This document shows positions 1-64,000 of a stretch of 64,000 nt of DNA, one piece after another (position 1 is the first letter of the stretch; each line of letters opens with the position of its first letter). The translations under genes were made by a program, and so were the position numbers. Under the pieces are notes generated by a model. The model saw nothing but the letters and a program-made list of their open reading frames with translations, was not told the origin of the DNA and ran no database searches. The DNA comes from Candidatus Poribacteria bacterium (lineage in GTDB: Bacteria; Poribacteria; WGA-4E; WGA-3G): contig OZ243935.1 of the NCBI GenBank assembly GCA_965214045.1, positions 2,794,904 through 2,858,903 of the forward strand, read 5' to 3'.

Positions 1-129
1 TCGTGATAAAATTACTGATAGCAACACGCCAACCGAAAACCAAGTTCGGAATAAAATGGAGAACGGCTTGAACACGAAAACCGTTAAATTCACAGAACCT
101 ATGACTTATCCGTAAGGTAAATTAAAAAA

Positions 130-885
130 ATGGCATCCGAAAAGACAGGTTTGACTCCTGCACAAAAAACGTTTTATCAAGAAAATGGGTATCTCGTTCT
201 TGAAAGTGTCTTCTCACAAGTAGAGTGTCAACGTTTTGTTGAGCACATGGAAGACCTTCACACAGGACGTAAGCAGCTCGAAGGGTTCTTCCAGCAGGAT
301 AAATACGGGTCTCGAACCTTTAATCAGCATCTCTACGACCCCTTCGTATTGGATCTGCTAATCCATCCTCGCTTACATAAGCCACTCGCGGACTGTTTCG
401 GTGGCGAGCCGGAAGGCATTCAAACGATGCATTTTTATGAGGGATCGGAGCATCCGCTGCATCAAGACCAGTATTATCTACCCGATTGTATGTCGGCATG
501 GATGGCAATGGTAAGTGTTGATGAAAACAATGGACCGCTGATCGTCCAGCCCGGTTCCAATAGAGGTAGATTGATTACGAAAAGTGATGTGCCTATGGCG
601 TTGCTCCCTGGGGAAACATACGAGTTGCAACAACACAACCGCTATTTCCCAACCGTCAAACAGGTTTTCCTCGAAAATGGGACTGACGCGGTTCAGGTTA
701 TGGTCAACGCTGGAGATGTAATCCTATTTGACGGAAAGTTAATCCACGGCGGCGCGCAGATTTTAAAGCCTGGAACACGTAGGCACGCGTTGGCATGCCA
801 TTATATCCCTTACGCCTCCGAAAACTGGGAACGCGATTGGCCCAGATTCTCATTCAATGGCAGTCGTCGGGTTCATTATCATTGA
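130..885 (+). CDS. Phytanoyl-CoA dioxygenase (PhyH) family Fe(II)/2-oxoglutarate oxygenase
   Basis: 251-aa ORF with the PhyH-like fold pattern (FYQENGYLVLESV..., HQDQYY, H-x-D...H arrangement). Recognised by eye. Confidence 0.65.
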   Translation: MASEKTGLTPAQKTFYQENGYLVLESVFSQVECQRFVEHMEDLHTGRKQLEGFFQQDKYGSRTFNQHLYDPFVLDLLIHPRLHKPLADCFGGEPEGIQTMHFYEGSEHPLHQDQYYLPDCMSAWMAMVSVDENNGPLIVQPGSNRGRLITKSDVPMALLPGETYELQQHNRYFPTVKQVFLENGTDAVQVMVNAGDVILFDGKLIHGGAQILKPGTRRHALACHYIPYASENWERDWPRFSFNGSRRVHYH

Positions 886-1047
886 CCCAAGTTACCACCT
901 TTTCTTAAGTTTAGTCTGCTCCTTGATCTATTGGGCATAAGAAGACATAAATATTGAAGAAAATGTTGTGATGAATATAATGGTCTCTGTATGGTTTTTG
1001 ATTGCGTAACAGTTTAGTTTTTTAATTTAAAATAGGGAGAAAAGATA

Positions 1048-3672
1048 ATGCGATGCCAATTGATTTTTGGGATCTGTTTAATTCTAATGGGTGCTTATTG
1101 CTTTTCGGTATCTGCTCAGGAAGCGGCACAACCCGCAAAATCTGCGACGCAGGAAGCACCCGCAAAAAAGAAAAAAGAGTTTGAAGATTTTGCTAAAGTT
1201 ACTGAGGACAGTAAAAGCTACGAGGGCTTTTTCAAATTATACCAGAAAAAAGAGAACCTCTATTGCGAAATTCAACCCTCCCAATTGGACAAACCGTTTC
1301 TCTGCATGATGAGCGTTGCGCGCGGCATGGGGGAAGGGCGTCTACTTTCAGGGATGACGCTGGAAGAGTGGATGCTCGTCTGGCGGCGTGTCGGTGATAG
1401 GGTACATCTGGTGCGAAAAAATGTGCGTTTCCGTGCTGATAAAGGGACACCGATTGCAGAAGCGGTTGACTTGGGGCACAACGACTCCGTGCTGTTTTCG
1501 CTCAAGATTGAAAGCATCCATCCGCAACGGAAGAGTGTGCTGGTGAACATCTCTCCCGTTTTTATATCCGACCTGCCGCCGCTGGCACGCAGGATTGCCC
1601 CTGATGCCCGCTTCGACAAAACGCGTAGCACGTGGGGAGCGGTCAAGGCGTTTCCGAAAAACGTTGAGTTGAAAGTCAATGCTGTATACAGTTCAGAAAG
1701 GAGTATGAGCACCATTCCCGACAGTCGTGGTATCCAGTTGACCCTGCACTACAGTCTCGCGGGACTTCCAGAAAACAATTATCGTCCCCGATTGGCTGAT
1801 GATCGTCTCGGACATTTTATGACAGCGGTCAAAGACTATTCGTCTCGAACCAGCGATGCCCCTTTTATCCGGTATGTCAACCGCTGGCATTTGGAGAAAG
1901 CGGACAAAGATGCAAAATTCTCACCCCCAAAAGAACCGATCATCTTCTACATCGAAAAAACCGTGCCGCACCGCTACCGACCCTATGTCCGACAAGGGAT
2001 TCTGGAGTGGAACAAGGCGTTTAAAAAAATAGGATTTGCGGATGCCATTGAAGCACGTATTCAGCAAGACCATGAGGACTGGGACCCTGAAGATGCACGG
2101 TATAACACGATTCGTTGGATGGTTGGCGCAGGGTTCGCAATCGGTCCCTCTCGCGTGAACCCGTTGACGGGGCAAATCCTGGATGCCGATATCCTTATCG
2201 GTGAGAGTTGGATCCGGTACTGGCAACGAGAGTATATGACCTTCTTTGATGAAGTGGCGTATGAACGCGATCACCCGATGGACCACTCTTCACGATTCCA
2301 ATGTCAGATCGCCACCGGCTTGGCGCGACAGATGGGCTTTATGGCGAGCGTCTTGCAGGCGCGGGATTTGACTGACGAAGACGGCGAACTACCAGAGGAA
2401 TTCATTGGGCAGGCACTCAAGACTTTAACGATGCACGAAGTCGGACATACGTTGGGATTCCGCCACAACTTTAAAGCGAGCACGATTTTCTCTCTTGATG
2501 ACCTAAACAAAAAAAGGGACGAAGCTCTTATCGGTTCCGTTATGGAATACGATGCTGTGAATATCGCGCCTGAAGGTCAAGAACAAGGAGATTACTATAC
2601 AAAGACGATCGGACCCTGGGATTACTGGGTGGTCGAGTACGCCTATAAACCCATTGATGCCAGCAAACCCGAAGGTGAATTGAAAGCGTTAGGTGAAATC
2701 GCTTCCCGTGTTGCGACATCAGATCTCACTTATGGAACAGATGAGGATGCTTATGGGTACCGTTTCAGGGATCTGGATCCACTGGTAAATCGGTGGGATC
2801 TTGGTGATGACCCGCTCGCGTTTGCCAGGCAACGGCGTGAAGTCGTCGTAGGACTCTGGGATAAGATCGCCGACAAAGTTACGAAAGAGGGGATGGGCTA
2901 TCAGCGTGTCAGGCGCGCCTTCGGAAGTCTGCTGTTTGAACACGGCTTCACAATGTATCTCGCAAGCCGATATATTGGTGGACAGTATCACCATCGCGAT
3001 CACCGAGGCGATGAGAATGGTCGTCTCCCCTTCGTGCCTGTGCCAGCCGCAAAACAACGCGAGGCACTCCAATTCATCAAAGAGCATGCACTTTCGGATA
3101 AAGCCTTCAGTTTCTCGCCCGAATTACTCAATAGCTTGGCAATCACCCGTTGGAGTGATTGGGGCGGAGATAGTTGGAATTCCTTACGTTTCGATTATCC
3201 CGTGCATGATGTCATTCTCCGAAATCAAACCCTCATCTTGGAGCGGTTGCTTTATCCGTCGGTGCTGTCCCGCGTTCAAGACGCTGAACTGAAGTTCCCT
3301 AAGGGTGAAGATGCGTTCACACTGCCGGAACTCTTTTCAGGCATTACGGATGCGGTTTGGGTTGAACTCGAAAAGGATGCGGGTGCGAAGCAGTGGTCGA
3401 ACTCGGATGCGTTTATCTCCAGTTTCCGTCGCGGTTTACAGCGTGAACACCTGAAACAACTCATCAAACTGGTGTTGGAAGCTGACAGTGGCACACCTGA
3501 GGATGCCAGATCGCTTGCACGTCTCCACCTCGGACAAATCAGGAGTAAGATACAGCGCGCGCTTCAAAATGCCAGAGGCACTCTTGACGATTACAGTTTT
3601 GCGCACCTTGAAGAATCACAAATTCGAGTCGAGAAAGCGTTGGATGCCAGTTTCCGGGTCGAGAAACGTTAG
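1048..3672 (+). CDS. Secreted zinc-dependent metalloprotease (met-zincin, DUF5117/DUF4953-type)
   Basis: 874 aa. N-terminal signal peptide (MRCQLIFGICLILMGAYCFSVSAQE). HExxH-containing block HEVGHTLGFRHNF, typical of DUF4953 met-zincins. RBS GGGAGAAAAG upstream of the ATG. Confidence 0.65.
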   Translation: MRCQLIFGICLILMGAYCFSVSAQEAAQPAKSATQEAPAKKKKEFEDFAKVTEDSKSYEGFFKLYQKKENLYCEIQPSQLDKPFLCMMSVARGMGEGRLLSGMTLEEWMLVWRRVGDRVHLVRKNVRFRADKGTPIAEAVDLGHNDSVLFSLKIESIHPQRKSVLVNISPVFISDLPPLARRIAPDARFDKTRSTWGAVKAFPKNVELKVNAVYSSERSMSTIPDSRGIQLTLHYSLAGLPENNYRPRLADDRLGHFMTAVKDYSSRTSDAPFIRYVNRWHLEKADKDAKFSPPKEPIIFYIEKTVPHRYRPYVRQGILEWNKAFKKIGFADAIEARIQQDHEDWDPEDARYNTIRWMVGAGFAIGPSRVNPLTGQILDADILIGESWIRYWQREYMTFFDEVAYERDHPMDHSSRFQCQIATGLARQMGFMASVLQARDLTDEDGELPEEFIGQALKTLTMHEVGHTLGFRHNFKASTIFSLDDLNKKRDEALIGSVMEYDAVNIAPEGQEQGDYYTKTIGPWDYWVVEYAYKPIDASKPEGELKALGEIASRVATSDLTYGTDEDAYGYRFRDLDPLVNRWDLGDDPLAFARQRREVVVGLWDKIADKVTKEGMGYQRVRRAFGSLLFEHGFTMYLASRYIGGQYHHRDHRGDENGRLPFVPVPAAKQREALQFIKEHALSDKAFSFSPELLNSLAITRWSDWGGDSWNSLRFDYPVHDVILRNQTLILERLLYPSVLSRVQDAELKFPKGEDAFTLPELFSGITDAVWVELEKDAGAKQWSNSDAFISSFRRGLQREHLKQLIKLVLEADSGTPEDARSLARLHLGQIRSKIQRALQNARGTLDDYSFAHLEESQIRVEKALDASFRVEKR

Positions 3673-3680
3673 GAGAACAA

Positions 3681-4607
3681 ATGGAAATTTCCCAGTATAT
3701 ACCTGACATGCAAACACCGGTGCCCCAATTTTACAACCGTATGACCGTCAATGTCCCGCATTGCTATCCAGTAAGAGAGGAAGAATTTGCGATTGCAATG
3801 CACCGAATTACAGCCGACAAAGCCGATATAAAGGAGGATGGCCTCGATTCCGAAGCTGCCTTTATCGCGGTAGCGGACGGTGTTATACAGGCGTTTATTC
3901 ACGTTGGTATCAGTCGATCTGGAGAAAATAGGGAGCAAAAATTAGGTGTTATTCGGTTTTTCGCTTACGAACGCGGTGCCCGGCGCGCTGGACAAGCCGT
4001 ACTGGAAACGGCGGAGGCGTATCTGAAAACGTTTAACGTTTCCCAAATTTCCGCTTTCCCACAGGAATGTCAGTATCGTTTCTATCATTTTGAACACGCC
4101 TATCTATCGGATGCGCTCGATCAAGTTCAAGGGCTCCTCGGATTTAACGGATACCGACGTTCGAGTGGCGAGGTGTTTTTAGATTGGGAAGACTATTCCG
4201 TTACACCCATCCCTTCAAGCCTACCGGTAACGCTTTCTGTCGAGTGGAAGGACGGACGCGGACAATTCCCAAATTGCACTGTGCTCGCCCACCAAAACGG
4301 TGAACAGGTCGGTATCTGTGAATCTGTTTGCGGTGGGGAGTTCTCCAGCCACACGGATGCGCAAGCCTGGCTGCATACGACGTGGCTCGGTATTGAGGAC
4401 GATTTTCAGAGGCAAGGTTTAGGGCGTTACCTGCTCCAATACGCACTTCAAGAGATGAAGAAAATCGGATACCGGCACGCCGCGATTAGTACTGCTTGGG
4501 ATAACCACCGGGCGTTCCTCTTTTACAGCAACTGTGGGTATCGGACCGTAGATTGGACCTACGAATTCGTCAAAGATCTCTCCGAAGCACCGACACACAA
4601 GTGGTAG
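3681..4607 (+). CDS. GNAT-family N-acetyltransferase (two acyl-CoA N-acyltransferase-like halves)
   Basis: 308 aa. C-terminal Q/R-x-x-G-x-G/A motif QRQGLGRYLLQYALQEMKKIGYRHAAIS typical of GNAT motif A. Starts 9 bp after the metalloprotease stop. Confidence 0.5.
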   Translation: MEISQYIPDMQTPVPQFYNRMTVNVPHCYPVREEEFAIAMHRITADKADIKEDGLDSEAAFIAVADGVIQAFIHVGISRSGENREQKLGVIRFFAYERGARRAGQAVLETAEAYLKTFNVSQISAFPQECQYRFYHFEHAYLSDALDQVQGLLGFNGYRRSSGEVFLDWEDYSVTPIPSSLPVTLSVEWKDGRGQFPNCTVLAHQNGEQVGICESVCGGEFSSHTDAQAWLHTTWLGIEDDFQRQGLGRYLLQYALQEMKKIGYRHAAISTAWDNHRAFLFYSNCGYRTVDWTYEFVKDLSEAPTHKW

Positions 4608-4756
4608 TTTGTAATTCAGGCAATCAGCACGCCCTTAACCGCAGCATTTCATTCCCTGTTATCTGGAAGCGATGTCGTCCTCGGAGAGATTAAACATACC
4701 CAAGTATTCGTCAAACGATCTTCCCCAAGGGATAATGTCTTTGTAATGGAAATCCA

Positions 4757-5800
4757 TTATTGCGCAGTTCGGACATTTACTTCTTGCAGGACTGCAACTG
4801 CACGCTGTGCCAATTCGGTCGTGGCATCACGCTTGACTGATCGGTTTAAGTGTAGGATGGCGCGTTCGTCCCCACCTCTCGCCAGCTCCAACGCTTCCTC
4901 AAACCCTTTGTTCCCGTAACTGAGATCCCTTGGCAGGACAGTCAGGTCACGATCTTTCCAATAATACTTCAACGCATCGGATTCCCAATTGCGGTAGACG
5001 TGTTCCCACGTAAGGGAGTTGAAGATGTTCAAGTGCGGTTCAAGCATGTGCTCAGCAATCGGGGCATCGGCAGCCTGATAGCGGTTGTCCAACGACACAC
5101 GAAGTCGATCCTCGGTCAAATTCGGGAGTGCCTTGTGAATGGTCAACGCAGGGAAGATGAGCGTATCGCCAACCTCATAATTCGTGGAATGCCATTCACC
5201 CAACAACTCGTCCTCATTAACGCACAGACTCCCAGCACCGAGCGAAAAGTGATGCTCCATGACTTTGTTAATCTTATGCGAACCCGGTAGGACAGCCAGA
5301 CCTCCCAACTCAATTGGACAATCTCCGATGGGTGCCCAACACGTATAGGTCTGGAAATTCCCTTGAAAGTGGACGAAGTCTTGGTGTATCGGTGTGGTGT
5401 GCGCCGTGTACTTAGGAAACCAGAGACGCGCAATTTTCTGTGGATGCGGTAGCACCTCTCTACCGACAATTTTCTCCACCATATCGACGACTTCGTGCCA
5501 GTGTCCGGAACGGTGAAACGCTTCTAACTTATACACCTCATGGTATACGTCTGTGTATTCGGGGTCACCCTCGGTACACTGGGTAGATACATCAGCAATG
5601 CCGTCCATCGGGTCGGTCCCCGCGACGAGCCAACCGCCTTCCTGCATCGTCGTTAGCATTTCTCGCCGCAACGCCCAGAGTTTGTCGGGATCTTGCAGCC
5701 TCTTGAAGAAGACATACCCTTCTTCCGATATCCGGTGACGTAATTCTTCCGGATCATTCATCGCATCGTTGGATACGCGAAGTTCTTTTAATGCCTCCAT
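4757..5800 (-). CDS. Phytanoyl-CoA dioxygenase family protein
   Basis: 347 aa. HQDFVHFQG...LPGSHK...TIHKALPN pattern (2-His-1-carboxylate plus C-terminal His) of PhyH-type oxygenases. Confidence 0.55.
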   Translation of the reverse strand: MEALKELRVSNDAMNDPEELRHRISEEGYVFFKRLQDPDKLWALRREMLTTMQEGGWLVAGTDPMDGIADVSTQCTEGDPEYTDVYHEVYKLEAFHRSGHWHEVVDMVEKIVGREVLPHPQKIARLWFPKYTAHTTPIHQDFVHFQGNFQTYTCWAPIGDCPIELGGLAVLPGSHKINKVMEHHFSLGAGSLCVNEDELLGEWHSTNYEVGDTLIFPALTIHKALPNLTEDRLRVSLDNRYQAADAPIAEHMLEPHLNIFNSLTWEHVYRNWESDALKYYWKDRDLTVLPRDLSYGNKGFEEALELARGGDERAILHLNRSVKRDATTELAQRAVAVLQEVNVRTAQ

Positions 5801-5993
5801 CTGACTTTCTCCTTCGGTTTACTCATGTTTGAGACTCATTTTTTAGATTTTGTCCCTAACAAAGTGCCTCTTCAGTGTATCTATCTGTTATCATAACCCA
5901 AGTTGCCACTTTCAAATAAGCGAGGTTATTTTCATCAGGTTTTGGGTTCATCGGATTTCTATCAGTAATTAGGGTATAGAAATCAAGAGTTGT

Positions 5994-6086
5994 TTACTCC
6001 AAAGCCCCAGCGGGGTGACATGTGTGTAGAAACTCACCGAATCCCAGGCTTAAAGCCCCAGCGGGGCGATATGTGTATAGAAACTT
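5994..6086. repeat. Two tandem copies of a ~35-bp element AAAGCCCCAGCGGGG(Y)GA(Y)ATGTGTRTAGAAACT with a ~17-bp spacer. Core CCCC-AGC-GGGG is a hairpin.
   Basis: Copies at 6001-6034 and 6052-6085. Same family as the 4-copy array at 31309-31506. Intergenic between two minus-strand genes. Confidence 0.7.
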
Positions 6087-6141
6087 GCGTTATTATAGTA
6101 TAACACGGATATAACGAGAAATCAATTTTTTTAGATCGCGC

Positions 6142-6969
6142 CTACACCCTATTTTTCTCAAGCCAATCAACAGCAAAGTCAACTACGGCAGATTGCGGCA
6201 TCAGTTGGCAATTCGCGTTGCCGACCTTACCGTGCCGAACCACCTTTCCCGCATCAGACCGCACAAAATCTTCACCGATCCGATCAAAATCCGAAGCGTC
6301 TACATCGATATTATCAAAGGTTGTCCATGCGCTTGAACCCGCCTGCGAAATCGGGGCACCCTCTCGGACGATGCGTTTGGTTGGGAAGTCTGCCAGGTAT
6401 TCTGCGAGATGTATGGATGTATTGTTTGAGTGCCCAACGCCGAGGAGCAGAACAGAACCGTGCAAGTCATAGATTCTACCAAGTGGTGAGTTTTCACCAA
6501 AGCCGAATGCCAAGGCGTGGTTATCTGTAACATAAGAGGCTTCGGGTCCGCTTGCACAAAACGAATTCTGTGGATGCATGCTGCGAAGAACACCTTTTTG
6601 CCTTCGGAACGTTTCGACAATTTTGCCCATTGAACGGGTCGGTGTCAAATCGGGATCGTAGGCAGGCATCGTCTCCCGTATTATTTGCCACCACGACGCC
6701 GGCACGGGCGGATTCTCCCACTGACTCGGATCGCTGAGGTCAGTCGAGTGAGTCGGCATCACAAGCGTGCCAGTTTCCCCTAATACTTCCTGAAGTGCGA
6801 TAATAACGGCAACAGGACCACCACAGACCCATCCCATTGCACTCAAGGACGAATGAACAAGTAAGACCATCCCTTTTTCGATACCGAGTGCTTTAAAATC
6901 AGCCTGTAGCGACTCGACCGTGACAGGTGTTTCCGTTTTGTGAACTACTTGACCTTCAGGCATTATCAA
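6142..6969 (-). CDS. AAC(3)-family aminoglycoside 3-N-acetyltransferase-like protein
   Basis: 275 aa. LVHSSLSAMGWVCGGPVAVIIALQEVLGETGTLVMPTHS, LLLGVGHSNNTSIHLAEY and HGKVGNANCQL blocks match the Antibiotic_NAT (AAC(3)) fold pattern. Confidence 0.75.
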   Translation of the reverse strand: MIMPEGQVVHKTETPVTVESLQADFKALGIEKGMVLLVHSSLSAMGWVCGGPVAVIIALQEVLGETGTLVMPTHSTDLSDPSQWENPPVPASWWQIIRETMPAYDPDLTPTRSMGKIVETFRRQKGVLRSMHPQNSFCASGPEASYVTDNHALAFGFGENSPLGRIYDLHGSVLLLGVGHSNNTSIHLAEYLADFPTKRIVREGAPISQAGSSAWTTFDNIDVDASDFDRIGEDFVRSDAGKVVRHGKVGNANCQLMPQSAVVDFAVDWLEKNRV

Positions 6970-6976
6970 TCACCCT

Positions 6977-7849
6977 TTATTTCGTCCCTATCGCAAGAAT
7001 ATGCGCACTCATACCAAGGAGCGAAGGCTCTGTTTCGACTTTGCGAATCAGATCTAAAACGACAGAACGCAGATCCGGATCCGTCCAATAATTTTTAAAC
7101 GACTCAAAAAGCCATGCCGGTCCTTCCACAGCAAGTGTCGCCTGATGCTGAAAACCTGCTTCGATAACTTCGGAACCGAGTTCTTCCGGACGGTGAAGAT
7201 AGGCATCTGTAAAGTACTTGAGGGTGTCAGTGAGGTTACGATGGTAACCCGTTTCAAGGTCGTTTTGAACGATGTCTCTATGAACAGGATCCCTGAATCC
7301 TCCCTCAAAAAAACTGTCGAGTAGAGACGCAAAGCGTGAGATACCCGCGGCAACCATAACACCACCGTTTCGCAGGACACGATACGCTTCTTTGAGTGCC
7401 AACAACCGTTCACTTTTATCAATCAGATGATAGAGAGGTCCCAATAACAGAACGGTGTCCGCTGACATCGACGAAAAACGGAGTTCTCGTGCGTCGCCAA
7501 GCGATATGCTGGCGATCGGATGATCTATCTGTTGGTTTGAGGCTTCTTTCGCTTGTTCAATGTGTAAATCCACAGGATCTACGAGGTGGACCTCATAGCC
7601 TACTTTTGCTAACCAACAGGCATAGGGACCCGAACCGCCACCGATGTCCAAAACCACTGCCGGCGGTGGGGGCAAATAGCGTGTGGTGATCTCTTGGGTC
7701 CGTACAAATTCCAACTGACCTTCAGTATTAGTCGTAAGTCTTTCCGATTCTTGTGTCTGTCTATAGAATGAAAGAATCTCGTCTGAAGGTTGATACAATT
7801 TCTTATTCCTTCTGAAACCCATTATCGGGTCTGTTTCACCCATGCCCAC
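6977..7849 (-). CDS. Class I SAM-dependent methyltransferase
   Basis: 290 aa. Motif I VLDIGGGSGPYACWLAKVGYEVHLVDP. The start may be at an internal Met (overlaps the upstream gene by 28 nt as drawn). Confidence 0.6.
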   Translation of the reverse strand: MGMGETDPIMGFRRNKKLYQPSDEILSFYRQTQESERLTTNTEGQLEFVRTQEITTRYLPPPPAVVLDIGGGSGPYACWLAKVGYEVHLVDPVDLHIEQAKEASNQQIDHPIASISLGDARELRFSSMSADTVLLLGPLYHLIDKSERLLALKEAYRVLRNGGVMVAAGISRFASLLDSFFEGGFRDPVHRDIVQNDLETGYHRNLTDTLKYFTDAYLHRPEELGSEVIEAGFQHQATLAVEGPAWLFESFKNYWTDPDLRSVVLDLIRKVETEPSLLGMSAHILAIGTK

Positions 7850-8580
7850 GTAGTCGCCAGTTTATCTTCTGGGTCAACAGAAAGCGGTTCGAGATCTAAG
7901 ACGTTGGTAACATCAACGTAATTCGCCTTTCCAAACCCACCGTCACCATCGTTTCCGTTTTTGGTGTTATCGCTGGCATTGCCTTCATCGAAAGTGTAAT
8001 GTGCGTTTAAGCCCTGTTCATCGCCGTTGAGCACCTTCATCATGAACTCGTTGATTTCTTCTTCGGTCCGAGCGACTTCCCAGATACGGATTTCATCAAT
8101 CGACCCTGTACAAAACCAATTTTGACTATCACCGACACCGATATACAGTGAAGCGTCGGTTGCCGCTAATTCCTTTGCTCCAAAAGGTGCTGCACCCTTC
8201 TCTTCCCCATCAATATATGTTCGCATCTCTTTACCGTCCCAAACCCCAGCGACATGTTGCCATTTGTTGGGCTCCAATCCAGGGACATCAAGGATTTTTG
8301 TGCCAGGCCAGAGGACAAAACGTAATCCGTTTCCATTTTGGACAATCTCTGGAAAGATGTAATCCCTTTGACCGCCCCAGTCCTTTGCAAGACACTCACC
8401 GACGGGTTTGCTCATGTTCATCCATGCTTCTATCGTTATCGCTGTTTTCGGATTTAAGCTGTCACTGTTTGGGACTTCAATAGCCGTCGCCCCATCTAAC
8501 GCCAGTGCCATATTTTTCGCCCATAGTGTGCTGGGCACTGTCAGACTGATAACGAGGGTCATAAAAAATAAAACTCTCAT
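7822..8580 (-). CDS. Secreted LamG / concanavalin-A-like lectin domain protein with conserved C-terminal tail ...KLATTWAWVKQTR
   Basis: 252 aa. Signal peptide MRVLFFMTLVISLTVPSTLWA. LamG-like block (DEIRIWEVARTEEEINEF). C-terminal tail shared with 62249..63025 and 22503..25526. Confidence 0.5.
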   Translation of the reverse strand: MRVLFFMTLVISLTVPSTLWAKNMALALDGATAIEVPNSDSLNPKTAITIEAWMNMSKPVGECLAKDWGGQRDYIFPEIVQNGNGLRFVLWPGTKILDVPGLEPNKWQHVAGVWDGKEMRTYIDGEEKGAAPFGAKELAATDASLYIGVGDSQNWFCTGSIDEIRIWEVARTEEEINEFMMKVLNGDEQGLNAHYTFDEGNASDNTKNGNDGDGGFGKANYVDVTNVLDLEPLSVDPEDKLATTWAWVKQTR

Positions 8581-8629
8581 AGTTTTCCTCCTGAGTTGCC
8601 AATTTCATCGATTAGCAATTAGAAATTAT

Positions 8630-9400
8630 TTATTTCACTTCTAAGTTTGGTGTGCGTCCACCAAATATAGCATGTCCAGCCTTCATCCAGAACATATCAA
8701 CATTGGTGAACCCAGCCTGTTCAAGCCATTTGAGTTGATCAAATATCGACGATGGTTTGTCAATCGAATCTGGATCGGGTTTGGATTGTGCGTAATGATT
8801 CCAGCCGAGTTCACAGAAGTAATCATAACCGCGTAGATCCCCGTCCAGATCGAGTGAACGTTGACGCACCGATTCGTCCCATGTATCCGCCGCAAGCTTT
8901 TGTCCAAACCCATCCATGGGTTCAGTCAGATCGGCAATAATGAAACTTCCACCCGGTACGAGTATGGTTGCTATGTCTTTGAACAACGCTTGTTTTTCAG
9001 TATCGTCCAAATGATGGATTGCGAGAGACGATACGACAGCATGGACAGGAAAAGGGAACTCACGCCAATCACTTGCAGCTAAATCGAATTGCTTTGCCTT
9101 AAAACGATCTCCATAAGCGATGAGTGCCTTTTCTGTGTGCGCGATCATTGTCGACGAGCCGTCTAAACCGTAGACGTGGCATTCCGGAAATTTGTCTAAC
9201 AAAGCCCGCGTGAGAAGTCCTTCCCCGCAGCAGAGATCCAGAATATACACGGATTCCGATGGGGGCGGAATTACCTCGCACATACAATTAATTTGGATCT
9301 CCCGATCAGGAACGAAGTATTTTCCGTAGTCAATGAAATCTTGGGAATTTTCCTCTCCCCATTGAGGCGTGATGATTGAGTCTTGCATAAAATTTACCAT
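8630..9400 (-). CDS. Class I SAM-dependent methyltransferase
   Basis: 256 aa. Motif I VYILDLCCGEGLLTRALLDKFPECHVYGLDGS. Motif post-I/II present. Confidence 0.6.
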   Translation of the reverse strand: MVNFMQDSIITPQWGEENSQDFIDYGKYFVPDREIQINCMCEVIPPPSESVYILDLCCGEGLLTRALLDKFPECHVYGLDGSSTMIAHTEKALIAYGDRFKAKQFDLAASDWREFPFPVHAVVSSLAIHHLDDTEKQALFKDIATILVPGGSFIIADLTEPMDGFGQKLAADTWDESVRQRSLDLDGDLRGYDYFCELGWNHYAQSKPDPDSIDKPSSIFDQLKWLEQAGFTNVDMFWMKAGHAIFGGRTPNLEVK

Positions 9401-9436
9401 GCGATGTCACGCTGGTTTTCCGCGTTTCAGTTTTCT

Positions 9437-10327
9437 CTATGATGCCAGATCGTCAAGCATCTGGCGGATGTTGTGTTCGCCACTATCAATAAACAGAGGG
9501 GCTAAGGGACCTCTACCATGCAAAGTTTGAAGTAGGGCATCAATCTGTATCATACGCTGTTGCGGTGTGCGGCACCTGAGCCATTTTTTTACGAAGTCGC
9601 GCGCGGGTCTCGGATTGCCAGTTCTGAGTGAACGGGTGCTTTTACGCCATGCCTGCCATCTGAAGGTATATTGACAGTTCGGGCATTCGAGCTTTTCGTC
9701 CTTCTTTTTTAAACTTTTCCGGTAATCCCGCCACCTACGTTTGTAGCCGCAGACCGTGCACTCGATATTACCGTGCTGATGGAGGGCAATACCTTGACAT
9801 TTGGGGCAGTGCAATTCAGGGCTGCGTTGCCGATGTCTGACAGTTTGAACCGGAGGCTCCGGTCTGCGGACGAGATCAAAACAGTGAGGACACGGTAAGA
9901 GAACGCGGGTTCTCAGGGATTGTTTGTAAGCTTCCGGGGACCATGTTTTCCCACAGGCACATCGGAACATAACTTCTTTATGTAGAACAGCATGACAGTC
10001 GAAACATCGTGGGACGTTTCGGAGTGCCTGACGACAGTCGCGCCAAAGTAGTCGCTCAGCACAGTGTGGGCAGCGAAACCAGTGTTCGTGTGTGCCACCT
10101 TCGCCAGAACTGAAGAGTGGGTCAATCCGACGTGCCACCTTTGTGCTGCACTTCGGGCAAGGCACACGTCCCCCTCGGTAAACATCGGCGACTGTAGCGA
10201 TGTCCATACACCGGGCGTAGAGTTCCCAGCCGACATCGTGTAGCAACGTATCATCGTAGATACCGAGCCGAGCATACCGGTAGAGCCGACGAATTTTGAT
10301 GGGTTTTACACGAGGTGCCCAGTCCAT
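9437..10327 (-). CDS. Hypothetical cysteine-rich protein with about seven CxxC zinc-ribbon-like pairs
   Basis: 296 aa. CPKCS, CPHCAE, CFDCHA, CPHCFD, CPKCQG, CTVCGY, CPNCQY. I recognise no family. Confidence 0.3.
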   Translation of the reverse strand: MDWAPRVKPIKIRRLYRYARLGIYDDTLLHDVGWELYARCMDIATVADVYRGGRVPCPKCSTKVARRIDPLFSSGEGGTHEHWFRCPHCAERLLWRDCRQALRNVPRCFDCHAVLHKEVMFRCACGKTWSPEAYKQSLRTRVLLPCPHCFDLVRRPEPPVQTVRHRQRSPELHCPKCQGIALHQHGNIECTVCGYKRRWRDYRKSLKKKDEKLECPNCQYTFRWQAWRKSTRSLRTGNPRPARDFVKKWLRCRTPQQRMIQIDALLQTLHGRGPLAPLFIDSGEHNIRQMLDDLAS

Positions 10328-10390
10328 AGTATTTCCTTCATTTCCTTTTCTAAGACATTCCCTCTTGCCCTGAGATTCTCGGTAACCCGC

Positions 10391-10597
10391 TCATACGGCT
10401 AACAACAACGCCTCAAAATGTTCTTCAGGGACTGGTAGCTCATCTTCTTCAAGTGCAACAATATAGCCCTCAATTGCCTCTCGAATACTGCTGACCACCT
10501 GTTGTTTGGTTTCAGCTTGACTGATACAACCGGGCAAACTGGGACATTCAGCAATCCAATAGCCATCTTCACCCGGATAAATAACCACTTGTCTCAT
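10391..10597 (-). CDS. HicB-family antitoxin (UPF0150)
   Basis: 68 aa. MRQVVIYPGEDGYWIAECPSLPGCISQAETKQQVVSSIREAIEGYI matches the HicB N-domain pattern. No adjacent HicA ORF of >=60 aa. Confidence 0.6.
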   Translation of the reverse strand: MRQVVIYPGEDGYWIAECPSLPGCISQAETKQQVVSSIREAIEGYIVALEEDELPVPEEHFEALLLAV

Positions 10598-10672
10598 TGT
10601 TTACCTCCAATACAAAAATCTTGCTTAGAGATCAATATTATGAAAAAACTCAATCTCTATCTATGCTATGAG

Positions 10673-11692
10673 TTACGCAGGAATTTGAACGACTTCACCG
10701 GTTTCAATGCTACGGCTAATCGCTTCCAAAACGCGCATGTTCTGGTAGGAATCTTCGAGGCTGGCGTGCGGTTGTGTTCCCGCCTGTAGCGATGCTGCCC
10801 AGTGTTGCATCTCTTCAAGATAGCCGGGTCTACCGATGCCGTGATATGCGGTGTTGAGATCCCATTCTTCGGTCGGTGTATCCGCATAACCGCCCCCCGC
10901 GTCGAGCCATGTCGGCATACGGTAACGGCGCAATCTGCGCGTCTCCAACACTTGGATCGCCTGATTGCCGGTGCCTTTCGCGAAAACCATGGCTTCTAAA
11001 ACCGGACCAGTACCAAGCGTCATTGTGCCGATACCGCCGTTCTCGTAACGAAGGTTCACGGACATTGAAACCGTACTCGATCCGGCATCAATTGCGCCTG
11101 TGGCGTAGACTTCGCTGACCTGTCCCATAAAGAAACGCATGCAATCGGTCGGATGGATCACCTGATCAAGCATAAAGGACCACGCAAACGGGGATCCGGC
11201 TTCTTGAAGACGCGGACCCGGAGCGAGGTAGCGGGTATGGTATTGGCAGGCTTCACCGAACGCTGCTTCATCCATCAACTGTTTGGCAATCTGGTGCGCA
11301 GGAGCATGCCGCCACATTGTGCCTACCATCCCTGTTTTGCCGCTCTCAACTGACGCATCGACGAGCATCTTTGCACCCTCAGCAGTGGTCGCGGGTGGCT
11401 TTTCGGTGTAGATGTGATAGCCGCGCTGGAGGCACGCAATACCGATGTCCCGATGCAGTTTATCCTCCGGTCTACCGACGACAGCCACTGCGTAGAGATC
11501 TTCATTTTTGAACATCTCATTGTAATCGGTGTAGTGCCGGAGTGCTCCGAACCTTCGAGCGTTCGACGCTGCTTTCTCTTCCACGAGGTCACAGGTCGCA
11601 ACAAATTCAAACGCTGGCACCATCGGTATGCACTGTTGCAATTGCGATGACATGCCACCACAGCCAATAAAAGCAATTCGGATTTTGTCCAT
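10673..11692 (-). CDS. Gfo/Idh/MocA-family NAD(P)-dependent oxidoreductase
   Basis: 339 aa. N-terminal Rossmann IRIAFIGCGGMSS. Family-typical EKP motif (YTEKPPA). Confidence 0.65.
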   Translation of the reverse strand: MDKIRIAFIGCGGMSSQLQQCIPMVPAFEFVATCDLVEEKAASNARRFGALRHYTDYNEMFKNEDLYAVAVVGRPEDKLHRDIGIACLQRGYHIYTEKPPATTAEGAKMLVDASVESGKTGMVGTMWRHAPAHQIAKQLMDEAAFGEACQYHTRYLAPGPRLQEAGSPFAWSFMLDQVIHPTDCMRFFMGQVSEVYATGAIDAGSSTVSMSVNLRYENGGIGTMTLGTGPVLEAMVFAKGTGNQAIQVLETRRLRRYRMPTWLDAGGGYADTPTEEWDLNTAYHGIGRPGYLEEMQHWAASLQAGTQPHASLEDSYQNMRVLEAISRSIETGEVVQIPA

Positions 11693-11895
11693 AATGTATT
11701 CTCCAATTCGCTTGTAGGAGCGACTTCTTACTGTATCCTATAGGACTTACGCAGTTGACCCGTTTTCGGCAGTCTTTGGTTCGTAGTAGCGCAATTTTGC
11801 GGCGTACTCGCCCAAATGCGACGTGCATTATTGCGCTTTCTTCGGGAATATTCGCTCAATTTTGGCATGAGAGCCAATTTTGCGTAAGTCCTGTC

Positions 11896-12462
11896 CTATT
11901 CAAAAAGTTGTGCAACCCGACAGGAAAACCCCAGCACGACATCCTCACCCGTAAGCGTGTCGGCACCCGTAAACACCTTAATATCTGTTGTAGAACGATA
12001 CACTGTTACTGTTTTCATAACGGATTCAACGACCCATACCATTTGGGTTCCGGCATCCAAGTAGGCTTGGACCTTTTCAGTGACGCGCCACTGGACATCT
12101 GTTGGCGAGACGACTTCGACGGCAAGATCAGGTGGAATTGGGGAGCCCTTACTTTCATCTTCAGGCAGGCGCGCGGTTGAAATAAATGCAACATCGGGTT
12201 TCATCCCGCGTTCTCCCACTTTGAATCCTGCTTCTACAAACACATCACCCAACTGATTTTCGCTTACATAAGTAAATAGATAGTGCGTGATTCTGGCACT
12301 AATCTTAGCGTGTCCTAATGACGGAGACGACAGCGGTACTAATTCTCCTTTAACATATTCATACCCCTCTATATCGCGTGAGAGAAATTCTTCCACTGTC
12401 ATTGTGGTGTGTTCGGGCGGGTGCATTTCTTGCCCGGCTTCGGCAGCTTCTTGTAAATCCAT
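11896..12462 (-). CDS. Uma2-family (DUF820) endonuclease
   Basis: 188 aa. MTVEEFL...YEYVKGELVPLSSPSLGHAKISARI...PDLAVEVVSPTD pattern characteristic of Uma2. Confidence 0.7.
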   Translation of the reverse strand: MDLQEAAEAGQEMHPPEHTTMTVEEFLSRDIEGYEYVKGELVPLSSPSLGHAKISARITHYLFTYVSENQLGDVFVEAGFKVGERGMKPDVAFISTARLPEDESKGSPIPPDLAVEVVSPTDVQWRVTEKVQAYLDAGTQMVWVVESVMKTVTVYRSTTDIKVFTGADTLTGEDVVLGFSCRVAQLFE

Positions 12463-12482
12463 TTTTCGTTCCTCCTTGCAAA

Positions 12483-13202
12483 CTATGCTATTCCTAATAT
12501 ATCTGCTAACTCATTAAAATCACTGGCGACGAGGTCCGACGGATGTGCATTTACGCCTTGAACTCTACCGGGTCCGTACTCCAGAGGACGCGGCACCAAC
12601 GCTGTTTGAAAACCAACGGCTTGCGAGGCTCGAAGATCATCAGGATGTGCGGCGACCATCATAACTTCGTTCGGAGACAAACCGAGCAGCGCGGCAGCAG
12701 TTTGGTAGACTTCGGGGTCAGGCTTGTAATGCCCCGTTAACTCAGCAGACAGGATGCAATCCCACGGTAGACCCCCAAATTTTGCCATATTGGTTAGCAA
12801 GGCAACGTTGCCGTTAGAGAGGGTCGCAACAATATATCGCTTACGGAGTCGTGTCAACCCGCTGACTGCATCGGGCCACGGTTTCAGTCGATGCCAAACC
12901 CGATTCAGATAGTCTTTATCCGCTTCGCTCAAACCTACAATGTTAAATTCATCAAGGAGGCTATCCAAAATGAGTCGATGCAGTGCGTCAATGTTCTGCC
13001 ACGGCAATTCACCGCGCCGAACTCTGTTCATCGCGGGACCGTAACCGGCGCGCCATTTCAAGGCGAATTGCGACCAATCAATGTCAATACCATGGGTGCC
13101 CCCGAATTCTTCGCCTTCGGCAACAATTGAGCTATACCAATCTACGACCGTGCCGAAGACATCAAAGGTGAGTGCTTTGACTTGAGTACGTGCGTTTTCC
13201 AT
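12483..13202 (-). CDS. HAD-superfamily hydrolase, type II (haloacid dehalogenase-like)
   Basis: 239 aa. HAD motif I LTFDVFGTVVDW. Downstream motifs present. Confidence 0.6.
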   Translation of the reverse strand: MENARTQVKALTFDVFGTVVDWYSSIVAEGEEFGGTHGIDIDWSQFALKWRAGYGPAMNRVRRGELPWQNIDALHRLILDSLLDEFNIVGLSEADKDYLNRVWHRLKPWPDAVSGLTRLRKRYIVATLSNGNVALLTNMAKFGGLPWDCILSAELTGHYKPDPEVYQTAAALLGLSPNEVMMVAAHPDDLRASQAVGFQTALVPRPLEYGPGRVQGVNAHPSDLVASDFNELADILGIA

Positions 13203-13314
13203 TGTGTTACGCCCCTTTCTGTTATCTGAGATTTGCCAAGAAGGGAGGGGCTATTTCTTTTCCATCTGAATTCACATCATACATCAATCCGCCTCAATTG
13301 TCTATTGAATTATT

Positions 13315-13704
13315 TCACATAAACGGGTTGTGTGCGACTTCCCAATAGAAACCGTCAGGGTCCTTGAAATAGCCTGAGTAGCCACCCCAAAACGCTTCTT
13401 GTCCGGGCTTAACAAGCTCAGCACCCGCCGCGACCGCCTCTGCTAAGGTCATATCTACCTCCTCTGGAGAGGCAACGTTATGTGCAAGTGTAAACCCTTG
13501 AAAGCCTGTGCCCTCAGGCGCGATTGTAATGTCTTCAGCCAGTTCGTTTCTCGGATAGAGCGCGAGCATCGTTCCACCCATTTCAAAAAACGCGATGCTC
13601 TCCGATTCGTCTTTTCGGGGTAATCCTAATCCCTTTTGGTAGAAATCAATGGAGCGTTCCAAGTCTTCAACACCAAGTGTAATAATAGTAATATGTGGTT
13701 TCAT
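13315..13704 (-). CDS. VOC / glyoxalase-family protein
   Basis: 129 aa. ITLGVEDLERSIDFYQKGLGL typical of the VOC beta-alpha-beta-beta-beta module. Confidence 0.55.
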   Translation of the reverse strand: MKPHITIITLGVEDLERSIDFYQKGLGLPRKDESESIAFFEMGGTMLALYPRNELAEDITIAPEGTGFQGFTLAHNVASPEEVDMTLAEAVAAGAELVKPGQEAFWGGYSGYFKDPDGFYWEVAHNPFM

Positions 13705-13803
13705 CTCAATTTCCTTTGCGGGTTTTCCAATGTATGTTGTTATTCTTCAAAACGGAATATTGCGTTGGAGGTGAGGGGCGGCACTTTCATGGGTACTCCT
13801 CTA

Positions 13804-13842
13804 AAAAAAGCACCCTGGCGTGAAATCGGACGCCAGAGTGCT
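13804..13842 (-). terminator. Rho-independent terminator downstream of the ECF sigma gene
   Basis: On the minus strand: GC-rich hairpin AGCACTCTGGCGT-ccgatttc-ACGCCAGGGTGCT followed by TTTTTTT. Confidence 0.5.
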
Positions 13843-13878
13843 AAAAGGGTTTATATTTAAAACCTAAGAACCTATATA

Positions 13879-14469
13879 TCATAAGCGGGTCCTGTAGGGT
13901 GCCAAAAATTTCCGGAGTTGTCGAATCGCAGCGTTTTTACGTGAGGCAACAGTGCCAATCGGACATTGAACGATCTCGGCAACTTCCTGATAAGACAATC
14001 CTTGAACTTCTGTTAGCCGAAACACTAATTGGTGTTCTTGCGACAGTTTGTTGATTGCCGCCTGAATTGCCTCGTAAGTCTCCTTGGCGATAAGCAACGC
14101 CTCTGGAGAGTAGTTGCTGTCTGCGATAGCAACCGCAATGGGGTGAGAGTTTTCATCTTCATCGCTATAGGGTGCATCCAAAGATTCGATCTGCGGTGTT
14201 CTCTGATCCTTCGCCAACTGCTTCAAACATACGTTCTTGGCGATGTGATAAAGGAACGTTCTAAATTTCGCAATAGGGCGATACGTTGGCACACAACGCC
14301 ATACCCTTAGAAACGTCTCTTGACAAAGGTCTTCCGCAACCGTCCGGTTTTTGACAAATCGATAGATAAAATTTAAAGTGTTTGTATAGTGTCGCTCGGT
14401 TAAAATTCGGAATGCATCTCTGTTCCCGTCCTGCACAGAGAGCATCAACTGTTCGTCAGTGTGTAACAT
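13879..14469 (-). CDS. ECF-subfamily sigma-70 factor
   Basis: 196 aa. Region 2 (FLRVWRCVPTY) and region 4 HTH (LSYQEVAEIVQCPIGTVASRKNAAIRQLRK). Confidence 0.75.
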   Translation of the reverse strand: MLHTDEQLMLSVQDGNRDAFRILTERHYTNTLNFIYRFVKNRTVAEDLCQETFLRVWRCVPTYRPIAKFRTFLYHIAKNVCLKQLAKDQRTPQIESLDAPYSDEDENSHPIAVAIADSNYSPEALLIAKETYEAIQAAINKLSQEHQLVFRLTEVQGLSYQEVAEIVQCPIGTVASRKNAAIRQLRKFLAPYRTRL

Positions 14470-14939
14470 GCTTGTCTCCTCAAAAGAGGAGCGTAATCAA
14501 GCGAAGGCGCGTAACCCTCCTTCCATCCCGTAATGGAAGATGCCTGCTTGTTCACTCCTCGGTCTGTGCCTTCTCCATAAATAAATCTTGGTCCAACAAC
14601 GGAACACGTTGGCAATTTTAGATGCCCGTGTCTTCAACGAGGTCCGGTCTCCCGAAGTACAATCTCGCTCATTTCCTCCGGTTCCATTGTTCCAAATTCT
14701 GCTGCTAATCGCCCAAGCGTGAGGCATTGCCTCTGTTAAATACGAAACATACTGACGCATTCTGAAACTCCTTTCTAAGTTTATTCGTCAGGCAGGGACA
14801 GCGTTCGATGCCCCTTTTTCGGTCAATTAAAAAAGATCGTCTATAGGTTAACCCGTATATTCTGAAACAATTCATTTAAAATTCAAAAAATATTTTTCGC
14901 CTTTAATCTCGATTTTCCAAAACATGCAAAGATATTCCG

Positions 14940-16070
14940 TTAAACCCGTGTTGGCTGAAATGGTTCTAAGGGCAATGATGGCTGTCCTGTGGTGATGAGT
15001 TCAGCAATAAGTTGTCCTGTAATCGGGGCAAGGAGAATACCATTTTTGAAATGACCCGATGCCAAAACGACGTTGTCATACCCGGGCAGATACCCAAGAA
15101 GCGGTCCCTTTTTGGCGTAAGGACGTAGACCGACCCATGTTTGCACAAAAGTGCTATCGGCAAGTTGGGGCGCGATGGCGATTCCTGCGTCAATCATCTG
15201 TTTGGCACCGTCCACGGTTGCGGTCTTGTCATAGCCGACAAATTCGACCGTCGCCCCGAGTAAGATTTTACCGTCCGCTCTCGGTACAATGTAGATACCA
15301 AGTCCATCAATGGTTCGCTCGAAAAGTGGGGGCATCGCTTCAACGAGGACGATCTGTCCTTTCGCAGGTTCAACGTGAATCGGAACATCGAGTTGAGCCG
15401 TAAGCGTCCCTGTCCAGCATCCGGCAGCAATTATGAACGTGTCGGCGTAATAGGTTTCACCGTTCACAACGACACCTACGACGTGTTCCGCACCGTCCTC
15501 CCTCATTCGGATAAAATCGGTGACAGGATTGCCTACTTGGAATTTCGCACCCAGTTTCGCTGCAGCCTTGGCGAGTGCAGTCACCATCTTCGGATTACGG
15601 ACTTGTGCATCTTCAGGGAACAGAACGCCACCCGCGATAGATTTTGAGAGGGCAGGCTCCAATTCCCATGCTTGTTCTGCTGTTAGAACTTCCGCTGAGA
15701 AGCCGCGCTTCACACGCCGGTCCGCAAGACCTATTAATCCTGCCGCTTCAGCTGAATCGAAGAATACCGACAGCGTTCCAGATTGGATCAACTCAATATC
15801 TATCTGGGTCTCTACTCGGAGTTCTTCCGCCAACGCTGGATAAAGTGCAAGGCTCGAACGGCATAGGATTGGATACGGCTCATGTGTTGAGGCGTGTGAG
15901 GTTAAAATTCCCGCACCCGCCCATGAGGCTTCTGTACCAACAGCGGATGCTTTATCGATCACCAACGATTTTACGTTTCGTTTGGCGAGATCGTAAGCAA
16001 TATTACACCCGATAATGCCCGCACCGATAATGATGACATCGGCATGATTTTGGCTCAAGGTATCCTCCAT
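14940..16070 (-). CDS. FAD-dependent oxidoreductase (glycine oxidase ThiO / D-amino-acid-oxidase-like)
   Basis: 376 aa. N-terminal dinucleotide motif DVIIIGAGIIGCNIAYDLAK. DAO-family length and C-terminal pattern. Confidence 0.6.
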   Translation of the reverse strand: MEDTLSQNHADVIIIGAGIIGCNIAYDLAKRNVKSLVIDKASAVGTEASWAGAGILTSHASTHEPYPILCRSSLALYPALAEELRVETQIDIELIQSGTLSVFFDSAEAAGLIGLADRRVKRGFSAEVLTAEQAWELEPALSKSIAGGVLFPEDAQVRNPKMVTALAKAAAKLGAKFQVGNPVTDFIRMREDGAEHVVGVVVNGETYYADTFIIAAGCWTGTLTAQLDVPIHVEPAKGQIVLVEAMPPLFERTIDGLGIYIVPRADGKILLGATVEFVGYDKTATVDGAKQMIDAGIAIAPQLADSTFVQTWVGLRPYAKKGPLLGYLPGYDNVVLASGHFKNGILLAPITGQLIAELITTGQPSLPLEPFQPTRV

Positions 16071-16289
16071 TTTGCCAGAGAATCAAACAACAACCCTTCA
16101 AAAAGAAAACGCCGACACCCACGAAATCCGAGACGCACTCATTACCGCTATTGAAAAACTTCAAACACTTCAAGACACACAGCACACAGTTCACAGAGGC
16201 ACTCGTTTATTTCCTACAACTCATTCTTCAAGGGAATCCATGTTTCGGGATTGAACGGGTTCGGGAAGTTGGCAAACAACTGCGTCTTT

Positions 16290-17432
16290 TCAATCTCTTT
16301 GAGGATGCGTTAGAAGATGCGAATGAATATCCTCAAGGCTTTCCGCGGTGAGGCTCTTTTCAAAGAGGGCATCGAGCACGTCAGTGTTCTCGATGGCGGA
16401 AATCTCGATGCGTATCGCTTCGGGAACGTTCTGAAACTGGTGTTGTAGGAACTTCAGGAGTGCCGCCTGTTTGGCGCGGGTTTCCCCTTGTTCGATGCCT
16501 TGTTCGATGCCTTGTTGAAGTCCGCGTTGTTCGCTGAGCTCTATAATGGATTCAGCCATGTCTACAATCTCCCTATTTTGCGTATGCGCTTGGGTGAGGA
16601 TATCGAGTAAGTCTTGGTGTTCACCAGCACTTCTGCGGTGGAGGATGAAGAGAAAGAGATACAAGATCGCCCGTGTATACTGATCCGGCGTGTTCGCCTG
16701 CAAGTCGGCAAGCCCTCGTAACGCCTCAAGGAGTGCGGCTCGCATGACAGATGGATCGGAGTTCTCGTGCTTCAGGACAGCCAAAAGCCACCCCAAGGGG
16801 TCCCCCGTTTGGGTCAACGCGTCGGGGTGCGTGGCTTTGACATCAAGCAGCAATGTGTCGAAAGTGGGGACGAACCGATTCAGCACTTCAGGGATGTCCA
16901 TGACAGCGGTCAAAGAGATCGGGACGTTCCATTCTCCTGTCCCGGTGTAAAAGACGATCGGCAAGATCGGGGTCAACTGCCACTCCGTCTGTGGTTGCGA
17001 TGCCGCTATCCACTGCCGGCGCTCCTCCATCCATATCTGCGTCATGTAAGACAGCACCCGCAAGCCCATGGACGGGTCCACGGTGGATTGGTGCTCTATC
17101 AGCAGGTAGATGATCACTTCCGGATGCGTCTGCCTCGGCGACCGAAACGGCACGCTGAAGACCATATCGGATTCTTGGGTCCGCAGTTCATCGGAGATGA
17201 AACTCCGGTTGAGTTGCTCGACCCGCGCAAAGTCAAGTGCCTCGGCGACATCACCGGCAACCATTTTCAGCAACGCTTCGAGATGTTCGCGCTGCCGGAG
17301 CAACCATTTCGCACTTCTATCCGGGAAGTGGTGGCTCGACATCTCCGACAACTCCCGAAGGTCTCGTTCTCTGAACATTTCTTCGCCTCTTCTGAAACGG
17401 ATACACCCTGACACGGGGCGCACGCTTCTCAC
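16290..17432 (-). CDS. Rpn-family recombination-promoting nuclease / putative transposase (PD-(D/E)XK, C-terminal DUF4351)
   Basis: 380 aa. DMVFSVPF...EVIIYLLIEHQSTVDPSMGLRVLSYMTQIW core. C-terminal QQGIEQGIEQGETRAKQAALLKFL repeat typical of DUF4351. Confidence 0.65.
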   Translation of the reverse strand: MRSVRPVSGCIRFRRGEEMFRERDLRELSEMSSHHFPDRSAKWLLRQREHLEALLKMVAGDVAEALDFARVEQLNRSFISDELRTQESDMVFSVPFRSPRQTHPEVIIYLLIEHQSTVDPSMGLRVLSYMTQIWMEERRQWIAASQPQTEWQLTPILPIVFYTGTGEWNVPISLTAVMDIPEVLNRFVPTFDTLLLDVKATHPDALTQTGDPLGWLLAVLKHENSDPSVMRAALLEALRGLADLQANTPDQYTRAILYLFLFILHRRSAGEHQDLLDILTQAHTQNREIVDMAESIIELSEQRGLQQGIEQGIEQGETRAKQAALLKFLQHQFQNVPEAIRIEISAIENTDVLDALFEKSLTAESLEDIHSHLLTHPQRD

Positions 17433-17570
17433 TTATATCGTATAATCTAACACACTTCAAGAACCCTTGTCAAGAAAAATCCCACTGTCTGAATCAGGAT
17501 TTACAGGATAAGAGGCGTTAGGGAAGATAGGAAGTGGGGAGTTGTCTGAGTAAACGAACGATCGGGTACC

Positions 17571-18359
17571 TTATTCCCCTTTCGCTTCGGATACCTTCTT
17601 CGCACGATACCGTTTCTTCTCATAATCCGGGTGCTTCTTGCGCCATTCCCGCATATACGCAGCCTTGCGGTGTCTGTAGTTCGGATTCTCTTTTTTCCAG
17701 GCGTTCCAGCGTTCTTTCTGTTGCTCTCGGTATGCCGGGTCTCCAGCATACTTCTTCCGGCGTGCGGCTTTGCGGGCTTCAGCGTATGCCGGGTCATTGG
17801 CATACCGCTCTTTGTCGTAATCGGGGTTCTTCGCGCGCCACGCCTGCTGTCGCTGTTTCTGTTTCGCTTTATACGCAGGATCGTTTTTACGGCGTTTCCG
17901 CTGGTATTCGCGTTCGTATGCCCGCTGCTTCTCCGTGCGACCTGTGCGTTTCTGCCTGCGTTTCATGGCGCGCTTCTCTGAAGACCTGCGTTGATACTCG
18001 CGTTCCTGTTCACGACGGACAGGATCGTTCTGAAATAGTTCTTTGAAGGTGTCGAGGGTCGGCGGTTTTGAGAGGCACGCCGTCTTGACCCACTGATAGA
18101 CAGCATCGGTGAGATACACCCATGCCCTGCGTCCATCAACCCGTGGAAATGTTTCAAGGTGTTGCTGATAGGCGGTGCGAGCGGCGGCTTCTGTGCTGAA
18201 GGTTTCAATGCCGAGGAGTTCGATCTCCTGATGGGTCACGGACTTCGCGGCTTTGATACGTGCGTAAAACGTGCGAGCCGTGCTCACACCGAGTTTACAG
18301 GCAGTGTCGTCTTGATACCGCCATGCATAGACGAAATGTTGGTGAGGGGATAAATCCAT
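17571..18359 (-). CDS. Hypothetical protein: N-terminal T5orf172 / GIY-YIG-like domain plus C-terminal K/R/E-rich periodic repeats ((N/G)DPAY, NPDY, NPNY, HPDY)
   Basis: The track ORF (17571..18539) begins at a TTG 1 nt from the upstream stop. A more plausible start is the internal Met at MDLSPHQHFVYAWRY (~18359). FVYAW...CKLGVST...EIELLGIE resembles T5orf172. Confidence 0.35.
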   Translation of the reverse strand: MDLSPHQHFVYAWRYQDDTACKLGVSTARTFYARIKAAKSVTHQEIELLGIETFSTEAAARTAYQQHLETFPRVDGRRAWVYLTDAVYQWVKTACLSKPPTLDTFKELFQNDPVRREQEREYQRRSSEKRAMKRRQKRTGRTEKQRAYEREYQRKRRKNDPAYKAKQKQRQQAWRAKNPDYDKERYANDPAYAEARKAARRKKYAGDPAYREQQKERWNAWKKENPNYRHRKAAYMREWRKKHPDYEKKRYRAKKVSEAKGE

Positions 18360-18382
18360 GGAGGTATCGGTAGAAGGTAAGG

Positions 18383-18412
18383 AAAGGCGCGGTTTCAGAC
18401 CGCGCCTTTTCC
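18383..18412 (-). terminator. Palindromic GC hairpin (AAGGCGCGGT-ttcag-ACCGCGCCTT) with flanking T-runs; probable terminator of the giant surface-protein gene
   Basis: Perfect 10-bp stem located 130 bp downstream of the 18541..22257 stop. T-rich on both sides. Confidence 0.4.
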
Positions 18413-18511
18413 AAAGCGTTTCGTAGGGGTTGGGTTTCCCAACCCGTGTGATTGTGGGAGCGAGGGATACCCCGCGACTCCCACTCCTGCAAATCTCTAA
18501 ATCCTGTAAAT

Positions 18512-18539
18512 CTGCTGATTGCCGACTGCTGACAGCCAA
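18512..18539. repeat. Heptamer tandem repeat (CTGCTGA/TTGCCGA/CTGCTGA/CAGCCAA)
   Basis: Member of the CTGACTG-type 7-mer repeat family seen at 46573, 50513, 51523, 55476 and 60531. Confidence 0.5.
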
Positions 18540-18540
18540 T

Positions 18541-21500
18541 TTACTTCAATATTACCATCTTGCGCATCAACGACATCGCGTCGGTTTCCAACTGGTAGAA
18601 ATAAATTCCGCTCGCAACCTGTTCGCCGAGCGCATTCCGACCGTCCCAATACGCCGCACGATCCCGACCCACGTAGTAGCCAGCTGACTGATGACCCAAC
18701 TGCAACGTCCGGATCACAGCACCTTGGGCGTTGTATATCGTGAGACGCACATCGGTATCTGTCGCCAACTCGTAGGGAATCCACGTCTCGGGGTTGAACG
18801 GATTCGGATAGTTCGCCAGCAACTGCGTCTGCTCTGGACGTGCCGTCGCGATGAGCTGCTGCAGGTAAATCAGCGTCCGCATCGCCGCAGGGGACCGATC
18901 CCCCGTCGCAATCAACAGATCGATCTGTTCTTGGAGAACATCTACCTGCACGGCACTCAACTGCATGCCAAGAACCGTCGGCGCACTCGCGGCACCCTCG
19001 TCACGGTTATCGAAAACGAGGAGGAGATCCAGGAAGTTGACCGTGCCGTCGTTGTTGACATCGTATTTCGCGTTGCTCGTTCCCATCGCCTCTGAGACTA
19101 AACCTGCGTCCATGTTATCCACAGTGCCGTCGCCATTAACATCGTATTTTGCGTTATCAGCGGTCGTCGTCGTTGTGGTTGTCGTTGTCGCCGCAGGTGC
19201 CGCGATGCTGTTGCTCAGCACCATGTCACCCGGACTCCCTAACCCGTCAACGACATTCGAGACACCAGACCCGTCAACCGACGAACTCTGGATCCTGCCA
19301 CGCGAGTTCGTCCAGAACAACTTGCCACGCGAACTATCGAGACCGATACCGATCGGCACCGCAAAGATCGAAGCGACATCCGTGATACCGCTACCGTTGA
19401 GATTCGCAGACTTGATCCGACCGCCATTTTCACCCGTCTCTTCCGTCCAGTAGACTTTACCGCCACCGATCACGAGACTCCCCGCAGCATCGGCACCATT
19501 GGAGATATTACGCACCTGTTTTTGACCCTTGAGACTCGCAAACCCGATGCCACCGTTGCTATGCGTCCAATACACATTACCCCCCGCAAGTCCGATATCC
19601 AGGGGACTCGTCAGGTTCTGGAGAACGTTTTCGACGCGTCCGGAACCATCAGCGTTCAGGCTCTGGATTCTGCCCCGTGAGTTCGTCCAGTAGAGGAGAT
19701 TCGCGGTGGTGTCGACGGTAATCCCCATCGGGACCGCCATGATGGCTTTGAGTTCCTTGATGCCGGTGCCGTCGAGATGTGCGCTGTTGATCGTGCCAGC
19801 ACTGTCACCCGTTTTCTCCGTCCAATAGACCGTATCGCCACCGATCGCGAGGCTCAGCGCGTTATCCACAGTCGGTGCGAACCGTTGCACGTCTGTATCC
19901 ACGAGTGCGTAAATCGCGCCATTGTCTACCCAGAGCATCGGTGGACGTTTCGCGGCTGCGGTATGCACAACCGGGCTGATCGTGTCGGAGCCTGTGTCGG
20001 TATCGCGTGTCGTCGGGGTCGCAGCACCACCACTCGCTGTGATCGTAAACGTAACGCGCCGCGTCACACCGCTCGCTTCCGCTTCAACCGTGCTACTTGC
20101 GCTGATCGGGGTATACGGTGCGCGTGCATAGCCGTTAGTATCGGTTTGGAGCGCGATCGCACGTCCGTTGCCGCGTTCTGAAAGCCGTCCCTGTCCCGTG
20201 CGGACTCTGAAGATAACTCTCGTCTCAGCGACGGCATCCCCGTCATCATCAAGAACTCTGACGAGCAGCGGTGCGTCGAGAGCCGTATTCGCTGTGCCGC
20301 TGCGTGTCGATTGACCGGCGATCTGGAGACTACTCGGTTCACTAACAGTTGGTGTGGTTGTTGTCGGTGTTGTCGGTGTTGTCGGGTCCGGTGTGGTATC
20401 AGTTGTCGTGGTAGTTGTTGCACCCGCGGTGAATGTAACCTGCCGGGACGTATACCCCGTGGCACTGACCGTCAAGATATAGGTGCCCGTGGCGGGAACT
20501 GAGACGATTGCCCGACCGCTCCCGGTCGTCAATATCTCACCGCTACCGACGCGAACGCCGCCACGGGTCACTGTAAACGCTACGGTGCGACTCGGCGCAG
20601 AACTTGCCCTTACGAGAATCTGTTGCTGGAGACCTGTCTGGGCACCGTCTTTAGAGACAGTGAGCGTGCCGAGTGCCTGTGGTGCTTCGACAGTCACAGA
20701 AATCTGTCTATCGGTATATCCACTCGCACTGACAGTGAGAATATAATTGGCTGCTGTCCTCGGAAGCGTAATCGTCCGAACCGTGCCGGAACCCGAGACC
20801 GCGCCACCTGCCGATGTGAAACCGGAACTGCCTTGGACCCGAACTGTTGCGGTGCCTGCCCCGACGGTAATATCCTGTGCGGAACCAGGCGCGCCACTGA
20901 GACTCGTTGACGAAACCGAAATGGTGTTGGTTGGCGGTGGTGTGTCGTCCTCATTACCACTACCGCCACTGCCTGCGTTTCCACTGCGATCGCTTCCAGT
21001 ATAGGTAAAGGATATCTCTGCGCCTTTCTTATTCGGATCCTGACCGGAAACAGTAGCTCTCACGACGCTGACACCTTTGTTACTGAGAAATACTCGCGCA
21101 ACTTTGGATCTTGCGAGGAACTTACCGGGGGGAGTTTCGGCCCCATCCGATGTTCTTTCAAATACAGTTCCAGGACCTGAAATAACTTCATATTGAATCA
21201 GAACAGTGTCCGAAGTATCGGTCCCTGTCAGATCAAAAAAATGATCTATCCGATAAGGTTCTGTTCCATGATATTTATCATCGTCTGGAGCATCAATACC
21301 CGTAACATTCTTATTCTCGTCCACGACATAAAGCGTAAACTCAATATAAGCTCGTTGCGAAGGAACTGTAGTCCACGGTGTGTCTTCTAAAGGGGTAGCA
21401 TCTGTGATTCTGACCTTATACGTTCCTGTTGTATCAGCCCCACCTGGAGTACATACTAAAGTGACCGACCTTGGAAGACCGTTAGGGTCAATTATAGGAT

Positions 21501-22257
21501 CTTCCTTTAGGTCTGTAATGGGGGTCTGGAAACTTGAAGCCTTCAGTTTGAAGGTCATCGCAGAGTCTGCCGAACCATCCTTGTTAACACTAATCGTGAT
21601 TCGCTCTTGATTGTAATGGTATCGTTTAGCGTCGAGTACGCGGGGTGCAAATTCCTCTTGTTCTATTCTTACTCGACTCCCTGCCTGAGCAGTGACCGGT
21701 CTGACATCATTCTCATCATTAAAATCACCATCTGCGGGGCTACTATTATCTACCCCCTCAACAGCATCTCTGTAGTAGTAAAGGGCAAGTCCGCTATTGT
21801 CGTAAGCATACTTACTGCTATCAGCAAATATGGCTGTGCTGTCTGGGGTTATATAATCACTGCCACGCTTTGCTCGTATAGGAGAAGCGTGACTCGTCGG
21901 AGCACGATCCTGTAAGGCACTGATGGTGGCAGTAGTCTCAGTATTTCGACGATCTACACCGTTCTTTGATGTGACAAGATACCCTTGGGCATCAATTCGC
22001 CGTGCCTCACCAGTTGTACCATCATCAATTAGCTTGTTATCACTGTTCCTGATAGGCGTGGTATTCGACCGAGTTCCGACAGTAAATGATATCTCAAACG
22101 GCCCGTCTGTTGCTGATTTCGTCTGGAGATCGCCAGATGTCTTCCTTAAAGGTAAGTGTTCTGCTTCTGCAACACCCTGCACACCCAACGCCAATACAAA
22201 TGCCATCAGCAGTCCGATATATCCCTTCCGTGTCAAAAATTGTGTCTTCACAATCAT
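18541..22257 (-). CDS. Giant secreted multidomain surface protein: Ig-like (Big) repeats, T/P-rich linker, YWTD-type beta-propeller repeats, two dockerin-type Ca-binding repeats, T9SS/FlgD-Ig-type C-terminal sorting domain
   Basis: 1238 aa. Signal peptide. Repeated ~90-aa Ig-like units (TGTYILTVSATGYTSRQVTF). Repeated (K/N)(V/L)YWT(D/E/N) blades. AKYDVNGDGTVDNMD and AKYDVNNDGTVNFLD. C-terminus LANYPNPFNPETWIPYEL...IYFYQLE. Confidence 0.7.
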   Translation of the reverse strand: MIVKTQFLTRKGYIGLLMAFVLALGVQGVAEAEHLPLRKTSGDLQTKSATDGPFEISFTVGTRSNTTPIRNSDNKLIDDGTTGEARRIDAQGYLVTSKNGVDRRNTETTATISALQDRAPTSHASPIRAKRGSDYITPDSTAIFADSSKYAYDNSGLALYYYRDAVEGVDNSSPADGDFNDENDVRPVTAQAGSRVRIEQEEFAPRVLDAKRYHYNQERITISVNKDGSADSAMTFKLKASSFQTPITDLKEDPIIDPNGLPRSVTLVCTPGGADTTGTYKVRITDATPLEDTPWTTVPSQRAYIEFTLYVVDENKNVTGIDAPDDDKYHGTEPYRIDHFFDLTGTDTSDTVLIQYEVISGPGTVFERTSDGAETPPGKFLARSKVARVFLSNKGVSVVRATVSGQDPNKKGAEISFTYTGSDRSGNAGSGGSGNEDDTPPPTNTISVSSTSLSGAPGSAQDITVGAGTATVRVQGSSGFTSAGGAVSGSGTVRTITLPRTAANYILTVSASGYTDRQISVTVEAPQALGTLTVSKDGAQTGLQQQILVRASSAPSRTVAFTVTRGGVRVGSGEILTTGSGRAIVSVPATGTYILTVSATGYTSRQVTFTAGATTTTTTDTTPDPTTPTTPTTTTPTVSEPSSLQIAGQSTRSGTANTALDAPLLVRVLDDDGDAVAETRVIFRVRTGQGRLSERGNGRAIALQTDTNGYARAPYTPISASSTVEAEASGVTRRVTFTITASGGAATPTTRDTDTGSDTISPVVHTAAAKRPPMLWVDNGAIYALVDTDVQRFAPTVDNALSLAIGGDTVYWTEKTGDSAGTINSAHLDGTGIKELKAIMAVPMGITVDTTANLLYWTNSRGRIQSLNADGSGRVENVLQNLTSPLDIGLAGGNVYWTHSNGGIGFASLKGQKQVRNISNGADAAGSLVIGGGKVYWTEETGENGGRIKSANLNGSGITDVASIFAVPIGIGLDSSRGKLFWTNSRGRIQSSSVDGSGVSNVVDGLGSPGDMVLSNSIAAPAATTTTTTTTTADNAKYDVNGDGTVDNMDAGLVSEAMGTSNAKYDVNNDGTVNFLDLLLVFDNRDEGAASAPTVLGMQLSAVQVDVLQEQIDLLIATGDRSPAAMRTLIYLQQLIATARPEQTQLLANYPNPFNPETWIPYELATDTDVRLTIYNAQGAVIRTLQLGHQSAGYYVGRDRAAYWDGRNALGEQVASGIYFYQLETDAMSLMRKMVILK

Positions 22258-22403
22258 ATCTCCTCTTTGATCTGTGGTATTCAGTTGTTGTCTGTTCTAA
22301 CGTGTGTTACTTGACAGCATCACTTGGCATCAACCTGTCTCAAAGGTTTGGATAGGACTCGGAGTAGATCACCCCGAGTTGAGACCCTATCCGCCAAGTA
22401 TCA

Positions 22404-22443
22404 TGAAAACAAAAAAGGCGATGAAGTTCCCTCCACCGCCTTT
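22404..22443 (-). terminator. Rho-independent terminator downstream of the lamin-tail-domain protein gene
   Basis: Minus strand: AAGGCGGTGGAGGGAACTTCATCGCCTT hairpin followed by TTTTTTGTTTTC. Confidence 0.5.
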
Positions 22444-22502
22444 CTTGCTGGTTAAGGTTAGTTCAAACAAATTTTATCCCTGAAATAACCTCTTTGTTGC
22501 TA

Positions 22503-25500
22503 CTACTCATTGGACGTTTTGAGTTCACCCCACGTGGCGGTGAGTTTGCCAGCAGCACCGATATGCCCTCTGAGGCGTGTGCCGTGGGTCAGCGTCTGAC
22601 GATTCCCATCGAGGGACACGTCTTCAATTTGGTAGTAGTATACGACATTGGGTTGCGCAGTGCTATCCGTGTAGGTATAGAACTGCTTCTCTGATGTTGT
22701 GCCAGCACCGGCGACCATTGTGGCATTGATGACTTGGAACTGTCCGTCGCGTTGCTGTGAACGCTTGATGAAGAATCCAGCGTTGTTCAGCTCTGACTGT
22801 GTGGACCAGGTAATCACCACTTGACCGGTCTCTGCGTTGCGCACCGGACGGAAGTGTGAGAGTTCAACGGGGAGTGCGCCACCGGCTCTGAAGCCCGGTG
22901 TACCGACATCGTTCATCGCACCGTAGTAACTGCTCGCCCGGACGTGTGTCGCTTGTGCGAAACTCGTATCGGAGGCGAGTGCCCAACTCTCCATCATTGC
23001 GCCGTCTTCTGGCTCCGCAGGACCGATAGAGACCGGAATGTGTCTACGGATAATAGAACTCCGTCCACCTTCATCACTCATCGGCAATGCCCAAGTAGCA
23101 GCACCATCAGCACCGAGGTTGCCTGCCATATCCGTGGCGGCTGTGTGAGCTGCCATGGCTTTCAAGTCAGACGCTTTCGCTGCGGCTTTCTGTGCTGCCG
23201 TTGCGGTTGCGGCGACGACTGTTGCCTTCGGAGCGGGGGGTGCGAGGACGATTTCAAACGCCATATCACTCAAGAGCGAGTAGCGGCGTTTCGTCACACC
23301 TGCGAGAATCAGTTCCGTCTGACCGGCTTGCCAGAGATTCAGAACCTGACCGCTCGCCGCAGGGACGTTATTCCGACCGATTTCCGTGACAACGAGGAGC
23401 GTTGACGGCGACTCATTCTGAGCACTCGGCATAATCTTCGTGCCTTCGGGGATCGTGAACATGATAGACGCACCGACAGAAACATCAGCATCTGCGACTG
23501 CGTTATTCACGGTCAACGTCCATCCGGAGAGATTGACCTCTTCCGTGCGGGAACCGTTGGAAATCTCAATCCACTGTGGCAGTGTGCCACCACCTGCGAA
23601 CATCACTTCACTGACATAGATAGCACCGACTGCTGGGACCATGACAGACGTATCCGCGGCTTTTGCGGCTGCGGCTGCATCTGCAGCGGCTTTCGCTTTT
23701 GCGGCGGCTTCCATCGCTGCCATTTCAGCAGGAGTCGTCTGATGGGCGGCTCCTGGTGTTCCGACACGGATACCTTGGATACCTAACTTGAAGTTGGCAC
23801 CCGGCGGCGTAGACGCCGTCCAACTCGAAGCCATTGTGCCGTCCGCGTATGCGCTTGTCGTCGCATCCATCACACGGCGCATCGAGACAATCGGCGTAAC
23901 AGGACCTGGAGCAACAGTGATCTCAATGTCTTCTTTTACTTCGAGAGGCGTGCCACTCGTCCCGCTTTGACCTTTACCCAGGATAGACCAATAAACATCC
24001 CTTGCGACTGCTGGGGCTGTGCCACCCGCAGCGACTGCGGCTGCAGCTATTGATGCTGCTGATGTTTTCGTACCGACACGGTCCTGGAGAACACCATCGG
24101 TATAGGACGCAGGCGGTGTCTCATTCGCGGCATAGAACCACAACTTCCATTTATTTTCACCAACAGCGATGGCGGTCGCAGTGCTATTCGCGATCTCTAT
24201 CCATTGACTCTTGGTAACAGGATTCAGACTCGAATCCGTGCCCCACATAATCTCACTGATATGGGCACTGCCTGCCGCCGTGCCATCATAAGAAACGAGA
24301 TCAATCGTCCCATTATTCAGAAGGAACGACTCTAAGTTCGGAACACTTCCAGAACCTCTGACATTGAATAACAATTGCGCATCTGACTGCTTGGCAGCGA
24401 TGTTCTCATCGTCTTTTTCATGAGAGGCGTTGATACCCGACCCAGCTTTATCTCTCGTCAGCAAGTAATAGCCATTCGCAGGAATCATCGCAGCTTCTTC
24501 GTGCCGTAAGGAAAGCGGAGTTCCGGCTGGTTTCGCTGCTGCTGCTGCTGCTGGATTGTTGGTCTTGACCATCAGAACATCTCTGCCTGCGACGAGAGCA
24601 CTGTCAGCCGCCCGAATATACATTTCTTGAGCACTACCAGCAGGAGGTTTCTCCATACCCGCAAAATCCGTGACTTTGATGGTAACATCCTTGGCACCTT
24701 CTGCCTTTGTTTTCAGAGTGACGAGATAGAGATGGACCATACCATCTCGCCAACTCGGAACACTCGCTTCCATCTCAATTCCGGCCTGGTTCGCATCCTG
24801 GGTTCTGTTAATAACCATTGGTGGCGTTACTGGCGATGCTAACTTAACAACCGAAGCAACAGTTGCGTTATCTCCAACGTCAATGAGGTCTTTGACAGCC
24901 TCTTTCGGTTTTTCGCTCAACAGCACATGAACCATAAATTCAGCGGAAGTGACCTCTGCGTAGGGTTCACCAACCCTTGCGATCTTCAAAACATCTGGTA
25001 GCAATGTGGGAGGGGTATTTTCAGCACCTGGATTTGCTGGATATAGATTAATAGTCGCCTTTAATTCGTTGCTCTTCTTATCCTTCAGTCTAATCGTGTC
25101 AGTAGCACCAATAGCCTTATCGGCTATGAACAACTCTAGAGAAGTTGTGCCTGCGTCGATAGTGTTAGGTGCAAACGTAAGGCTAACCATCTTAGTTTTA
25201 GAACCATCAACAGTAGGGGCCAATTTCTCAATGAATCCATTTTCACCATAAGCATTGACCGTAATTTCATCCGTAACCGTCACTGCCTCGGCGAAGTTGA
25301 GCGTCAACTCAAGTTCTGCCGTTGCATCGAACTCAAGTTGCAAGCCATCGGCATTGCCTATATCATTCATCATGTCAAGTGACACGCCGAAGTCCCCCGC
25401 TATTGCGGAAGGGGCGACAAAAGCCAAAGCAAGTATAGTGATTAAACTCATTAACGAAACTGTCATTTTCTTCGACAACATTCGTTTAATCTCCTTGTTC

Positions 25501-25526
25501 TTATGTGGAATAAAATTTTGAAACAT
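22503..25526 (-). CDS. Large secreted protein with two lamin-tail-domain-like (LTD) modules and a C-terminal beta-sandwich domain ending ...KLTATWGELKTSNE
   Basis: 1007 aa. Signal peptide. LTD-like blocks AHISEIMWG...QWIEIANST and IYVSEVMFAGGGTLPQWIEISNGSRTEEVNLSGWTL. C-terminal LPVELSHF...VITWSTQSELNNAGFFIKRS module. Confidence 0.55.
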   Translation of the reverse strand: MFQNFIPHKNKEIKRMLSKKMTVSLMSLITILALAFVAPSAIAGDFGVSLDMMNDIGNADGLQLEFDATAELELTLNFAEAVTVTDEITVNAYGENGFIEKLAPTVDGSKTKMVSLTFAPNTIDAGTTSLELFIADKAIGATDTIRLKDKKSNELKATINLYPANPGAENTPPTLLPDVLKIARVGEPYAEVTSAEFMVHVLLSEKPKEAVKDLIDVGDNATVASVVKLASPVTPPMVINRTQDANQAGIEMEASVPSWRDGMVHLYLVTLKTKAEGAKDVTIKVTDFAGMEKPPAGSAQEMYIRAADSALVAGRDVLMVKTNNPAAAAAAKPAGTPLSLRHEEAAMIPANGYYLLTRDKAGSGINASHEKDDENIAAKQSDAQLLFNVRGSGSVPNLESFLLNNGTIDLVSYDGTAAGSAHISEIMWGTDSSLNPVTKSQWIEIANSTATAIAVGENKWKLWFYAANETPPASYTDGVLQDRVGTKTSAASIAAAAVAAGGTAPAVARDVYWSILGKGQSGTSGTPLEVKEDIEITVAPGPVTPIVSMRRVMDATTSAYADGTMASSWTASTPPGANFKLGIQGIRVGTPGAAHQTTPAEMAAMEAAAKAKAAADAAAAAKAADTSVMVPAVGAIYVSEVMFAGGGTLPQWIEISNGSRTEEVNLSGWTLTVNNAVADADVSVGASIMFTIPEGTKIMPSAQNESPSTLLVVTEIGRNNVPAASGQVLNLWQAGQTELILAGVTKRRYSLLSDMAFEIVLAPPAPKATVVAATATAAQKAAAKASDLKAMAAHTAATDMAGNLGADGAATWALPMSDEGGRSSIIRRHIPVSIGPAEPEDGAMMESWALASDTSFAQATHVRASSYYGAMNDVGTPGFRAGGALPVELSHFRPVRNAETGQVVITWSTQSELNNAGFFIKRSQQRDGQFQVINATMVAGAGTTSEKQFYTYTDSTAQPNVVYYYQIEDVSLDGNRQTLTHGTRLRGHIGAAGKLTATWGELKTSNE

Positions 25527-25931
25527 AAACCTAAAACCTGTAAGAGTTGTTAGTTCTTAACCGATGCCTAACACCTCTTCTGAAATGAAGAACGGATCCA
25601 GGGATTGTAAATCCATTCACATTTGAACTTAACCTTTTATACCTTTTGTTAATTTCGGCAGAAGATCGGTCAGATTTTAAGGCATCCGCAGGAGTCAGAA
25701 ATGTCGCGAGCGGGAGATATACCTTAATATATACAGGATTTACGCAAAATTACAGAATTACGCGTACCACCACGCGGAGGGCGCGGTTTGATGAAAGGCC
25801 CCCACCAGGGAATTACGTAAGTCTTATAGATGGAGCGGCAGGAAGTGTTGAAGTTTCAATGAATATTAGGAGTCCTGATGTAGAAGGATTTCGCGTTTTT
25901 TGGTGAGTTATACATTTTTTTGTATTTTAAT

Positions 25932-25960
25932 TTGACAAAATGCGTTAAAAAGTGTATAAT
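25932..25960 (+). promoter_or_regulatory. Consensus sigma70 promoter, copy 1 (TTGACA-17 bp-TATAAT)
   Basis: TTGACA at 25932-25937, 17-bp spacer, TATAAT at 25955-25960. Confidence 0.55.
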
Positions 25961-26053
25961 TAATAAAATAAAGGGTTGAAACGCGAGTTTTTCACAATTT
26001 TCACTGTAAATTTCGCGTTTTTTGGTGAGTTATACATTTTTTTGTATTTTAAT

Positions 26054-26082
26054 TTGACAAAATGCGTTAAAGAGTGTATAAT
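26054..26082 (+). promoter_or_regulatory. Consensus sigma70 promoter, copy 2 (TTGACA-17 bp-TATAAT), proximal to the small HTH gene
   Basis: TTGACA at 26054-26059, TATAAT at 26077-26082. AAGGA RBS 9 nt before the ATG at 26141. Confidence 0.6.
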
Positions 26083-26140
26083 TAATAGCATAAAGGGTTG
26101 AAGCGCGATGTTTTTCACACAATTACGTAAGGAATGCACG

Positions 26141-26434
26141 ATGCGCCGCTTAAACACAAAGACGATTTTGACTGCCTGTGAGATGTCCTTCAACGGGAAA
26201 CCTGACCATGAAATAGCGGCTGATTTAGGTGCCTCTGTTTCAGCAGTCTCCCGGTGGCGGAAGCATGAGATATGGCAAGAGTTTGAGAAAGAGCTCATAT
26301 CGACACATAAGCAGTCGTTGTTAGAAGCGCATCGGTCAACAACCCTTGAAGAGAGCACACCTTCAGGTGTGCGAAACATGCAAAAGGTATATTTTGTTAG
26401 GTTCGGCAGTCCCTTCCCTCTCTTGGCTGCGTAA
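26141..26434 (+). CDS. Small helix-turn-helix protein (terminase-small-subunit / HTH_23-like N-terminus)
   Basis: 97 aa from the ATG at 26141 (the track ORF starts at 26108). ILTACEMSFNGKPDHEIAADLGASVSAVSRWRK is a typical HTH. Good RBS. Confidence 0.4.
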   Translation: MRRLNTKTILTACEMSFNGKPDHEIAADLGASVSAVSRWRKHEIWQEFEKELISTHKQSLLEAHRSTTLEESTPSGVRNMQKVYFVRFGSPFPLLAA

Positions 26435-26742
26435 ATTTTTCGCTCTTTCCTTTTTCAACGGGGCCTCACCCCTGATTCCCCTAATTTTCCCAAATATCCG
26501 CGTTCTCTACGATTCTGACAATCACCAAAATATTTATAGTAAAACCCACGATTAAGTTTACACGCTGTAATGTGCCGACCGTAGGTTTTCATTAGAAATT
26601 GCGTAAGTCCTATCTAAAACGCGTTTGCGTAAATCTATTGAATATGCCATAATAGATGTATTTTATTACCTATCCCCCGTCAAAGCCCCATGCTTTAGCT
26701 TGCGGGATGTAGACGGCGTTTAGGGGTGTCGTAAAAATAAAC

Positions 26743-26772
26743 TTGACAAAAACTCTAAAAATCCGGTATAAT
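26743..26772 (+). promoter_or_regulatory. Near-consensus sigma70 promoter (TTGACA-18 bp-TATAAT) with no convincing ORF downstream
   Basis: TTGACA at 26743-26748, TATAAT at 26767-26772. Downstream are paired stems (GGATAGG...CCTATCC, AACGG...CCGTT). Confidence 0.5.
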
Positions 26773-27102
26773 TATATTAATCGTTGGATAGGAAAGCAAG
26801 CACCTGCAAACCTTGCGGGTGTCCTATCCGCCTACTTGCTTGGGTTGAACGATGAACGGTTATTCCCGTTAATACCACATTCGGATTATACATTTTGGGT
26901 TATGATCCCCAGTTCGTTTCGTGATGAGTTCTGCCTCGCTTTATAGGATTGTGGCGGTGTTCCCTCCACAACTGCGAAAATGTCAGAACACTATAGAATC
27001 AAAGTATCGGTATATCTTAGGGAGTTTATCAAGATATTCCGTAGTCGGACGTTGGCTGGTCCCACAATCCTTTTGCAGATTGTGTCACCCGAGAAGTTTC
27101 TA

Positions 27103-27145
27103 TTCACGAAAAAAGCCCGATGAAACTTCACAAAAATCGGGGAGC
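27103..27145 (-). terminator. Rho-independent terminator on the minus strand (CCCCGAT-loop-ATCGGG followed by CTTTTTTC)
   Basis: Read on the minus strand the hairpin is followed by a T6 run. It lies 370 bp downstream of the PhyH paralog, or it ends an unannotated minus-strand sRNA. Confidence 0.45.
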
Positions 27146-27511
27146 GTGCTATAAGCCGTAAAAGTGTACCCACCGACTGAAACAGGATCGGCAGTTGAAG
27201 AAACCCCCTTGCTTCAGCTGGGGGAGCAGTCATGTGATGTCTTCAGCGGTAAGGTTGAATGAAGATTAAAGAATCAGATAATCGACGGCAATAAATGGTT
27301 TCCCTACTACGAACAGTTCGCTTGTAGTAGTACTATTTATAGCATGTAGACTTACGCACGATGCTCTTTTGTAGCGCAAACTGTTAGTTTGCGTCTCTGC
27401 GCGTATTACTTTTTTAGGGGTTCGTAATCTAACAGATCGGATTACGCTCAAAACTGCGGAAGTCCTGTTCTTATTGTAAAATCTCATCTACCAATTAGGG
27501 GATAAAATTCC

Positions 27512-28249
27512 TTAATTTTCTTCAGCTATAACATAAGGACGGTTGCCGATGGATGGCGGCTTCAACATCCGTTTCTGTTGCTCCGTTAACCCGTCGTATT
27601 TACTGATGTCGTAGTAGTTACCCGCCCACGCGGAGTGTCCAGGACTATATTTATAGAGCAATGACCGGCGTTGATGTTTTGCTGTCCACGGCATCGTCCC
27701 GTGAACGAGTGCTTCCGTGAAGAAGAGCACGTCTCCTGCTTCCAGTGCCGGTTGGACGACGTAGTGCGTTGAACGTTCAAATCGACGGACTTCCGATGGG
27801 ATTTCCCGGAGAAAGTTGCTCTTATGACTTCCCGGAATACAAGCGAAACCGCCCGCGCCTTCCGGTGCATCTGCCAAATTATAGGTCATCACGCATAACC
27901 CATTCCGCATAACCCCGTCTCGGTATTTGTACCAGTGATCGCCTTCGGGACCACCCGGTCTACCGCCATCTTCACCGCCATGTAATCCACCGCGTCCTTG
28001 TCCCGCTTCCAAGAAGATGGCGTAGTCGTGGTCGAGACGAACGTGCGGACCCAATAAGTCTATGAGATACGGCAGGATCTTCGGATGATCGATCAATCTC
28101 CTAAACGGATCACCCCAGAGACTTGGCGGTCCTTGACGTTCTGTATTATCGATAATCTCGTTCATTTCAGCGACTTCATCATCGGTCAAGACGTTCTTTA
28201 TGATAAGGTAGCCTTCAAGGTCTACTGTAAATTTTTCTTCACCAGTCAT
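27512..28249 (-). CDS. Phytanoyl-CoA dioxygenase family protein (tandem paralog 1)
   Basis: 245 aa. PhyH pattern (HVRLDHDY...IPGSHK...HGTMPW). ~80% identical to 28445..29179. Confidence 0.65.
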   Translation of the reverse strand: MTGEEKFTVDLEGYLIIKNVLTDDEVAEMNEIIDNTERQGPPSLWGDPFRRLIDHPKILPYLIDLLGPHVRLDHDYAIFLEAGQGRGGLHGGEDGGRPGGPEGDHWYKYRDGVMRNGLCVMTYNLADAPEGAGGFACIPGSHKSNFLREIPSEVRRFERSTHYVVQPALEAGDVLFFTEALVHGTMPWTAKHQRRSLLYKYSPGHSAWAGNYYDISKYDGLTEQQKRMLKPPSIGNRPYVIAEEN

Positions 28250-28302
28250 TTGTAGAAACTCCTTCGTCAGTAATCAGCAGTATTTACAATAATGGTAGGT
28301 GC

Positions 28303-28345
28303 GGTTTGATGAAGTTTAAATAAATAGTTCGGTAATTCTATGTTT
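28303..28345. repeat. Dispersed ~43-bp element GGTTTGATGARTTTTAAATAAATAKTTCGGTAATTCYAT (copy 1)
   Basis: Near-identical copy at 31183-31225. Confidence 0.6.
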
Positions 28346-28444
28346 CCCCCAGGCCCGGTAGGGTCTTTCACGCAACCGCACCGGTCATCATTAGGAAATT
28401 ACCGAATTAAATTCTGAATCTTCATGTAACCGCACCGGATTTCT

Positions 28445-29179
28445 TCAATCTTCTTCTATCACGCGAGGACGGCGTCCGATGGATGGTGGCAACAACATCC
28501 GTTTCTGCTGCTCCGTCAACCCATTGTATTTGCTGATGTCGTAATAGTTCTCCGCCCATGAAGAGTGTCCGGGACTGTATTTATAGAGCACAGACCGACG
28601 TTCATGATCGGCTGTCCACGGCATCGTTCCGTGGATAAGTGCTTCTGTGAAAAAGATTACATCTCCCGCTTCAGCAGGCGGTTGGAGGACGTAGTGTGCC
28701 GGACGCTCGAATCGGCGGACTTCTGTAGGGATTTCCGGTCCAAAGTTGGTTTTATGGCTTCCGGGAATACAGGCGAACCCACCTGCACCTGCTGGCGCAT
28801 CTGCCAGATTATAGGTCATCACGGACAGTCCATTCCGCATAACCCCGTCTCGGTATTTGTACCAGTGATCGCCGACGTTTCCACCAGCGCGTCCACCGTC
28901 CTCACCACCGTGCAGTCCGCCGCGACCTTGCCCTTTCTCCATGAAGAGGGCATAGTCGTGGTCAAGTCGGACATACGGTCCGAGCAGTTCGATGAGATAG
29001 GGTAAGATTTTCGGGTGATCGATGAGCCGTTTGAACGGTTCACCCCAGAGACTCGGCGGTCCTTCGATATCTCCGTTGTCGATAATAGCGTTCATCTCAG
29101 CGATTTCATCGTCGGTCAGAACGTTCTTTATAACGAGATAGCCTTCGAGGTCTACCTGAAATTTTTCTTCACCAGTCAT
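28445..29179 (-). CDS. Phytanoyl-CoA dioxygenase family protein (tandem paralog 2)
   Basis: 244 aa. Collinear paralog of 27512..28249. Confidence 0.65.
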   Translation of the reverse strand: MTGEEKFQVDLEGYLVIKNVLTDDEIAEMNAIIDNGDIEGPPSLWGEPFKRLIDHPKILPYLIELLGPYVRLDHDYALFMEKGQGRGGLHGGEDGGRAGGNVGDHWYKYRDGVMRNGLSVMTYNLADAPAGAGGFACIPGSHKTNFGPEIPTEVRRFERPAHYVLQPPAEAGDVIFFTEALIHGTMPWTADHERRSVLYKYSPGHSSWAENYYDISKYNGLTEQQKRMLLPPSIGRRPRVIEED

Positions 29180-29655
29180 TATGTAGAAACTCCTTTGTCA
29201 ATAATCAGCAGAATAGCCATCAGATATCAGCAGTCAGTCTCCAGTGTTCGATTGTGATTGACGACAGTCCATTATAGCATTACCCAAATATTTCGTAAAC
29301 TTCATAAAACTGTAGAGTATGGGCATTTATAGTAAAACCTAAAAATATGTAGACAGTTTTCCAATAAACAAGCACCCACCACCGCTGGCGAGGGGGTTTT
29401 TGATAGGGCGTTTCCTCAATTTCCTCTTGTATCCTCGCCTCTTTGGAGTGTCTCATCGATTCTAAACTGTACTATAATTTTCCTGTAGGAGGGATCTCCG
29501 AATCCCGACTCCTGTTGTCCCCCTGATAAGGGGGATTGAGGGGGTTGGTTTCCCCTGTAGAAAGGGAGTTTTGCTTGGTTGTTTCTGTGGATTTCTACTG
29601 ACTCTTACGTGAACCGTGGAATGTGACGTTTTATGTTTTTTTAACGATTGCCCTT

Positions 29656-30888
29656 TCAACTCATTTTCCGATCTTTCGGTGCAGTCACTTCAAAATCGAA
29701 ACCGCCAAGCACATCGCCGTTCACCTCCACCTCGAAACGGTGCCAACCGAGACACGCCTTTCCGTCCGCGTGTTGCTTGAGCGATGGCAACGGAAACAAA
29801 GATTTTTCGTAAGCGACGCGTTGTCTCGGCTTCAACTTCCTCTGACTGAGACGATAACGTTTCCGCGTGATGTGTCCTGTCGGACGCTTGTAAGCGACTG
29901 CGTAGTACGTAAGAATCGTTTGCTCAACATCGGAGTCGCTCTGTAGACTGAACGAAAAATCGAAAACTTCATTGATTGGAAGGAGCTGACGTTCAGGTTT
30001 CAGTTCGGTGAGTGAGAGGTCTGCCTTACCTAACTTCGGGACGGCTCCCATACCGAGGAGTTTAAAAGCGCGTGCATCCCCAATCTTCACCTGATATTTC
30101 AGAGCCTGCCGGAGAATTTTCTTCATCTCTGACCGTCCGTCCTGATCCCAGCGTTCCAGTGTGGTATATCCTACTTCTGGATAGTCCTTGACGATGTCGC
30201 GTATATCAGTAGCGACCTGTTCCCGAACACGCGCATCTGAATCGTCTTTGAGTATTTCCAGAAGTGCCAAGATCGGTTGCGGATCTTGGATAAACGGACG
30301 CAGCCATTTTTGGTGTATGCCGCGTGTGCAGAGCGATGCCGCCACGAACAGACGAAGGTTTGCGTTGTCGTCCGTGACCCATTCACCGAAACGTTCAAAG
30401 CACCGATTCGGATCTTCGATGATAAACGCACGGATATCACCGCCACGGGTACACCGATGTTTTGAGAGTTCGCGGAAAGCGTCCAACGATGCATCGAAAT
30501 CCGCGGGTCCGTGAAGACTGACAAAGTGCGCAATCGGTCGCAGGCTCGTCTCGACTTCGGGAGTCGGGTGTCGCATCGGTTCCGGTGGAGCCTCGGTCTC
30601 GACAAACACCATCAAGATAGCGAGTGCATCGGAATAGTCCTCTGGTAGATACTGACGCAGGACGCGACCGATAGCTTTCGTCACGTTATAGATCGTCTGA
30701 CCTTCCATCTCCGTCTGGACATCCGAAACGAAGGCAGGCACATCGAACTCAGGATAGATCCGCTGAATCTTTTTACCGATGACCAAACCGTCCTGTGTAA
30801 GATCGAATAATATGCGTTGATCTCTCATGTTCAATAGATTTTTTTCTTTGGATGTCGGTGATTTCCGTGAATGTGAGAATGATAACAT
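29656..30888 (-). CDS. HEAT/ARM-repeat protein, possibly DNA-alkylation-repair-like (AlkD-like). Start uncertain; the internal Met at ~30828 is plausible.
   Basis: 410 aa. Helical repeat composition. Weak resemblance to DNA alkylation repair enzyme family proteins. No catalytic motif recognised. Confidence 0.3.
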   Translation of the reverse strand: MLSFSHSRKSPTSKEKNLLNMRDQRILFDLTQDGLVIGKKIQRIYPEFDVPAFVSDVQTEMEGQTIYNVTKAIGRVLRQYLPEDYSDALAILMVFVETEAPPEPMRHPTPEVETSLRPIAHFVSLHGPADFDASLDAFRELSKHRCTRGGDIRAFIIEDPNRCFERFGEWVTDDNANLRLFVAASLCTRGIHQKWLRPFIQDPQPILALLEILKDDSDARVREQVATDIRDIVKDYPEVGYTTLERWDQDGRSEMKKILRQALKYQVKIGDARAFKLLGMGAVPKLGKADLSLTELKPERQLLPINEVFDFSFSLQSDSDVEQTILTYYAVAYKRPTGHITRKRYRLSQRKLKPRQRVAYEKSLFPLPSLKQHADGKACLGWHRFEVEVNGDVLGGFDFEVTAPKDRKMS

Positions 30889-31182
30889 ATCCGACGAATG
30901 GGTGTCAATTATTAGTTAACGCCAGTTTGAAAATAAACCTGTAGGTGTTTTTGATAGGGTGTTTCCTACAGGTAGAGCGGTAAATACACACCAAAAGTCT
31001 TAGTATTGGGACGAATATGCCACTTTTCAAGACACTTTCTGCCTCAATACCGGTAGCGAAACCCGACAGTCCACTTTTATCAAACTCACGTTAGATAAAC
31101 AATTGGCAACTTAGGTTGTTATAGTAAAACTGAAAAACAAGGCGATCCTTTAGAGAGCAGCAACCTTCTGCTTCACTGGCGG

Positions 31183-31225
31183 GGTTTGATGAGTTTTAAT
31201 AAAATATTTCGGTAATTCCATTTGA
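31183..31225. repeat. Dispersed ~43-bp element GGGGTTTGATGAGTTTTAATAAAATATTTCGGTAATTCCAT (copy 2)
   Basis: Matches 28303-28345. Confidence 0.6.
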
Positions 31226-31308
31226 AAAAACGATTGTAGAGGGTTTTTGCTTGGGTGTTTCTTGGTTTTGTGCCTACCCGCACATTACTTCAGGTTTTCG
31301 TCAGCGAT

Positions 31309-31506
31309 TGTTGCTTATTCCCAAGCCCCAGCGGGGCAGCATGTCTGTAGCAACGCGTCCGACCGCACGTCTAAAGCCCCAGCGGGGCGACATGTCTGTA
31401 GCAGCGCGACCAGTCCTATTTTCCCAAGCCCCAGCGGGGCGGCATGTCTGTAGCAGCGCGATCAGTCCTATTTCCCAAGCCCCAGCGGGGCGACATGTCT
31501 GTAGCT
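31309..31506. repeat. Tandem array (3.5-4 units, period ~51-52 bp) of AAGCCCCAGCGGGGCGACATGTCTGTAGCAGCGCG with ~16-bp TCCTATTTCCC-type linkers
   Basis: Copies at 31323, 31374, 31426 and 31477. Linkers are nearly identical to each other, so this is not CRISPR-like. Same family as 5994-6086. Confidence 0.8.
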
Positions 31507-31806
31507 GTAAGGCTTCAGATGCGTTTATTTGTGAGTCTCCGTTGTGGAAAAAAATAATTTGGCGGAAAGTGTAACATTTTTCGTTGCAACGATTATTGGT
31601 TTTCTTTTTTCTGAAAACATAACATACTATAAGGGTAACATGTATAAAGGCAAAGAGTCAAGGGCACATTAGATTTTTGAATTGTCTAAATTCGGATTAC
31701 CATAGACTTTGGGGGGGATTTTTGCTGGAAGTTTTACATACAGGAAAAAGATGCTACGATTCTACAAACGGTGGCATCTTTTCTGTTGTGAGATTGGCTG
31801 CTGAGT

Positions 31807-32892
31807 TCAACTTAACGCTTGTTGTAGACTTGCTTCAACCCCTTCAGCTGGTAATAGGCGTATCATTTCATCTGCCATCGCTTTTCCACCTACTTCTCCT
31901 GTTCTTCCTTCGTATTCACCATCCTTGCGCCAATCTATTTCTGATGCAGCTTTTACTAAACGTCTGACGTTGTCCCAATTCATACCTATTTCCTCGTTGT
32001 AGCTCCGCGAGAAAATTTGTGCCCCGGTATACGACCAAGCTATCAGACCTGTGAGCTCAAGGAGTTTGTACTCAAAAGCGTTTCTGCGACTGCCCTTTAT
32101 TTCAGGATCATCGAGTTTTTCAATATCTGCCCATTCTTCATGAAGATGGTCAGCGATTATCGTCCAGAGCTCGGACATGTACTCGGTTTTCTGATCAACA
32201 TCTAAATCTTGAACTCCTCCGAGTCCAAATAGGCGCGTAACTTGCTTTGCCACACTATGGAGAGCAAATAGATGTGTACGCTGCATTGATGTCTTTGTAA
32301 TCCTTCCTTTAAAGGGACTGTCATCTCGTTCATTAAGTTCCCATCCGACTTGTGCTTCTGGTTTCCCTTCAAGGTAAGCTGTTAGAGGTTTGGGTACTCC
32401 TTTTTGGTTGTCGTTGACATTGATGAATTCTTTTGCTTCTTGTTCAGGAGTGAGATTTGGAAGCAGAATGAAGGAAACTTCGCGTACATCACTGTCAGAT
32501 TCATACAGCTCTACAAAGCCACCAAGACGATGTTGTCCATCAAGGATAGCGGCTTTTCCTCGAATGATAAGTTTTCCAGTATTTTGTCCTTCCCCATTTG
32601 GTTTGAATTGCCAGTTACCACGTCCGGAGAGCAGAACGGGTGGAACTATACTATCGGGGTATTCTGTGAGAAACTTCGCGACCTGTTTCATACGAGTTAG
32701 TGAACCAGGTCTCTGGTAACCCTCTTCCACGATTTCATTAAGACAAGTTTTACGACTGGATTCAATAACGGGGACAAATGTCACGTTCTTAACCTTATCA
32801 GATTTAATTGTTCCAAATAAGTACTTCTGATTGCCTTGAGTCTTCAGAATGACTCCTTTTATTTCCCCAATTGTATTCGTTTTATTAGTCAT
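31807..32892 (-). CDS. DGQHR-domain protein (DndB-like)
   Basis: 361 aa. Contains AILDGQHRLGG, the signature of the DndB/DGQHR family. Last gene of the minus-strand defense cluster. Confidence 0.7.
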   Translation of the reverse strand: MTNKTNTIGEIKGVILKTQGNQKYLFGTIKSDKVKNVTFVPVIESSRKTCLNEIVEEGYQRPGSLTRMKQVAKFLTEYPDSIVPPVLLSGRGNWQFKPNGEGQNTGKLIIRGKAAILDGQHRLGGFVELYESDSDVREVSFILLPNLTPEQEAKEFINVNDNQKGVPKPLTAYLEGKPEAQVGWELNERDDSPFKGRITKTSMQRTHLFALHSVAKQVTRLFGLGGVQDLDVDQKTEYMSELWTIIADHLHEEWADIEKLDDPEIKGSRRNAFEYKLLELTGLIAWSYTGAQIFSRSYNEEIGMNWDNVRRLVKAASEIDWRKDGEYEGRTGEVGGKAMADEMIRLLPAEGVEASLQQALS

Positions 32893-32936
32893 TGATTAAT
32901 TCTCCTCAATGCAAGTGCGGTGTCGGTTTAACGGAA

Positions 32937-33227
32937 TCATTCTAACGTTTCAACCTCGTAAGGTGCCATCTGTGTCGCATCCGTTTTGCGGACGCGAAAT
33001 TGGATGTCCTTAAAGAGTCCATCATTATTTTTTCTCAAGCTTTCAAGGGATTCCCCTAAGGAACGTGCTGATATGTAGAAGATATACTCAAGGTCATTGC
33101 TGATTTTTTTTACGTGAAGAATAGGGGCATACCCCTTAAATGTCAAAACAACATCCGGTTCAGAGATAATTTCCAATTCTATCCATCCGGTCCCGACTTT
33201 TAAAGGCGGTGGTAATTCTTGAGGCAT
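32937..33227 (-). CDS. Hypothetical small protein (96 aa) within the defense cluster
   Basis: ORF only. 8-bp gap to the upstream gene. No recognisable motif. Confidence 0.3.
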   Translation of the reverse strand: MPQELPPPLKVGTGWIELEIISEPDVVLTFKGYAPILHVKKISNDLEYIFYISARSLGESLESLRKNNDGLFKDIQFRVRKTDATQMAPYEVETLE

Positions 33228-33235
33228 AGTTTCTC

Positions 33236-33751
33236 CTATAGATCATGCAGTGCTTCGGCAAGCTGATTTTGAATCGCTTGTTCCTCTGTAACAGGTTCGG
33301 ATTGCAGTAGGTCGTCAAGGGCATCAGAAAGGTTCCATATCGGGCTTTCGGAGCCTTCGTTTAGCATTTTCACGATGTGGGGGACACCTGCAGCTGCCAG
33401 ACCGTTGGCGATGTCCATCATGCGACGCGGCTTAAGGACAACCTCTAAGTTTCCTTCAACGGCTATCGCAATTAACATGATCGCTTGCGCCTGCCAGCCA
33501 TCCGTGTCAAAAATATTACCGCTAATGATGCTAACAGTGTCCTTTTTCTTTTTTGTTAAATGCATCGGTTTAAGATTCTGACGCGCTGCCAGCGAGAGTC
33601 CGGCAAACCAGAGATCCACCTTTCGTGGAAACGGAGTCTTAGCGGCTTTCGCACCTGCTCCCGTTTGGCAGTAATGATCGTAGTCATCCCGCTGTATAGT
33701 AGGTGATATGATTTGCATATTGCGAAAAGGATTATCGTAGTGTTGTGCCAT
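33236..33751 (-). CDS. Hypothetical protein (171 aa) within the defense cluster
   Basis: ORF tightly packed between the DndD-like and the 96-aa gene (9-bp and 8-bp gaps). No recognisable motif. Confidence 0.35.
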   Translation of the reverse strand: MAQHYDNPFRNMQIISPTIQRDDYDHYCQTGAGAKAAKTPFPRKVDLWFAGLSLAARQNLKPMHLTKKKKDTVSIISGNIFDTDGWQAQAIMLIAIAVEGNLEVVLKPRRMMDIANGLAAAGVPHIVKMLNEGSESPIWNLSDALDDLLQSEPVTEEQAIQNQLAEALHDL

Positions 33752-33760
33752 AGTGATCTC

Positions 33761-35884
33761 CTAAGATTCCGGCTGGATTTCTACCTCAACATCCGTGCGT
33801 CGCTTGCAGCGTTCACATTCTCCGAGGTCCTGGCACTCACACCGGAGTGCCTGCGGTTCATTTATATGTGGATCGTTTACTAATATAGTGGGGTAGTGTG
33901 CCGAATTTGTAATGGTGATGATACGTCCTGCTTCATCTGCTATAATATCTTCACAGTCTTTAATTTCGGAACGCGTCAGAAAGAGGATCAGTTGTGCACT
34001 TTCTTGAACAGCTGTTTTGAGAACGGAACGTTTGACAAACCCGTCCATCATTCCGAGGGGTGTATCAATCACGTTTGGTGCTATAACTTCACTGACTTTG
34101 GTGAGGGCGAGAATAAACGCTACCGTCAATGCTCTCCGAGAGGCACCATTTAAATCTTCCCTGGGGTTCAAAGCGCGTTTATTGGGTCCATAGACGAGAA
34201 TATTAAAATCTGGACTGATTTCTGCTTTCTGGATGATTGCTCCCTGTTCAGCGTCCGCGCCGATCATTTCCAGAAAAAATGTGTTCATCAACCGACTCAC
34301 TTCTTGCAATTCTTCGTTTGTGATTCGTTCGTATGAATTTTCAAGGATTTGCTCTATATCGCGCGTGGCATCTAATCTGGCTAATATTCCTTCCCCTCTT
34401 CTCTGTTTACTTATAAGGTTATTATGTGTTGCTGTTAAGGATCTCTGACTTTTTTTCAGGCGGTCAAGTTCTATTTCGTGCTCTATATGGGTACCGTTCA
34501 AAGAATCGCGTTGAGCAATATAGTCTTGCTTAGTGGCGCGAAGTTCTTGAATGTCGGTATCCCCTATACTCTCAAGTTGGACTTCCAATACGCTGAGTTC
34601 TTTTTCCAATTCTACGCGTCGAGCTTCAAGTTCATCGCGAAGGATTGCGTTTCTCTTGTATTCAGCGATCCAGTGTTGCTCATGGCTAATCTCTATCGGT
34701 TTCAGCTCCAATGAACCGAAATAAAGACCGGTCAGACGTGTTTGAAGTTCATCTGTTTCCCGACTCTCGCTAATGAGTCGTTCGATATGCGCTCTGCGCC
34801 GCTGTCCGTCTTCCGAGTGTTGATCCAGGGACTCTCCACAAATGCAGGCAGGACCTGTGAGTCGTTCTTCAAGCACAGGAATCGTTGTTTTCGGCAGTTT
34901 ACCCTGGTTGCTGAGTTCATCCAATTTCTCAAAACTTTTTTCCAAAACCGGGGCGAGCAGATCTCGGAATAGCGGCGGCTTTCTGAAGAATTGTGACTGC
35001 TCAGAAACCAGTTTTTCCTCTTGATTTTTGATTCTTTTTAGTTCTGCTTCTGATTTTTGCAGTCCGCGATTAAGTTCTTCTTGGTCCCCCTTAAGCAACG
35101 CTGCTTCAATGTCTTTATCAATTTCCGTTAGACTGTGATTGACTGCATCAAATTGAAGTTTCGCATCATCTCTTTCCTTTTCAAGACGTTCAACCTTTTC
35201 ATCTATCTCCCCCAATTCTGTAGCGATTTCGACAAGTTCTGTATCGGTTCCGATATTCTTTGAATCTCTATTGAGTCCAGCCATTGTCTTTTTCAAGTGA
35301 TCGAGAGCAGTCTCAATCACATCAAGGCCTAACAATGATTGAATGGCTTCCTGAACCTGTTTACGCTTATCTGTTCGTGAGTCTGCTTCAATGAAACTCA
35401 GTGCCCTGTCTCCGTCGGTGAAAAATACTTCACGCAAATTAGAGGGGACCAGGAGTCTGGCGATCTGTGCATCTGGTGTAGGTATTGGGGTGCTCCCAGT
35501 TTCTGTCAGTTCAAACAATTCTATTTTCGGGTTTTGTCTGAGCCCCTCGGTTGTCTCCTCTACGGAACGAATGAGGCAGTAGCGACTTGTCTTATTTCTA
35601 TTTGCCTCTGATGCAGGTGTTTCAAAATCGACTTGCACAGATATCGGAATTGCTTGACCATCAGGGACATCCCAATCAATTGGAAATAGTCGGTGTCCTC
35701 TACCTTTATCCGGTAGGGCATCATCGCCGTAGAGAGCCCATTGTAGCGCGTTTAAAATGGTCGTTTTTCCGCTCTCATTGGAGGCGCGAATGACCGTGAG
35801 TTTTCTGTCGTCACTGGTCGAAAAATCTAATCTTAGGTCTCGTAGCAGTCGAAAGTTTTGAAATCTTGCCCTGATGAGTTTCAT
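33761..35884 (-). CDS. DndD-like SMC/ABC-type ATPase
   Basis: 707 aa. N-terminus MKLIRARFQNFRLLRDLRLDF...LTVIRASNESGKTTILNALQWALYGD matches the DndD/AAA_23 Walker A region. Long coiled-coil middle. C-terminal signature/D-loop region. Confidence 0.65.
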   Translation of the reverse strand: MKLIRARFQNFRLLRDLRLDFSTSDDRKLTVIRASNESGKTTILNALQWALYGDDALPDKGRGHRLFPIDWDVPDGQAIPISVQVDFETPASEANRNKTSRYCLIRSVEETTEGLRQNPKIELFELTETGSTPIPTPDAQIARLLVPSNLREVFFTDGDRALSFIEADSRTDKRKQVQEAIQSLLGLDVIETALDHLKKTMAGLNRDSKNIGTDTELVEIATELGEIDEKVERLEKERDDAKLQFDAVNHSLTEIDKDIEAALLKGDQEELNRGLQKSEAELKRIKNQEEKLVSEQSQFFRKPPLFRDLLAPVLEKSFEKLDELSNQGKLPKTTIPVLEERLTGPACICGESLDQHSEDGQRRRAHIERLISESRETDELQTRLTGLYFGSLELKPIEISHEQHWIAEYKRNAILRDELEARRVELEKELSVLEVQLESIGDTDIQELRATKQDYIAQRDSLNGTHIEHEIELDRLKKSQRSLTATHNNLISKQRRGEGILARLDATRDIEQILENSYERITNEELQEVSRLMNTFFLEMIGADAEQGAIIQKAEISPDFNILVYGPNKRALNPREDLNGASRRALTVAFILALTKVSEVIAPNVIDTPLGMMDGFVKRSVLKTAVQESAQLILFLTRSEIKDCEDIIADEAGRIITITNSAHYPTILVNDPHINEPQALRCECQDLGECERCKRRTDVEVEIQPES

Positions 35885-36126
35885 TGCGTAACCTCTGTCG
35901 TTGGGTTATCTGTATCACGTTTCCTCGCGAGAAAATCGCCAGCCTTATGGCATGCTTGGTTTACCTGTTTTTGAATGGTTGTTCTTTGTGCTTGATGTTC
36001 TCTCTCGGCACTGAGGATTTCAACGATTGCCTCAAGCACTTTTTTCCTGTAGCCGTCGCATCTTTCCTCAATAGATTCACATTCATTGAGAATCATCTTT
36101 ACCATTTTTTCCTTGTTATATGACAT
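35881..36126 (-). CDS. Hypothetical small protein (81 aa), translationally coupled (ATGA overlap) to the DndD-like ATPase
   Basis: ORF only. 4-bp overlap with the downstream gene start. Confidence 0.3.
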   Translation of the reverse strand: MSYNKEKMVKMILNECESIEERCDGYRKKVLEAIVEILSAEREHQAQRTTIQKQVNQACHKAGDFLARKRDTDNPTTEVTQ

Positions 36127-36137
36127 AATCTCCTCCG

Positions 36138-38282
36138 TTATACGTAAAGGGTTCTAACCAGTTGGTCGATGTGGCTTAAGGGTCCATCAGGTCTACCAAA
36201 GTTCTTCGCAAGGTAAGCGAACGCTTGAATCCGTTTGAGTTCGGACGCTATTAAGGCATGTGCGCGAGTGTCCAGATTATCCAAATCCGGGGGTAGCGCG
36301 ATAAAATCGTGGATTTCACTGTGCGTTTTGCTGGTCTTACTACACGTGCGGAGCAGCCTCCCGCGCCGCTGCGTCCACTGCCGTTCCACTGTGGTGCTCG
36401 CCAAAATAAAAGCCTTCTCAATTTCTGGGATATTCACGCCTTCATCAAGTACACGCTTTGCGGTTAAGACACGCAGCGTTCCTTCTTGAAAGGACTGAAT
36501 AATCTGTGCGGTTTTTTTACGGTCACCTGTTTCTTTGTAGGTCAGTTGATGAAACAGCACCCCGTGTCTGTTCAGTAAGGCGTTAACAGCTTTCAGCTGC
36601 TGCGGTGCCTTGTCAGAGGCGTAAATCAAGGTATGCTGGAGTTTGTTGAAATCTTCGCGTTGCGTTAAGACATCTTCTAACACGGCGACCTTATTTTCTG
36701 CGTTCTCCAAAAGTGCCCGACGGTCTCGGAGCAATTTCATAAGGTACACATTGTCCGCATCCTCGTTCTCCTGCATCCACGCATTTTTCCTGATCTCTTC
36801 CGTGAGAGCATACCACTCCTCCATTTCGTCCTCTGTGAGTTCTACCGGATGCACGTAGTATTCGTATTCAACGAGGCATCTGCCGATGGCTTCCTCAAGT
36901 GTGAACTCAAAAACAATAGGTCCGAAAAACGCAAATAACTGATCCGTGCCTTCTTCATCGTATTGACGGATCGGAGTTGCGGATAAACCTAATCGATAAT
37001 CGAAAAATTCAGGCGGATCGGTGATGAATCCTTCACTTCCGAGATTGTGGACTTCATCAGCAATGAGTAAGGTTTTACAATCGAATTTCTTCAGTTCCTC
37101 TTTAAAATTAGGACTGCAAAGGGTCTTATGAGAAACAATGGCGATCTCAATGTCGCTACTACCGAATCGAAGCCTCCGCTCAAGTTTCTTAAGTTCAGCT
37201 GCACGTCCCCTTGCTCCATTCACCTCAGTCAGATTAACTGGCTTCAGCCCAAAGGATGAAATTTCATCACACCACTGTTGGATGAGGGGTATATAGGGCG
37301 CGGCAACGACGATAAGCAGTGGTTTCTCCGTCTCATAGAGTCTATGTGCACAAATCATGGCAGCGATGGTTTTTCCTGAACCTGTTGCCATTTCTAATAT
37401 CCCTTGATGACCGCCTTCACACCACGCTTTCACAGCTCTCCCTTGATGTTCAAAGTCACCCTCCTCAAATTCCAGATATGATGGTATTGTAAATGAAGGA
37501 CGGGGCACCTTAAAGTCGTAAGTTGTAGAAGCTTCCTGTATAGCAGCAGCTTCCGCTTTGTAGAGTGTGTGAAAGTCGTCCTCTGTCGGTGGGATATCGG
37601 AGTTATAGGTTTTCAACAGATTTTCCTTAATTGCTTGTGGTATCGGAATCACAGTGCACGTCTCATCGTAATTCGTCCAAAATTGCTTGAACTGATCGCA
37701 CAATTTTTCTGTAATATAGTATTGGTTACCATCTTCCCACGATTTGGAGATGGACATCTGCTCAATATTTTTCTGAATACCGGCGTAGGTCATATTGCTG
37801 GAGCCGTGTGCTGCGATAACATCGTCACCCTCGTGAAAGAGCCAGACCTTGGGGTGGAAAAGCGCATCTTTCATCAAAGCGATTTTGATTTCCACGCGTC
37901 TGTGACGCAGCATCCATGAGAGGCATTTCAGCGTATGCTGCGCAATAGCGTTTTCGGTAACAACAAAATCTTCTAAAGCTGTGTTGACGATATCCTCTAC
38001 GGAGGCTACGCCTTCTGCTATTGCCGCTTTGTCTTCAGGGCGGAGCAGCGGACTGATAATCAGACGCAAACTTTCGTCTGCACAGTTTATGAACGTTGCT
38101 AATCCTGGCGCAAGGGACACCAGAATTTCACTCGAAAAGAAACCTATCATGCAATCAACATGCGTAGCAGACTGAAAGCACGGAATTAGGACATCTTCTG
38201 TCGCGGGATCCTTTGGCAACATGTAAAGGGGTCGAATATCGGGTATCGCCCGAAGTGTCATCCCATGATTTTTTCTTTTCAT
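36138..38282 (-). CDS. Phospholipase-D-family nuclease domain fused to an SF2 (DEAD/DEAH) helicase
   Basis: 714 aa. N-terminal HxK...GSxN (HPKVWLFHEG...GSSNMTYAG). Helicase motifs I MATGSGKTIAAM, II IADEVHN, VI QRRGRLLR. Confidence 0.65.
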   Translation of the reverse strand: MKRKNHGMTLRAIPDIRPLYMLPKDPATEDVLIPCFQSATHVDCMIGFFSSEILVSLAPGLATFINCADESLRLIISPLLRPEDKAAIAEGVASVEDIVNTALEDFVVTENAIAQHTLKCLSWMLRHRRVEIKIALMKDALFHPKVWLFHEGDDVIAAHGSSNMTYAGIQKNIEQMSISKSWEDGNQYYITEKLCDQFKQFWTNYDETCTVIPIPQAIKENLLKTYNSDIPPTEDDFHTLYKAEAAAIQEASTTYDFKVPRPSFTIPSYLEFEEGDFEHQGRAVKAWCEGGHQGILEMATGSGKTIAAMICAHRLYETEKPLLIVVAAPYIPLIQQWCDEISSFGLKPVNLTEVNGARGRAAELKKLERRLRFGSSDIEIAIVSHKTLCSPNFKEELKKFDCKTLLIADEVHNLGSEGFITDPPEFFDYRLGLSATPIRQYDEEGTDQLFAFFGPIVFEFTLEEAIGRCLVEYEYYVHPVELTEDEMEEWYALTEEIRKNAWMQENEDADNVYLMKLLRDRRALLENAENKVAVLEDVLTQREDFNKLQHTLIYASDKAPQQLKAVNALLNRHGVLFHQLTYKETGDRKKTAQIIQSFQEGTLRVLTAKRVLDEGVNIPEIEKAFILASTTVERQWTQRRGRLLRTCSKTSKTHSEIHDFIALPPDLDNLDTRAHALIASELKRIQAFAYLAKNFGRPDGPLSHIDQLVRTLYV

Positions 38283-38318
38283 ATTGGTTTACAGGTATAG
38301 AAATTGATGTGATTAAAA

Positions 38319-39572
38319 TCAGTGTTGGTTTGCCCCTTTGCGAGCGTTACATTGTCTGCAAAGTGTTTGGGCGTTTTCAAGAGTTGTTTTCCCACCATCC
38401 GCGTGAGGAGTTATGTGATCAGCTTCCATTTTATCAAATTCGATTTTTTGGTTGCATCCTTGACAAGTCTCATTGTCTCTACGCCAAATCACAATTCGTT
38501 CGTCACGAGAGAAAGCACGTTGTGAGTCTTTTCGCACTAAGTGCTGGATGTCTCGGAGGAATCGTCTTTTATATACTTCATGTCGCTTTTCGAGGTTAGG
38601 TTTTGTCCCACCTGAGCGGATGAAAGCTTCAATGTAATCATACATATCTCTATCCCAAAGACTTTTGCCTGCAGCAAGTAATTCACTGGGATCTGATATA
38701 ACTGACCGCCTCTCTTCTTCAAAGGCAACGTAAAAATCAGCGAAGTCAATCTCGTGATCTCGGATAACATAGGACTTATTCATTTCCGAAATTAGTAAAT
38801 ATAAGTCTACAAAGCCCCACTTAACGTCCATGTCGGGAGGACGATTTTCCAAAACTTTTTCCATATATCCTAAGTGCCGTCGAACTTTTTTGGCAACAGA
38901 TCCATTGTGGTCAAAATTCTGATTATTCCTGTACATTTTGGTGAGACTCGGTGCCTTGACATCCGTTGGTCCTTGTGCTATCTCCAGACGCGTTACTACA
39001 GCGGCCAGGTCATGCCACCCAAATCTCTTTTCTGAAAGGAAGGTTAATGGAAAAACACGATGGTTATCTCCTAAGTTTGCTATGAAATCTCGCATTTTAC
39101 CCGGCATAGCGTTTCGTTTTTCTACAGGATTCAAAGACAGTCCTTCTTGCAATCTTAGAAAAAGATCTCGTATATCTAAATCTGATGCATCCTCAACCTC
39201 AACTAAATTAAGCTCAAATATTGCAAATTGATCCTGAATATCGCTTGGCAATTCTGAGAATTTCTTACCTGATAAGTCCCCAAAATTAGGTATGTCTCTT
39301 GATGCTTCACCCAGGACATACTGATCATCATGGAAATCCCAAATAGCATTCAGCCTTTGCTGTCCATCAACAACCTCATGCTCATACTCAGAATCAGACG
39401 ATACTCGGAGGTAAAATTTGGGCATATCATATTGTCGAAGTATTGAGTCAATAAGCAATTGCTTTTTTGCCTCATTCCAAACTGGAGTCCGCTGATACTG
39501 AGGTCTTGGATTTATCTTTGGCTTCCTTCTGGCAATTGTTTCAATTGTCCAATGTCTTGGTCGAGTTTTCAT
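38319..39572 (-). CDS. DUF262 (ParB-like, DGQQR motif) plus C-terminal HNH nuclease; GmrSD / SspE-like
   Basis: 417 aa. N-terminal VVDGQQRLNAI. C-terminal CQGCNQKIEFDKMEADHITPHADGGKTTLENAQTLCRQCNARKG. Confidence 0.65.
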   Translation of the reverse strand: MKTRPRHWTIETIARRKPKINPRPQYQRTPVWNEAKKQLLIDSILRQYDMPKFYLRVSSDSEYEHEVVDGQQRLNAIWDFHDDQYVLGEASRDIPNFGDLSGKKFSELPSDIQDQFAIFELNLVEVEDASDLDIRDLFLRLQEGLSLNPVEKRNAMPGKMRDFIANLGDNHRVFPLTFLSEKRFGWHDLAAVVTRLEIAQGPTDVKAPSLTKMYRNNQNFDHNGSVAKKVRRHLGYMEKVLENRPPDMDVKWGFVDLYLLISEMNKSYVIRDHEIDFADFYVAFEEERRSVISDPSELLAAGKSLWDRDMYDYIEAFIRSGGTKPNLEKRHEVYKRRFLRDIQHLVRKDSQRAFSRDERIVIWRRDNETCQGCNQKIEFDKMEADHITPHADGGKTTLENAQTLCRQCNARKGANQH

Positions 39573-39621
39573 GGGTCAGCCCTACTCCGATTGCATAAAT
39601 AGATTCTGTGCAGTAGAAATA

Positions 39622-40473
39622 TCACTTATGGCACGCCAAACACGGTTCCTCATCATCCTCATCGTCAAGCACATCCGTGAAGATTTGCACCAAACGTTGA
39701 TTCGGTCTCTCGGATCGCTTGGCGGCAAGGGCTGCTGTAGCCTCCGCCTTAATCTGCGCGACACGCTCCGGTCGCGACAACTCCGCTAAACTCTCGCCTT
39801 GACACCACGTGAATTGTTGATCTGTCCTGGCATTTTCATTAGGCTCTTCTTCATATTTCCTCGCGAGCGCAAAGAGATCAGGATGCTTTTCTAATAAGCC
39901 GACCCACTCGGCTTTACGCTGGAAGAAACAGAAATAACACCCGGAACGCGTCCGCCACTCGTAATACGTCGGAAGCCCGAGCCCGCTCTCCTCCAGAATC
40001 CGATAGACATCCTCTTTCGTGATGCCGTCCTCTTTGAACGGATACTTCGGTTCAATGTTCCGTAAATCCGTGGTTCTCAGCGGTTTGTAACCCGTCCTGT
40101 CTTCGTCTGCACGGATGGCGATGTAGTGATACGCTTTGTCTGCGCCGATGTATTCCTCGAAAGGTATGATTTTCAGGTTAGCTGTGCACCAGCGGACTTG
40201 GGAGGACGGCAAGAGCCCCCCGTATAAGGCTAACCAGTGGTCAAAACTGCGGTCTTCATTCGGATCCGGATTCATATTGAGACGGACAATCGGTTTGCCG
40301 AGATGCGCTTCTAACCGATCCAGGTATTCATACGTCTCTGGAAGTTCCTTACCTGTATCCGAGAAAAAGTATTCCATCTCTATTTCCGGTTTTTCTCTAC
40401 GCATGTAAACCGCGAGGGCGGAACTGTCTTTGCCGCCAGAGAGTCCGAGGACGTGTCGGATATTTTCTGCCAT
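39622..40473 (-). CDS. PAPS-reductase-family ATP pyrophosphatase (SspD/DndC-like)
   Basis: 283 aa. PP-loop LSGGKDSSALAVYM. C-terminal CxxC (CLACHK). Confidence 0.65.
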   Translation of the reverse strand: MAENIRHVLGLSGGKDSSALAVYMRREKPEIEMEYFFSDTGKELPETYEYLDRLEAHLGKPIVRLNMNPDPNEDRSFDHWLALYGGLLPSSQVRWCTANLKIIPFEEYIGADKAYHYIAIRADEDRTGYKPLRTTDLRNIEPKYPFKEDGITKEDVYRILEESGLGLPTYYEWRTRSGCYFCFFQRKAEWVGLLEKHPDLFALARKYEEEPNENARTDQQFTWCQGESLAELSRPERVAQIKAEATAALAAKRSERPNQRLVQIFTDVLDDEDDEEPCLACHK

Positions 40474-40546
40474 GTCTCCTCCTACGAGTCAGTTGTGCAG
40501 AGGCGTATAAAACACGAGGCACAACCGAACAGGGTATGCTACGGTG

Positions 40547-43500
40547 TTAAATTGCCCTTTCGTTCTCAAATGCCTGCATCAGTTTTTGTGAGATACGCGC
40601 CAAAACAGCGAGTCGGAATCCGTGATTTTTCTCTGCGTCCAGTTCATCAAAAGCCGTCTCAATCGCGCGTTCCAATCCAACTGCCTGTGCCTCGGCAGTT
40701 GCGGGTAAAGTGACGACCTGTTCTTGTTCGGGTTGGTTTCGGGTTGTAATACCGATCCGAATCGCTTCACCTGTCGAGGTTTCAGTATGACCGGGTTGAT
40801 CGTAAGACACGGCTTCAAGGTGTCGGAACTTCCGTGCAAGATGTGAAAGATTATTTTGGAATTGGGCTTTATCTGTGTCTAACCATTTATCCGGCGGTTT
40901 TTTCGCGAGATAACTCGCGAGAGCGACAAGCCAGCTTTTGAAATCGTGTCCACCGCTATGGATGTTGATTAAGAATCCCTTGAGGTCGGTTTCGATCGCG
41001 ACCGGTAACAGGACTTCAGCTCTACAGACGAGGGCATCGCGGAGTGTCTCTGATGTGAGATCAAACGCTGTCGCTAACATCTCCTCAAGAGAATCCAATA
41101 GACGGTCGTATGCCTGATTTAACTCGGATAACGCCCCTTGCAGCGTCCCGAAAAATTGTGAAACGCCGTGGGGATCCGTTGCTGTCTCTGCCTTAAAAGC
41201 CGGGAACCCGAGTGCTGCTGGCAGCTGTTTAAAGAGGAGTTCATCAGGTTCGCGTGCATTTCCGAGGGTGGCACGGAGATTTTGAGCAGCTTCACTGAGT
41301 TCTTGCGTGGTCCGCGTGTACTGCGGGAGTTCGCTGATCGTCTGGACCAACGGCACGACAACCGTCAAGAGATCCGGTTTTTCAGAGGCTTCAGCGGTAT
41401 CGAGCGCGCCTAAAAATTGGGGGAACAGGTCGGCACGGATATCCGTCATCCGAAAACGTTTCAGTTCAAAGCGTTCTGGTCTTTTAATTAACCTTTCAAA
41501 GACGGGGATCGTCCAGTTCGGGATGAAGGATCCGTTTTCATAGAGGGCGATCTCTGTTTTGTAGTGAAGTATCACCGCACATAACAGGATAGGCAGCGGT
41601 CCCTCGCGGGCACCAATAGGCGGTTTCATCAGGTCTGTGTAGAGGTTAGGCAACGGCTGCCGTCTGTCTTCACACGTTTCAAGGAACTGCTCAATCGCTT
41701 CCCATATCGGTCGGACATCGTTTGTCGCGTCAGGTGAGGGCGGATGAAACCGCCACATATCCGATCCTGGAATTTGACGATGGATGCCTGTTTCTAAGAG
41801 AAGCGACCGGTAGATACTCATTTCAGCGGGGTAACCCTCTATACCGAGATTATCTTCGGCTTCCTTTTCAAGCATCGCTTGGATGAGTTTCCGCCTCGCG
41901 GTTGTAACAGCACCGGAGACTTTCCGTCTGTTAATGAGTTCGTGCCGAATCACAGGCGTTTTGGGGTAGACAGCATCGCAGATTTCTGAGAGATATCCAT
42001 TTCTCTCACGCAGCGACTTGATGGGGATCTCTTTTCCCTTATGATACCATTGACACGGATTGTCAGTACCGCCTTTACCTTTAAAGAGTGACGTTACTTC
42101 TTCAGATACACTGCGTTCCGCTTCTGAGGAACGGATTGCGAGTTCACGTCTGGCGGTTTTATCGCCTTCAAGTTCTTCCGTATTCTGCGAGACCCAGTGC
42201 AAACACGCAAGTTCTCTGACGGCACCGTATAGCGTATCTGTGGATGTTGGCATCGCAAGGAGTACCTCCTCGCGGCTTTCGAGGTTTTCACGTTTCGCTT
42301 TTTCGAGGATTTGCTTACCTTCGTTTTCATCCCCCGGCAATGCATAGAGCACAAGTCCATCTGCCGAATCAAGAGGTGCTGCGAGGGTATCCTCAAAGTT
42401 GTCAAGGTCTGTATAACGCACTGTGAAATAGCGGAGGGTGCCTTTCTCAAAAAGATGTCTGCGTGCGATGAGAGGGCGCGGCGGTATGAAATCTGACAAA
42501 TAGGTCATCAATCTTTCGTTTCGATTGAGCTGCCCTTCTGCATGCTGGAGCCGCTCTTCGATATTAATATCGCTGCCTTCCCAGAGCGCATAGGTCTTAT
42601 TATGCCGCCGATGGATCACAATTGAACGGGCTTGGATGTCTTCAAGTGTCCTGCTAAATTCCTCCTTAAATCCTGCCGTCTGATCGTCTAAAGCATAACG
42701 GAGGACCCCTTCTGAAGCGTTTAGGTTTCTACTGACTTCTCCGACAATCCCAAGCAGACCGATGGTTTTGATGAGTTTCACGAGCAGCGGCGATGGATCC
42801 GCCAATCGGTTGATAGCCATCTCAACTTCGAGCCACCGGTCCCCTTCGCGCGAGGTATAGAGTCGGTTTCCCAGACTGAGCTGGAGATAATCGTAGAGGT
42901 CGGGGATTGAAAACATCGGCAGCGTGTTCCCGTCATAAGACCGGTTTTCCAGAAAATCGCGGAGTCCATGCGGTTCAACTGCATTCAGGAAAGCAAAGAG
43001 AGAGCGTTCATTTTGTGCGAATTTTCGGAAAACGGGTCCGATGAGGAGTGCTACAGTTGGGTGAAGCGGTAGACAATTTCGGAGCAACTCGCGAAAGGCA
43101 GCCGCATCGCCGAATGGATTGAGATTGAGATCAGAGGCAGGCAGCAGCTGCAGGTCTCCGATACCTTCCGTGTCCTTGTTTTGGATAGCGGAGCCAATGA
43201 GTTGAAGGATTTGATCTGCCGGTTCCACGAAGGCGAGATCTTCAAACCGTCCTTGAACCTTTGCCCATTCCTCGCGTTGTGAGGCTGCTGCTCTGTTTGC
43301 ATAGTGTTCAAAAGCTTGATGCAAGATAGTCATGAAAAAGAGGGGTGTCTCTGCACTCCGTGTCGCAAATTCAGCGAGGGTTTGTAGCACAAACACATCG
43401 CCTTGCGCAGGATGTTGTGCGGCGTGTTCAAGGAACTTGCCAAGTTCGTCAACCACGAGTAACAAACCGCCACCGCCTTTTTTCTTGATTGTCAGTGTTG

Positions 43501-44056
43501 CAGATTCAAAAAGTGCTGTGACTTCAGTTGCTGACAAGGGATTGCCGTTTTTCTCTGTTTTCAAGAGTGCTTGGATGTCTTTTCGCAGGGAGTGTCTTGC
43601 GGTGATATGAAAGGTTTGAAGTCCGTGTTCTAATCCTTGCAAGAGGGCGTGTGTAATGGATGCGCGTTCGCCAGAGATAAGCACTGGACAAAAACCAACT
43701 GCCGTTTTTTCTCTGTTCCCGTTTAGGCTCAAAAAACGTTCGTATAATGGCGGATCGCTGTGTTTGAGTAATTTCAGAGCGTGTTTTGTTGTGGCGGTGT
43801 CAGTGTTTCCGAAGAGTTTTGCGGCGAAGAGTGCGAACGCAGATTTCCCCGCTCCGTAAGGACCCGTGAGGGACCACGCTTTTGATGTCGCCTCGTTCTC
43901 TCGTGCTGTGATAAGCCGAGCAAGGGTCTCCCGTGCTTTGACAGTCACAACGTAGCCATCTAAGGCGTTTTCGGTATAGAAATCGCGTGCCAGATGAACA
44001 GAACGTTGAAAGCGTTTGGTGATGTGAAAAATATCTGACAAGGGTGTGTTAGCCAT
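40547..44056 (-). CDS. Large P-loop ATPase (SspC/BrxC-like, DUF499-type)
   Basis: 1169 aa. Walker A LTGPYGAGKSAFALF (~aa 66). Walker B LLLVVDELGKF (~aa 210). 8-bp overlap with the upstream DUF4007 gene. Confidence 0.55.
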   Translation of the reverse strand: MANTPLSDIFHITKRFQRSVHLARDFYTENALDGYVVTVKARETLARLITARENEATSKAWSLTGPYGAGKSAFALFAAKLFGNTDTATTKHALKLLKHSDPPLYERFLSLNGNREKTAVGFCPVLISGERASITHALLQGLEHGLQTFHITARHSLRKDIQALLKTEKNGNPLSATEVTALFESATLTIKKKGGGGLLLVVDELGKFLEHAAQHPAQGDVFVLQTLAEFATRSAETPLFFMTILHQAFEHYANRAAASQREEWAKVQGRFEDLAFVEPADQILQLIGSAIQNKDTEGIGDLQLLPASDLNLNPFGDAAAFRELLRNCLPLHPTVALLIGPVFRKFAQNERSLFAFLNAVEPHGLRDFLENRSYDGNTLPMFSIPDLYDYLQLSLGNRLYTSREGDRWLEVEMAINRLADPSPLLVKLIKTIGLLGIVGEVSRNLNASEGVLRYALDDQTAGFKEEFSRTLEDIQARSIVIHRRHNKTYALWEGSDINIEERLQHAEGQLNRNERLMTYLSDFIPPRPLIARRHLFEKGTLRYFTVRYTDLDNFEDTLAAPLDSADGLVLYALPGDENEGKQILEKAKRENLESREEVLLAMPTSTDTLYGAVRELACLHWVSQNTEELEGDKTARRELAIRSSEAERSVSEEVTSLFKGKGGTDNPCQWYHKGKEIPIKSLRERNGYLSEICDAVYPKTPVIRHELINRRKVSGAVTTARRKLIQAMLEKEAEDNLGIEGYPAEMSIYRSLLLETGIHRQIPGSDMWRFHPPSPDATNDVRPIWEAIEQFLETCEDRRQPLPNLYTDLMKPPIGAREGPLPILLCAVILHYKTEIALYENGSFIPNWTIPVFERLIKRPERFELKRFRMTDIRADLFPQFLGALDTAEASEKPDLLTVVVPLVQTISELPQYTRTTQELSEAAQNLRATLGNAREPDELLFKQLPAALGFPAFKAETATDPHGVSQFFGTLQGALSELNQAYDRLLDSLEEMLATAFDLTSETLRDALVCRAEVLLPVAIETDLKGFLINIHSGGHDFKSWLVALASYLAKKPPDKWLDTDKAQFQNNLSHLARKFRHLEAVSYDQPGHTETSTGEAIRIGITTRNQPEQEQVVTLPATAEAQAVGLERAIETAFDELDAEKNHGFRLAVLARISQKLMQAFENERAI

Positions 44057-45032
44057 AACACCTCTCTAAAAGTTCCATTTCATTAAGATCTCTCTGTCGA
44101 TACAGTTGTTTCAGACCCGTCGTTTCATCGTATTCAAACGCGCCATCTGTGAGTTCTGCGAGGTCCTCAAGATAGACCGTCAGGGTATCCTCATCTAATC
44201 TGAAAACGCGTCCAGGACTCGATGGGGCATACATCAGTTCTGAGAACGCCAGTGAGTTTCTCTGGGAGAATTCGTTCGCCGAAAACGTGTCTTGTGCCCA
44301 AGGGTATGGATGTTTCCAAAATGTGTTCAATGCCCAGGCGACGACTGCCGTGGAAAGTGTTTCTTTTTCGCCACGCTGGAATTCATAACCATCTCCACCC
44401 ATTAATTCCGAGATCAGGTTCAACTCGACGAGCGGGCAGTCGAAGGTATCTTCAACGACAGCAGTGGTATCGCGTGATTGACAGTAAGTTCGGAGAAAAC
44501 AATTGACATCGCGCCGGAGTGTATTGTCGGAGACCAACCGCATCCCGGGTCTCTGTTGCTGTGCCCACCTGTAGACCTTTTGTGTAAATATATCCGGCAT
44601 AAACGGATTATCTGTTAAAATATTGAATGCCCAATACCAGGCTGTGGCTTGGGTGCCGCCTGTTGCGATCTGGTAGTGGATGATCCATAGCGTCGCCGGG
44701 TCTTCAAGGTATGGGTCGAATCCTTCTTCAGCAAAAATGTCTTTACCGAGTTGAGTCGGTGCAAATTGCCCGCGTCGGGACTGGGCGGTATCCTCTTTGA
44801 TGAGTCGAGTTGCCCGACACCAATGCCGAATGGAGTCCACCATGTTTTTTCCGACCCCTAAAGTAACGGAAGCATCCGCAGCTGAAAAAATGGTCGGATT
44901 TTCTATCACGGCATCAACGCCTTTCTTCAACCATGTATAGCGAAAAGGGAAGGTCTGGTGTCCTGAAAAAGAGGGGGAGATCGGTGGGATGTTACGCATA
45001 ACCTGCCCCCCTGGAGTATCTGGGCGGGTCAT
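44049..45032 (-). CDS. DUF4007-family protein (SspB-like)
   Basis: 327 aa. N-terminus SFSGHQTFPFRYTWLKKG matches the DUF4007 signature as I recall it. First gene of the operon. Confidence 0.5.
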   Translation of the reverse strand: MTRPDTPGGQVMRNIPPISPSFSGHQTFPFRYTWLKKGVDAVIENPTIFSAADASVTLGVGKNMVDSIRHWCRATRLIKEDTAQSRRGQFAPTQLGKDIFAEEGFDPYLEDPATLWIIHYQIATGGTQATAWYWAFNILTDNPFMPDIFTQKVYRWAQQQRPGMRLVSDNTLRRDVNCFLRTYCQSRDTTAVVEDTFDCPLVELNLISELMGGDGYEFQRGEKETLSTAVVAWALNTFWKHPYPWAQDTFSANEFSQRNSLAFSELMYAPSSPGRVFRLDEDTLTVYLEDLAELTDGAFEYDETTGLKQLYRQRDLNEMELLERCYG

Positions 45033-45159
45033 GCGAAAAGCAGGACGCGTCGAGCGTAACGCGGAACAATGAAAATAGCCCTTCGGTTAAGCGAGCGCGC
45101 GGGATAGCGGCAGCTGCAATAAAGGATTTATATTGTGTTTTACTTAATTTTTGTAAAGT

Positions 45160-45169
45160 GGGGGGGGGG
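45160..45169. repeat. G10 homopolymeric tract ~130 bp upstream of the defense operon start
   Basis: GTGGGGGGGGGGT read directly at 45160-45169 in the 460-bp intergenic region. Confidence 0.85.
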
Positions 45170-45491
45170 TAGATTGGCTTGTTAAATCAGGTGCCCAGAC
45201 GGCTTCCGGGGGTACGAATAACCTCTTGAGGCAAGGATTCTTATCAAGCATACGTGCTATTCTGATTATAGTGTTCATATCTCGATTTTTCATTCGCTTT
45301 ATTGATTAAGTACAGAGTGATGGGAATATTCAGATTTTTGTTCCTGATGTCAAGTTTACTTAAAATTTTAGCACGGATTCGTATTAAATGTCAAATTTTT
45401 TTGCTTTACTGCATCTATCATTAGTTTTTAGAATTTTATATGGATCGGATGTTCTAAAAGTTTAAGGGATATCGCAGGAAAAATTGGAGGG

Positions 45492-46385
45492 TTAGTAAAT
45501 TGAAAGTTCTCGGTAGTTTCCTTGAAACACTTCCCTAACATGCCAACCAATGAACTGTACCTCTGGATAATGGGATTGTCTTTGCGGGAGAAGAAGCGTT
45601 TTGCCGTGATACCGCTGCAGCCATTCCTTAAAGCCTTTTGTTCCGTGCGCGTCATCTGATACAAGGATTTGTCGTTGCTTGGATAGCGTAAAAGCTCCGC
45701 GATCAAATAATTCGTGATGTAACACGCATAAAGCAAGGCCATTCACTGCTTCACTGGGACCGCCATGCGATTTCCATTTGATATGTGCAGCTTCTAACGC
45801 GATAGGCGTATTTCCTAATTTCACATCGAAGCCGCATACTGCACATTTACGCTCGTAAGCTCTTAGGATGTTTTCTCGGAAATTGAGAGAGCGTCTTTTC
45901 GTCTCAAAAACTTGGAATGGTGGTTGAATGTTGACAGCTTGTAAAATTTCGCTGTGGCGTGTGAGAGGGAAGTGATCATCCAGCAAATCGTAGATTATTT
46001 CAAAGGCGAGTCTTGAATCGTTTTGAAGTTGATTTGCGATTGATTTAGGGAAACCACCGACTCCATGATGTCGTAAATCGGTTACGTAGGCATCTCCACT
46101 GGAAGTTTGTCGAATTCGATCGGTATTCCTTATCTCCCAGATTTCGTCGTTTTGCAGCCGCCAAAATGGGTGTTGAGGATGATAACTTTTGCGCCACGGT
46201 CCAAATTCTCTCAGCAAATTGCGAAGATCGTCCTCTGTAGCCTCAAATGAAATGTGTTTATCTTCACCGCTCAGCAATTTTCCGATTGCATACAATATTA
46301 ACAGTGGCTTGTGGGCTGCCCTTTGGTCGCCTCTTTTCCATACATTCAGATTCTGGAATTTATGAATGATTTCTTCTCGTGTCAT
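45492..46385 (-). CDS. HNH endonuclease with an N-terminal DNA-binding/sensor domain (type IV restriction-like)
   Basis: 297 aa. C-terminal CAVCGF...LEAAHIKWKSHGGPSEAVNGLALCVLHHELFDRGAF HNH motif. N-terminal HKPLLILYAIGKLL domain of unknown specificity. Confidence 0.6.
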   Translation of the reverse strand: MTREEIIHKFQNLNVWKRGDQRAAHKPLLILYAIGKLLSGEDKHISFEATEDDLRNLLREFGPWRKSYHPQHPFWRLQNDEIWEIRNTDRIRQTSSGDAYVTDLRHHGVGGFPKSIANQLQNDSRLAFEIIYDLLDDHFPLTRHSEILQAVNIQPPFQVFETKRRSLNFRENILRAYERKCAVCGFDVKLGNTPIALEAAHIKWKSHGGPSEAVNGLALCVLHHELFDRGAFTLSKQRQILVSDDAHGTKGFKEWLQRYHGKTLLLPQRQSHYPEVQFIGWHVREVFQGNYRELSIY

Positions 46386-46572
46386 TTGCAGTGGACCCCG
46401 TCGAGCAATTTACCAAGTTGCCTCCGCAATTCTGCCATAGAAACTTCTTCTCCGCTTGTTATCATCAATGGACCTGACGCAAACATATCTCAAAGTATAC
46501 CACAGACTTGGCGACACGTCAAAAGTTTTCGTTAGTTGTTCAGGGGTATTTATTGTTACGAGCCCCCTCTTA

Positions 46573-46607
46573 CCGACTGCCGACTGCCAACTGCTGATTG
46601 CCATTCT
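46573..46607. repeat. Heptamer tandem repeat (CCGACTG x2, CCAACTG, CTGATTG, CCATTCT)
   Basis: Read directly. Intergenic between divergent genes. Confidence 0.6.
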
Positions 46608-46754
46608 TGTAGGACGGAACTCCGATTCCCGACTTTTCGCAGCAATCGGACAAAAACCCGAAAACGAAATCGCGCTGCCTCGGCTCCGTTTCTTATGGAT
46701 TTTCATGTTGGAATCTGATATAATTGTCGGAGCCACTTAAAGGAGCGTAAAAAA

Positions 46755-48353
46755 ATGAGATGGTTTGAGACCCGCGGGCCTGTCTATCTTGAGGATAACT
46801 ACGTCGTCGCACGCGGAGCGGAACTCTCGGATTTTGTGAATCGACTCACAAAAGGGAGGTATATTGTCCTCTTTGCACCGCGCCAGACAGGCAAGACCAC
46901 ATTTTTCCAAAACGCGCTCAGCACGCTTGAAGACCAAGAGCGGCTCTATGTGCCGATACAGCTTAATTTTGAGGGGTATGTAGACAGTGACGCGACCCTT
47001 TTTTATCCATCCCTCTGTTATGAAATATGTAAGAAAATTAAAAACGTCTTTCACAAACGCCAAGAGAATCTGCCCGATAAGCTCAATCGTTTTTTAGCGA
47101 GTGCGGAGATTACCGAACACATTTCGATGCGAAAGTTTTTTGAGGACCTTGGGAGTCTATTGGAAAATCAGCGGTTTGTTATGGTGATTGATGAGTTTGA
47201 TGGTATCCCCCAAGACGCGATCAGAGGATTTCTGCATTCGCTTCGTCAAATTTACCTTTCCGGACGGACTCGCTGTCCGCATAGCATCGGCATCGTCGGG
47301 GTCAAGAACATCACACAACTCAACTATGATCGCTCTATCTCCCCCTTTAATATACAAGACGAATTCAAATTGCCTAATTTCACAATTGAACAGGTGCAAG
47401 AATTATTTTTACAATATACCGATGAAGTTGGGCAACCTATCACCCCTGACACTATTGAAGCGATTCACAAACAGACGGCTGGACAGCCTGTGCTGGTCAA
47501 TCGATTCGCACAAATTCTTACCGAGGAATTAGACATTCCGAAAAGCGAACCGATTACAACGGAACACTTCTCAGACGCATATATGCAGCTCCTTCGAGAA
47601 GGACACACGAATATTGATCACCTGATAACCAATATCCGTCGGGATCGACGGTTTGAGAGGCTCCTCATGGCAATTGCTTCCTATGATGAAGGTATAAGAT
47701 TTAACATTTACAATGAACGCATCAATGAACTCGCTACTTACGGTGTCATTGCGGAAGGTGCTGACGGTATGTGTGAAATTATCAATCCAATCTATCACTA
47801 TGGTATTATACATGCATTCAAACCGATAGTGAATGGACTCGAACGGGAGTATCTACCAGAAGGCAACCGCACCGGCTTTCAGGAGTATCTCACACCGGAC
47901 GGGCAGATTCAGATGGCAGCACTCCTTGATAACTTCCGGGACTTTATCGCCCGGGCAGGCTTCAAAATCTTACAAGTCCCGGATACGCCTCAGGAATATG
48001 TTGGACAGCATCTGCTCTTTGCCTATCTTGAGCAGTGTGTTCAAAGTGTCGGCGGAACGATGTACCTTGAGGTGCAAACCGGGCGTGGCAGAATGGATCT
48101 TCTCATCCATCATAACCATCGAAAATATATAGTTGAGACGAAAATATGGGGCGGGGATTCCCGGTATCAGGCGGGCAAAGCACAACTGGCAGCGTATGCA
48201 AAATTAGAGAGCGCAGCGGAAGGATATTATGTCGTGTTCGACCATTGCAGCACACCGGAACCGCGCGTGGAAACAGAAATATTAGATGGATTCGCAATTC
48301 GGAGTTACGTAATTCCTGTGACGCAAGAACGCCCTTCAGACGAACGATGTTAA
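46755..48353 (+). CDS. AAA-like (AAA_35-type, APRQTGKT P-loop) ATPase with C-terminal PD-(D/E)XK-like nuclease motif
   Basis: 532 aa. RYIVLFAPRQTGKTTFFQ. C-terminal MDLLIHHNHRKYIVETKIWG (D...ExK). Paralog of 52479..54125. Confidence 0.55.
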   Translation: MRWFETRGPVYLEDNYVVARGAELSDFVNRLTKGRYIVLFAPRQTGKTTFFQNALSTLEDQERLYVPIQLNFEGYVDSDATLFYPSLCYEICKKIKNVFHKRQENLPDKLNRFLASAEITEHISMRKFFEDLGSLLENQRFVMVIDEFDGIPQDAIRGFLHSLRQIYLSGRTRCPHSIGIVGVKNITQLNYDRSISPFNIQDEFKLPNFTIEQVQELFLQYTDEVGQPITPDTIEAIHKQTAGQPVLVNRFAQILTEELDIPKSEPITTEHFSDAYMQLLREGHTNIDHLITNIRRDRRFERLLMAIASYDEGIRFNIYNERINELATYGVIAEGADGMCEIINPIYHYGIIHAFKPIVNGLEREYLPEGNRTGFQEYLTPDGQIQMAALLDNFRDFIARAGFKILQVPDTPQEYVGQHLLFAYLEQCVQSVGGTMYLEVQTGRGRMDLLIHHNHRKYIVETKIWGGDSRYQAGKAQLAAYAKLESAAEGYYVVFDHCSTPEPRVETEILDGFAIRSYVIPVTQERPSDERC

Positions 48354-48413
48354 CCTACCCAAGCCCTTCAGTTTTTAGATTTACGATGCGTTAATTATAT
48401 TTTTACGCTTACT

Positions 48414-49133
48414 ATGCACATTGAAACACTCGATTACCCTTTCATCCATATCCCCGCTGGCGAATTCACGATGGGGACGATTCCGACCGGAATGCGGAAA
48501 ACCGATCCAGAGGAACCACAACGAAGCGTTCTGCTCGATGCTTACGCCATCGGGATGTATCAGGTCACGAACGCACAATACACGCGGTTTGTTGACGAAA
48601 CAGGGAACCCACAACCGCTGTTCTGGACGGAAGAACATCTCAACGCTCCCGATTTTCCTGTCGTCGGGGTGAGTTGGCAGGATGCGACGAATTTTTTGGA
48701 ATGGCTCAATGGACTTGAAAACATGGCGTATCGCTTGCCGTCGGAAGCAGAATGGGAGAAAGCGGCACGCGGCACGGATGCTCGGGAGTATCCGTGGGGC
48801 GATGTATGGGATGCGAGTCGAGCGAACACGTCGGAATCGGGGAATAAGCGGTTGGTGCCGGTTGGGAGTTATCCTGAAGGTGTGAGTCCTTACGGGTGCT
48901 ACGATATGGCGGGGAACGCCTACGATTGGTGTAGCGACTGGTTTCACATGGAGACGTATAAATACTCGCCTACAGAGAATCCGTTGGGGGCGAGTGAAGG
49001 TCGCCGTAAAGTGATTCGCGGCGGTTCGTGGATTGCGCGTGGGGAGTTCGCCTCGCGGTGTGCCAGCCGTGCGGCGTATGAACCGATCCAAGCGATCCAT
49101 AGCGTCAGTTTCCGGATTGCCATGGACCTTTAA
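48414..49133 (+). CDS. Formylglycine-generating-enzyme (SUMF1/FGE) family protein
   Basis: 239 aa. YRLPSEAEWEKAARG and RGGSW...FRIAMDL blocks typical of the FGE-sulfatase domain. Confidence 0.7.
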   Translation: MHIETLDYPFIHIPAGEFTMGTIPTGMRKTDPEEPQRSVLLDAYAIGMYQVTNAQYTRFVDETGNPQPLFWTEEHLNAPDFPVVGVSWQDATNFLEWLNGLENMAYRLPSEAEWEKAARGTDAREYPWGDVWDASRANTSESGNKRLVPVGSYPEGVSPYGCYDMAGNAYDWCSDWFHMETYKYSPTENPLGASEGRRKVIRGGSWIARGEFASRCASRAAYEPIQAIHSVSFRIAMDL

Positions 49134-49176
49134 ATTGGGCAACCCTATAAGGAAGATTTTCAACCAAGAAGTGTCT

Positions 49177-49279
49177 ATAATCCTGAGAATCCTTGAATCC
49201 TGAAAATCCTGATTCTGACAATAAATATACCAGATTACATCCGCGAAATCCGTATAATCCGCTACAATCCGCGATTCAG
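49177..49279. repeat. Two adjacent octamer-type tandem repeat blocks: (AATCCTGA)x4 then (AATCCGC-n)x4
   Basis: ataATCCTGAgAATCCTTGAATCCTGAaAATCCTGAttctgac ... ATCCGCGAAATCCGTATAATCCGCTACAATCCGCGATTC. Confidence 0.7.
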
Positions 49280-49282
49280 ATA

Positions 49283-50377
49283 AATATGCACAAAAAACCT
49301 TTACACAAACACTACCAAGATTTTCGGGATGCGTTGTTGGTATGGTTCAAGGATTATCAGCGCGATATGCCGTGGCGACGCACAGATGACCCTTACCGAA
49401 TTTGGGTCTCTGAAGTGATGCTCCAACAGACGCAAGTCAAGAAGGTTGTCGGATACTATGAGCGATTCATCGCACAGTTTCCAGATGTGCAGCACTTAGC
49501 CGCCGCACCGCTACAGGATGTCCTAAAGGTGTGGGAAGGTTTAGGGTATTACGCCAGGGCGCGGAATCTCCACAAAGCGGCGCAGCTTATCGTGGATGAA
49601 CTGGACGGGAAAATACCTGTGGATTATGCGACCTTTCGGAAGTTGCCGGGTGTCGGGGATTATAGTGCAGCGGCGGTACAGAGTATCGCTTTTAATGCAC
49701 CGTATGCCGCAGTAGACGGGAACATCAAACGCGTCCTGGCGCGTCTGTTTCTAATGGAGTCCCCGATTAACGACGCGAAGTCGGCGAAGGCGTTTCAGCA
49801 GAAAGCAGATGAACTCTTGGATCCGAATGCACCCGGATTTTTCAATCAGGCGATGATGGAGTTAGGGGCAATGGTGTGTCGTCCGCAATCGCCGACCTGC
49901 CTCGTCTGTCGGGTGAATTCGTTTTGTGAGGCGTTCCACACGGCACGACAAGATGAATTTCCGTATCGGCGCGAGACGAAACCTGTCCCGGAACACCATC
50001 TCGCTGTTGGGGTTATCTATAAGGATAACGAGGTTTTACTTACGCAGCGGCAATTGGACGGTCTGCTCGGTGGACTCTGGGAGTTTCCGGGTGGACAACT
50101 TACCGAAGGTGAGACCGCGGAGGCGGCTTGCATCCGACATATTGATGATGTCGTCAATCTCTCTGTCACCAATGTCCGGTATCTCGCGCAGGTCAGGCAC
50201 GCCTACACCCATTTCAAGGTTGTTGTGGACGTGTTTCGGTGCGATTATCAGGCGGGTGAAGTGGTTCTAAAGGGTCCGCGGGATGCAAAGTGGATCGAGG
50301 TTACGGCACTGCGGGAGTATCCGCTCCCACGTGTGACGCATAAGTTTTTGGAAAAATTAGTTGGGGGAGAAACGTAA
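49283..50377 (+). CDS. mutY: A/G-specific adenine DNA glycosylase MutY (HhH-GPD plus [4Fe-4S] plus C-terminal NUDIX-like domain)
   Basis: MutY N-terminus pattern (RDMPWRRTDDPYRIWVSEVMLQQTQV). VCRPQSPTCLVCRVNSFCEAF cluster loop. The start is chosen at the ATG at 49283 because upstream sequence is short tandem repeats. Confidence 0.75.
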   Translation, partial: NMHKKPLHKHYQDFRDALLVWFKDYQRDMPWRRTDDPYRIWVSEVMLQQTQVKKVVGYYERFIAQFPDVQHLAAAPLQDVLKVWEGLGYYARARNLHKAAQLIVDELDGKIPVDYATFRKLPGVGDYSAAAVQSIAFNAPYAAVDGNIKRVLARLFLMESPINDAKSAKAFQQKADELLDPNAPGFFNQAMMELGAMVCRPQSPTCLVCRVNSFCEAFHTARQDEFPYRRETKPVPEHHLAVGVIYKDNEVLLTQRQLDGLLGGLWEFPGGQLTEGETAEAACIRHIDDVVNLSVTNVRYLAQVRHAYTHFKVVVDVFRCDYQAGEVVLKGPRDAKWIEVTALREYPLPRVTHKFLEKLVGGET

Positions 50378-50512
50378 TTATTATTGTAGGAACGCAATTT
50401 ATTGCGCTTTGAAACAGGCGATGAAGGGTTCCCTACTATGAGCTTGTATATAGCCATCAGCTATCGGCTTTCAGCCATCAGAAAGAGATATGTCTTCATC
50501 AGAATCCTCTTA

Positions 50513-50553
50513 CTGACTGCTGACTACTGATAGCCGACTGCTAATTACTAATT
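50513..50553. repeat. Heptamer tandem repeat (CTGACTG, CTGACTA, CTGATAG, CCGACTG, CTAATTA, CTAATT)
   Basis: Read directly between convergent genes. Confidence 0.6.
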
Positions 50554-51516
50554 TGCGCCGAAACGTGCTTCGTATTTCTCCCAGACTTCATCGGGGAGCG
50601 GTGTGCTGGCGGCTCGGACGTTCGCTTCGAGTTGCTCGACGTTCAAACTCCCGATGTTGTTACCCTGAATCCGTTCTTCTTTCAGACAGAACTGAAGCGC
50701 GAGTTGAAGCAAACTTATGCCTTCTTCAACGCACCATTCCCAAATTGGGTATGCTGCTGCAACATCACCTTCTTTTTTCCAGCGCCCTCTTTCAATCTCA
50801 GCGTCGATATCCACACCTGTAAGGATACCGCGCAGGATCGACCAACCGTTCATGACCCCGATGTCTGCTTCAGCAGCAGCGGGAAGGATGTCGTCAGCGG
50901 CGTTCTGCCGGACGAGATTGTAGTCGTTGAAGCAGAGGATAAGGTCAACATCGCCTGTTGCCATCGCCTTGAGATGGAAATCATGGGGACGCATCCCGTA
51001 TCCGAGATGACGGACAAGTCCACGCGCTTTACACTGAAGCAAGCCGTCGAGCGTGCCGCCCTTCTCTAGCGTCGGATCGATCTCGCTTGGGTCGTGGATA
51101 AGCATGCCGTCGAAATAGTCCGTGCCGAGAAGTTCGAGTTGATCTTCGAGGTCGGCGATTGCGCGTTCGGCGGAATAGTTGGGTCTGCCATCTCCGTAGC
51201 CACCCCAATCGGCGGCAGAATGGCAGCAAAGCCTTCCGGTGATGATGACGTCCTCGCGTGGGATCTCCTTCAACGCCAAACCGAGTTTCCGCATTGAATC
51301 CCCATAACAGCGTGCGCAATCGAAGTGGTTCACACCGATGGACACCGAGTGTTTCACAAGTGCGACAGCCTCTTCGTCTGAGACGAAACCGAAGTTGTTT
51401 CCAAACCCTTGTGTGCCGAACGGAATAACAGGGATGCTGAGTTCCGTTCGTCCGAGTCGTCGCCTCGGAATTGTGGGAAGATCTTGATTGGTTTCCATAA
51501 AATTCCTTTCTGTCAA
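50548..51516 (-). CDS. Aldo/keto reductase family oxidoreductase
   Basis: 322 aa. AKR (beta/alpha)8 pattern with catalytic D-Y-K-H. FDCARCYGDSMRKLG. Confidence 0.65.
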   Translation of the reverse strand: MTERNFMETNQDLPTIPRRRLGRTELSIPVIPFGTQGFGNNFGFVSDEEAVALVKHSVSIGVNHFDCARCYGDSMRKLGLALKEIPREDVIITGRLCCHSAADWGGYGDGRPNYSAERAIADLEDQLELLGTDYFDGMLIHDPSEIDPTLEKGGTLDGLLQCKARGLVRHLGYGMRPHDFHLKAMATGDVDLILCFNDYNLVRQNAADDILPAAAEADIGVMNGWSILRGILTGVDIDAEIERGRWKKEGDVAAAYPIWEWCVEEGISLLQLALQFCLKEERIQGNNIGSLNVEQLEANVRAASTPLPDEVWEKYEARFGAN

Positions 51517-51522
51517 TTGGGT

Positions 51523-51550
51523 GTCAGCGGTCAGCAGTCAGCAGCCGGTA
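51523..51550. repeat. Heptamer tandem repeat (GTCAGCG, GTCAGCA x2, GCCGGTA; reverse complement of the CTGCTGA type)
   Basis: Read directly. Confidence 0.6.
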
Positions 51551-51619
51551 AGAGGATATCGTTAAACGAATACCTCTTAACTGATCACCGATCGCTGATG
51601 GTTTCCGATAGCCATGCCG

Positions 51620-52246
51620 CTAATATTGGTCTGAACCCTCAAGTGGGAGTGAGACTGCCCAGATGTTCCGGTACCGAACGTCATTGCCGTGGTCTTGCAG
51701 TTTGAGTGGACCCGGTGTAGAGGCTTCTGAATCGATACTCCCGCCGGTTGTGCCAGCGAGTTGTGCGTTGTTGATGATGACTAAGCCGTTCTGAATGACA
51801 GTTATCCGAGGACCTTCAGTCATTTCGCCTGCGTCGTTGAAACGCGGCGCGCGGAAGGTGATGTCGTAGGTCTGCCACTCAAGCGGTGGTTTGCAAGCGT
51901 TGACGAGCGGTGCAAATTGGTTGTAAATCGCGCCGCAGTCGCCCATCCCAGGGACTTCGATGCCGTAAGAATCCAAGACTTGAACTTCATATCTGCCTTG
52001 AAGGAAGACACCGCTGTTGCCTTTTGCCTGTCCGGTTGCTTCGGGCATATCGGGGCATCTGAATTCGACATGAACGAAATGATCCGTGAAGGTTTCCTTG
52101 CTGATGACATCACCGGAGCGCGGGACGACGAGCATTGCGTCGCCTTCGACTTGCCAACCCGGTTCGCTGCCATCTAAGCTGGTCCAGTTGCTGAGGTCTG
52201 TGCCGTCAAAGAGGATGACAGCGGATTCTGGAGGAGTTTGTGTCAT
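51620..52246 (-). CDS. DUF1080 (3-keto-disaccharide hydrolase-like) domain protein
   Basis: 208 aa. LFDGTDLSNWTSLDG...WQVEGDAMLVV...GNSGVFLQGRYEVQVLDS is the DUF1080 signature. Confidence 0.65.
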   Translation of the reverse strand: MTQTPPESAVILFDGTDLSNWTSLDGSEPGWQVEGDAMLVVPRSGDVISKETFTDHFVHVEFRCPDMPEATGQAKGNSGVFLQGRYEVQVLDSYGIEVPGMGDCGAIYNQFAPLVNACKPPLEWQTYDITFRAPRFNDAGEMTEGPRITVIQNGLVIINNAQLAGTTGGSIDSEASTPGPLKLQDHGNDVRYRNIWAVSLPLEGSDQY

Positions 52247-52478
52247 GAGGTTTCCTTTCGCATGCTGTGCATGGGTAAATTGATGTAGTGAAAAAACATT
52301 TTTTTATTTTAACGAAATTCGCTTTTTTGTCAAGGAATTATGGGTTTCACGGCAAGGCTATTTATGGTAAACCAGAAAAATAAGCAGACATTCTCCCCCC
52401 CGGGTAGGCGAGGTTTCTAACCTCGCCGATGCAGCGTGTCAAAGTAATTCTAAAATCTACCATAAATGACGCTGGGTT

Positions 52479-54125
52479 TCACGGTTGAGATGGGAGTGCC
52501 TGAAGGACAGGAATAACGTAACTGTGAATCGTCCGACCGTCTACTATATCCGTTTCCGTTCGGGGATCCGGATTTTCGCGGTAATCAAACACCACATAGT
52601 AGCCTTCTGTTACATTTTCGGACTTGAGATATCTTGCGAGTTGCTGTTTGCCTGCCTGGTAATTTCGTTCGCTGCGCCATACCTTCGTTTCGACAATGTA
52701 GGTCTGTCTGCTGTACGAAATGACAAGATCCGCTCTGCCTCTGCCGGTTGGGACTTCAAGGTACATAGCAGCACCAACGATTTTCACAAACTCGTTGAGA
52801 TAAGCGAAGAGGAGATATTGCCCTACGAATTCTTGGGGTGTATCCGGGACTTGGAGTATTCTGAATCCTGCGCGTGCGATGAAGTCCTTAAAATTTTCGA
52901 GGAGCCTTGGCATTTGAAGCTGCCCGGTCGAGGCGATATATTCTGAAAAGTCGATAGGACCGTCTTCAGGGAAGTATTCGTCCTCAAGTCCGTTTATCAA
53001 AGGCTTAAGTGCTTGAATGAGGCAATGGAGATAGATAGGGTTAAGGATCTCACATGTTTGGTCTTGTCCTCTCGTAATAACGCCGTAAGTTGCGAGTTCA
53101 CTAATCGTTTCGTTGTGAAGCGTGAAATCATATCTGCTCCCATAGAAAGCAATACGCATGAGCATTCTTTCAAAGCGTGGGTCTCTACGTACATTTGTAA
53201 TTAGGTGTTCAATGTTAGTGTTTCTCTCCTCGATGAGTCGTGTGTGTGCCTGTGAAAAGTGCGACGCATGAATCGTTTCGCTTTTGGGGATGCTGAGTTC
53301 CTCAGTGAGGATCTGAGCGAACCTATTTACGAGGAAAGGTTGCCCTGCTGTCTGTTTATGGATCGTTTCAATGACTTTGGGGGCGAATTGTTGTCCGACC
53401 TCGTCGGTGTACTGGGTAAGGAGTTCACGGATCTGTTCTAAAGTGAAGTTTGGGAGTGTGAACTCATCCTGTATGTTGAACGGCGAGATGGATCGATCGT
53501 AGTTGAGTTGTGTGATGTTTTTAACCCCGACAATGCCGACGCTATACGGAGAACGGGCTTCGCGTCCAGTGAGATATATCCGGCGGAGCGAACGGAGAAA
53601 TCCGTTGATAGCGTCCTGTGGGATACCGTCGAATTCGTCGATGATAAGGATGACCCGTTGGTTTGCCGCTAAGGCGGTGAACTCTTCAAAAAATTCACGC
53701 ATCGAAATGTGGTTGGTTATCTGGGCATTCGTCAGAAAGGTGTCCAGTGCTTGAAAAACTCGCTCACCGCGTTCTCGAAATACTTTTCGGATCTCTTTGC
53801 AAATTTCTTTACACAACGAATCGTAAAAATCGGCGGGTGTTATCTCTTCGTATTCCTCGAAGTTGAGTTGTATTGGAAAATGGTCCGTTCCTTCGACTGC
53901 GAGTGCCTTGAGTGCATCTTGGAAAAATGTGGTTTTACCGGTCTGTCGTGGTGCGAATAGGACGATGTATCGTCCCTGCTTAACGCGGTCGATGAAATCG
54001 GAAAGTTCCTCATGCCGAGCAACGACGTAATTATCTTTGGAATTAACGGGACCTTGGGTTCCAAATCGTCTCATGTTTTTCTCCTGTTGTCTTGGGTGCA
54101 AACATTGTATCAGATTTCCGCGCAA
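52479..54125 (-). CDS. AAA-like (AAA_35-type) ATPase with C-terminal PD-(D/E)XK-like motif; inverted paralog of 46755..48353
   Basis: 548 aa. RYIVLFAPRQTGKTTFFQ. C-terminal ADLVISYSRQTYIVETKVW. ~60% identity to its paralog over the full length. Confidence 0.55.
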   Translation of the reverse strand: MRGNLIQCLHPRQQEKNMRRFGTQGPVNSKDNYVVARHEELSDFIDRVKQGRYIVLFAPRQTGKTTFFQDALKALAVEGTDHFPIQLNFEEYEEITPADFYDSLCKEICKEIRKVFRERGERVFQALDTFLTNAQITNHISMREFFEEFTALAANQRVILIIDEFDGIPQDAINGFLRSLRRIYLTGREARSPYSVGIVGVKNITQLNYDRSISPFNIQDEFTLPNFTLEQIRELLTQYTDEVGQQFAPKVIETIHKQTAGQPFLVNRFAQILTEELSIPKSETIHASHFSQAHTRLIEERNTNIEHLITNVRRDPRFERMLMRIAFYGSRYDFTLHNETISELATYGVITRGQDQTCEILNPIYLHCLIQALKPLINGLEDEYFPEDGPIDFSEYIASTGQLQMPRLLENFKDFIARAGFRILQVPDTPQEFVGQYLLFAYLNEFVKIVGAAMYLEVPTGRGRADLVISYSRQTYIVETKVWRSERNYQAGKQQLARYLKSENVTEGYYVVFDYRENPDPRTETDIVDGRTIHSYVIPVLQALPSQP

Positions 54126-54347
54126 AAATCAATTATGGATGTTTTGGAATCAGGGCGATTCAATTTTCCGTTTTCTACGAGTGGCATGGGAGAAGTTAAG
54201 AATCGGAGATCGCTTTTGTGGGATAGCCGGAAACGGACAAAAAACTTTTCAAAAAAAGGAAGGTTGTGATATAATGGAATTGTATTTGGGCGTGTTCGGT
54301 AGACGCGCTGCAGTCATAGAGAAAAGGAAATTGAGAAGCGAAGCGTT

Positions 54348-55439
54348 ATGCTAAAACCGAAACCCAGCATTGACACGATTCAACCCTATCAGGGTGGTAA
54401 ACCGATTGAAGAGGTCCGACGCGAGTTGGGCATTACCGATATTATTAAACTGGCATCTAACGAGAATCCGTTAGGTCCCTCACCGTTGGCGATGCAGGCG
54501 ATCTCAGAGAGTGCCACACAGGTGCACCTCTACCCTGACGGGAACGCCTATTATCTTAAAGAAGATCTCGCAGAATCTCTCGGAATATCTGCTGAACATC
54601 TGATTTTAGGGAACGGCTCGAACGATGTACTACAACTCGTTGCCGAAGCTTATGTTGCACCGGGTGATGAGGTCATCTATGCCGCTGGAGCATTCGTTGT
54701 CTATAGTGTCGTGACAAAGTTGTGCAGTGCGACAGCAGTCGTCGTGCCGATGGTGGAGCATACACATAACCTGTCCGCTATGGCGGCAGCAATTACCGAT
54801 AAGACGAAAGTCATCTTCGTGGCGAATCCGAACAACCCTACTGGCACGATGGTCACAGCAGGCGGGACAGCGGCGTTTATGGAACAGGTACCTGACGATG
54901 TGCTCGTCGTTTTTGACGAAGCCTATTACGAATACGTTGACCGTTCAGACTATCCACAGACCCTCCCTTATGTGCTGGAGGGACGAAACTTCGTCATCAC
55001 ACGAACATTTTCCAAAATTTATGGGCTGGCTGGGCTTCGCATCGGATACGGTATCGCGCCACCACCGTTGGTTGAGACGTTAAATCGGATACGCCAACCC
55101 TTCAATTGTAGCTTAGTCGGACAAGCGGCGGCGCGAGCGGCACTCAAGGATACTGCCCACGTTACAAGGAGCCGAGAACAGAACGCTATCGGTAAAGCCT
55201 TTCTCTACGACGCGTTTGACGACATGGGACTCCGTTATGTGGAAACCGAAGGCAATTTCATCATGTTGCACCTCGAACAATCGGGAGCAGACATCGCCGA
55301 CGTTCTGCTAAAAGAAGGGGTCATCGTGCGTCCAATCGAGGGCTACGGTTACCCAAATGCAGTGCGTGTAACGATCGGCACACAACAGGAAAACGAAAAA
55401 TTTATTGACGCATTGACAAAATGTAAAGATTTAAAATAA
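54348..55439 (+). CDS. hisC: Histidinol-phosphate aminotransferase
   Basis: 363 aa. IKLASNENPLGPSP. PLP-lysine region FSKIYGLAGLRIGYGIA. Confidence 0.75.
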   Translation: MLKPKPSIDTIQPYQGGKPIEEVRRELGITDIIKLASNENPLGPSPLAMQAISESATQVHLYPDGNAYYLKEDLAESLGISAEHLILGNGSNDVLQLVAEAYVAPGDEVIYAAGAFVVYSVVTKLCSATAVVVPMVEHTHNLSAMAAAITDKTKVIFVANPNNPTGTMVTAGGTAAFMEQVPDDVLVVFDEAYYEYVDRSDYPQTLPYVLEGRNFVITRTFSKIYGLAGLRIGYGIAPPPLVETLNRIRQPFNCSLVGQAAARAALKDTAHVTRSREQNAIGKAFLYDAFDDMGLRYVETEGNFIMLHLEQSGADIADVLLKEGVIVRPIEGYGYPNAVRVTIGTQQENEKFIDALTKCKDLK

Positions 55440-55475
55440 TCCATGTAGGGTCAGGTCTTGTGCCTGCCCACGCAT

Positions 55476-55503
55476 TGCTGACTGACAACCGATAACTGAC
55501 AAC
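55476..55503. repeat. Heptamer tandem repeat (TGCTGAC, TGACAAC, CGATAAC, TGACAAC)
   Basis: Read directly between hisC and ispG. Confidence 0.55.
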
Positions 55504-55514
55504 TATTAAAAAAC

Positions 55515-56630
55515 ATGAAAGAATTGCTACAAATCAACAACAAGCGTCCGACGCGAAAAATTATGGTAGGAAACGTCCCGATTGGCGGTGGGAATCCCAT
55601 CTCCATCCAGACGATGACGACAACGCTGACGCGCGATGTCGATGCCACATTGGCACAAGTGGAGCGGTGTGCGGAGGCGGGTGCACAGATTGTCCGCGTC
55701 GCTGTTCCCGAAGAACCGGACGCCAAGGCACTCAGTACACTTGTAAAACGTGCCTCTGTGCCTATCGTTTCGGATATCCATTTCAACTACGGATACGCAC
55801 TCGTAGCAGTAGACGCAGGGGTCGCAAAGGTTCGCATTAATCCGGGTAACATCGGTAATGAGAAACGGATCGCTGAAGTCCTGTCTGCGGCGAAAGCGGC
55901 GAATATCCCTATCCGTATCGGGGTCAACGAAGGATCGCTGGAACGGGATCTTTTAGAGAAATATCCATCACCGACAGCAGAAGCGTTGGTAGAGAGCGCA
56001 ATGCGGCACGTCAAGATTTGTGAGGAACACGATTTCAGAGACATCGCCATCTCCGTGAAGTCGAGTGATCCGCTTCGGATGATAGCAGCGAACCGTCAGT
56101 TTGCCGCGAAAGTTCCCTACCCTTTACATCTCGGTGTGACGGAAGCCGGTACACCTCGGCGCTCGCATGTCAAATCGACACTCGGCATTGGAACGCTTTT
56201 GATGGACGGGATTGGGGACACCATCCGTATCTCAATTACCGGTGACCCAGTGGAGGAGGTTTTGACTGCTAAAGAACTCCTGCGGGCATTAGGAATGGCG
56301 GATGACATGTTAGACGTTGTTTCCTGTCCGTTCTGTGGGCGCGGCGACCCCACAGCGGATTATGAGAATATTGTGGCTGTCGCTGAGGAACTTTTAGAAA
56401 AACACGGCATCAAAATCCCTGTCGCTGTGATGGGGTGTGAAGTGAACGGACCCGGTGAGACGCGCAATGCTGAAGTCGGCATCCATTTGGGGGGCAAGGA
56501 GCTTGCGGTCCTAAAGGTTCGTGGTGAACGGGTACGCACCTTCCGAGGTAAAGACGAGGTCAACCCGGAATTTTTGGCAAATGCGTTGTTAGAAGCGGCA
56601 CAACAGTTAGAAGCGAGTGGTGAAAAATAG
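55515..56630 (+). CDS. ispG: 4-hydroxy-3-methylbut-2-en-1-yl diphosphate synthase (flavodoxin)
   Basis: 371 aa. RRPTRKIMVGNVPIGGGNPISIQTMTTT N-terminus. C-terminal CPFCGR [4Fe-4S] ligands. Confidence 0.8.
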   Translation: MKELLQINNKRPTRKIMVGNVPIGGGNPISIQTMTTTLTRDVDATLAQVERCAEAGAQIVRVAVPEEPDAKALSTLVKRASVPIVSDIHFNYGYALVAVDAGVAKVRINPGNIGNEKRIAEVLSAAKAANIPIRIGVNEGSLERDLLEKYPSPTAEALVESAMRHVKICEEHDFRDIAISVKSSDPLRMIAANRQFAAKVPYPLHLGVTEAGTPRRSHVKSTLGIGTLLMDGIGDTIRISITGDPVEEVLTAKELLRALGMADDMLDVVSCPFCGRGDPTADYENIVAVAEELLEKHGIKIPVAVMGCEVNGPGETRNAEVGIHLGGKELAVLKVRGERVRTFRGKDEVNPEFLANALLEAAQQLEASGEK

Positions 56631-56652
56631 TCATTTTATAATGACTTAGACC

Positions 56653-58182
56653 TTGATGGTGGACGGGGTTGGAACGATGCACAAAAACGCAATAATTAAA
56701 AAAATTCCTGTGCAGATTGGGTTGCTCGCGCTATTTTTCTGCGTTTACCATCTATTCTTGTATTACAGCATGCGCGAGAGGTCTATCAATCTGGGTGCGG
56801 TGCGATTTGAAAAACACATTTTGCCCCTTTATGCCGAACCGAGTTTTGACGTGAGTTGGTGGATATTGCCTGCCCTCGTGATATGTATCGGTTTTCTATA
56901 TATTTGTCAGAGGTGCCTGCTTTCGGGGACATCCACTCGTCGCTTACTCTGGATAGCGGTTGCTTGCTTCATTGCCATTAACATGAGTGTTGCCCAAATT
57001 GATGGCTACCGAGAGATTGAACGAGATGGCGAAACGGAGCGGGTCTTGACCCTTTTAGAGCCGTATACGCGGACTTCGTTGGAGTATTACGGCGATGTGC
57101 CGCGGGTTGACGAACTCGGGATCCGTAGGTTTCTCAGGGATTATAGTAAACCGGAAGTGTTTAACACACTCTCAGGACACACCCGCACCCATCCGCCGGG
57201 CGGTGTGCTTTTCTTATGGCATGTTAGCGGACTCTTCGGTTACAATCTCATATCGGCATCGTTGGTTACAATTTTCTTTACTGCCATCACAGTTATACCG
57301 ATCTACCACCTCGGCGAACATCTCTACGGTGAAAAGGTCGGTCGGTACGCGCTGCTCCTTTTTCTCATCACCCCCAACTTTGTGATGTTCACCGGCACGT
57401 CAATGGACGGTCCCTTCAGTGTCTTCCCGATCCTGAGTGTTTACCTGTTTTATAGAGCACGAGATCGGGAAACCATACCGGACCAAAGATGGCATGAATT
57501 CCGTCCTTATAGCTTACTAACGGGGCTTACGCTTGCGCTTGGGATGTTCATGACCTATGCGACGGTCGTTGTGGGGGTCTTTTTGTGTGTTGTCGCCTTA
57601 CTGGAACGGAAGCAATTCGTGCAGTATCTGAAGGTCTTGCTATTCGCGGCTTCGGGATTTATCGGATTTTACCTATTGCTTTTCGTCCTGACCGGATTCC
57701 GTCCAATCGATGCACTCTGGGCGGCTATCAAGAAAGATGAGATGGGTATGGGGACAGGTTATGAAAGCATTGAGCGTTATTTTCACCTGAGTTTCGCGAA
57801 CCTGTTTGCATTCCTCATCGGCGTGGGACTACCGATAACGACCCTCTGGCTGCGGGAACTCGTTGCATCAGTGAAAGAATGGCGGCAGAATACTCAGGCA
57901 TCAGTGCCGGAGCGAAATGGCAGTCGTATCCCTTGGATACTCCGCCATGATGACGCGTTGGACAGTTTCATCGTTGGTTTCCTAATCACGCTCCTCTTCT
58001 TCACATTCTCGACACTATTTACGATGGAGGTCGAGCGGATATGGATTTTCATGGTACCGTTTTTCGTCATTCCGGTCGCTAAACACCTCACAGCGCGTCC
58101 GATGTCGGATTTCTATTGGGCCGCCGGTATACTCGTTGGGCAACTGATCTTGGGAGAAGCCCTGCTTTATACGTATTGGTAG
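56653..58182 (+). CDS. Polytopic integral membrane protein, possibly a GT-C-fold glycosyltransferase (PMT/ArnT-like)
   Basis: 509 aa. ~11-13 hydrophobic helices. Located beside GT4, deacetylase and uppP genes. Family not confirmed. Confidence 0.35.
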   Translation: MMVDGVGTMHKNAIIKKIPVQIGLLALFFCVYHLFLYYSMRERSINLGAVRFEKHILPLYAEPSFDVSWWILPALVICIGFLYICQRCLLSGTSTRRLLWIAVACFIAINMSVAQIDGYREIERDGETERVLTLLEPYTRTSLEYYGDVPRVDELGIRRFLRDYSKPEVFNTLSGHTRTHPPGGVLFLWHVSGLFGYNLISASLVTIFFTAITVIPIYHLGEHLYGEKVGRYALLLFLITPNFVMFTGTSMDGPFSVFPILSVYLFYRARDRETIPDQRWHEFRPYSLLTGLTLALGMFMTYATVVVGVFLCVVALLERKQFVQYLKVLLFAASGFIGFYLLLFVLTGFRPIDALWAAIKKDEMGMGTGYESIERYFHLSFANLFAFLIGVGLPITTLWLRELVASVKEWRQNTQASVPERNGSRIPWILRHDDALDSFIVGFLITLLFFTFSTLFTMEVERIWIFMVPFFVIPVAKHLTARPMSDFYWAAGILVGQLILGEALLYTYW

Positions 58183-58464
58183 GAAGTGGTAGTCCGTCGC
58201 CAGTTCTCGGTTTTCACCTCACAAAGGGTGATTCTTCGTAGTGTAGGAAACTGTTGGTATCCTGCACACCCCTTGCTTACGGGCGGTAGCGGGTGGCACA
58301 ACCTAACAGATTATGCTACAATAGGTTCAAAACCGTTAGCCCGTAAGCGTAGCGGAGGGCGGATTTGAGGGGCGCACGTCAAAGTTGAGACGTCCGTTGT
58401 TCCCCCGCAAGGTAAAATTAAAAATCCGCAAGGTAAAATTAAAGTTCTTTATGTCATTGATTCC

Positions 58465-59538
58465 ATGACAAAGGACGGTGCCGAATCGCAACTGCTCAAG
58501 ACATTAGATCGATTGCCACCGGAGCAGTATGAAGTGTCCGTCGTATTAAGCCGCGCCGAAGGAGAACGCGTCAGAGAACTCGCCGCACTACCGTGTGTGC
58601 GGGAGGTCGCAACACTCACAAGTGACAGCAGACGCATGAAGTTACTCGAAAAAGCGTTTGCACTCGGTGGGATCATCAACGCTTTTGAACCCGACATTGT
58701 GCATAGCTGGTTATGGTATTCCAATTTCCTCTGCGGACTCTCCCGTAAATTCGGGTTGTGGCGACAGATTCCGTTCATCGCTTCACAGCGCGGCGACTAC
58801 CACGCCAGGTACGGCAAGTTTCGGCTCTATCTTACCGAAAAACTCATCTACAATACCGCCGATGTCCTTCTGACGAATTCAGCGCAGATCCAACGGCATC
58901 TCCACCAGCGGTATCCAAGCAAAAACATTGTGAGCATCCCGAATTTATTGGAATTACCCGCCGAGGAATGGTCTCAGCAACGCCGAGATCACACCAGAGA
59001 GAAGTTAATAATAAGCGTCGGACGGCTCGCACCGGAAAAGGGGCATCGGTATCTGATTGAGGCGTTAAATTTGTTGGACCGAGAAGATGTCGCATGGCGA
59101 TGCACGTTTCTCGGTGAGGGAGAGTTAGAAGCGGAACTCCGTGCGCTTGTGGCAGAATACGGACTCTCGGAACGGGTGACGTTTCCGGGGTTTTGTGAGG
59201 ATGTTTTTTCTCTGCTTTTGACGGTAGATGTCTTTGTGCTTCCGTCGCTGCACGAGAGTTCACCAAACGCATTGATTGAAGCGATGGGGATCGGAATGCC
59301 GTGCATCGCCTCGGATGTCGGGGGCATCGTGGATCTGATAGAAGATGAGAAGAACGGTATCCGGGTGCCGCCACAGGATCCGACGGCGTTAGCAGCTGCC
59401 CTGCATCGGGTGTTGACGGAACTGGACTTCGCGAGTGAATTGGGTAAAAATGCCCGCGCAACAATTCAGGAGAAGTTTGACAGTACGGTATCTGTTCGGA
59501 AATTGGAAGAAGTTTATGCAAAAGTTATCAGTTCGTAG
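58465..59538 (+). CDS. Glycosyltransferase family 4 (GT-B, group 1)
   Basis: 357 aa from the ATG. C-terminal E-x7-E region LPSLHESSPNALIEAMGIGMPCIASDVGGI. The in-frame upstream sequence encodes KIKVLYVIDS (conserved GT4 N-terminal strand) without a canonical start codon. Confidence 0.65.
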   Translation: MTKDGAESQLLKTLDRLPPEQYEVSVVLSRAEGERVRELAALPCVREVATLTSDSRRMKLLEKAFALGGIINAFEPDIVHSWLWYSNFLCGLSRKFGLWRQIPFIASQRGDYHARYGKFRLYLTEKLIYNTADVLLTNSAQIQRHLHQRYPSKNIVSIPNLLELPAEEWSQQRRDHTREKLIISVGRLAPEKGHRYLIEALNLLDREDVAWRCTFLGEGELEAELRALVAEYGLSERVTFPGFCEDVFSLLLTVDVFVLPSLHESSPNALIEAMGIGMPCIASDVGGIVDLIEDEKNGIRVPPQDPTALAAALHRVLTELDFASELGKNARATIQEKFDSTVSVRKLEEVYAKVISS

Positions 59539-59593
59539 GTCGGGTAGAACGACAGCAAAACCCGACAACTCTATCCTGAAAACCATAAAATAG

Positions 59594-60505
59594 ATGCGTA
59601 ATTTTATTAAGAATGTAATCGCAATTTTTATTTATGTGTCGTGGATACCGATTCTCATTCGGGAGTGGGTCTGTCGGCATCGGGTGGCGATCCTCCTGTA
59701 TCACGACCCGAAACCAGCGATTTTCCTGAAACATATATCCTACCTCTCGCGCCACTACACGATTATCTCACTGGATACCCTCGTCGCTGCTGTTCATCGA
59801 CAGGATTTCTCAGAGATCCCCGCAAAAAGCGTTGTGATTACGATCGACGATGGACACGCTGGCAATATCGCACTCCTGCCGATTTTCAAGCAGTACCGCA
59901 TTCATCCAACGCTCTACGTCTGCACGCAGATTATTGACACGCACCGACATTTCTGGTTCAAGATAGACGGACAATCTAAAGCAGAGAAGGAAAGACTGAA
60001 AAGGCTCCCAAATGCAGAACGGTTGATGCACCTCAAGCGGACATCTAACTTTGAACCTGAAAAGGTGTATCCAGACAGACAGGCACTCACCAGCGCAGAA
60101 ATGAAAGAGATGGCAGCGAGTGCCGATTTTCAACCGCATACTCGATTCCATCCGATCCTACCGCGCTGTACAGAAGCCGAATGTGAGAAAGAAATACTTG
60201 GAAGCAAAACGGACTTAGAAACGCTTTTCGGGGTTGCGTGTTCGCATTTCAGTTATCCGAACGGCGATTACACAGAACGCGAGATTGAGATGGTAAAAGC
60301 CGGTGGATTCCGTTCAGCACGCACGACGGATATCGGATGGAACACGTTGGAAACGTCGCCGTATCAACTAAAGGCGATTCCGATCACCGATGACGCTGGA
60401 CTGATTCTCTTCCGTTCAGAACTCACAACGATTCCGCAACGGCTCAGCAGATGGGTGAATTCTTTATTATATGGCAGTCAGCAATCAGTAAGAGAATCTT
60501 CTTAA
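59594..60505 (+). CDS. Polysaccharide deacetylase (CE4) family protein
   Basis: 303 aa. NodB-like motif VVITIDDGHAGN. TM anchor at the N-terminus. Confidence 0.6.
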   Translation: MRNFIKNVIAIFIYVSWIPILIREWVCRHRVAILLYHDPKPAIFLKHISYLSRHYTIISLDTLVAAVHRQDFSEIPAKSVVITIDDGHAGNIALLPIFKQYRIHPTLYVCTQIIDTHRHFWFKIDGQSKAEKERLKRLPNAERLMHLKRTSNFEPEKVYPDRQALTSAEMKEMAASADFQPHTRFHPILPRCTEAECEKEILGSKTDLETLFGVACSHFSYPNGDYTEREIEMVKAGGFRSARTTDIGWNTLETSPYQLKAIPITDDAGLILFRSELTTIPQRLSRWVNSLLYGSQQSVRESS

Positions 60506-60614
60506 ACGAAAACCTCTTACCTGACTGCTGAAAGGGTTTTCGTAGAAAACCCGACCCGACGGAAACCGACCGCCAAGTACCTGACGGCTAATTGCTATTA
60601 TACGGAGATGTCGC

Positions 60615-61298
60615 GTGACAGAATGGCACCGTGCCTACATCCAGAATGCTTACCGCGAATTAGAAAATGGCACAACGCGGAGGCAACTCGATACTTTGAA
60701 GATTAATACTGCCGGTAAGAGGGTATTGGATGTCGGGTGTGGACCGGGGAATCTGCTTGTTGCCCTCTCCACCGATGCTCCAGAACTCCTTGTCGGTATC
60801 GATGTGGATGCGATTTTCTTGGCGACCGGACGTTCTCAAATTGGGAAGTTCATGGAGCCGTCTTCTACAGAGCCTGCCTTGCTACATGCGGCACTTCCAA
60901 ACCTACCTTTTGCAGATGAATCTTTTGATCTCGTCACCTGTTTCCTCGTCATGCCGCATGTCCCTGACGATAGGATTGCCTTAACTGAGCTTGCACGGGT
61001 TTTGAAACCCGGAGGCACGCTCGCGATCTCTGGACACGGATTCGGGTTCCCGCTTCGGTATCTCAAACGTTTCAAGCTGAAACCGTTACAAATGTATCTC
61101 GCCAGTCTGATTTATGGATGCACTGGGAAAAAGTGGATTCGGAACACATTGCAAAACGATAGGAAAGTCTGTGAAACCTTAGAGAGTATCGGTGTGGTGC
61201 CAGAGATACGACACTACAACAGAAAGGTGCTTGGATGCGTCGCAACTTACTGGATCAAAGCGATTAAGAGTGAAGTTAACCCCAAAGCGACGCAATAG
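60615..61298 (+). CDS. Class I SAM-dependent methyltransferase
   Basis: 227 aa. Motif I VLDVGCGPGNLL. Motif III region VLKPGGTLAIS. Confidence 0.6.
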   Translation: MTEWHRAYIQNAYRELENGTTRRQLDTLKINTAGKRVLDVGCGPGNLLVALSTDAPELLVGIDVDAIFLATGRSQIGKFMEPSSTEPALLHAALPNLPFADESFDLVTCFLVMPHVPDDRIALTELARVLKPGGTLAISGHGFGFPLRYLKRFKLKPLQMYLASLIYGCTGKKWIRNTLQNDRKVCETLESIGVVPEIRHYNRKVLGCVATYWIKAIKSEVNPKATQ

Positions 61299-62086
61299 TA
61301 GGAGAAAGCTGAGAATTTGCCTCGGTTGAGTATGACTAACAGGAACCGCAACGCGATATAACCGACGATAAACGAGGCGAGCATTCCAGTTCCCACGATG
61401 TGAAACGGGATCTCGGTGTCTCCGATGTCCCGGATTTTGAGTGCAACCGCACCGAGTATCGCAGGAATTGAGAGGAGGAAGGAGTATTCCGCGGCAGTTT
61501 TTGCAGGAATCCCTAAAAATAGTGCCAACGAGATTGTCGTGCCGGAACGAGATATACCCGGTGTGATTGCGCATCCTTGTGCGATTCCGATGAGCGGTGC
61601 GTGCCACGTTTTCAACTTTTCGGCTGGGTCGTCAGGAGTATCCGTTTTCTTTCTGCGGAGTCGCGGTAATTGGAGGATAACACCGGTGAGGATTAGCATG
61701 ATGCTCACGAGGCGTACCTCATCGAAAAAAGACTCTAATTGGGTCTTGAAGACCACTGCGATGATTCCCGTTGGAATAGAGCCCAGAAGTATCAGCCATA
61801 TAAACTTCAGTTCTGCCGACGTGTTGAGCGTTGCCTTCGGTTGTTGCCAGAATTGTGTATTTCCCAGTGCAGAAAGTCCACCGATGACTAACCTCCCTAT
61901 TGCGGCACGATATACGACGAGCACAGCGGCTAATGTTCCAACGTGAAGCATCACATCGAAAAAGACGAGAGGTTCCTTTAATCCGAGAAATTGTTGCGCC
62001 AGGACAAGGTGTCCTGAACTACTGACGGGTAGGAATTCGGTTAAACCTTGTAAAATCCCAAGAAGGATTGCTTCAAGAAATGTCAT
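61247..62086 (-). CDS. uppP: Undecaprenyl-diphosphate phosphatase
   Basis: 279 aa. MTFLEAILLGILQGLTEFLPVSSSGHLVL N-terminus and PGISRSGTTIS motif are diagnostic of UppP/BacA. Confidence 0.8.
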   Translation of the reverse strand: MTFLEAILLGILQGLTEFLPVSSSGHLVLAQQFLGLKEPLVFFDVMLHVGTLAAVLVVYRAAIGRLVIGGLSALGNTQFWQQPKATLNTSAELKFIWLILLGSIPTGIIAVVFKTQLESFFDEVRLVSIMLILTGVILQLPRLRRKKTDTPDDPAEKLKTWHAPLIGIAQGCAITPGISRSGTTISLALFLGIPAKTAAEYSFLLSIPAILGAVALKIRDIGDTEIPFHIVGTGMLASFIVGYIALRFLLVILNRGKFSAFSYYCVALGLTSLLIALIQ

Positions 62087-62248
62087 GCCGTTATTGTAGC
62101 ACTAAAGACCTTGACTTTCAAGGTGAAATTGAAAACAGATTTCCACCATTCACCAACGGCTTGATATAATTCTGGGACTGTTGTATAATGGATTGACGGT
62201 GTTCCAGATTTATGTTAAAATGTTAAAAATGCTTAAGGAGGCACAAGG

Positions 62249-63025
62249 ATGCGTAGAAATTTATTCCTGTTGGGGCTGACAGCAATCTGTGTATTTGCAG
62301 TGAGTCTCTCAGATGCTTTCGAGGAAGAAGATATCCTCGTCTATTACTCTTTTGACAAGCTGAGCGGTAATAAGGTCACTGATGATTCTGGCAACGGAAA
62401 TGACGCTGAATTGGTCGGAAAGGGCTCGCCTGTTGATGGGGCATTCAATAAAGCCATCCAGCTCAACGGTGGTGTCGTTGTCATGGAACAGAATGACTTT
62501 ATCGTTCCAATCGGTGAGAAGACAGAGATTACAATGGAAGCGTGGTTTTACCTGAACCAGCACGCCTCGTATGATGGGATTATCTCGATTGAAGCCGCTG
62601 CCGGTGGCTGTTGTGAATTTCGGACGATGGTCAATCCCGCTTTCAACCCGTTTTGGGATGCTGGGCATCACGCCGATAAAAGTCTCGGCAACTTCAAATT
62701 TGAATTAAAAGAGTGGTACCACTACGTTTTGGTTGCCGATGGGAAAGATGGCAAAATCTATGTCAACGGTAAATTTATCGGTGAACAGCCAGAGAATTTT
62801 AAGTGGCCCAAGTTCAAAGAGGCAGCGATCTACATCGGTGCTGGCGAAAATCCAAACCTCCATAAAGTCGAAGATGCAATCATCGATGAGGTCGTCATAT
62901 ACGCGGCGGCGTTGACTGAAGAAGAGGTGAGGGAAAATATGGAACTGAGCATACCGGTGGTGCTCGCCGTTGAAGCCCGCGATAAGTTGGCGGTGACATG
63001 GGGAGAACTGAAAACCGATTTCTAA
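62249..63025 (+). CDS. Secreted LamG / concanavalin-A-like lectin domain protein ending ...KLAVTWGELKTDF
   Basis: 258 aa. Signal peptide MRRNLFLLGLTAICVFAVSLSDA. LamG-like block (EWYHYVLVADGKDGKIYVNGKFIGEQ). RBS AAGGAGG. Confidence 0.5.
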   Translation: MRRNLFLLGLTAICVFAVSLSDAFEEEDILVYYSFDKLSGNKVTDDSGNGNDAELVGKGSPVDGAFNKAIQLNGGVVVMEQNDFIVPIGEKTEITMEAWFYLNQHASYDGIISIEAAAGGCCEFRTMVNPAFNPFWDAGHHADKSLGNFKFELKEWYHYVLVADGKDGKIYVNGKFIGEQPENFKWPKFKEAAIYIGAGENPNLHKVEDAIIDEVVIYAAALTEEEVRENMELSIPVVLAVEARDKLAVTWGELKTDF

Positions 63026-63081
63026 AATAATTTGTAGGGTGAGGCACTTCCACCTCAGCCCTACACCCATTCGGAGACGCT

Positions 63082-63474
63082 ATGAAATTAGGATTCTTAT
63101 CAAAAATTTTTGAAGGTGCGCTGAGTATTGAAAAAACATATAACCAATGCGATCAGGCACTCGGCGAACTAAAAGCCTACAACGAAAAATGTAAAGAGGC
63201 GGATTTTCAGATCTCGACTGAGGACAAAGAGGCATTAGACGAGGTTGTCAACACGGCTATTACAAATGCTACCCGTATCATTGATAAAGAAGGCGATCGG
63301 AATTGGCCCGGTGTGTTTCGGGAAATGCGCACGAATTTGGCACACCTCTATTTGGAACTTGACGAACACGATAAAGTTCGAGAGGAATGTGAACGCCTCC
63401 AAGGCTATGGCGAAGCCGGTAGACTCGATGCCGATGAGGTACTGCAGAGCCTCAAGGAGAAAGAGGATTCTTAA
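63082..63474 (+). CDS. Hypothetical acidic alpha-helical protein (130 aa)
   Basis: ORF only. No recognisable motif. Confidence 0.3.
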   Translation: MKLGFLSKIFEGALSIEKTYNQCDQALGELKAYNEKCKEADFQISTEDKEALDEVVNTAITNATRIIDKEGDRNWPGVFREMRTNLAHLYLELDEHDKVREECERLQGYGEAGRLDADEVLQSLKEKEDS

Positions 63475-63581
63475 TGTTCTTTGCAGTATTGTAGTTCCAA
63501 GCAACACACCGGGACGGATATACGCCGAGGCACGTTTTTGCACAAGCGACCTCATCGAACCGCAAGGAAAATTAAAGAGGC

Positions 63582-64000
63582 ATGCAATTCCTGAACCCTG
63601 CCGCGTTTTATCTGCTGGGTGTTATTCCAATAGTGATGGCACTTCACTTTCTGAAATTACGTCGTCACACCCGTGTTGTTTCCAGCATTATGTTTTGGCT
63701 CTCCACTGACGAAGACCAGAGAGCAAATGTCCCTTTCCAACGAATCCGCAACCTACTTCTCCCACTCCTACAGGTGCTGTTTTTGTTACTCCTTGTGTGC
63801 AGCATCGCGCGCCCCGCCCTGCGTAGACCCGGATTTATGCCCGGCAAAGCAATTCTCATCGTTGATAATTCCGCAAGTATGTCGTCAAAAGAGATGGGAC
63901 AAACACGCCTCACACTCGCGAAACAGGAAGCACAGCAATACATTGAAAGGGTTTCCGCGAGCGGTGGGATGATGCTCATGGTGACGAACTCCCCTGAAAC
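63582..64000 (+). CDS. BatA/aerotolerance-type N-terminal TM plus VWA domain protein (5' fragment; runs off the window end)
   Basis: My own translation from the ATG at 63582 (RBS AAGGAAAATTAAAGAGG). MQFLNPAAFYLLGVIPIVMALHFLKLRRH...AILIVDNSASMS matches the BatA N-terminus plus VWA MIDAS start. The ORF is open to the window end. Confidence 0.5.
   Translation, partial: MQFLNPAAFYLLGVIPIVMALHFLKLRRHTRVVSSIMFWLSTDEDQRANVPFQRIRNLLLPLLQVLFLLLLVCSIARPALRRPGFMPGKAILIVDNSASMSSKEMGQTRLTLAKQEAQQYIERVSASGGMMLMVTNSPE

What the first reader, a model, noticed from the sequence alone, without database searches (positions are those of the whole stretch)
38319..45032. Compact Ssp-like core: short SspD-like (283 aa) and short SspE-like (417 aa) variants
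The operon starts with the DUF4007 protein (FSGHQTFPFRYTWLKK). It overlaps the 1169-aa Walker A/B ATPase by 8 bp. After these come a PP-loop (SGGKDS) PAPS-reductase-like protein of only 283 aa and a DUF262(DGQQR)+HNH protein of only 417 aa.

Both of the last two are substantially shorter than the SspD and SspE proteins as I remember them. This suggests either a minimal variant or a different, related system such as a BREX-type-4-like BrxP plus GmrSD.
Basis: partly seen in the sequence, partly recalled or inferred. Interest (0 to 1): 0.7.

Follow-up and report, generated by a model that had tools for sequence, protein, structure and literature searches.

The report
Ssp sulfur-DNA defence with new nuclease partner
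This is a normal-sized SspBCD machine that puts sulfur marks on DNA, followed by a compact, apparently undescribed nuclease that travels with such machines in many bacteria. A second known effector module (PbeABCD) comes next, so one DNA mark seems to serve several anti-virus weapons.

Summary
The reading is half right.

- **SspB, SspC and SspD are canonical.** SspD at 283 aa is full length, not short. It matches the 277-position SspD profile end to end, and annotated sspD genes elsewhere are 264-299 aa.
- **The 417-aa protein is about half the size of characterised SspE** (771 and 818 aa), but it is not a truncated SspE. It is a distinct, well-conserved family built from a ParB-DUF262 NTPase (DGQQR), a helical domain and a classical zinc-finger HNH (PF01844).
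- **This family is tied to Ssp.** It is linked to an Ssp-type modification cluster in 21 of 22 informative loci from at least five phyla, usually directly after sspD.
- **A complete PbeABCD module follows in the window.** Its clade lies next to sspBCD in 12 of 12 informative loci, plus a Sphingomonadaceae plasmid. I found this pairing in no paper.
- **Other features:** a sulfur-binding-domain HNH nuclease upstream, and a poly-C tract before sspB whose length varies between relatives.
- **BREX type 4 is rejected.**

Most likely one phosphorothioate writer serves several swappable effectors. This is a new variant of a known kind, from a probable sponge symbiont (Poribacteria).

The parts
45492..46385 (-). 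SBD-HNH nuclease (297 aa): ScoMcrA-type sulfur-binding domain plus HNH_2. A candidate phosphorothioate-dependent endonuclease.
   Evidence: PDB ScoMcrA SBD 5zmm/5zmo at E 6e-8 to 3e-6; SprMcrA SBD 7cc9 at E 9e-5; TagI HNH. Pfam HNH_2 at E 6e-10. The 95%-identical orthologue in L020 carries PF26340 DNA-SBD_ScoMcrA. Found upstream of sspB in L001, L007, L008, L020, L028 and L045.
45365..45394 (-). Best sigma-70-like promoter match (TTGACA-18-TAAAAT with TG), in the 459-bp gap before sspB.
   Evidence: 11 of 12 matches. A consensus match only.
45160..45169 (-). Poly-C tract (10 C on the coding strand), 128 nt upstream of the sspB ATG.
   Evidence: The only 10-mer G/C run in the window. Same position but 8, 11, 12, 14 and 17 C in L020, L001, L007, L028 and L008. 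Flanked by invariant TTTAACAAG and ACTTTACA.
44049..45032 (-). SspB (DUF4007), 327 aa. The true start may be Met12.
   Evidence: Pfam DUF4007 at E 7e-86. PADLOC SspB at E 4.5e-96.
40547..44056 (-). SspC ATPase, 1169 aa. Overlaps sspB by 8 bp.
   Evidence: PADLOC SspC at 1081 bits, covering 13-1082 of the protein against positions 2-1053 of 1054. Walker A and B motifs.
39622..40473 (-). SspD, a PP-loop ATP pyrophosphatase (PAPS-reductase fold), 283 aa, full length.
   Evidence: PADLOC SspD at E 2.8e-113, covering 6-283 of the protein against positions 1-277 of 277. SGGKDS at residue 12.
38319..39572 (-). ParB-DUF262 (DGQQR) + helical ParBDB-like domain + zinc-finger HNH nuclease, 417 aa. A compact effector in the SspE position.
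36138..38282 (-). PbeA: HKD/PLD nuclease-like domain fused to an SF2 helicase, 714 aa.
   Evidence: PADLOC PbeA at 657 bits. Pfam ResIII, DEAD, Helicase_C and PLDc_2. TIGR04095 dnd_restrict_1 at E 8e-113, 378 bits, below its 600-bit cut-off.
35881..36126 (-). PbeB-like small protein, 81 aa.
   Evidence: Position and size match PbeB (66 aa in PMC6459918). Conserved between PbeA and PbeC in 16 loci. No HMM hit.
33761..35884 (-). PbeC: CxC-type ABC ATPase (DndD-like), 707 aa.
   Evidence: PADLOC PbeC at E 5.5e-54. TIGR03185 DndD at E 1.9e-31, 109 bits, below its 246-bit cut-off. CIC motif at 347-349.
33236..33751 (-). PbeD-like protein (DndE cognate?), 171 aa.
   Evidence: Position and size match PbeD (152 aa, PMC6459918). 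Conserved after PbeC in 12 loci. The orthologue in L021 has a weak PF27807 DNA_S_mod_dnd_assoc_4 hit. No hit for the window protein itself.
32937..33227 (-). Conserved 96-aa protein of unknown function.
   Evidence: Homologues follow pbeD in L020, L021 and L028 and occur in L003. No family hit.
31807..32892 (-). DGQHR (DndB-family, ParB-like) protein, 361 aa. The last gene of the co-directional array.
   Evidence: TIGR03187 DGQHR at E 4e-33. Pfam DndB at E 1.7e-16. DGQHR at residue 118. Orthologue in L028 at 75% identity.

Best explanation
The region is a phosphorothioate (PT) based defence island, probably in a Candidatus Poribacteria genome.

**The writer.** SspB, SspC and SspD are a canonical, full-length PT-writing module. 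They presumably draw sulfur from a housekeeping cysteine desulfurase, because no sspA lies nearby.

**The fourth gene.** This is not a truncated SspE. It belongs to a separate, widespread family of about 415 aa. It combines the sensor half shared by SspE, DndI, GmrSD and NsnA (a ParB-DUF262 NTPase with the P-x-Y-Q-R and DGQQR motifs, plus a helical DNA-binding domain) with a small classical HNH nuclease.

**Proposed mechanism (inferred).** The DUF262 module reads the PT status of DNA and, through NTP hydrolysis, gates the HNH nuclease. Unmarked invading DNA is then cut or nicked while PT-marked host DNA is spared.

**The second effector.** The same mark most likely also licenses the PbeABCD module that follows directly on the same strand: an HKD-helicase, a small protein, a CxC ABC ATPase and a DndE-like protein.

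**What is shown and what is inferred.**
- Shown: gene identities, domain architecture, intact catalytic motifs, and the conserved genomic linkage of both effector modules to sspBCD.
- Inferred: PT writing, PT sensing, the direction of regulation (PT-activated like SspE, or PT-released like DndI), and co-transcription.
For: **Identity of SspBCD**
-.
- SspD length is normal: end-to-end profile match. 62 plasmid homologues cover at least 80% of the 283 aa. Annotated sspD genes are 264-299 aa.

**Effector family**
- 1710 hits at E<=1e-5.
- 1057 representative clusters at E<=1e-30, mostly 400-440 aa.
- Invariant DGQQR, His385 and Asn399, with the four zinc-finger cysteines invariant or nearly so, across 81 sequences.
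- Confident model, pLDDT 94.

**Linkage of the effector to Ssp**
- The gene follows sspB-sspC-sspD on the same strand in Poribacteria, Chloroflexota, Gammaproteobacteria, Planococcus and Bryobacterales. Gaps are short where I measured them: 49 bp in the window, 17 bp in L044, 58 bp in L045.
- It stays linked in rearranged loci: L036 and L043 are convergent, and L043 carries two tandem copies.
- Further examples are L044 and L045/L046.
- An HNH-less homologue is paired with a separate SIR2 protein at the same position (L024). That fits a sensor plus swappable effector.

**Motif comparison**
- P23-x-Y25-Q26 mirrors the PT-sensing P61/Y63/Q64 of EcSspE and Y30/Q31 of StSspE (PMC13251355, PMC9646914).

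**Pbe linkage**
- 12 of 12 informative loci of this PbeA clade have sspBCD within 10 kb. In four of them sspD abuts pbeA directly.
- A Sphingomonadaceae plasmid carries sspABCD-pbeABCD with overlapping genes.
- Pbe activity depends on PT (PMC6459918).

**Operon structure**
- Ten co-directional genes with gaps of 49 bp or less between most neighbours (73 bp between sspC and sspD) or overlaps.
- The best promoter match lies before sspB, and no convincing minus-strand terminator lies inside the array.
Against: - No experiment. PT modification, the NTPase and the nuclease activity are all inferred.
- The P-x-Y-Q-R motif is a general DUF262 signature, so it does not prove PT sensing.
- One family member stands alone next to a primase-polymerase gene, with no Ssp within 10 kb (L016). 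The family can therefore exist without Ssp.
- Only the closest part of the family (above about 50% identity) was sampled for context. The 1057 clusters may include many members not linked to Ssp.
- Close Poribacteria relatives at the same chromosomal site lack the gene (L020, L028), so it is dispensable for SspBCD-Pbe.
- No sspA is nearby.
- An SBD-HNH nuclease, expected to cut PT-DNA, sits beside a PT writer. That is awkward unless their sequence contexts differ.
Confidence: 0.65

Rival explanations
1. The 417-aa protein is an autonomous GmrSD/BrxU-like type IV restriction enzyme that attacks modified phage DNA. It merely sits in the same defence island as Ssp.
For: - DUF262 plus nuclease is the GmrSD architecture.
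- PADLOC hits to restriction-enzyme and NsnA models.
- One stand-alone member, L016.
- JGI annotates one member as McrA.
Against: - Linked to an Ssp-type writer in 21 of 22 informative loci across at least five phyla. It usually lies directly downstream of sspD on the same strand, and it stays linked when the orientation is rearranged.
- sspBCD occurs in only about 3% of genomes (PMC12914056), so chance adjacency is negligible.
Confidence: 0.12
2. The whole ten-gene array is one integrated system. PbeABCD is the true restriction effector of SspBCD. The DUF262-HNH and DGQHR proteins are DndB-like regulators or back-ups that tune PT levels rather than restrict phage.
For: - SspBCD abuts PbeABCD directly, without the DUF262-HNH gene, in syntenic relatives L020, L021 and L028, and in L035.
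- DndB is a ParB-family regulator of PT levels, and one analysis treats SspE as the DndB equivalent (PMC10853773).
- DndB-like genes recur in these loci.
Against: - The HNH catalytic and zinc-binding residues are invariant or nearly invariant in 81 sequences, which argues for a working nuclease.
- Most Ssp + DUF262-HNH loci have no Pbe at all, so the protein cannot be only a Pbe accessory.
Confidence: 0.15
3. The cluster is a BREX-type-4-like system (BrxP/BrxC plus GmrSD) rather than Ssp.
For: - SspC also matches one BrxC model at 669 bits.
- BrxP is effectively an SspD-SspB fusion, and BrxC is an SspC homologue (PMC12914056).
- Some distant relatives (L010) carry a BrxP-like PAPS reductase.
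Against: - SspB and SspD are separate genes, and each matches its Ssp model end to end. SspD scores 376 bits against 41 for BrxP.
- No PglZ or BrxL in any window protein I scanned, which covers all array genes and the largest other ORFs.
Confidence: 0.02
4. The 283-aa and 417-aa proteins are truncated or degenerate remnants of a decaying Ssp system.
For:
- One relative (L009) shows a frameshift in the DUF262-HNH gene.
Against: - Both are full length relative to their families.
- Catalytic motifs are intact.
- Orthologues at 50-90% identity keep the same lengths.
Confidence: 0.02

Closest known systems
SspABCD-SspE (Vibrio cyclitrophicus FF75, E. coli 3234/A, Streptomyces yokosukanensis)
   Same: - Same writer module: SspB/DUF4007, the SspC ATPase and SspD with its PP-loop, in the same order.
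- The effector sits next to sspD.
- The effector has an N-terminal DUF262 with DGQQR and a P-x-Y-Q motif, followed by a helical domain and a His-Me/HNH-type nuclease.
   Different: - The effector is 417 aa, against 771-818 aa.
- The nuclease is a canonical zinc-finger HNH (PF01844), not DUF1524.
- Sequence similarity is limited to about 80 residues of the DUF262 core.
- No sspA nearby.
- Whether PT activates it is unknown.
DndBCDE-DndI (Salmonella enterica Cerro 87)
   Same: A single-protein effector combining a DUF262 NTPase with a nuclease and coupled to a PT writer. A Tyr in the N-terminal motif senses PT.
   Different: - DndI pairs with Dnd (double-stranded PT), is 596-656 aa and uses DUF1524.
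DndCDEA-PbeABCD (Haloterrigena jeotgali); CxC-ABC/DndE systems of Aravind and colleagues
   Same: The window's PbeA (HKD + SF2 helicase), small PbeB, PbeC (CxC ABC ATPase) and PbeD-sized protein match in order, size and HMMs.
   Different: - Here, and in 12 other loci plus one plasmid, the module lies next to sspBCD rather than dndCDEA.
- I did not find that pairing in the searchable literature.
Menshen NsnA / GmrSD / BrxU (ParB-DUF262 + ParBDB proteins)
   Same: Same two-domain sensor core. The HNH-less homologue in L024 matches the NsnA profile end to end. BrxU is the best fold match.
   Different: - No NsnB or NsnC partners.
- Fused to HNH.
- Genomically tied to a PT writer rather than autonomous.
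SBD-HNH PT-dependent endonucleases (ScoMcrA, SprMcrA, EcoWI)
   Same: The upstream 297-aa protein has the sulfur-binding domain, including the HK motif, and an HNH_2 nuclease.
   Different: - The sulfur-pocket 'YP' is 'HP' here.
- Such enzymes are reported next to dnd PT-writer clusters in less than 3.6% of cases (PMC7461809). This one is conserved beside sspBCD in seven Poribacteria-type loci.

Membership tests
SspBCD phosphorothioation module | SspB: DUF4007 protein | tested here: met
   Pfam DUF4007 at E 7e-86 over positions 1-288 of 288. PADLOC SspB at E 4.5e-96.
SspBCD phosphorothioation module | SspC: an ATPase of about 1050-1200 aa with Walker A/B motifs that matches SspC better than BrxC/PglY | tested here: met
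   SspC at 1081 bits against 669 for the best BrxC model. GPYGAGKS at residue 65 and LLVVDE at residue 199.
SspBCD phosphorothioation module | SspD: a PP-loop PAPS-reductase-fold protein, full length, closer to SspD than to DndC, BrxP or CysH | tested here: met
   SspD at 376 bits over positions 1-277 of 277. BrxP 41 bits and DndC 27 bits. CysH 19 bits. No tree was built; classification is by profile scores.
SspBCD phosphorothioation module | Adjacent cysteine desulfurase SspA | tested here: not met
   No class-V aminotransferase in the island. Known to be replaceable by IscS (PMC8092258, PMC12914056), so it is not disqualifying.
SspBCD phosphorothioation module | Single-strand PT (for example CpsCA) present in the DNA | not testable with these tools
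   Needs LC-MS/MS or PT-sensitive sequencing.
SspE (as characterised) | N-terminal DUF262 with the DGQQR NTPase motif | tested here: met
   GmrSD_N at E 1.7e-16. DGQQR at 69-73 of the ORF, invariant in 81 homologues.
SspE (as characterised) | PT-sensing hydrophobic pocket with a conserved Tyr (Y30 in StSspE, Y63 in EcSspE) | tested here: inconclusive
   P23-Q-Y25-Q26-R27 is invariant or nearly so and mirrors P61/Y63/Q64 (PMC13251355). It is also the generic DUF262 motif.
SspE (as characterised) | Large C-terminal domain with a DUF1524-type HNH motif; total length about 770-820 aa | tested here: not met
   417 aa. The C-terminus is PF01844 HNH with CxxC...CxxC. No DUF1524 hit.
SspE (as characterised) | Sequence homology to SspE proteins beyond the DUF262 core | tested here: not met
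SspE (as characterised) | Encoded next to sspBCD | tested here: met
   49-bp gap after sspD in the window. Linked in 21 of 22 informative loci.
BREX type 4 (BrxP-BrxC-PglZ-BrxL) | BrxP fusion of PAPS reductase with DUF4007 | tested here: not met
   The two domains are on separate proteins, with SspC between them.
BREX type 4 (BrxP-BrxC-PglZ-BrxL) | PglZ and BrxL genes | tested here: not met
   None in any window protein scanned, which covers all array genes and the largest other ORFs.
GmrSD/BrxU type IV restriction enzymes | DUF262 + DUF1524 in one protein, acting without a cognate modification module | tested here: not met
   DUF262 is present, the nuclease is PF01844 rather than DUF1524, and the gene is tied to a modification cluster.
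PbeABCD / CxC-ABC-DndE system | PbeA: HKD nuclease fused to an SF2 helicase | tested here: met
   PADLOC PbeA at 657 bits. Pfam ResIII, DEAD and Helicase_C, with PLDc_2 just below its cut-off (25.8 against 27 bits).
PbeABCD / CxC-ABC-DndE system | PbeC: ABC ATPase with a CxC zinc hook | tested here: met
   PADLOC PbeC at E 5.5e-54. CIC at 347-349 in the coiled-coil region.
PbeABCD / CxC-ABC-DndE system | Small PbeB and DndE-like PbeD at the expected positions | tested here: inconclusive
   81-aa and 171-aa ORFs at the right places and conserved in relatives. No HMM hit for the window proteins. Weak PF27807 on the L021 orthologue.
PbeABCD / CxC-ABC-DndE system | Paired with dndCDEA, as originally described | tested here: not met
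   No DndC, DndD or DndE in the island. sspBCD is the neighbour here and in 12 of 12 related loci.
SBD-HNH PT-dependent endonucleases | ScoMcrA-type sulfur-binding domain with the HR/HK and YP motifs, plus HNH | tested here: inconclusive
   SBD match at E 6e-8, HK present, YP replaced by HP, HNH_2 present. Motif roles are taken from PMC7461809.

The most novel reading that the evidence does not exclude
A single Ssp phosphorothioate writer acts as a hub for a swappable set of effectors.

- The effectors are a previously unnamed DUF262-ParBDB-HNH nuclease family, PbeABCD (so far tied only to Dnd), GHKL ATPases, and SIR2 partners of HNH-less sensors.
- Expression is put under a phase-variable poly-C switch.
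- The hub is guarded by an SBD-HNH enzyme that reads PT in a different context.

If so, many 'orphan' sspBCD clusters (84% in one survey) and many 'solitary' pbeAC modules (58%) would be halves of undescribed Ssp-based defence systems.
Probability: 0.3. Interest if true: 0.75.

Novelty: new variant of a known kind. Interest (0 to 1): 0.6.

Why it matters
- **Unexplained clusters.** Surveys found that about 84% of sspBCD clusters have no known restriction partner (PMC8092258). About 58% of PbeAC modules have no dnd partner (PMC6459918).
- **What this locus offers.** The locus and its relatives suggest two concrete answers. One is a compact DUF262-HNH family that follows sspD across phyla. The other is direct SspBCD-PbeABCD coupling. 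Both are testable in E. coli with existing Ssp tools.
- **A tractable model.** At half the size of SspE, with a classical HNH, the compact protein would be a convenient model for how a ParB-like NTPase reads a backbone sulfur and gates a nuclease.
- **Annotation gap.** PADLOC labels this protein with generic restriction-enzyme and NsnA models, and public records call its relatives DUF262 or HNH proteins. Such systems may therefore be under-called.

Tried and rejected
- **Megablast of 31-46 kb against E. coli genomes:** no match.
- **Exact-protein look-ups** for the window's 417-aa protein and its 100%-identical cluster representative: not on record. The source contig could therefore not be fetched. 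The Poribacteria assignment rests on nearest relatives.
- **PDB sequence searches** with the whole protein, a family profile and the N-terminal domain alone: only HNH hits, and no DUF262 structure.
- **PADLOC SspE absence.** I first took 'no PADLOC SspE hit' as evidence against SspE membership and then rejected that argument. A Vibrio plasmid SspE-type protein next to sspABCD also hits no SspE model and no PDB SspE. The absence is therefore uninformative, and 'SspE' is itself heterogeneous.
- **Insertion scar.** Intergenic sequences were compared between loci with and without the gene: no shared or duplicated junction.
- **Is SspFGH the same as PbeABCD?** Rejected. SspF/G/H are described as lacking annotated homology apart from a Walker A motif and an FtsK-like C-terminus.
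- **Rfam and tRNA scans** of the island: nothing.
- **Phylogeny.** No formal tree of the PAPS-reductase domain was built, because profile scores already separate SspD from DndC, BrxP and CysH by a wide margin.

Full report
**1. The observation**

All four ORFs lie on the minus strand exactly as described.
- SspB/DUF4007: 44049-45032, 327 aa.
- The ATPase: 40547-44056, 1169 aa, overlapping sspB by 8 bp.
- The PP-loop protein: 39622-40473, 283 aa.
- The DUF262+HNH protein: 38319-39572, 417 aa.

The quoted motifs are all present: FSGHQTFPFRYTWLKK at residue 22, GPYGAGKS and LLVVDE, SGGKDS at residue 12, and DGQQR at residue 69. Pfam assigns DUF4007, PAPS_reduct, and GmrSD_N + HNH.

**2. SspB, SspC and SspD are canonical, and SspD is not short**

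PADLOC models give the following.
- SspB: E 4.5e-96.
- SspC: 1081 bits, against 669 for the best BrxC model.
- SspD: E 2.8e-113. Residues 6-283 cover positions 1-277 of a 277-position profile.
- On SspD, BrxP scores 41 bits and DndC 27. CysH scores 19.

SspD homologues occur on 95 plasmid records, and 62 of them cover at least 80% of the 283 aa. Annotated sspD genes in Trichormus, Thermomicrobium, Vibrio and a Sphingomonadaceae plasmid are 264-299 aa.

The Ssp assignment stands, but the 'short SspD' idea is wrong.

No PglZ or BrxL was found in any window protein I scanned, which covers all array genes and the largest other ORFs. SspB and SspD are separate proteins. BREX type 4 is rejected.

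No cysteine desulfurase is nearby. Published Ssp systems use IscS in that situation (PMC8092258, PMC12914056).

**3. The 417-aa protein**

It is about half the size of characterised SspE: StSspE is 771 aa and EcSspE is 818 aa (PMC13251355, PMC9646914). It is not a truncation.

*Family size and conservation.* It belongs to a tight family of about 415 aa.
- 1710 hits at E<=1e-5, with the top 120 at 52-100% identity and nearly all 410-425 aa.
- 1057 representative clusters at E<=1e-30.
- In 81 aligned members the following are invariant: P23, Y25, W31, D68-G-Q-Q-R72, H385, N399, and the Cys pair C369/C372. C404/C407 are nearly invariant (at least 90%).

*Structure.* An AlphaFold model is confident, with pLDDT 94 and pTM 0.88. 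It shows three parts.
- An alpha/beta N-domain.
- A helical domain at about residues 180-340.
- A beta-beta-alpha HNH.

*Sequence comparison.* No solved DUF262 protein is detectable by sequence. BLASTP against a Vibrio plasmid SspE-type protein aligns only 81 residues around P-x-Y/F-Q-R...DGQQR.

*Architecture.* An HNH-less homologue (L024, 343 aa) matches the Menshen NsnA profile end to end. In the terms of PMC12065111 the architecture is therefore ParB-DUF262 + ParBDB + HNH. That is the sensor and DNA-binding core shared by NsnA, DndB, GmrSD and SspE, here fused to a small classical HNH in place of DUF1524.

*A caveat I checked.* The absence of a PADLOC 'SspE' hit is uninformative. The Vibrio SspE-type protein also hits none.

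**4. Is it functionally tied to Ssp?**

*Species-representative genomes.* A scan returned 19 loci. tblastn with the window's proteins and PADLOC scans show the gene linked to an Ssp-type writer in 17 of 18 informative loci.
- It lies directly after sspB-sspC-sspD on the same strand in Poribacteria, Gammaproteobacteria and Bryobacterales.
- It lies after a BrxP-like/SspB/SspC/SspA variant in two Chloroflexota loci.
- It lies after SspB/SspC/SspD-like genes in Planococcus.

*Exceptions.* L016 stands alone beside a primase-polymerase gene. L018 is too short to judge.

*Further loci.* All of these agree.
- L036: the gene sits between pbeD and a convergent sspDCB.
- L043: two tandem copies beside a convergent sspA-sspC-sspB plus PAPS-reductase cluster.
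- L044.
- L045/L046.

*Tally.* 21 of 22 informative loci are linked. sspBCD occurs in about 3% of genomes (PMC12914056), so this is not chance.

*Effector swapping.* In L024 the HNH-less form is followed by a SIR2 protein at the same position. That is the pattern expected of a sensor with exchangeable effectors.

*Annotation.* Public records call these proteins 'DUF262 domain-containing' or 'HNH endonuclease family'. I found no paper describing a DUF262-HNH partner of sspBCD.

**5. The surroundings**

The array continues on the same strand with gaps of 49 bp or less between most neighbours (73 bp between sspC and sspD) or overlaps.
- PbeA, an HKD-SF2 helicase: 657 bits on PADLOC PbeA. TIGR04095 gives E 8e-113 but scores 378 bits, below its 600-bit cut-off.
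- An 81-aa protein.
- PbeC, a CxC ABC ATPase with CIC at 347-349.
- A 171-aa protein.
- A 96-aa protein.
- A DGQHR/DndB-family protein.

Sizes and order match PbeABCD, where PbeB is 66 aa and PbeD is 152 aa (PMC6459918). They also fit its re-annotation as a CxC-ABC/DndE system (PMC10853773).

*Pbe is linked to Ssp.* Relatives of this PbeA were fetched by look-up and by a metagenome scan. They have sspBCD within 10 kb in 12 of 12 informative loci.
- Abutting sspD directly, with no DUF262-HNH: L020, L021, L028 and L035.
- Convergent: L023, L024, L025, L030, L031, L032 and L036.
- Pbe first: L034.

A Sphingomonadaceae plasmid carries sspA-B-C-D followed by PbeA, a 74-aa ORF, PbeC and a 148-aa ORF, with overlapping genes.

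The Pbe paper looked only for dndCD and reported 58% 'solitary' PbeAC. I found no paper linking Pbe to Ssp. SspFGH is a different module.

*Same site, different effectors.* L020 and L028 are syntenic with the window. L020 shares the flanking FGE-sulfatase and PhyH genes, and both carry the SBD-HNH gene at 95% identity. Both lack the DUF262-HNH gene. L001, L008 and L045 carry it but lack Pbe. The window combines both effector modules on one writer.

**6. Upstream**

*SBD-HNH.* The 297-aa gene at 45492-46385 matches the sulfur-binding domain of ScoMcrA (5zmm/5zmo, E 6e-8 to 3e-6) and of SprMcrA. It also carries an HNH_2 nuclease. Its orthologue carries PF26340.

Such PT-dependent nucleases are reported to be rarely coupled to dnd writers, in under 3.6% of cases (PMC7461809). 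Here the pairing recurs in seven Poribacteria-type loci: the window, L001, L007, L008, L020, L028 and L045. The 'HK' sulfur-pocket motif is present, but 'YP' reads 'HP'.

*Intergenic region.* The 459-bp gap before sspB holds two features.
- The best promoter-like site in the region.
- A poly-C tract with 10 C in the window and 8, 11, 12, 14 and 17 C in relatives. It lies between invariant flanks.

**7. Mechanism (inferred)**

SspBCD, with a housekeeping desulfurase, writes PT. The DUF262 NTPase of the 417-aa protein reads PT through the P-x-Y-Q pocket and DGQQR-dependent hydrolysis, and gates its HNH against unmarked DNA.

Whether PT activates it (as for SspE) or releases it from self DNA (as for DndI) cannot be told from sequence. 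PbeABCD probably uses the same mark, since its activity is PT-dependent (PMC6459918).

The rival explanations are an autonomous type IV enzyme, a DndB-like regulator, BREX type 4, and a decaying remnant. Each is weighed in its own entry.

**8. Verdict**

- The locus is a new variant of a known kind.
- The source is probably a Candidatus Poribacteria sponge symbiont. Its nearest relatives are Poribacteria. The neighbouring genes (FGE-sulfatase, PhyH) also recur in the syntenic relatives.

Noticed in passing
window 45492-46385 (-): An SBD-HNH protein (ScoMcrA-type sulfur-binding domain + HNH_2) lies directly upstream of the PT-writing operon and is conserved there in seven Poribacteria-type loci. 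Such PT-dependent nucleases are reported to be rarely coupled to PT writers. The sulfur-pocket 'YP' motif is 'HP' here.
   Followed up: partly
window 45160-45169: A poly-C tract (10 C) lies 128 nt upstream of sspB. The same element, between invariant flanks (TTTAACAAG...ACTTTACA), has 8 to 17 C in five relatives. It is either a candidate phase-variable switch or homopolymer assembly noise.
   Followed up: partly
L002-L007, L010, L012, L014, L015, L044 (about 11.3-13.7 kb in locus coordinates): In 11 related loci the gene after DUF262-HNH encodes a conserved protein of about 810 aa with a weak GHKL (HATPase_c_3) match and no PADLOC hit. L043 has a 608-aa HATPase_c_3 protein plus a helicase nearby. 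It may be a further partner. It is absent from the window.
   Followed up: partly
L024:5349-7237: An HNH-less homologue (343 aa) matches the NsnA profile end to end and is followed by a SIR2_2 protein, between pbeD and sspD. Many members of about 330-360 aa in the representative search also lack the HNH.
   Followed up: partly
L001, L002, L003, L006, L008, L045 (downstream of DUF262-HNH); window 31807-32892: DndB-family (ParB-like) proteins recur in these Ssp loci. A form of about 470-490 aa occurs in relatives, and a different 361-aa DGQHR protein ends the window's array.
   Followed up: partly
L039 (Trichormus variabilis plasmid NZ_CP047243.1) and L040 (Thermomicrobium roseum NC_011961.1): Other sspBCD clusters carry yet other downstream sets. 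In Trichormus these are DndB-like, DEAD helicase, ATP-binding protein, PLD and cysteine desulfurase. In Thermomicrobium they are DUF4007, PglZ and BrxL.
   Followed up: no
L009:933-2169: The DUF262-HNH gene is split into two frames (residues 1-255 and 257-415). This is either a frameshifted pseudogene or an assembly error in a low-coverage contig.
   Followed up: no
window 46755-48353 (+) and 52479-54125 (-): Two paralogous AAA_35/AAA_16 ATPases (532 and 548 aa) flank the right side of the island. Their function is unknown.
   Followed up: no
window 16290-17432 (-) and 6977-7849 (-): A YhgA-like transposase (PF04754), and a 290-aa protein with a partial PADLOC 'mad2' match (E 6e-16).
   Followed up: no
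window 18541-25526 (-): Two very large proteins (1238 and 1007 aa) carry dockerin, FlgD-Ig, LDL-receptor-repeat and lamin-tail domains. Such eukaryote-like or adhesion features are typical of sponge symbionts.
   Followed up: no

What the first reader, a model, noticed from the sequence alone, without database searches (positions are those of the whole stretch)
45160..45169. G10 homopolymer in the presumed promoter/leader of the defense operon; candidate phase-variation switch
A run of ten G sits in the 460-bp intergenic region about 130 bp upstream of the first gene (DUF4007) of the Ssp-like operon.

Poly-G tracts of eight or more are classic slipped-strand mispairing sites. They switch expression of restriction-modification and surface genes on and off. 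Phase-variable control of a PT defense operon would be notable.
Basis: seen in the sequence. Interest (0 to 1): 0.55.

Follow-up and report, generated by a model that had tools for sequence, protein, structure and literature searches.

The report
Slippery poly-C switch before Ssp operon
The run of ten G (ten C on the gene strand) is a conserved, fast-changing homopolymer inside a small leader reading frame in front of a DNA-phosphorothioation defence operon of sponge-symbiont Poribacteria, and its length probably decides whether ribosomes read through a terminator to switch the operon on.

Summary
The G10 is real: 45160-45169, C10 on the operon strand, and the only G/C run of 8 or more in 64 kb.

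It is not chance. A pure C8-C17 tract sits at the same place upstream of sspB in 27 Poribacteria loci. Its length differs in 17 of 19 close pairs. That includes two contigs from one sample that are identical over 3.9 kb except for one SNP and C8 versus C11.

It is not in the promoter. A consensus promoter, conserved in most loci (TTGACA-N18-TGnTAAAAT), lies 128-245 nt upstream. The tract lies near the end of a conserved ~49-codon leader ORF. A hairpin, a terminator-like stem with a U-run and a G-rich SD with a TTG/ATG start follow it.

In all 26 loci analysed, two of the three frames after the tract stop within 4-29 nt. The third stays open to a stop overlapping or just after the sspB start.

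Best reading: a slippage-driven frameshift switch that gates translational read-through and coupling into sspBCD. In the window C10 is "short"; C11 would be "long".

The module occurs only where a phosphorothioate-binding SBD-HNH nuclease gene lies directly upstream (18/18 versus 0/56).

Expression switching itself is untested.

The parts
45492..46385 (-). [quoted passage not shown]
   Evidence: Pfam HNH_2 hit. Homologues at the same position carry PF26340 DNA-SBD_ScoMcrA plus PF13391. The gene is present directly upstream on the same strand in 18/18 loci with the tract and 0/56 without it.
45365..45394 (-). Promoter P1: TTGACA-N18-(TG)cTAAAAT, the conserved consensus sigma-70-type promoter of the leader and operon.
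   Evidence: The scan gives 11/12 with an extended -10. It is aligned and conserved across loci. It is a perfect match in 15 of 24 loci, and the tract always lies 128-245 nt downstream of it.
45325..45353 (-). Second promoter-like site, TTGACA-N17-AATATT. It lies in a segment present only in some lineages.
   Evidence: One search gives 10/12. The segment between P1 and the sORF ATG is absent in the L002/L005/L006/L013/L019 lineages. This is a weak feature.
45144..45293 (-). Leader sORF, 49 codons in the assembled C10 state: MKNRDMNT...STPPPLYKN*. It runs through the tract.
   Evidence: Listed as an ORF. In 20 of 21 loci as scored, the frame from the conserved ATGAAAAAT to the tract is the only open frame; in L032 the start was mis-assigned and its true ATGAACAGC frame is open. 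The shuffle probability is 0.07-0.17 per locus. In six loci the ATG lies 6-8 nt after the P1 -10, which implies a leaderless mRNA. A gene caller called the homologous 48-aa ORF in L116.
45177..45185 (-). Conserved motif TTAACAAGC, just 5' of the tract.
   Evidence: Conserved at the nucleotide level although it is read in different frames in different lineages. Its function is unknown. The resemblance of TTTAACAAG to boxA is an untested lead.
45160..45169 (-). The finding itself: G10 on the + strand, C10 on the operon strand. It encodes PPP within the leader sORF.
   Evidence: Homologous tracts are C8-C17.
45141..45159 (-). Conserved motif ACTTTACAAAAATTAAGTA (consensus ACTTTACAAACGATAAGTA). 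It carries the early stop codon of the C10 frame (TAA 45146-45144); the other short frame stops at TAA 45142-45140, straddling its 3' end.
   Evidence: Stop positions are +13 and +17 from the tract end.
45066..45136 (-). Predicted stem-loop followed by a U-rich stretch (45078-45065).
   Evidence: MFE fold, -15.5 kcal/mol. It is nearly identical in L106. In other lineages the equivalent is hairpin 1 plus a GC-rich terminator stem with U5-U7.
45033..45063 (-). Terminator-like hairpin CGCGTTACGCTCGACGCG followed by TCCTGCTTTTCGC.
   Evidence: Terminator scan and fold.
44992..45159 (-). The 'long' frame. It is open from the tract to TAA 44994-44992, which overlaps the sspB start (ATGCGTAA). The leader ribosome reads it only with C8, C11 or C14.
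   Evidence: and the simulation. The same architecture is present in all 26 loci analysed.
44995..45035 (-). Predicted hairpin that sequesters the G-rich SD (GGGGGG, 45011-45006) and the sspB start codon.
   Evidence: In other lineages a C-rich segment (ttttACCCC) pairs with the SD. In L005 the poly-C itself pairs with the SD.
44049..44999 (-). sspB (DUF4007). The probable start is ATG 44999; the longest ORF starts at 45032.
   Evidence: Pfam and PADLOC hits. The start is inferred from the alignment and the SD. P0001 is a 316-aa protein that is 100% identical.
33761..44056 (-). The rest of the presumed operon: sspC (40547-44056), sspD (39622-40473), a DUF262/GmrSD_N-HNH protein (38319-39572), a PbeA-like PLD-helicase (36138-38282) and a PbeC-like ATPase (33761-35884).

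Best explanation
The tract is a hypermutable homopolymer near the 3' end of a translated leader ORF in the 5' leader of the sspBCD(-effector) operon.

Proposed sequence of events:
1. Transcription starts at a conserved strong promoter directly after the upstream SBD-HNH gene. In several lineages this gives a leaderless sORF mRNA.
2. Ribosomes translate the sORF through the poly-C, which encodes poly-proline.
3. Tract length modulo 3 decides which frame they are in afterwards.
   - In two frames they stop 4-29 nt after the tract. The downstream hairpin, the terminator-like stem with U-run and the SD-sequestering structure can then form. Expected result: the operon is off or low.
   - In the third frame they read 127-294 nt through these structures and terminate at, or within about 14 nt after, the sspB TTG/ATG start codon (TTGA, TTGAGTAA, ATGCGTAA; TTG-N11-TAA in L047). 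Expected result: the terminator is suppressed, the SD is opened and translation couples into sspB. The operon is on.
4. Replication slippage of the tract makes this state heritable but reversible, which is phase variation. Transcriptional or ribosomal slippage on the same run could add a basal 'leak'.

In the window, C10 is a short state and C11 (or C8/C14) would be the long state.

Shown: the tract, its conservation and hypervariability, the promoter position, the open sORF, the frame architecture, and the conserved stem with U-run.
Inferred: translation of the sORF, terminator function, and the direction of the effect on expression.
For: 1. Conservation. A C8-C17 tract flanked by TTAACAAGC and ACTTTACAAACGATAAGTA lies upstream of sspB in the window plus 26 other loci. 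Of the 21 G/C runs of 8 or more in 532 kb of related loci, 19 are this element.

2. Hypermutability.
- L107 and L108 come from one sample. They are identical over 3,945 bp except for one SNP and C11 versus C8.
- L118 and L119 have identical SspB and 14 SNPs over 3.97 kb. Their only indel is at the tract.
- In 17 of 19 close pairs the tract lengths differ.
- A short-read contig breaks inside the tract.
- Control: loci without the tract are essentially invariant upstream (a single SNP) across 7 assemblies.

3. Position. The conserved promoter P1 lies upstream. In L002/L005/L006 there is no room for a promoter between the terminator and the SD.

4. sORF. Its frame from the conserved ATG to the tract is open in all 21 loci and is the only open frame (20 of 21 as scored; the L032 start was mis-assigned). 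The shuffle probability is 0.07-0.17 per locus across about 10 lineages. The ATG sits at a leaderless distance from the -10 in 6 loci. Leaderless TATAAT-N6-7-ATG starts are common at sspB in Poribacteria loci without the tract.

5. Frame architecture. All 26 loci show two early stops plus one frame open to a stop overlapping or just after the sspB start. This holds even though the offset of the open frame and the peptide differ between lineages. The shuffle probability is 0.05-0.76 per locus, and the product over about 10 lineages is about 7e-6.

6. Downstream structures. There is a conserved GC stem with a U-run, hairpin 1 varies in sequence while keeping its pairing, and sspB has a weak TTG start with a G-rich SD that is predicted to be paired.

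7. Window simulation: C8/C11/C14 give the long frame.
Against: - There are no expression, read-level or Ribo-seq data. The ON/OFF assignment is inferred.
- Only 3 of 26 assembled loci are in the long state (L019, L011, L009).
- Neither near-identical pair is a clean short/long contrast. L107 and L108 differ by 3 nt and keep the same short frame; in L118 versus L119 a 7-nt insertion truncates the sORF before the tract.
- The sORF peptide is not conserved. Differences by codon position are 0.37/0.41/0.44.
- The sORF has no obvious SD in the lineages where it is not leaderless.
- It has no relatives in the protein database.
- The chance of an open long frame is not small for any single locus, because the region is A-poor.
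- No antiterminator alternative was identified, and the fold z-scores are unremarkable.
- The simple terminator scan misses the nested stems in L001 and L005.
- The strong nucleotide-level conservation of the two flanking motifs is not explained by this model.
- Homopolymer lengths in assemblies can be off by about 1.
Confidence: 0.55

Rival explanations
1. Physiological attenuator, not a heritable switch. The poly-C is kept because it encodes poly-proline, which stalls ribosomes and depends on EF-P and Pro-tRNA, and/or because poly-C RNA is an ideal Rho loading site. A ribosome stalled on or covering the tract would control termination before sspB. Length changes would be incidental tuning.
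For: - The tract encodes at least 2-5 consecutive Pro in every frame, and it lies a few codons before the sORF stop.
- Terminator-like structures follow it.
- There is no preferred frame after the tract: 10: 7: 5 among 22 loci.
- The within-sample variants L107 and L108 keep the same frame.
- The analogies to tnaC and mgtP/mgtL leaders come from my own knowledge, not from a test here.
Against: - It does not explain why exactly one post-tract frame is kept open to the sspB start in all 26 loci.
- It does not explain why tracts reach C14-C17.
- Rho, EF-P and stalling could not be tested here.
Confidence: 0.2
2. Promoter-level phase variation. The tract changes the spacing between an upstream operator or UP-like element (TTAACAAGC) and a promoter whose -35 (TTTACA) starts 2 nt after the tract. 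This would resemble the C-stretch of Bordetella fim promoters.
For: - TTTACA follows the tract in most loci.
- A promoter-like TTTACA-N17/18-TAAAAT/GATAAT/CAAAAT site is found in 6 of 24 loci.
- The flanking motifs are conserved at the DNA level irrespective of reading frame.
Against: - No such promoter-like site exists in the window or in 18 of 24 loci.
- A far better, conserved promoter lies upstream.
- Any transcript from this position would still meet the terminator.
- The distance between the two motifs ranges from about 13 to 26 nt with no preferred value.
Confidence: 0.1
3. The tract is a substrate or sensor site for the PT system itself. It is a run of CC dinucleotides ending in CCA, the Ssp motif 5'-CpsCA-3'. 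Its phosphorothioation, or binding by the neighbouring SBD-HNH protein, would feed back on transcription of the operon.
For: - Ssp systems modify CpsCA on one strand (PMC9646914, PMC12707154).
- In most loci the tract is followed by A.
- The tract co-occurs strictly with an SBD-HNH gene.
Against: - CCA is ubiquitous, so the match carries no weight.
- The specificity of the Poribacteria enzymes is unknown.
- This reading does not explain the ORF and frame architecture.
- Three loci have G after the tract, and L023 and L047 have T.
Confidence: 0.05
4. No regulatory role. The tract is a neutral slippery sequence or a recombination junction that hitch-hikes with the SBD-HNH/ssp module, or its apparent variation is an assembly artefact.
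For: - The window is a mosaic whose breakpoint is at the tract. Upstream it is 93% identical to L001 and 39% to L106; downstream it is 96% identical to L106 and 39% to L001.
- Homopolymer lengths are error-prone in both long-read and short-read assemblies.
Against: - Neutral homopolymers decay. Here all 27 tracts are pure and at least 8 long across lineages whose SspB is only 58-84% identical.
- Tracts are seen in MEGAHIT, SPAdes and long-read assemblies alike.
- Differences of 3-8 nt exceed the usual consensus error.
Confidence: 0.07

Closest known systems
Phase variation of the Pgl (BREX type 2) phage-defence system of Streptomyces coelicolor through a G tract in pglX (Sumby & Smith 2003, as cited in PMC4365076)
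   Same: - A G/C homopolymer switches an epigenetic-modification-based anti-phage system on and off.
- The system contains a BrxC/PglY-family ATPase, and SspC here matches BrxC-PglY models.
   Different: - There the tract lies inside the coding sequence of the modification enzyme and truncates it.
- Here it lies in a small leader ORF upstream of intact genes and would act on read-through and coupling.
- The modification is phosphorothioation, not methylation.
Phasevarions and phase-variable Type I/III restriction-modification genes (simple repeats in mod, res or hsdS; review PMC12707154)
   Same: - Slipped-strand mispairing in a simple repeat.
- Population heterogeneity in DNA modification and defence.
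   Different: - Those repeats sit in the enzyme ORF or in a promoter spacer.
- My searches found no report of a phase-variable Dnd or Ssp system.
Leader-peptide attenuators with proline codons or stop-proximal stalling (tnaC-tnaAB; mgtL and mgtP of Salmonella mgtA/mgtCBR). This comes from my own knowledge and was not tested here.
   Same: - A short, poorly conserved leader ORF.
- Pro codons close to its stop.
- Termination signals between the leader and the first structural gene.
   Different: - Known attenuators sense a metabolite or translation speed and have a fixed sequence.
- Here the critical codons are a hypervariable homopolymer, and one of the three frames runs on to the next gene's start codon.
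The poly-C stretch in Bordetella pertussis fim2/fim3 promoters (from my own knowledge)
   Same: A long C run of variable length upstream of a gene. Its length sets the expression state.
   Different: There the run lies between the activator site and the -10 of the promoter. Here the conserved promoter is 128-245 nt upstream and the run is transcribed and most likely translated.

Membership tests
Simple-sequence contingency locus (phase variation by slipped-strand mispairing) | An uninterrupted homopolymer long enough to slip (about 8 or more for G/C). | tested here: met
   C10 in the window. Pure tracts of C8-C17 in 26 further loci.
Simple-sequence contingency locus (phase variation by slipped-strand mispairing) | Tract length is polymorphic among near-identical strains or within one population, while the flanks are stable. 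| tested here: met
   - L107 and L108 come from one sample: 1 SNP over 3.9 kb, C11 versus C8.
- In L118 and L119 the only indel is at the tract.
- In 17 of 19 close pairs the lengths differ.
- Read-level heterogeneity in the window's own sample could not be examined.
Simple-sequence contingency locus (phase variation by slipped-strand mispairing) | The tract is placed so that a length change alters expression, that is, in a reading frame or in promoter spacing. | tested here: met
   The tract lies inside the conserved leader sORF. Length modulo 3 selects either early stops or a frame that runs to the sspB start.
Simple-sequence contingency locus (phase variation by slipped-strand mispairing) | Reversible, high-frequency ON/OFF switching of the phenotype. 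| not testable with these tools
   This needs reporter assays, or read and transcript data from the sponge samples.
Leader-peptide (ribosome-mediated) transcription attenuation | A short translated ORF lies between the promoter and the first structural gene. | tested here: met
   The open frame is conserved in all 21 loci tested (20 of 21 as scored; the L032 start was mis-assigned), with the ATG at a leaderless distance in 6. Translation itself is inferred.
Leader-peptide (ribosome-mediated) transcription attenuation | An intrinsic terminator lies downstream of the leader ORF. | tested here: met
   - A conserved 6-bp GC stem followed by a T-run.
- Individual folds.
- The window hairpin at 45063-45046 with a T-run.
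No compensatory double changes were seen in the stem, so the support is conservation, not covariation.
Leader-peptide (ribosome-mediated) transcription attenuation | Mutually exclusive antiterminator and terminator structures. | tested here: inconclusive
   No conserved alternative pairing was found in the folds. The proposed mechanism is direct ribosome read-through, not an alternative helix.
SspABCD-SspE phosphorothioation defence system | SspB (DUF4007), SspC (BrxC-like ATPase) and SspD (PAPS-reductase-like) are encoded together. | tested here: met
   PADLOC hits: SspB 4.5e-96, SspC E=0, SspD 2.8e-113. Pfam DUF4007 and PAPS_reduct.
SspABCD-SspE phosphorothioation defence system | SspA cysteine desulfurase in the cluster, and an SspE effector (DUF262 plus DUF1524). 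| tested here: not met
   - No desulfurase was found among the ORFs examined from 27.5 to 50.4 kb. According to the review PMC12707154, IscS elsewhere can substitute.
- The fourth gene is DUF262/GmrSD_N plus HNH, not DUF1524, and it did not hit an SspE model.
- Pbe-like genes follow.
The core writer is Ssp-type, but the effector set is non-canonical.
Promoter-spacer / activator-spacing homopolymer switch (Bordetella fim, Neisseria opc/porA type) | The tract lies between promoter elements, or between an activator site and the core promoter of the regulated gene. | tested here: not met
   The conserved promoter is 128-245 nt upstream of the tract. A promoter-like site adjacent to the tract exists in only 6 of 24 loci and not in the window.

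The most novel reading that the evidence does not exclude
The poly-C is a frameshift gate that works at three levels: replication slippage, transcriptional slippage and ribosomal slippage on CCC-C. It sits between a phosphorothioate-dependent SBD-HNH nuclease gene and the phosphorothioate writer operon.

It would let a clonal symbiont population split into two mutually exclusive immune states:
- writer OFF: the genome is unmodified, and the SBD-HNH attacks PT-marked invaders;
- writer ON: the genome is PT-marked, and the PT-sensing effectors attack unmarked invaders.

The strict linkage of the switch to SBD-HNH (18/18 versus 0/56) would then reflect a need to avoid self-restriction.
Probability: 0.15. 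Interest if true: 0.85.

Novelty: new variant of a known kind. Interest (0 to 1): 0.72.

Why it matters
- My literature searches found no description of phase variation for phosphorothioation (Dnd/Ssp) systems. Partial and heterogeneous PT modification of genomes is a long-standing puzzle, and stochastic switching of the writer would be one testable cause.
- The architecture is an unusual way to wire a contingency locus. It combines a leaderless or short-leader sORF, a homopolymer, early stops in two frames, and a third frame that runs through a terminator to a stop overlapping or just after the next start codon. It can be tested directly with three reporter constructs.
- The element is conserved across many species of an uncultured sponge-symbiont phylum, where defence systems are thought to matter for life in a virus-rich filter feeder.
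- Its exclusive association with a PT-binding nuclease gene next to a PT writer contradicts the expectation that such pairs avoid each other (PMC7461809).

Tried and rejected
- **Exact-protein look-ups.** Look-ups of the window's SspB (both candidate starts) and of its HNH protein found nothing. The window's strain is represented by a single 4.82-Mb contig (P0001), so there is no replicate of the window itself.
- **Collection scans.** The metagenome pattern scan gave one true hit (L084) and 16 chance matches. The viral scan gave one chance match.
- **Wasted look-ups.** Look-ups of P0046 and P0036 returned loci without the tract. They served as a control: their upstream regions are essentially invariant (a single SNP) across assemblies.
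- **sORF peptide search.** It found no database relatives.
- **Rfam and tRNA scans.** No known RNA family or tRNA was found in the region or the window. There is no rRNA operon in the window, so the boxA-like lead (TTTAACAAG versus GYTCTTTAANA) could not be tested. The motif lacks the critical C4 of the E. coli consensus.
- **Long-frame test.** A first version of the test, which excluded the conserved motif, suggested that the open downstream frame was unremarkable (shuffle probability 0.5-0.64). A stricter test kept the motif fixed and required openness up to the start codon in all lineages, and this reversed the impression.
- **Coding signature.** The codon-position substitution pattern showed no purifying selection on the sORF peptide. 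I therefore dropped the idea of a functional small protein, or of a real ~100-aa protein interrupted by a frameshift.
- **Poly-C as anti-SD.** The pairing is seen in the L005 fold but not in the window or L001 folds. The G-rich SD comparison is confounded, because loci without the tract are leaderless.
- **Promoter P2 next to the tract.** It is not conserved.
- **Consensus folding.** It found only the terminator stem, with no compensatory double changes.

Full report
**1. Observation**

One search shows ten G at 45160-45169 on the + strand. The genes around it are all on the - strand, so on the operon strand it is C10. Downstream on that strand lie:
- sspB (DUF4007), longest ORF 44049-45032;
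- sspC, 40547-44056;
- sspD, 39622-40473;
- a DUF262/GmrSD_N-HNH protein, 38319-39572;
- a PbeA-like PLD-helicase, 36138-38282;
- a PbeC-like ATPase and a DndB-like protein further on.

Upstream on the same strand is a 297-aa HNH_2 protein, 45492-46385. The gap is 459 bp and the tract ends 128 nt before ATG 45032.

The tract is the only G/C run of 8 or more in the 64 kb, against an expectation of 0.06-0.07.

**2. It is a conserved element**

A search for SspB relatives in one genome per species returned 80 loci, nearly all from Poribacteria MAGs. The best is 74% identical.

Of the 21 G/C runs of 8 or more in these 532 kb, 19 are a poly-C in the sspB orientation 125-344 nt upstream of the sspB match. 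In 17 of those 19 the tract sits between two conserved motifs, TTAACAAGC-N2-10-C(n)-ACTTTACAAACGATAAGTA; L023 and L047 carry diverged versions. That composite pattern is unique in the window.

Further loci from other collections have the same element:
- L084, C14;
- L106, C17;
- L107, C11, and L112, C10;
- L113, C10, and L114, C15;
- L118 and L119.

Two diverged lineages, L023 (C8) and L047 (C9), have a recognisable version. All tracts are uninterrupted and at least 8 long.

**3. The length is hypervariable**

- L107 and L108 are two contigs of one sample (ERZ18545484). They are identical over 3,945 bp except for one SNP and C11 versus C8.
- L118 and L119 come from two samples and encode identical SspB. 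They differ by 14 SNPs over 3.97 kb, and their only indel is at the tract: C12 versus ATCCCCCAAA+C9.
- Among 19 pairs with at least 85% identity in a 200-nt flank, 17 differ in tract length. Their flanks carry 0-5 indels per 400 nt.
- A short-read Logan contig (L115) begins inside the tract.
- As a control, loci of another Poribacteria lineage without the tract are essentially invariant upstream (a single SNP) in 7 assemblies.

The window's own strain occurs on one contig only. Read-level heterogeneity of this G10 could therefore not be checked.

**4. Where the tract sits**

The alignment shows a near-perfect sigma-70 promoter directly after the stop of the upstream gene: TTGACA-N18-TGnTAAAAT. 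In the window it is at 45394-45365, scoring 11/12 with an extended -10. It is a perfect match in 15 of 24 loci, and the tract always lies 128-245 nt downstream of its -10. The tract is therefore transcribed. It is not a promoter spacer.

A promoter-like site that would use the TTTACA just after the tract as its -35 exists in only 6 of 24 loci and not in the window.

In L002, L005 and L006 only about 20 nt separate the terminator U-run from the sspB SD. sspB has no promoter of its own there and must be reached by read-through.

**5. A leader ORF**

From a conserved ATGAAAAAT to the tract, one frame, and only that frame, is open in all 21 loci tested. As scored this was 20 of 21: the L032 start was mis-assigned, and its true ATGAACAGC frame is open. 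The shuffle probability is 0.07-0.17 per locus. The loci fall into about 10 lineages that differ by many substitutions and indels.

In six loci the ATG lies 6-8 nt after the -10 of P1, as expected for a leaderless mRNA. Leaderless starts (TATAAT-N6-7-ATG) are also the rule for sspB in the Poribacteria loci that lack the tract.

The peptide itself is not conserved: differences by codon position are 0.37/0.41/0.44. It has no database relatives. The TTAACAAGC motif is read in different frames in different lineages. What appears to be selected is translation through the region, not a protein. In the window the sORF is 45293-45144, 49 codons ending ...STPPPLYKN*.

**6. What follows the tract**

In most lineages a hairpin follows. 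Its stem changes sequence but keeps pairing: ACGGAUU/AUUCCGU, ACGGUAU/AUACCGU, ACGGGAG/UCCCGU.

Next comes a conserved GC-rich stem, G(C/U)CCGC...GCGGGC, followed by five to seven U.

Then comes a pyrimidine-rich spacer, a G-rich SD (GGGGAGGG, GGGGG, GGGGGG) and a TTG start. In the window and L106 the start is ATG.

In the window the corresponding predicted structures are:
- 45136-45066, a hairpin ending in a U-rich stretch;
- 45063-45046, a hairpin followed by a U-run at 45045-45033;
- 45035-44995, a hairpin that sequesters the SD and the start codon.

**7. The frame architecture**

This is the key result. In all 26 loci analysed, two of the three reading frames after the tract stop within 4-29 nt. 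The third remains open for 127-294 nt and ends at a TGA or TAA that overlaps the sspB start codon or, in L047, follows it by about 14 nt (TTGA, TTGAGTAA, ATGCGTAA; TTG-N11-TAA in L047).

Which offset is open differs between lineages, and so does the encoded peptide. The openness has therefore been maintained through indels.

I kept the conserved motif fixed and dinucleotide-shuffled the rest. The probability of any open frame is 0.05-0.76 per locus, and about 7e-6 for one representative of each of about 10 lineages. An earlier, looser test had suggested no significance.

In the assemblies the sORF is in the long frame in 3 loci: L019, L011 and L009. Among the other 21 loci, 14 would reach it by +1 C and 7 by -1 C.

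Simulating the window gives this pattern:
- C8, C11 or C14 produce a 99-101-codon leader ORF that ends at TAA 44994-44992, overlapping ATG 44999;
- C7, C10 or C13 stop at 45146;
- C9 or C12 stop at 45142.

**8. Mechanism proposed**

Slippage of the tract sets the frame of ribosomes leaving the poly-Pro codons.
- In the short frames they release before the hairpins. The terminator and the SD-sequestering pairing form, and the operon is off or low.
- In the long frame the ribosome follows RNA polymerase through the terminator, melts the SD helix and terminates on the sspB start. Read-through and translational coupling follow.

Shown: steps 2 to 7 above. Inferred: that the sORF is translated, that the stem with its U-run terminates transcription, and that long means ON.

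CCC-C runs are also prone to ribosomal and transcriptional slippage (my own knowledge), so short alleles may leak. That would fit the fact that most assemblies are in short states.

**9. Rivals**

- **A physiological poly-Pro/Rho attenuator in which length variation is incidental.** This fits the lack of frame preference (10:7:5) and the in-frame C8/C11 pair. It does not explain the conserved long frame.
- **A promoter-spacing switch.** contradict it.
- **A PT target or sensor site.** Ssp modifies CpsCA (PMC9646914). This is untestable here and explains little.
- **Neutral or artefact.** This is contradicted by the purity, length and conservation of the tract across lineages and across assembly methods.

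**10. Context noticed**

The tract module is found only where an SBD-HNH gene (PF26340 plus PF13391) lies directly upstream on the same strand: 18/18 versus 0/56 loci. SBD-HNH enzymes cut PT-modified DNA and are reported to avoid dnd neighbourhoods (PMC7461809). A switchable PT writer next to such a gene is therefore notable.

The window is also a mosaic with its junction at the tract.

**11. Comparison with known systems, and novelty**

Homopolymer phase variation of defence systems is known. Examples are the G tract in pglX of the Pgl/BREX system (PMC4365076) and phase-variable Type I/III restriction-modification systems (PMC12707154).

My searches found no phase-variable Dnd or Ssp system and no paper linking Poribacteria to phosphorothioation.

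The placement is also unusual. The tract is in a leader ORF, and one of three frames leads through a terminator to the next start codon.

I rate this as a new variant of a known kind. Interest is 0.72. Confidence is 0.55 in the frameshift-gated switch, and about 0.8 that the tract is a selected, hypermutable regulatory element of some kind.

Noticed in passing
window 45492-46385 (-); L001 1545-2438; L106 1171-2535; L107, L112, L113, L114, L116, L118: The gene directly upstream of the switch is an SBD-HNH nuclease, with a ScoMcrA-type sulfur-binding domain. It co-occurs perfectly with the poly-C leader: 18/18 loci with the tract and 0/56 without. A PT-dependent nuclease next to a PT writer is the combination that PMC7461809 expects to be avoided.
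   Followed up: partly
window 45000-45500 compared with L001 and L106: The window is a recombinant. The 300 nt upstream of the tract are 93% identical to L001 and 39% to L106. The 160 nt downstream are 96% identical to L106 and 39% to L001. The junction is at the tract and its flanking motifs.
   Followed up: partly
L014, L016, L020-L022, L025 and others (about 35 loci), just upstream of sspB: In Poribacteria loci without the tract, sspB starts at an ATG 6-7 nt after a TATAAT box, which implies a leaderless mRNA. Loci with the tract instead use TTG with a G-rich SD.
   Followed up: partly
L057 4504-4514; L026 5462-5469: Two other homopolymers, C11 and C8, lie inside the sspC coding region of loci without the leader tract. 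The frame is intact and reads PPP. They may be a second, coding-region type of contingency tract in the same system.
   Followed up: no
L118 1352-1373 compared with L119: One near-identical variant carries ATCCCCCAAA inserted before a C9 tract. This creates a TGA that ends the sORF before the tract. It may be a 'locked' allele or a short-read assembly artefact.
   Followed up: no
L115 position 1 (Logan contig ERR10921753_2618578): A short-read contig starts inside the poly-C tract (cccccccACTTTACAAACG...). This suggests that assemblies break there because of length heterogeneity or poor coverage of the homopolymer.
   Followed up: no
window 45177-45186 (-) and homologous positions: The conserved (T)TTTAACAAGC resembles the 3' part of the boxA consensus GYTCTTTAANA (PMC5725501). 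It lacks the 5' GYTC, including the critical C4. There is no rRNA operon in the window with which to derive a Poribacteria boxA.
   Followed up: partly
window 31807-38282 (-): Downstream of sspBCD and the DUF262-HNH gene lie PbeA-like, PbeC-like, a 171-aa ORF and a DndB-like gene. The island thus combines an Ssp writer with Pbe-like and SspE-like effectors. No cysteine desulfurase (sspA) was seen among the ORFs scanned.
   Followed up: partly

What the first reader, a model, noticed from the sequence alone, without database searches (positions are those of the whole stretch)
45492..46385. Stand-alone sensor-domain/HNH endonuclease at the island edge, possibly a modification-dependent (type IV) enzyme
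The C-terminal HNH motif is canonical. The N-terminal ~170 aa (HKPLLILYAIGKLL...) is a separate DNA-binding-type domain.

Type IV HNH enzymes with sulfur-binding (SBD) or SRA sensor domains are frequently linked to PT systems. A PT-sensing enzyme next to a PT-writing system would imply different sequence specificities or anti-self control. I cannot identify the sensor domain by eye.
Basis: inference. Interest (0 to 1): 0.5.

Follow-up and report, generated by a model that had tools for sequence, protein, structure and literature searches.

The report
Phosphorothioate-reading HNH nuclease beside Ssp writer
This gene encodes a known kind of restriction enzyme that recognises sulfur-modified (phosphorothioate) DNA and cuts it; the enzyme is ordinary, but it sits right next to a system that writes that same kind of mark, and that pairing persists across related sponge-symbiont genomes.

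Summary
Window 45492-46385 (minus strand) is an intact 297-aa ORF. Its N-terminal domain (about residues 1-155) is a sulfur-binding domain (SBD). Sequence and predicted fold match only the PT-DNA-bound SBDs of ScoMcrA, SprMcrA and Hga. The core sulfur pocket (H25, K26, P73) is intact, and so are all HNH catalytic and zinc residues. The whole protein matches NCBIfam NF045808, "phosphorothioated DNA-binding restriction endonuclease" (323 bits, cutoff 180). dN/dS is about 0.1 in both halves.

The neighbours are a full-length SspB-SspC-SspD phosphorothioate (PT) writer, then a DUF262-HNH gene and PbeA/PbeC/DndB-like genes. In the window's clade (mostly Poribacteria), 19 of 24 informative loci have Ssp genes or fragments beside the nuclease. 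However, the nuclease often stays intact where the writer is eroded or absent. Ssp cassettes on virus-like contigs lack it. In Citrobacter it is a resident gene at an integration hotspot.

Best reading (about 0.55): a classical type IV enzyme aimed at foreign PT patterns, tolerant of the host's own Ssp marks. Rival (about 0.2): a PT-sensing partner of Ssp. The enzyme is a new member of a known family. The conserved Ssp linkage, including a tight SspD-HNH gene pair in sister lineages, appears undescribed.

The parts
45492..46385 (-). SBD-HNH gene, 297 aa; predicted phosphorothioate-dependent type IV restriction endonuclease
   Evidence: ORF. NF045808 full length, 322.9 bits against a cutoff of 180. 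dN/dS 0.06-0.12 against relatives where dS is not saturated.
45921..46385 (-). Sulfur-binding domain (SBD, a winged-helix fold), residues about 1-155. Sulfur pocket: H25-K26-P27 and H72-P73-F74-W75-R76-L77
   Evidence: phmmer matches to 5zmm/5zmo/5zmn and 7cc9. Foldseek top 16 hits are all SBDs, with target-normalised TM 0.70-0.79 against isolated SBD chains. AF2 block-mean pLDDT 71-96. Pocket residues invariant or nearly so in 163 homologues.
45636..45890 (-). HNH nuclease domain, residues about 166-250. Zinc ligands C181, C184, C220, H223 or H224; catalytic H201 and N215
   Evidence: Pfam HNH_2. Aligns to the TagI HNH domain, 6ghs. Residue conservation. The AF2 model of this half is unreliable, pLDDT below 50.
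46494..46522 (-). Promoter-like site upstream of the SBD-HNH gene (TTGACG-17-TATACT with an extended -10 TG)
   Evidence: Consensus scan only; not evidence of function.
45033..45491 (-). Conserved spacer between the HNH stop and the sspB start. Contains a near-consensus promoter-like site (45365-45394, TTGACA-18-TAAAAT) and a poly-C tract (45160-45169 on the minus strand). Homology with the closest relatives breaks at about 45141
   Evidence: Promoter scan. Eight-locus alignment. Only G/C run of 8 nt or more in the window. Mosaic breakpoint. Not coding by the codon-position test. No conserved RNA structure and no Rfam hit.
44049..45032 (-). SspB (DUF4007), PT-writer component
   Evidence: Pfam DUF4007 E 7e-86. 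PADLOC SspB E 4.5e-96, full length.
40547..44056 (-). SspC (Orc/Cdc6-type ATPase related to BrxC/PglY), PT-writer component
   Evidence: PADLOC SspC 1081 bits, full length.
39622..40473 (-). SspD (PAPS-reductase-like), PT-writer component
   Evidence: PADLOC SspD E 2.8e-113, full length. Pfam PAPS_reduct.
38319..39572 (-). DUF262 (GmrSD_N) + HNH protein, 417 aa. A variable insert that resembles SspE in architecture
   Evidence: Pfam. Found only in the window and in L004.
31807..38282 (-). PbeA (36138-38282), PbeC/DndD-like (33761-35884), a 171-aa ORF (33236-33751) and a DndB/DGQHR-like gene (31807-32892): a candidate restriction module of the island
   Evidence: PADLOC, Pfam and NCBIfam.

Best explanation
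The gene encodes a two-domain SBD-HNH enzyme of the EcoWI/SprMcrA type (NCBIfam NF045808).

Shown here: the N-terminal domain has the sulfur-binding fold and keeps the core pocket residues that hold the Rp sulfur of phosphorothioate (PT) DNA. These are H25, K26 and P73, equivalent to ScoMcrA H116, R117 and P165. The C-terminal half keeps every HNH catalytic and zinc residue. Both halves are under strong purifying selection.

Inferred from the biochemistry of characterised relatives: the SBD docks on a PT linkage in a preferred sequence context, and the HNH domain, probably acting as a dimer, then cuts nearby DNA. The enzyme therefore restricts incoming DNA that carries a foreign PT pattern.

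Also inferred: the host's own Ssp marks do not trigger it. Characterised Ssp systems write PT on one strand at CpsCA. The characterised SBD of SprMcrA does not bind CpsCA, and that of ScoMcrA recognises only GpsGCC. The position that helps set specificity (H72, equivalent to ScoMcrA Y164) varies between clades, and the base-contact loop (S-S-G-D-A here, against S-R-G-R-R in ScoMcrA) differs in the sequences compared.

The gene lies at the edge of a defence hotspot where Ssp cassettes are repeatedly exchanged and eroded. Its position beside the writer reflects long co-residence in that hotspot rather than dependence on the writer.
For: Identity:
- NF045808 full-length hit.
- phmmer matches to the ScoMcrA and SprMcrA SBDs.
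- Foldseek top 16 hits are exclusively SBDs solved with PT-DNA, followed by a sharp drop to generic winged-helix proteins.
- PF26340 (DNA-SBD_ScoMcrA) plus HNH_2 on all close homologues.
- Pocket and HNH residues conserved in 163 homologues, including the enterobacterial members.
- The E. coli member is annotated the same way in RefSeq.
- dN/dS 0.06-0.12 in both halves.

Independence from the writer:
- The nuclease stays intact with no Ssp genes within 10 kb in L006, L008, L009, L167 and L192. It also stays intact where only SspD or Ssp fragments remain (L161, L163, L164, L166, L193, L194, L195).
- Against L001 and L081, the HNH gene plus spacer is about 93% identical at the nucleotide level, like the chromosomal flank (92-95%). 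sspBCD is only 68-77% identical, so the nuclease tolerates replacement of the writer allele.
- None of the 8 complete SspBCD cassettes on IMG/VR contigs carries an SBD-HNH.
- In Citrobacter, the Ssp-adjacent nuclease is 93-94% identical to orthologues with no Ssp nearby. Synteny ends about 20 nt after its stop codon. The slot beyond holds Ssp in two orientations, or Mrr/OLD/island genes.
- Other candidate effectors are already present in the islands: DUF262-HNH and PbeA/PbeC here, SspE in L072.

Literature:
- EcoWI and its homologues cut PT-DNA and restrict dnd+ plasmids (PMC7461809).
- SprMcrA's SBD does not bind CpsCA, and ScoMcrA's recognises only GpsGCC (PMC7470945).
- The promiscuous Hga restricts DNA with the one-strand CpsCA mark only 10-fold, against 1000-fold for PT on both strands (PMC10602919).
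Against: - The linkage to Ssp genes in the window's clade is strong: 19 of 24 informative loci.
- In sister lineages, SspD ends 13-19 nt before the HNH start, which suggests co-transcription. That SspD is under strong purifying selection (omega about 0.04) even without SspB/C. A purely coincidental neighbour does not explain this.
- The same HNH-SspB-SspC-SspD order recurs in Citrobacter L072.
- A second clade sits inside Dnd loci.
- The sequence specificity of this SBD is unknown.
- H72 replaces the tyrosine 'lid', and no enzyme with histidine at that position has been characterised, to my knowledge.
- The PT motif written by this Poribacteria Ssp system has not been measured.
Confidence: 0.55

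Rival explanations
1. PT-sensing partner of the Ssp system. The SBD reads the host's own Ssp marks, and this licenses, positions or restrains the HNH nuclease so that unmodified invader DNA is attacked. That would make it a restriction arm analogous to SspE, and to the reader-HNH proteins proposed for Dnd loci.
For: - Ssp genes or fragments lie beside the nuclease in 19 of 24 informative clade-A loci.
- The HNH-SspBCD order is kept while all the proteins diverge to about 58% identity (L010).
- The spacer between them is conserved.
- There is a tight SspD-HNH junction in sister lineages.
- Associations recur outside Poribacteria, in Citrobacter and Vecturithrix.
- L195 has two SBD-HNH paralogues flanking SspD.
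- Krishnan et al. 2024 propose this role for wHTH(SBD)+SRA+HNH proteins in Dnd loci (PMC10853773).
- SspE sets a precedent for a PT-sensing effector (PMC9646914).
Against: - The nuclease persists under purifying selection where the local writer is incomplete or absent.
- Generic SspBCD cassettes lack it.
- The islands carry other effector candidates.
- The Citrobacter adjacency is explained by insertion into a hotspot.
- All Poribacteria loci share one chromosomal site, so they count as roughly one evolutionary event.
- Every characterised family member is activated by PT, not inhibited by it (PMC7461809).
Confidence: 0.2
2. Functional partner of SspD specifically. A reader-nickase works with the PAPS-reductase-like SspD in making, maintaining or repairing PT, for example by supplying the nick that SspB normally provides. 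It would then not be a restriction enzyme.
For: - SspD-HNH pairs with a 13-19 nt gap occur in L161, L163, L164, L166, L193 and L195, with no SspB or SspC detectable in the sequence held for each locus.
- SspD omega is 0.03-0.05 at dS 0.6-1.2, including between loci that share the SspB/C-less arrangement.
- Truncated SprMcrA behaves as a nickase (PMC7461809).
Against: - In the window itself the gene is upstream of sspB, has its own promoter-like site, and is not next to sspD.
- Many family members are stand-alone.
- No biochemical precedent exists.
- SspB/C could be encoded elsewhere in those genomes.
- The unidentified three-gene set next to SspD may be its real partner.
Confidence: 0.1
3. Decayed or catalytically dead remnant. 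It would be tolerated next to the writer because it no longer cuts. This is one of the explanations Lutz et al. offered for nucleases found next to dnd clusters.
For: - Bsp48385I, a dnd-linked homologue, showed only low residual activity (PMC7461809).
- AF2 models the HNH half poorly.
Against: - All catalytic and zinc residues and all core pocket residues are conserved.
- dN/dS is 0.03-0.14 for the HNH half where dS is not saturated.
- The ORF is intact in every relative examined.
- The low pLDDT most likely reflects a shallow, narrow alignment.
Confidence: 0.04

Closest known systems
EcoWI and other two-domain SBD-HNH PT-dependent restriction enzymes (Lutz et al. 2020, PMC7461809; NCBIfam NF045808)
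   Same: Same two-domain architecture and length (about 280-300 aa). Full-length HMM match. Identical H-K-P and P-F-W-R-L pocket motifs and HNH residues.
   Different: - Only 37-39% identical to the enterobacterial members. I did not verify that those are EcoWI itself.
- Position 72 is H, against M in the enterobacterial clade.
- The base-contact loop differs.
- It sits beside an Ssp writer, whereas the enterobacterial clade is mostly stand-alone.
SprMcrA (Streptomyces pristinaespiralis), a two-domain SBD-HNH enzyme; SBD structures 7CC9, 7CCD, 7CCJ
   Same: Two-domain SBD-HNH. The SBD fold matches with target-normalised TM 0.70-0.79. phmmer E about 1e-4 over residues 4-139.
   Different: About 17-19% identity in the structural alignment. 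Different phylum. SprMcrA reads GpsGCC, GpsATC and GpsAAC but not CpsCA (PMC7470945). The specificity here is unknown.
ScoMcrA (SBD-SRA-HNH; structures 5ZMM, 5ZMN, 5ZMO)
   Same: Best sequence and fold match for the SBD. Equivalents of the H116, R117 and P165 pocket residues are present.
   Different: This protein has no head domain and no SRA domain, and is 297 aa against a 561-aa deposited chain. Y164 is replaced by H, A168 by R, and the S-R-G-R-R loop by S-S-G-D-A.
Hga (SBD fused to a PD-(D/E)XK nuclease; structure 8H0L)
   Same: SBD fold. It is the only characterised reader that binds CpsCA, the Ssp-type mark (PMC10602919).
   Different: The nuclease domain is different. phmmer did not detect it. 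Nothing shows that this SBD shares Hga's promiscuity.
SspE (the canonical Ssp effector)
   Same: Encoded next to sspBCD. Senses PT. Has an HNH-type nickase module.
   Different: SspE has a DUF262 NTPase plus DUF1524 architecture and is about 750-820 aa. This protein gave no PADLOC SspE hit. L072 carries both SspE and an SBD-HNH.
wHTH(SBD)+SAD(SRA)+HNH proteins encoded in Dnd loci (Krishnan et al. 2024, PMC10853773)
   Same: A PT-reader HNH nuclease embedded in a PT-writer neighbourhood, and proposed there as an alternative restriction arm.
   Different: Those have three domains and are linked to DndBCDE. This one has two domains and is linked to SspBCD. [quoted passage not shown]

Membership tests
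SBD-HNH PT-dependent type IV restriction endonucleases (NF045808; EcoWI/SprMcrA type) | Full-length match to the curated family model above its cutoff | tested here: met
   NF045808: 322.9 bits against a cutoff of 180; residues 5-288 match profile positions 2-284 of 284.
SBD-HNH PT-dependent type IV restriction endonucleases (NF045808; EcoWI/SprMcrA type) | N-terminal domain adopts the sulfur-binding-domain fold | tested here: met
   The AF2 N-domain is confident. Foldseek top 16 hits are all SBDs (5zmo, 7ccj, 8h0l and related chains), then scores drop to E > 0.2. phmmer to 5zmm gives E 5.6e-8.
SBD-HNH PT-dependent type IV restriction endonucleases (NF045808; EcoWI/SprMcrA type) | Core sulfur-pocket residues present (equivalents of ScoMcrA H116, R117 or K, and P165) | tested here: met
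   H25, K26 and P73 are present and invariant or nearly so in 163 homologues. Liu et al. 2018 report that these are the most conserved pocket residues and that R117K is tolerated (PMC6224610).
SBD-HNH PT-dependent type IV restriction endonucleases (NF045808; EcoWI/SprMcrA type) | Tyrosine 'lid' (ScoMcrA Y164) and A168 | tested here: not met
   These are H72 and R76 here. The literature describes both positions as poorly conserved and tied to sequence specificity (PMC6224610). R76 is shared with the enterobacterial members. I therefore do not treat this as disqualifying.
SBD-HNH PT-dependent type IV restriction endonucleases (NF045808; EcoWI/SprMcrA type) | C-terminal HNH nuclease with intact catalytic H and N residues and CCCH zinc ligands | tested here: met
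   Pfam HNH_2 E 6e-10. C181, C184, H201, N215, C220, H223 and H224 are conserved.
SBD-HNH PT-dependent type IV restriction endonucleases (NF045808; EcoWI/SprMcrA type) | Rp-PT-dependent DNA binding and cleavage | not testable with these tools
   Needs gel-shift and cleavage assays on PT-modified oligonucleotides or plasmids.
SBD-HNH PT-dependent type IV restriction endonucleases (NF045808; EcoWI/SprMcrA type) | Host does not write the PT pattern that the enzyme targets | tested here: inconclusive
   A full-length SspBCD writer lies directly downstream. Neither the motif it writes nor the SBD's specificity can be read from sequence.
ScoMcrA-type SBD-SRA-HNH enzymes | SRA (SAD) domain between the SBD and the HNH domain | tested here: not met
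   No SRA hit in Pfam. Only about 10-25 residues separate the two domains. ScoMcrA aligns only over its SBD and, weakly, its HNH domain.
SspE (Ssp restriction effector) | DUF262 NTPase N-domain plus DUF1524 nuclease | tested here: not met
   No SspE or DUF262 hit for this protein. A true SspE coexists with an SBD-HNH in L072.
Integral component of Ssp systems | Regularly encoded with sspBCD across lineages | tested here: inconclusive
   Ssp genes or fragments are present in 19 of 24 informative loci of the window's clade. However, 0 of 8 SspBCD cassettes on IMG/VR contigs carry the nuclease, and only 2 of the roughly 110 loci in the enterobacterial clade do. The nuclease also outlives the writer in several loci.

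The most novel reading that the evidence does not exclude
In Poribacteria and their relatives the SBD-HNH nuclease would be a genuine module partner of Ssp genes: a previously undescribed Ssp-linked PT reader-nuclease. It would read the marks laid down by the adjacent writer, or work directly with SspD, as hinted by the tight SspD-HNH gene pair that is maintained under strong purifying selection even without SspB/C. It would then not be an independent type IV enzyme.
Probability: 0.25. Interest if true: 0.65.

Novelty: new member of a known kind. Interest (0 to 1): 0.38.

Why it matters
PT-reading nucleases are expected to avoid PT-writing systems, because together they should be self-destructive. 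Here a reader under strong purifying selection has lived beside an Ssp writer through long divergence, writer-allele replacement and writer erosion. This gives a concrete natural test case for how PT readers and writers coexist, whether through different sequence context, through single-strand versus double-strand marks, or through regulation. It could also supply an SBD with a new specificity (histidine at the lid position) for PT-mapping tools such as EcoWI-seq. If the rival reading were right, it would add a new effector type to Ssp defence.

Tried and rejected
- **Local Pfam scan.** It found only HNH_2. The SBD model PF26340 did not come up in that scan, so I established the domain by PDB sequence search, fold search and the precomputed Pfam hits on homologues.
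- **Small ORF in the spacer** (45144-45293, MKNRDMNT...PPPLYKN). Rejected as coding. Variable columns show no codon-position bias (13/15/15), the start codon is lost in L002, and the frame after the poly-C tract is not kept.
- **Structured RNA in the spacer.** No Rfam hit. RNAalifold consensus energy is -3.2 kcal/mol with no covariation.
- **att-like repeats at the island or cassette boundaries.** None found.
- **Decay of the nuclease.** Rejected on residue conservation and dN/dS.
- **Metagenome scan.** It returned mostly gut enterobacterial relatives and added only one informative close locus (L081).
- **Viral contigs.** They carry only enterobacterial-type relatives at 36-45% identity, several of them at the very start of the stretch retrieved.
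- **AF2 model of the HNH half.** Unusable (pLDDT below 50), so I make no statement about domain arrangement or dimerisation.
- **Identity of the enterobacterial clade with EcoWI.** The paper text held gives no accession, so I could not confirm it by sequence.
Full report
**Observation.** Window 45492-46385 (minus strand) is an intact 297-aa ORF. Homologues align from residue 1. Pfam finds HNH_2 at residues 181-234. NCBIfam gives a full-length match to NF045808, "phosphorothioated DNA-binding restriction endonuclease": 322.9 bits against a cutoff of 180, E 1.5e-96. The database search returned 3331 homologues with E <= 1e-10, and the closest come from Candidatus Poribacteria MAGs (sponge symbionts). 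The feature is real and sits at the stated coordinates.

**The sensor domain.** It is a sulfur-binding domain (SBD).
- A sequence search of the PDB aligns residues 17-98 to the ScoMcrA SBD (5zmm, 5zmo, 5zmn; E 5.6e-8 to 1e-5). It aligns residues 4-139 to the SprMcrA SBD (7cc9 and related entries). The HNH half aligns to TagI.
- An AlphaFold2 model is confident for residues 1-155 (block-mean pLDDT 71-96) but not for the HNH half.
- Foldseek against the PDB returns SBDs as the top 16 hits: ScoMcrA, SprMcrA and Hga, each solved with PT-DNA. Target-normalised TM-scores are 0.70-0.79 against the isolated SBD chains. Scores then fall to generic MarR-type winged-helix proteins at E > 0.2.
- Precomputed Pfam annotation on close homologues reads PF26340 (DNA-SBD_ScoMcrA) plus PF13391.

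**Pocket and catalytic residues.** Liu et al. 2018 (PMC6224610) define the sulfur pocket as H116, R117, Y164, P165 and A168. They report that H116 and P165 are the most conserved, that R117 is a lysine in most homologues, and that Y164 and A168 vary with sequence specificity. Here the equivalents are H25, K26, H72, P73 and R76.
- In an alignment of 163 homologues, H-K-P and P-F-W-R-L are invariant or nearly so, including in the enterobacterial members. Position 72 is clade-specific (H, F, Y, L or M).
- The base-contact loop differs between the window's clade and the enterobacterial sequences printed.
- HNH residues C181, C184, H201, N215, C220, H223, H224 and D228 are conserved.
- dN/dS against relatives is 0.06-0.12 overall where dS is not saturated. 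It is 0.09-0.16 for the SBD half and 0.02-0.14 for the HNH half.

The protein is therefore a working member of the two-domain SBD-HNH family. Members of this family (EcoWI, SprMcrA and others) cut PT-modified DNA and restrict dnd+ plasmids (PMC7461809).

**Surroundings.** Downstream on the same strand lie, in order:
- SspB/DUF4007 (44049-45032)
- SspC (40547-44056)
- SspD (39622-40473)
- a DUF262+HNH protein (38319-39572)
- PbeA (36138-38282)
- a PbeC/DndD-like gene (33761-35884)
- a 171-aa ORF (33236-33751)
- a DndB/DGQHR-like gene (31807-32892)

SspB, SspC and SspD all give full-length PADLOC matches. No SspA (cysteine desulfurase) is encoded in the island. From my own knowledge, a housekeeping IscS may supply that function. 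Upstream lie an AAA_35 ATPase gene and then conserved chromosomal genes (FGE-sulfatase, a MutY-like gene). So the nuclease is indeed the last island gene. It has its own promoter-like site (46494-46522). The 459-bp spacer before sspB carries a near-consensus promoter-like site directly after the HNH stop codon. The nuclease and sspBCD are therefore probably separate transcription units here.

**Is the linkage to Ssp conserved?** I ran tblastn with the island proteins against 160 homologue loci from genomes and metagenomes, and added 12 look-up loci.
- The window's clade (56-95% identity; mostly Poribacteria) has Ssp genes or fragments beside the nuclease in 19 of 24 informative loci.
- Eight of these, counting the window, have the window's order HNH-SspB-SspC-SspD, down to 58% protein identity (L010).
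- A sister subclade (62-68% identity) instead has SspD ending 13-19 nt before the HNH start. SspC is present in L165. Neither SspB nor SspC is detectable in the sequence held for L161, L163, L164, L166, L193 or L195.
- L195 has two SBD-HNH paralogues flanking SspD. L161 and L194 contain Ssp and HNH fragments.
- Five loci have no Ssp genes at all (L006, L008, L009, L167, L192).
- All Poribacteria loci share the same chromosomal flanks, so they trace to roughly one acquisition at one hotspot. In other genomes the same hotspot holds pAgo, a type ISP restriction-modification enzyme, TIR and OLD-like genes.

**Pattern outside this clade.** A neighbour-joining tree shows three patterns:
- A marine gammaproteobacterial clade is mostly Dnd-linked. 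In L020 the order is DndH, then HNH, beside DndBCDE.
- The large enterobacterial clade is stand-alone, except for two Citrobacter genomes.
- L072 is a canonical SspBCD-SspE system with the nuclease directly upstream of sspB. Yet its nuclease is 93-94% identical to Citrobacter orthologues with no Ssp nearby. Synteny ends about 20 nt after the stop codon. The slot beyond holds Ssp in two orientations, or Mrr/OLD/island genes. There the nuclease is a resident gene at the edge of an integration hotspot.

Going in the reverse direction, 8 of 9 SspD-bearing IMG/VR contigs carry a complete SspBCD set, and none has an SBD-HNH.

**Mosaic structure.** Against L001 and L081, the HNH gene and most of the spacer are about 93% identical at the nucleotide level. 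That matches the chromosomal flank (92-95%). sspBCD is only 68-77% identical, and pbeA-pbeC 83%. The breakpoint lies near 45141. The writer cassette has therefore been replaced while the nuclease stayed in place.

**Mechanism.**
- Shown: the SBD fold, the conserved pocket, the intact HNH residues, purifying selection, adjacency to a full-length Ssp writer, and persistence of the nuclease where the writer is eroded or absent.
- Inferred: the enzyme binds Rp-PT in some sequence context and cuts nearby, as characterised relatives do. It spares the host because Ssp marks are single-strand CpsCA. SprMcrA's SBD does not bind CpsCA, and ScoMcrA's recognises only GpsGCC (PMC7470945). Even the promiscuous Hga restricts CpsCA-marked DNA only 10-fold, against 1000-fold for double-strand PT (PMC10602919).

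I put this at about 0.55. The main rival, at about 0.2, is that the nuclease is a PT-sensing partner of Ssp. The strong linkage and the tight SspD-HNH junction favour the rival. Against it stand the nuclease's survival without a complete local writer, its absence from generic Ssp cassettes, the presence of other effectors, and the PT-activated biochemistry of the family.

One observation fits neither reading. In loci that share an arrangement lacking SspB and SspC, SspD shows omega of about 0.04 at dS of about 0.9. A third, low-probability idea is a functional SspD-nuclease pair.

**Comparison with the literature and novelty.** The protein is a new member of a known, curated family. Full-text searches found no paper describing an SBD-HNH as a neighbour or partner of Ssp systems. 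Lutz et al. reported under 3.6% co-location with dnd clusters and expected avoidance. Krishnan et al. covered the three-domain form in Dnd loci only. The conserved Ssp linkage and the SspD-HNH pair therefore appear to be new contextual observations. They rest on one hotspot lineage plus a few independent cases.

**Side observations.** The spacer between the HNH gene and sspB is conserved across eight loci and always contains a poly-C tract of 8-14 nt. In the window this is the only G or C run of 8 nt or more in 64 kb. It is not coding, not a conserved RNA structure and not in Rfam. It may be a regulatory or phase-variable element for sspBCD.

Noticed in passing
window 45033-45491 (poly-C at 45160-45169, minus strand): The spacer between the HNH gene and sspB is conserved in 8 loci whose proteins are only 58-95% identical. 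It always contains a poly-C tract of 8-14 nt, which is the only G/C run of 8 nt or more in the window. It also has a near-consensus promoter-like site at 45365-45394. It could be a regulatory or phase-variable element for sspBCD. It does not look coding, shows no conserved RNA structure, and has no Rfam hit.
   Followed up: partly
window 39620-45141, compared with L001 and L081: The sspB-sspC-sspD cassette is only 68-77% identical at the nucleotide level to the closest relatives, while the HNH gene, spacer and chromosomal flank are 92-95% identical and pbeA-pbeC 83%. The writer allele has been replaced by recombination between conserved anchors.
   Followed up: partly
L161, L163, L164, L166, L193, L195 (SspD at about 9145-9987, HNH from about 10001; L164: 3841-4677 and 4697): In a sister subclade, SspD ends 13-19 nt before the SBD-HNH start. 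No SspB or SspC is detectable in the sequence held for each locus. SspD is still under very strong purifying selection (omega 0.03-0.05 at dS 0.6-1.2). This is unexplained.
   Followed up: partly
L195 7265-8176 and 10001-10894; L194 9603-10016 and 17549-17901; L161 10959-11132: L195 has two SBD-HNH paralogues (52% identical) flanking SspD. L194 and L161 carry fragments of SspB, SspD and the HNH gene. The hotspot has seen repeated insertion and deletion of Ssp and HNH units, possibly from an ancestral HNH-SspBCD-HNH arrangement.
   Followed up: partly
window 38319-39572 (minus strand): A 417-aa DUF262 (GmrSD_N) + HNH protein is inserted between sspD and pbeA. It is present only in the window and in L004 (86% identity). 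Its architecture resembles a short SspE, and its best PADLOC hit is NsnA.
   Followed up: no
window 31318-31505: A tandem repeat of 51 nt x 3.7 copies, with a palindromic core GCCCCAGCGGGGC, lies between the conserved 410-aa ORF and the DndB-like gene at the far end of the island.
   Followed up: no
window 46755-48353 (plus strand) and 52479-54125 (minus strand): There are two AAA_35-type ATPase genes. The first is an extra, divergent copy (about 67% nucleotide identity to the relatives' single copy). It is inserted between FGE-sulfatase and the HNH gene only in this genome.
   Followed up: no
L163 10966-12534; L164 5662-7674; L165 10968-12968; L166 10974-12422: A prokaryotic Argonaute (PADLOC pAgo in L163 and L165; Pfam Piwi in all four) lies immediately downstream of the SBD-HNH gene in several Poribacteria genomes. 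A 307-315 aa partner gene follows it in L163, L164 and L165.
   Followed up: no
L020 4443-17840 (Photobacterium), with similar tblastn hits in L016, L017, L021, L029, L033, L046, L092, L093, L100: In a marine gammaproteobacterial clade the SBD-HNH gene sits between DndH and a DndB-C-D-E cluster, so a PT reader-nuclease is embedded in a complete Dnd restriction-modification locus. Only L020 was confirmed with PADLOC.
   Followed up: partly
L161 5759-8671; L163 5760-8673; L193 5655-8639: A conserved set of three genes (365, 208-235 and 389-391 aa) lies head-to-head with SspD. It has no Pfam or PADLOC hit and its function is unknown.
   Followed up: no
E. coli complete genomes (query L055:10001-10834): At least 80% of the enterobacterial homologue is present in 1707 of 5426 complete E. 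coli genomes. RefSeq annotates it as 'phosphorothioated DNA-binding restriction endonuclease'.
   Followed up: no
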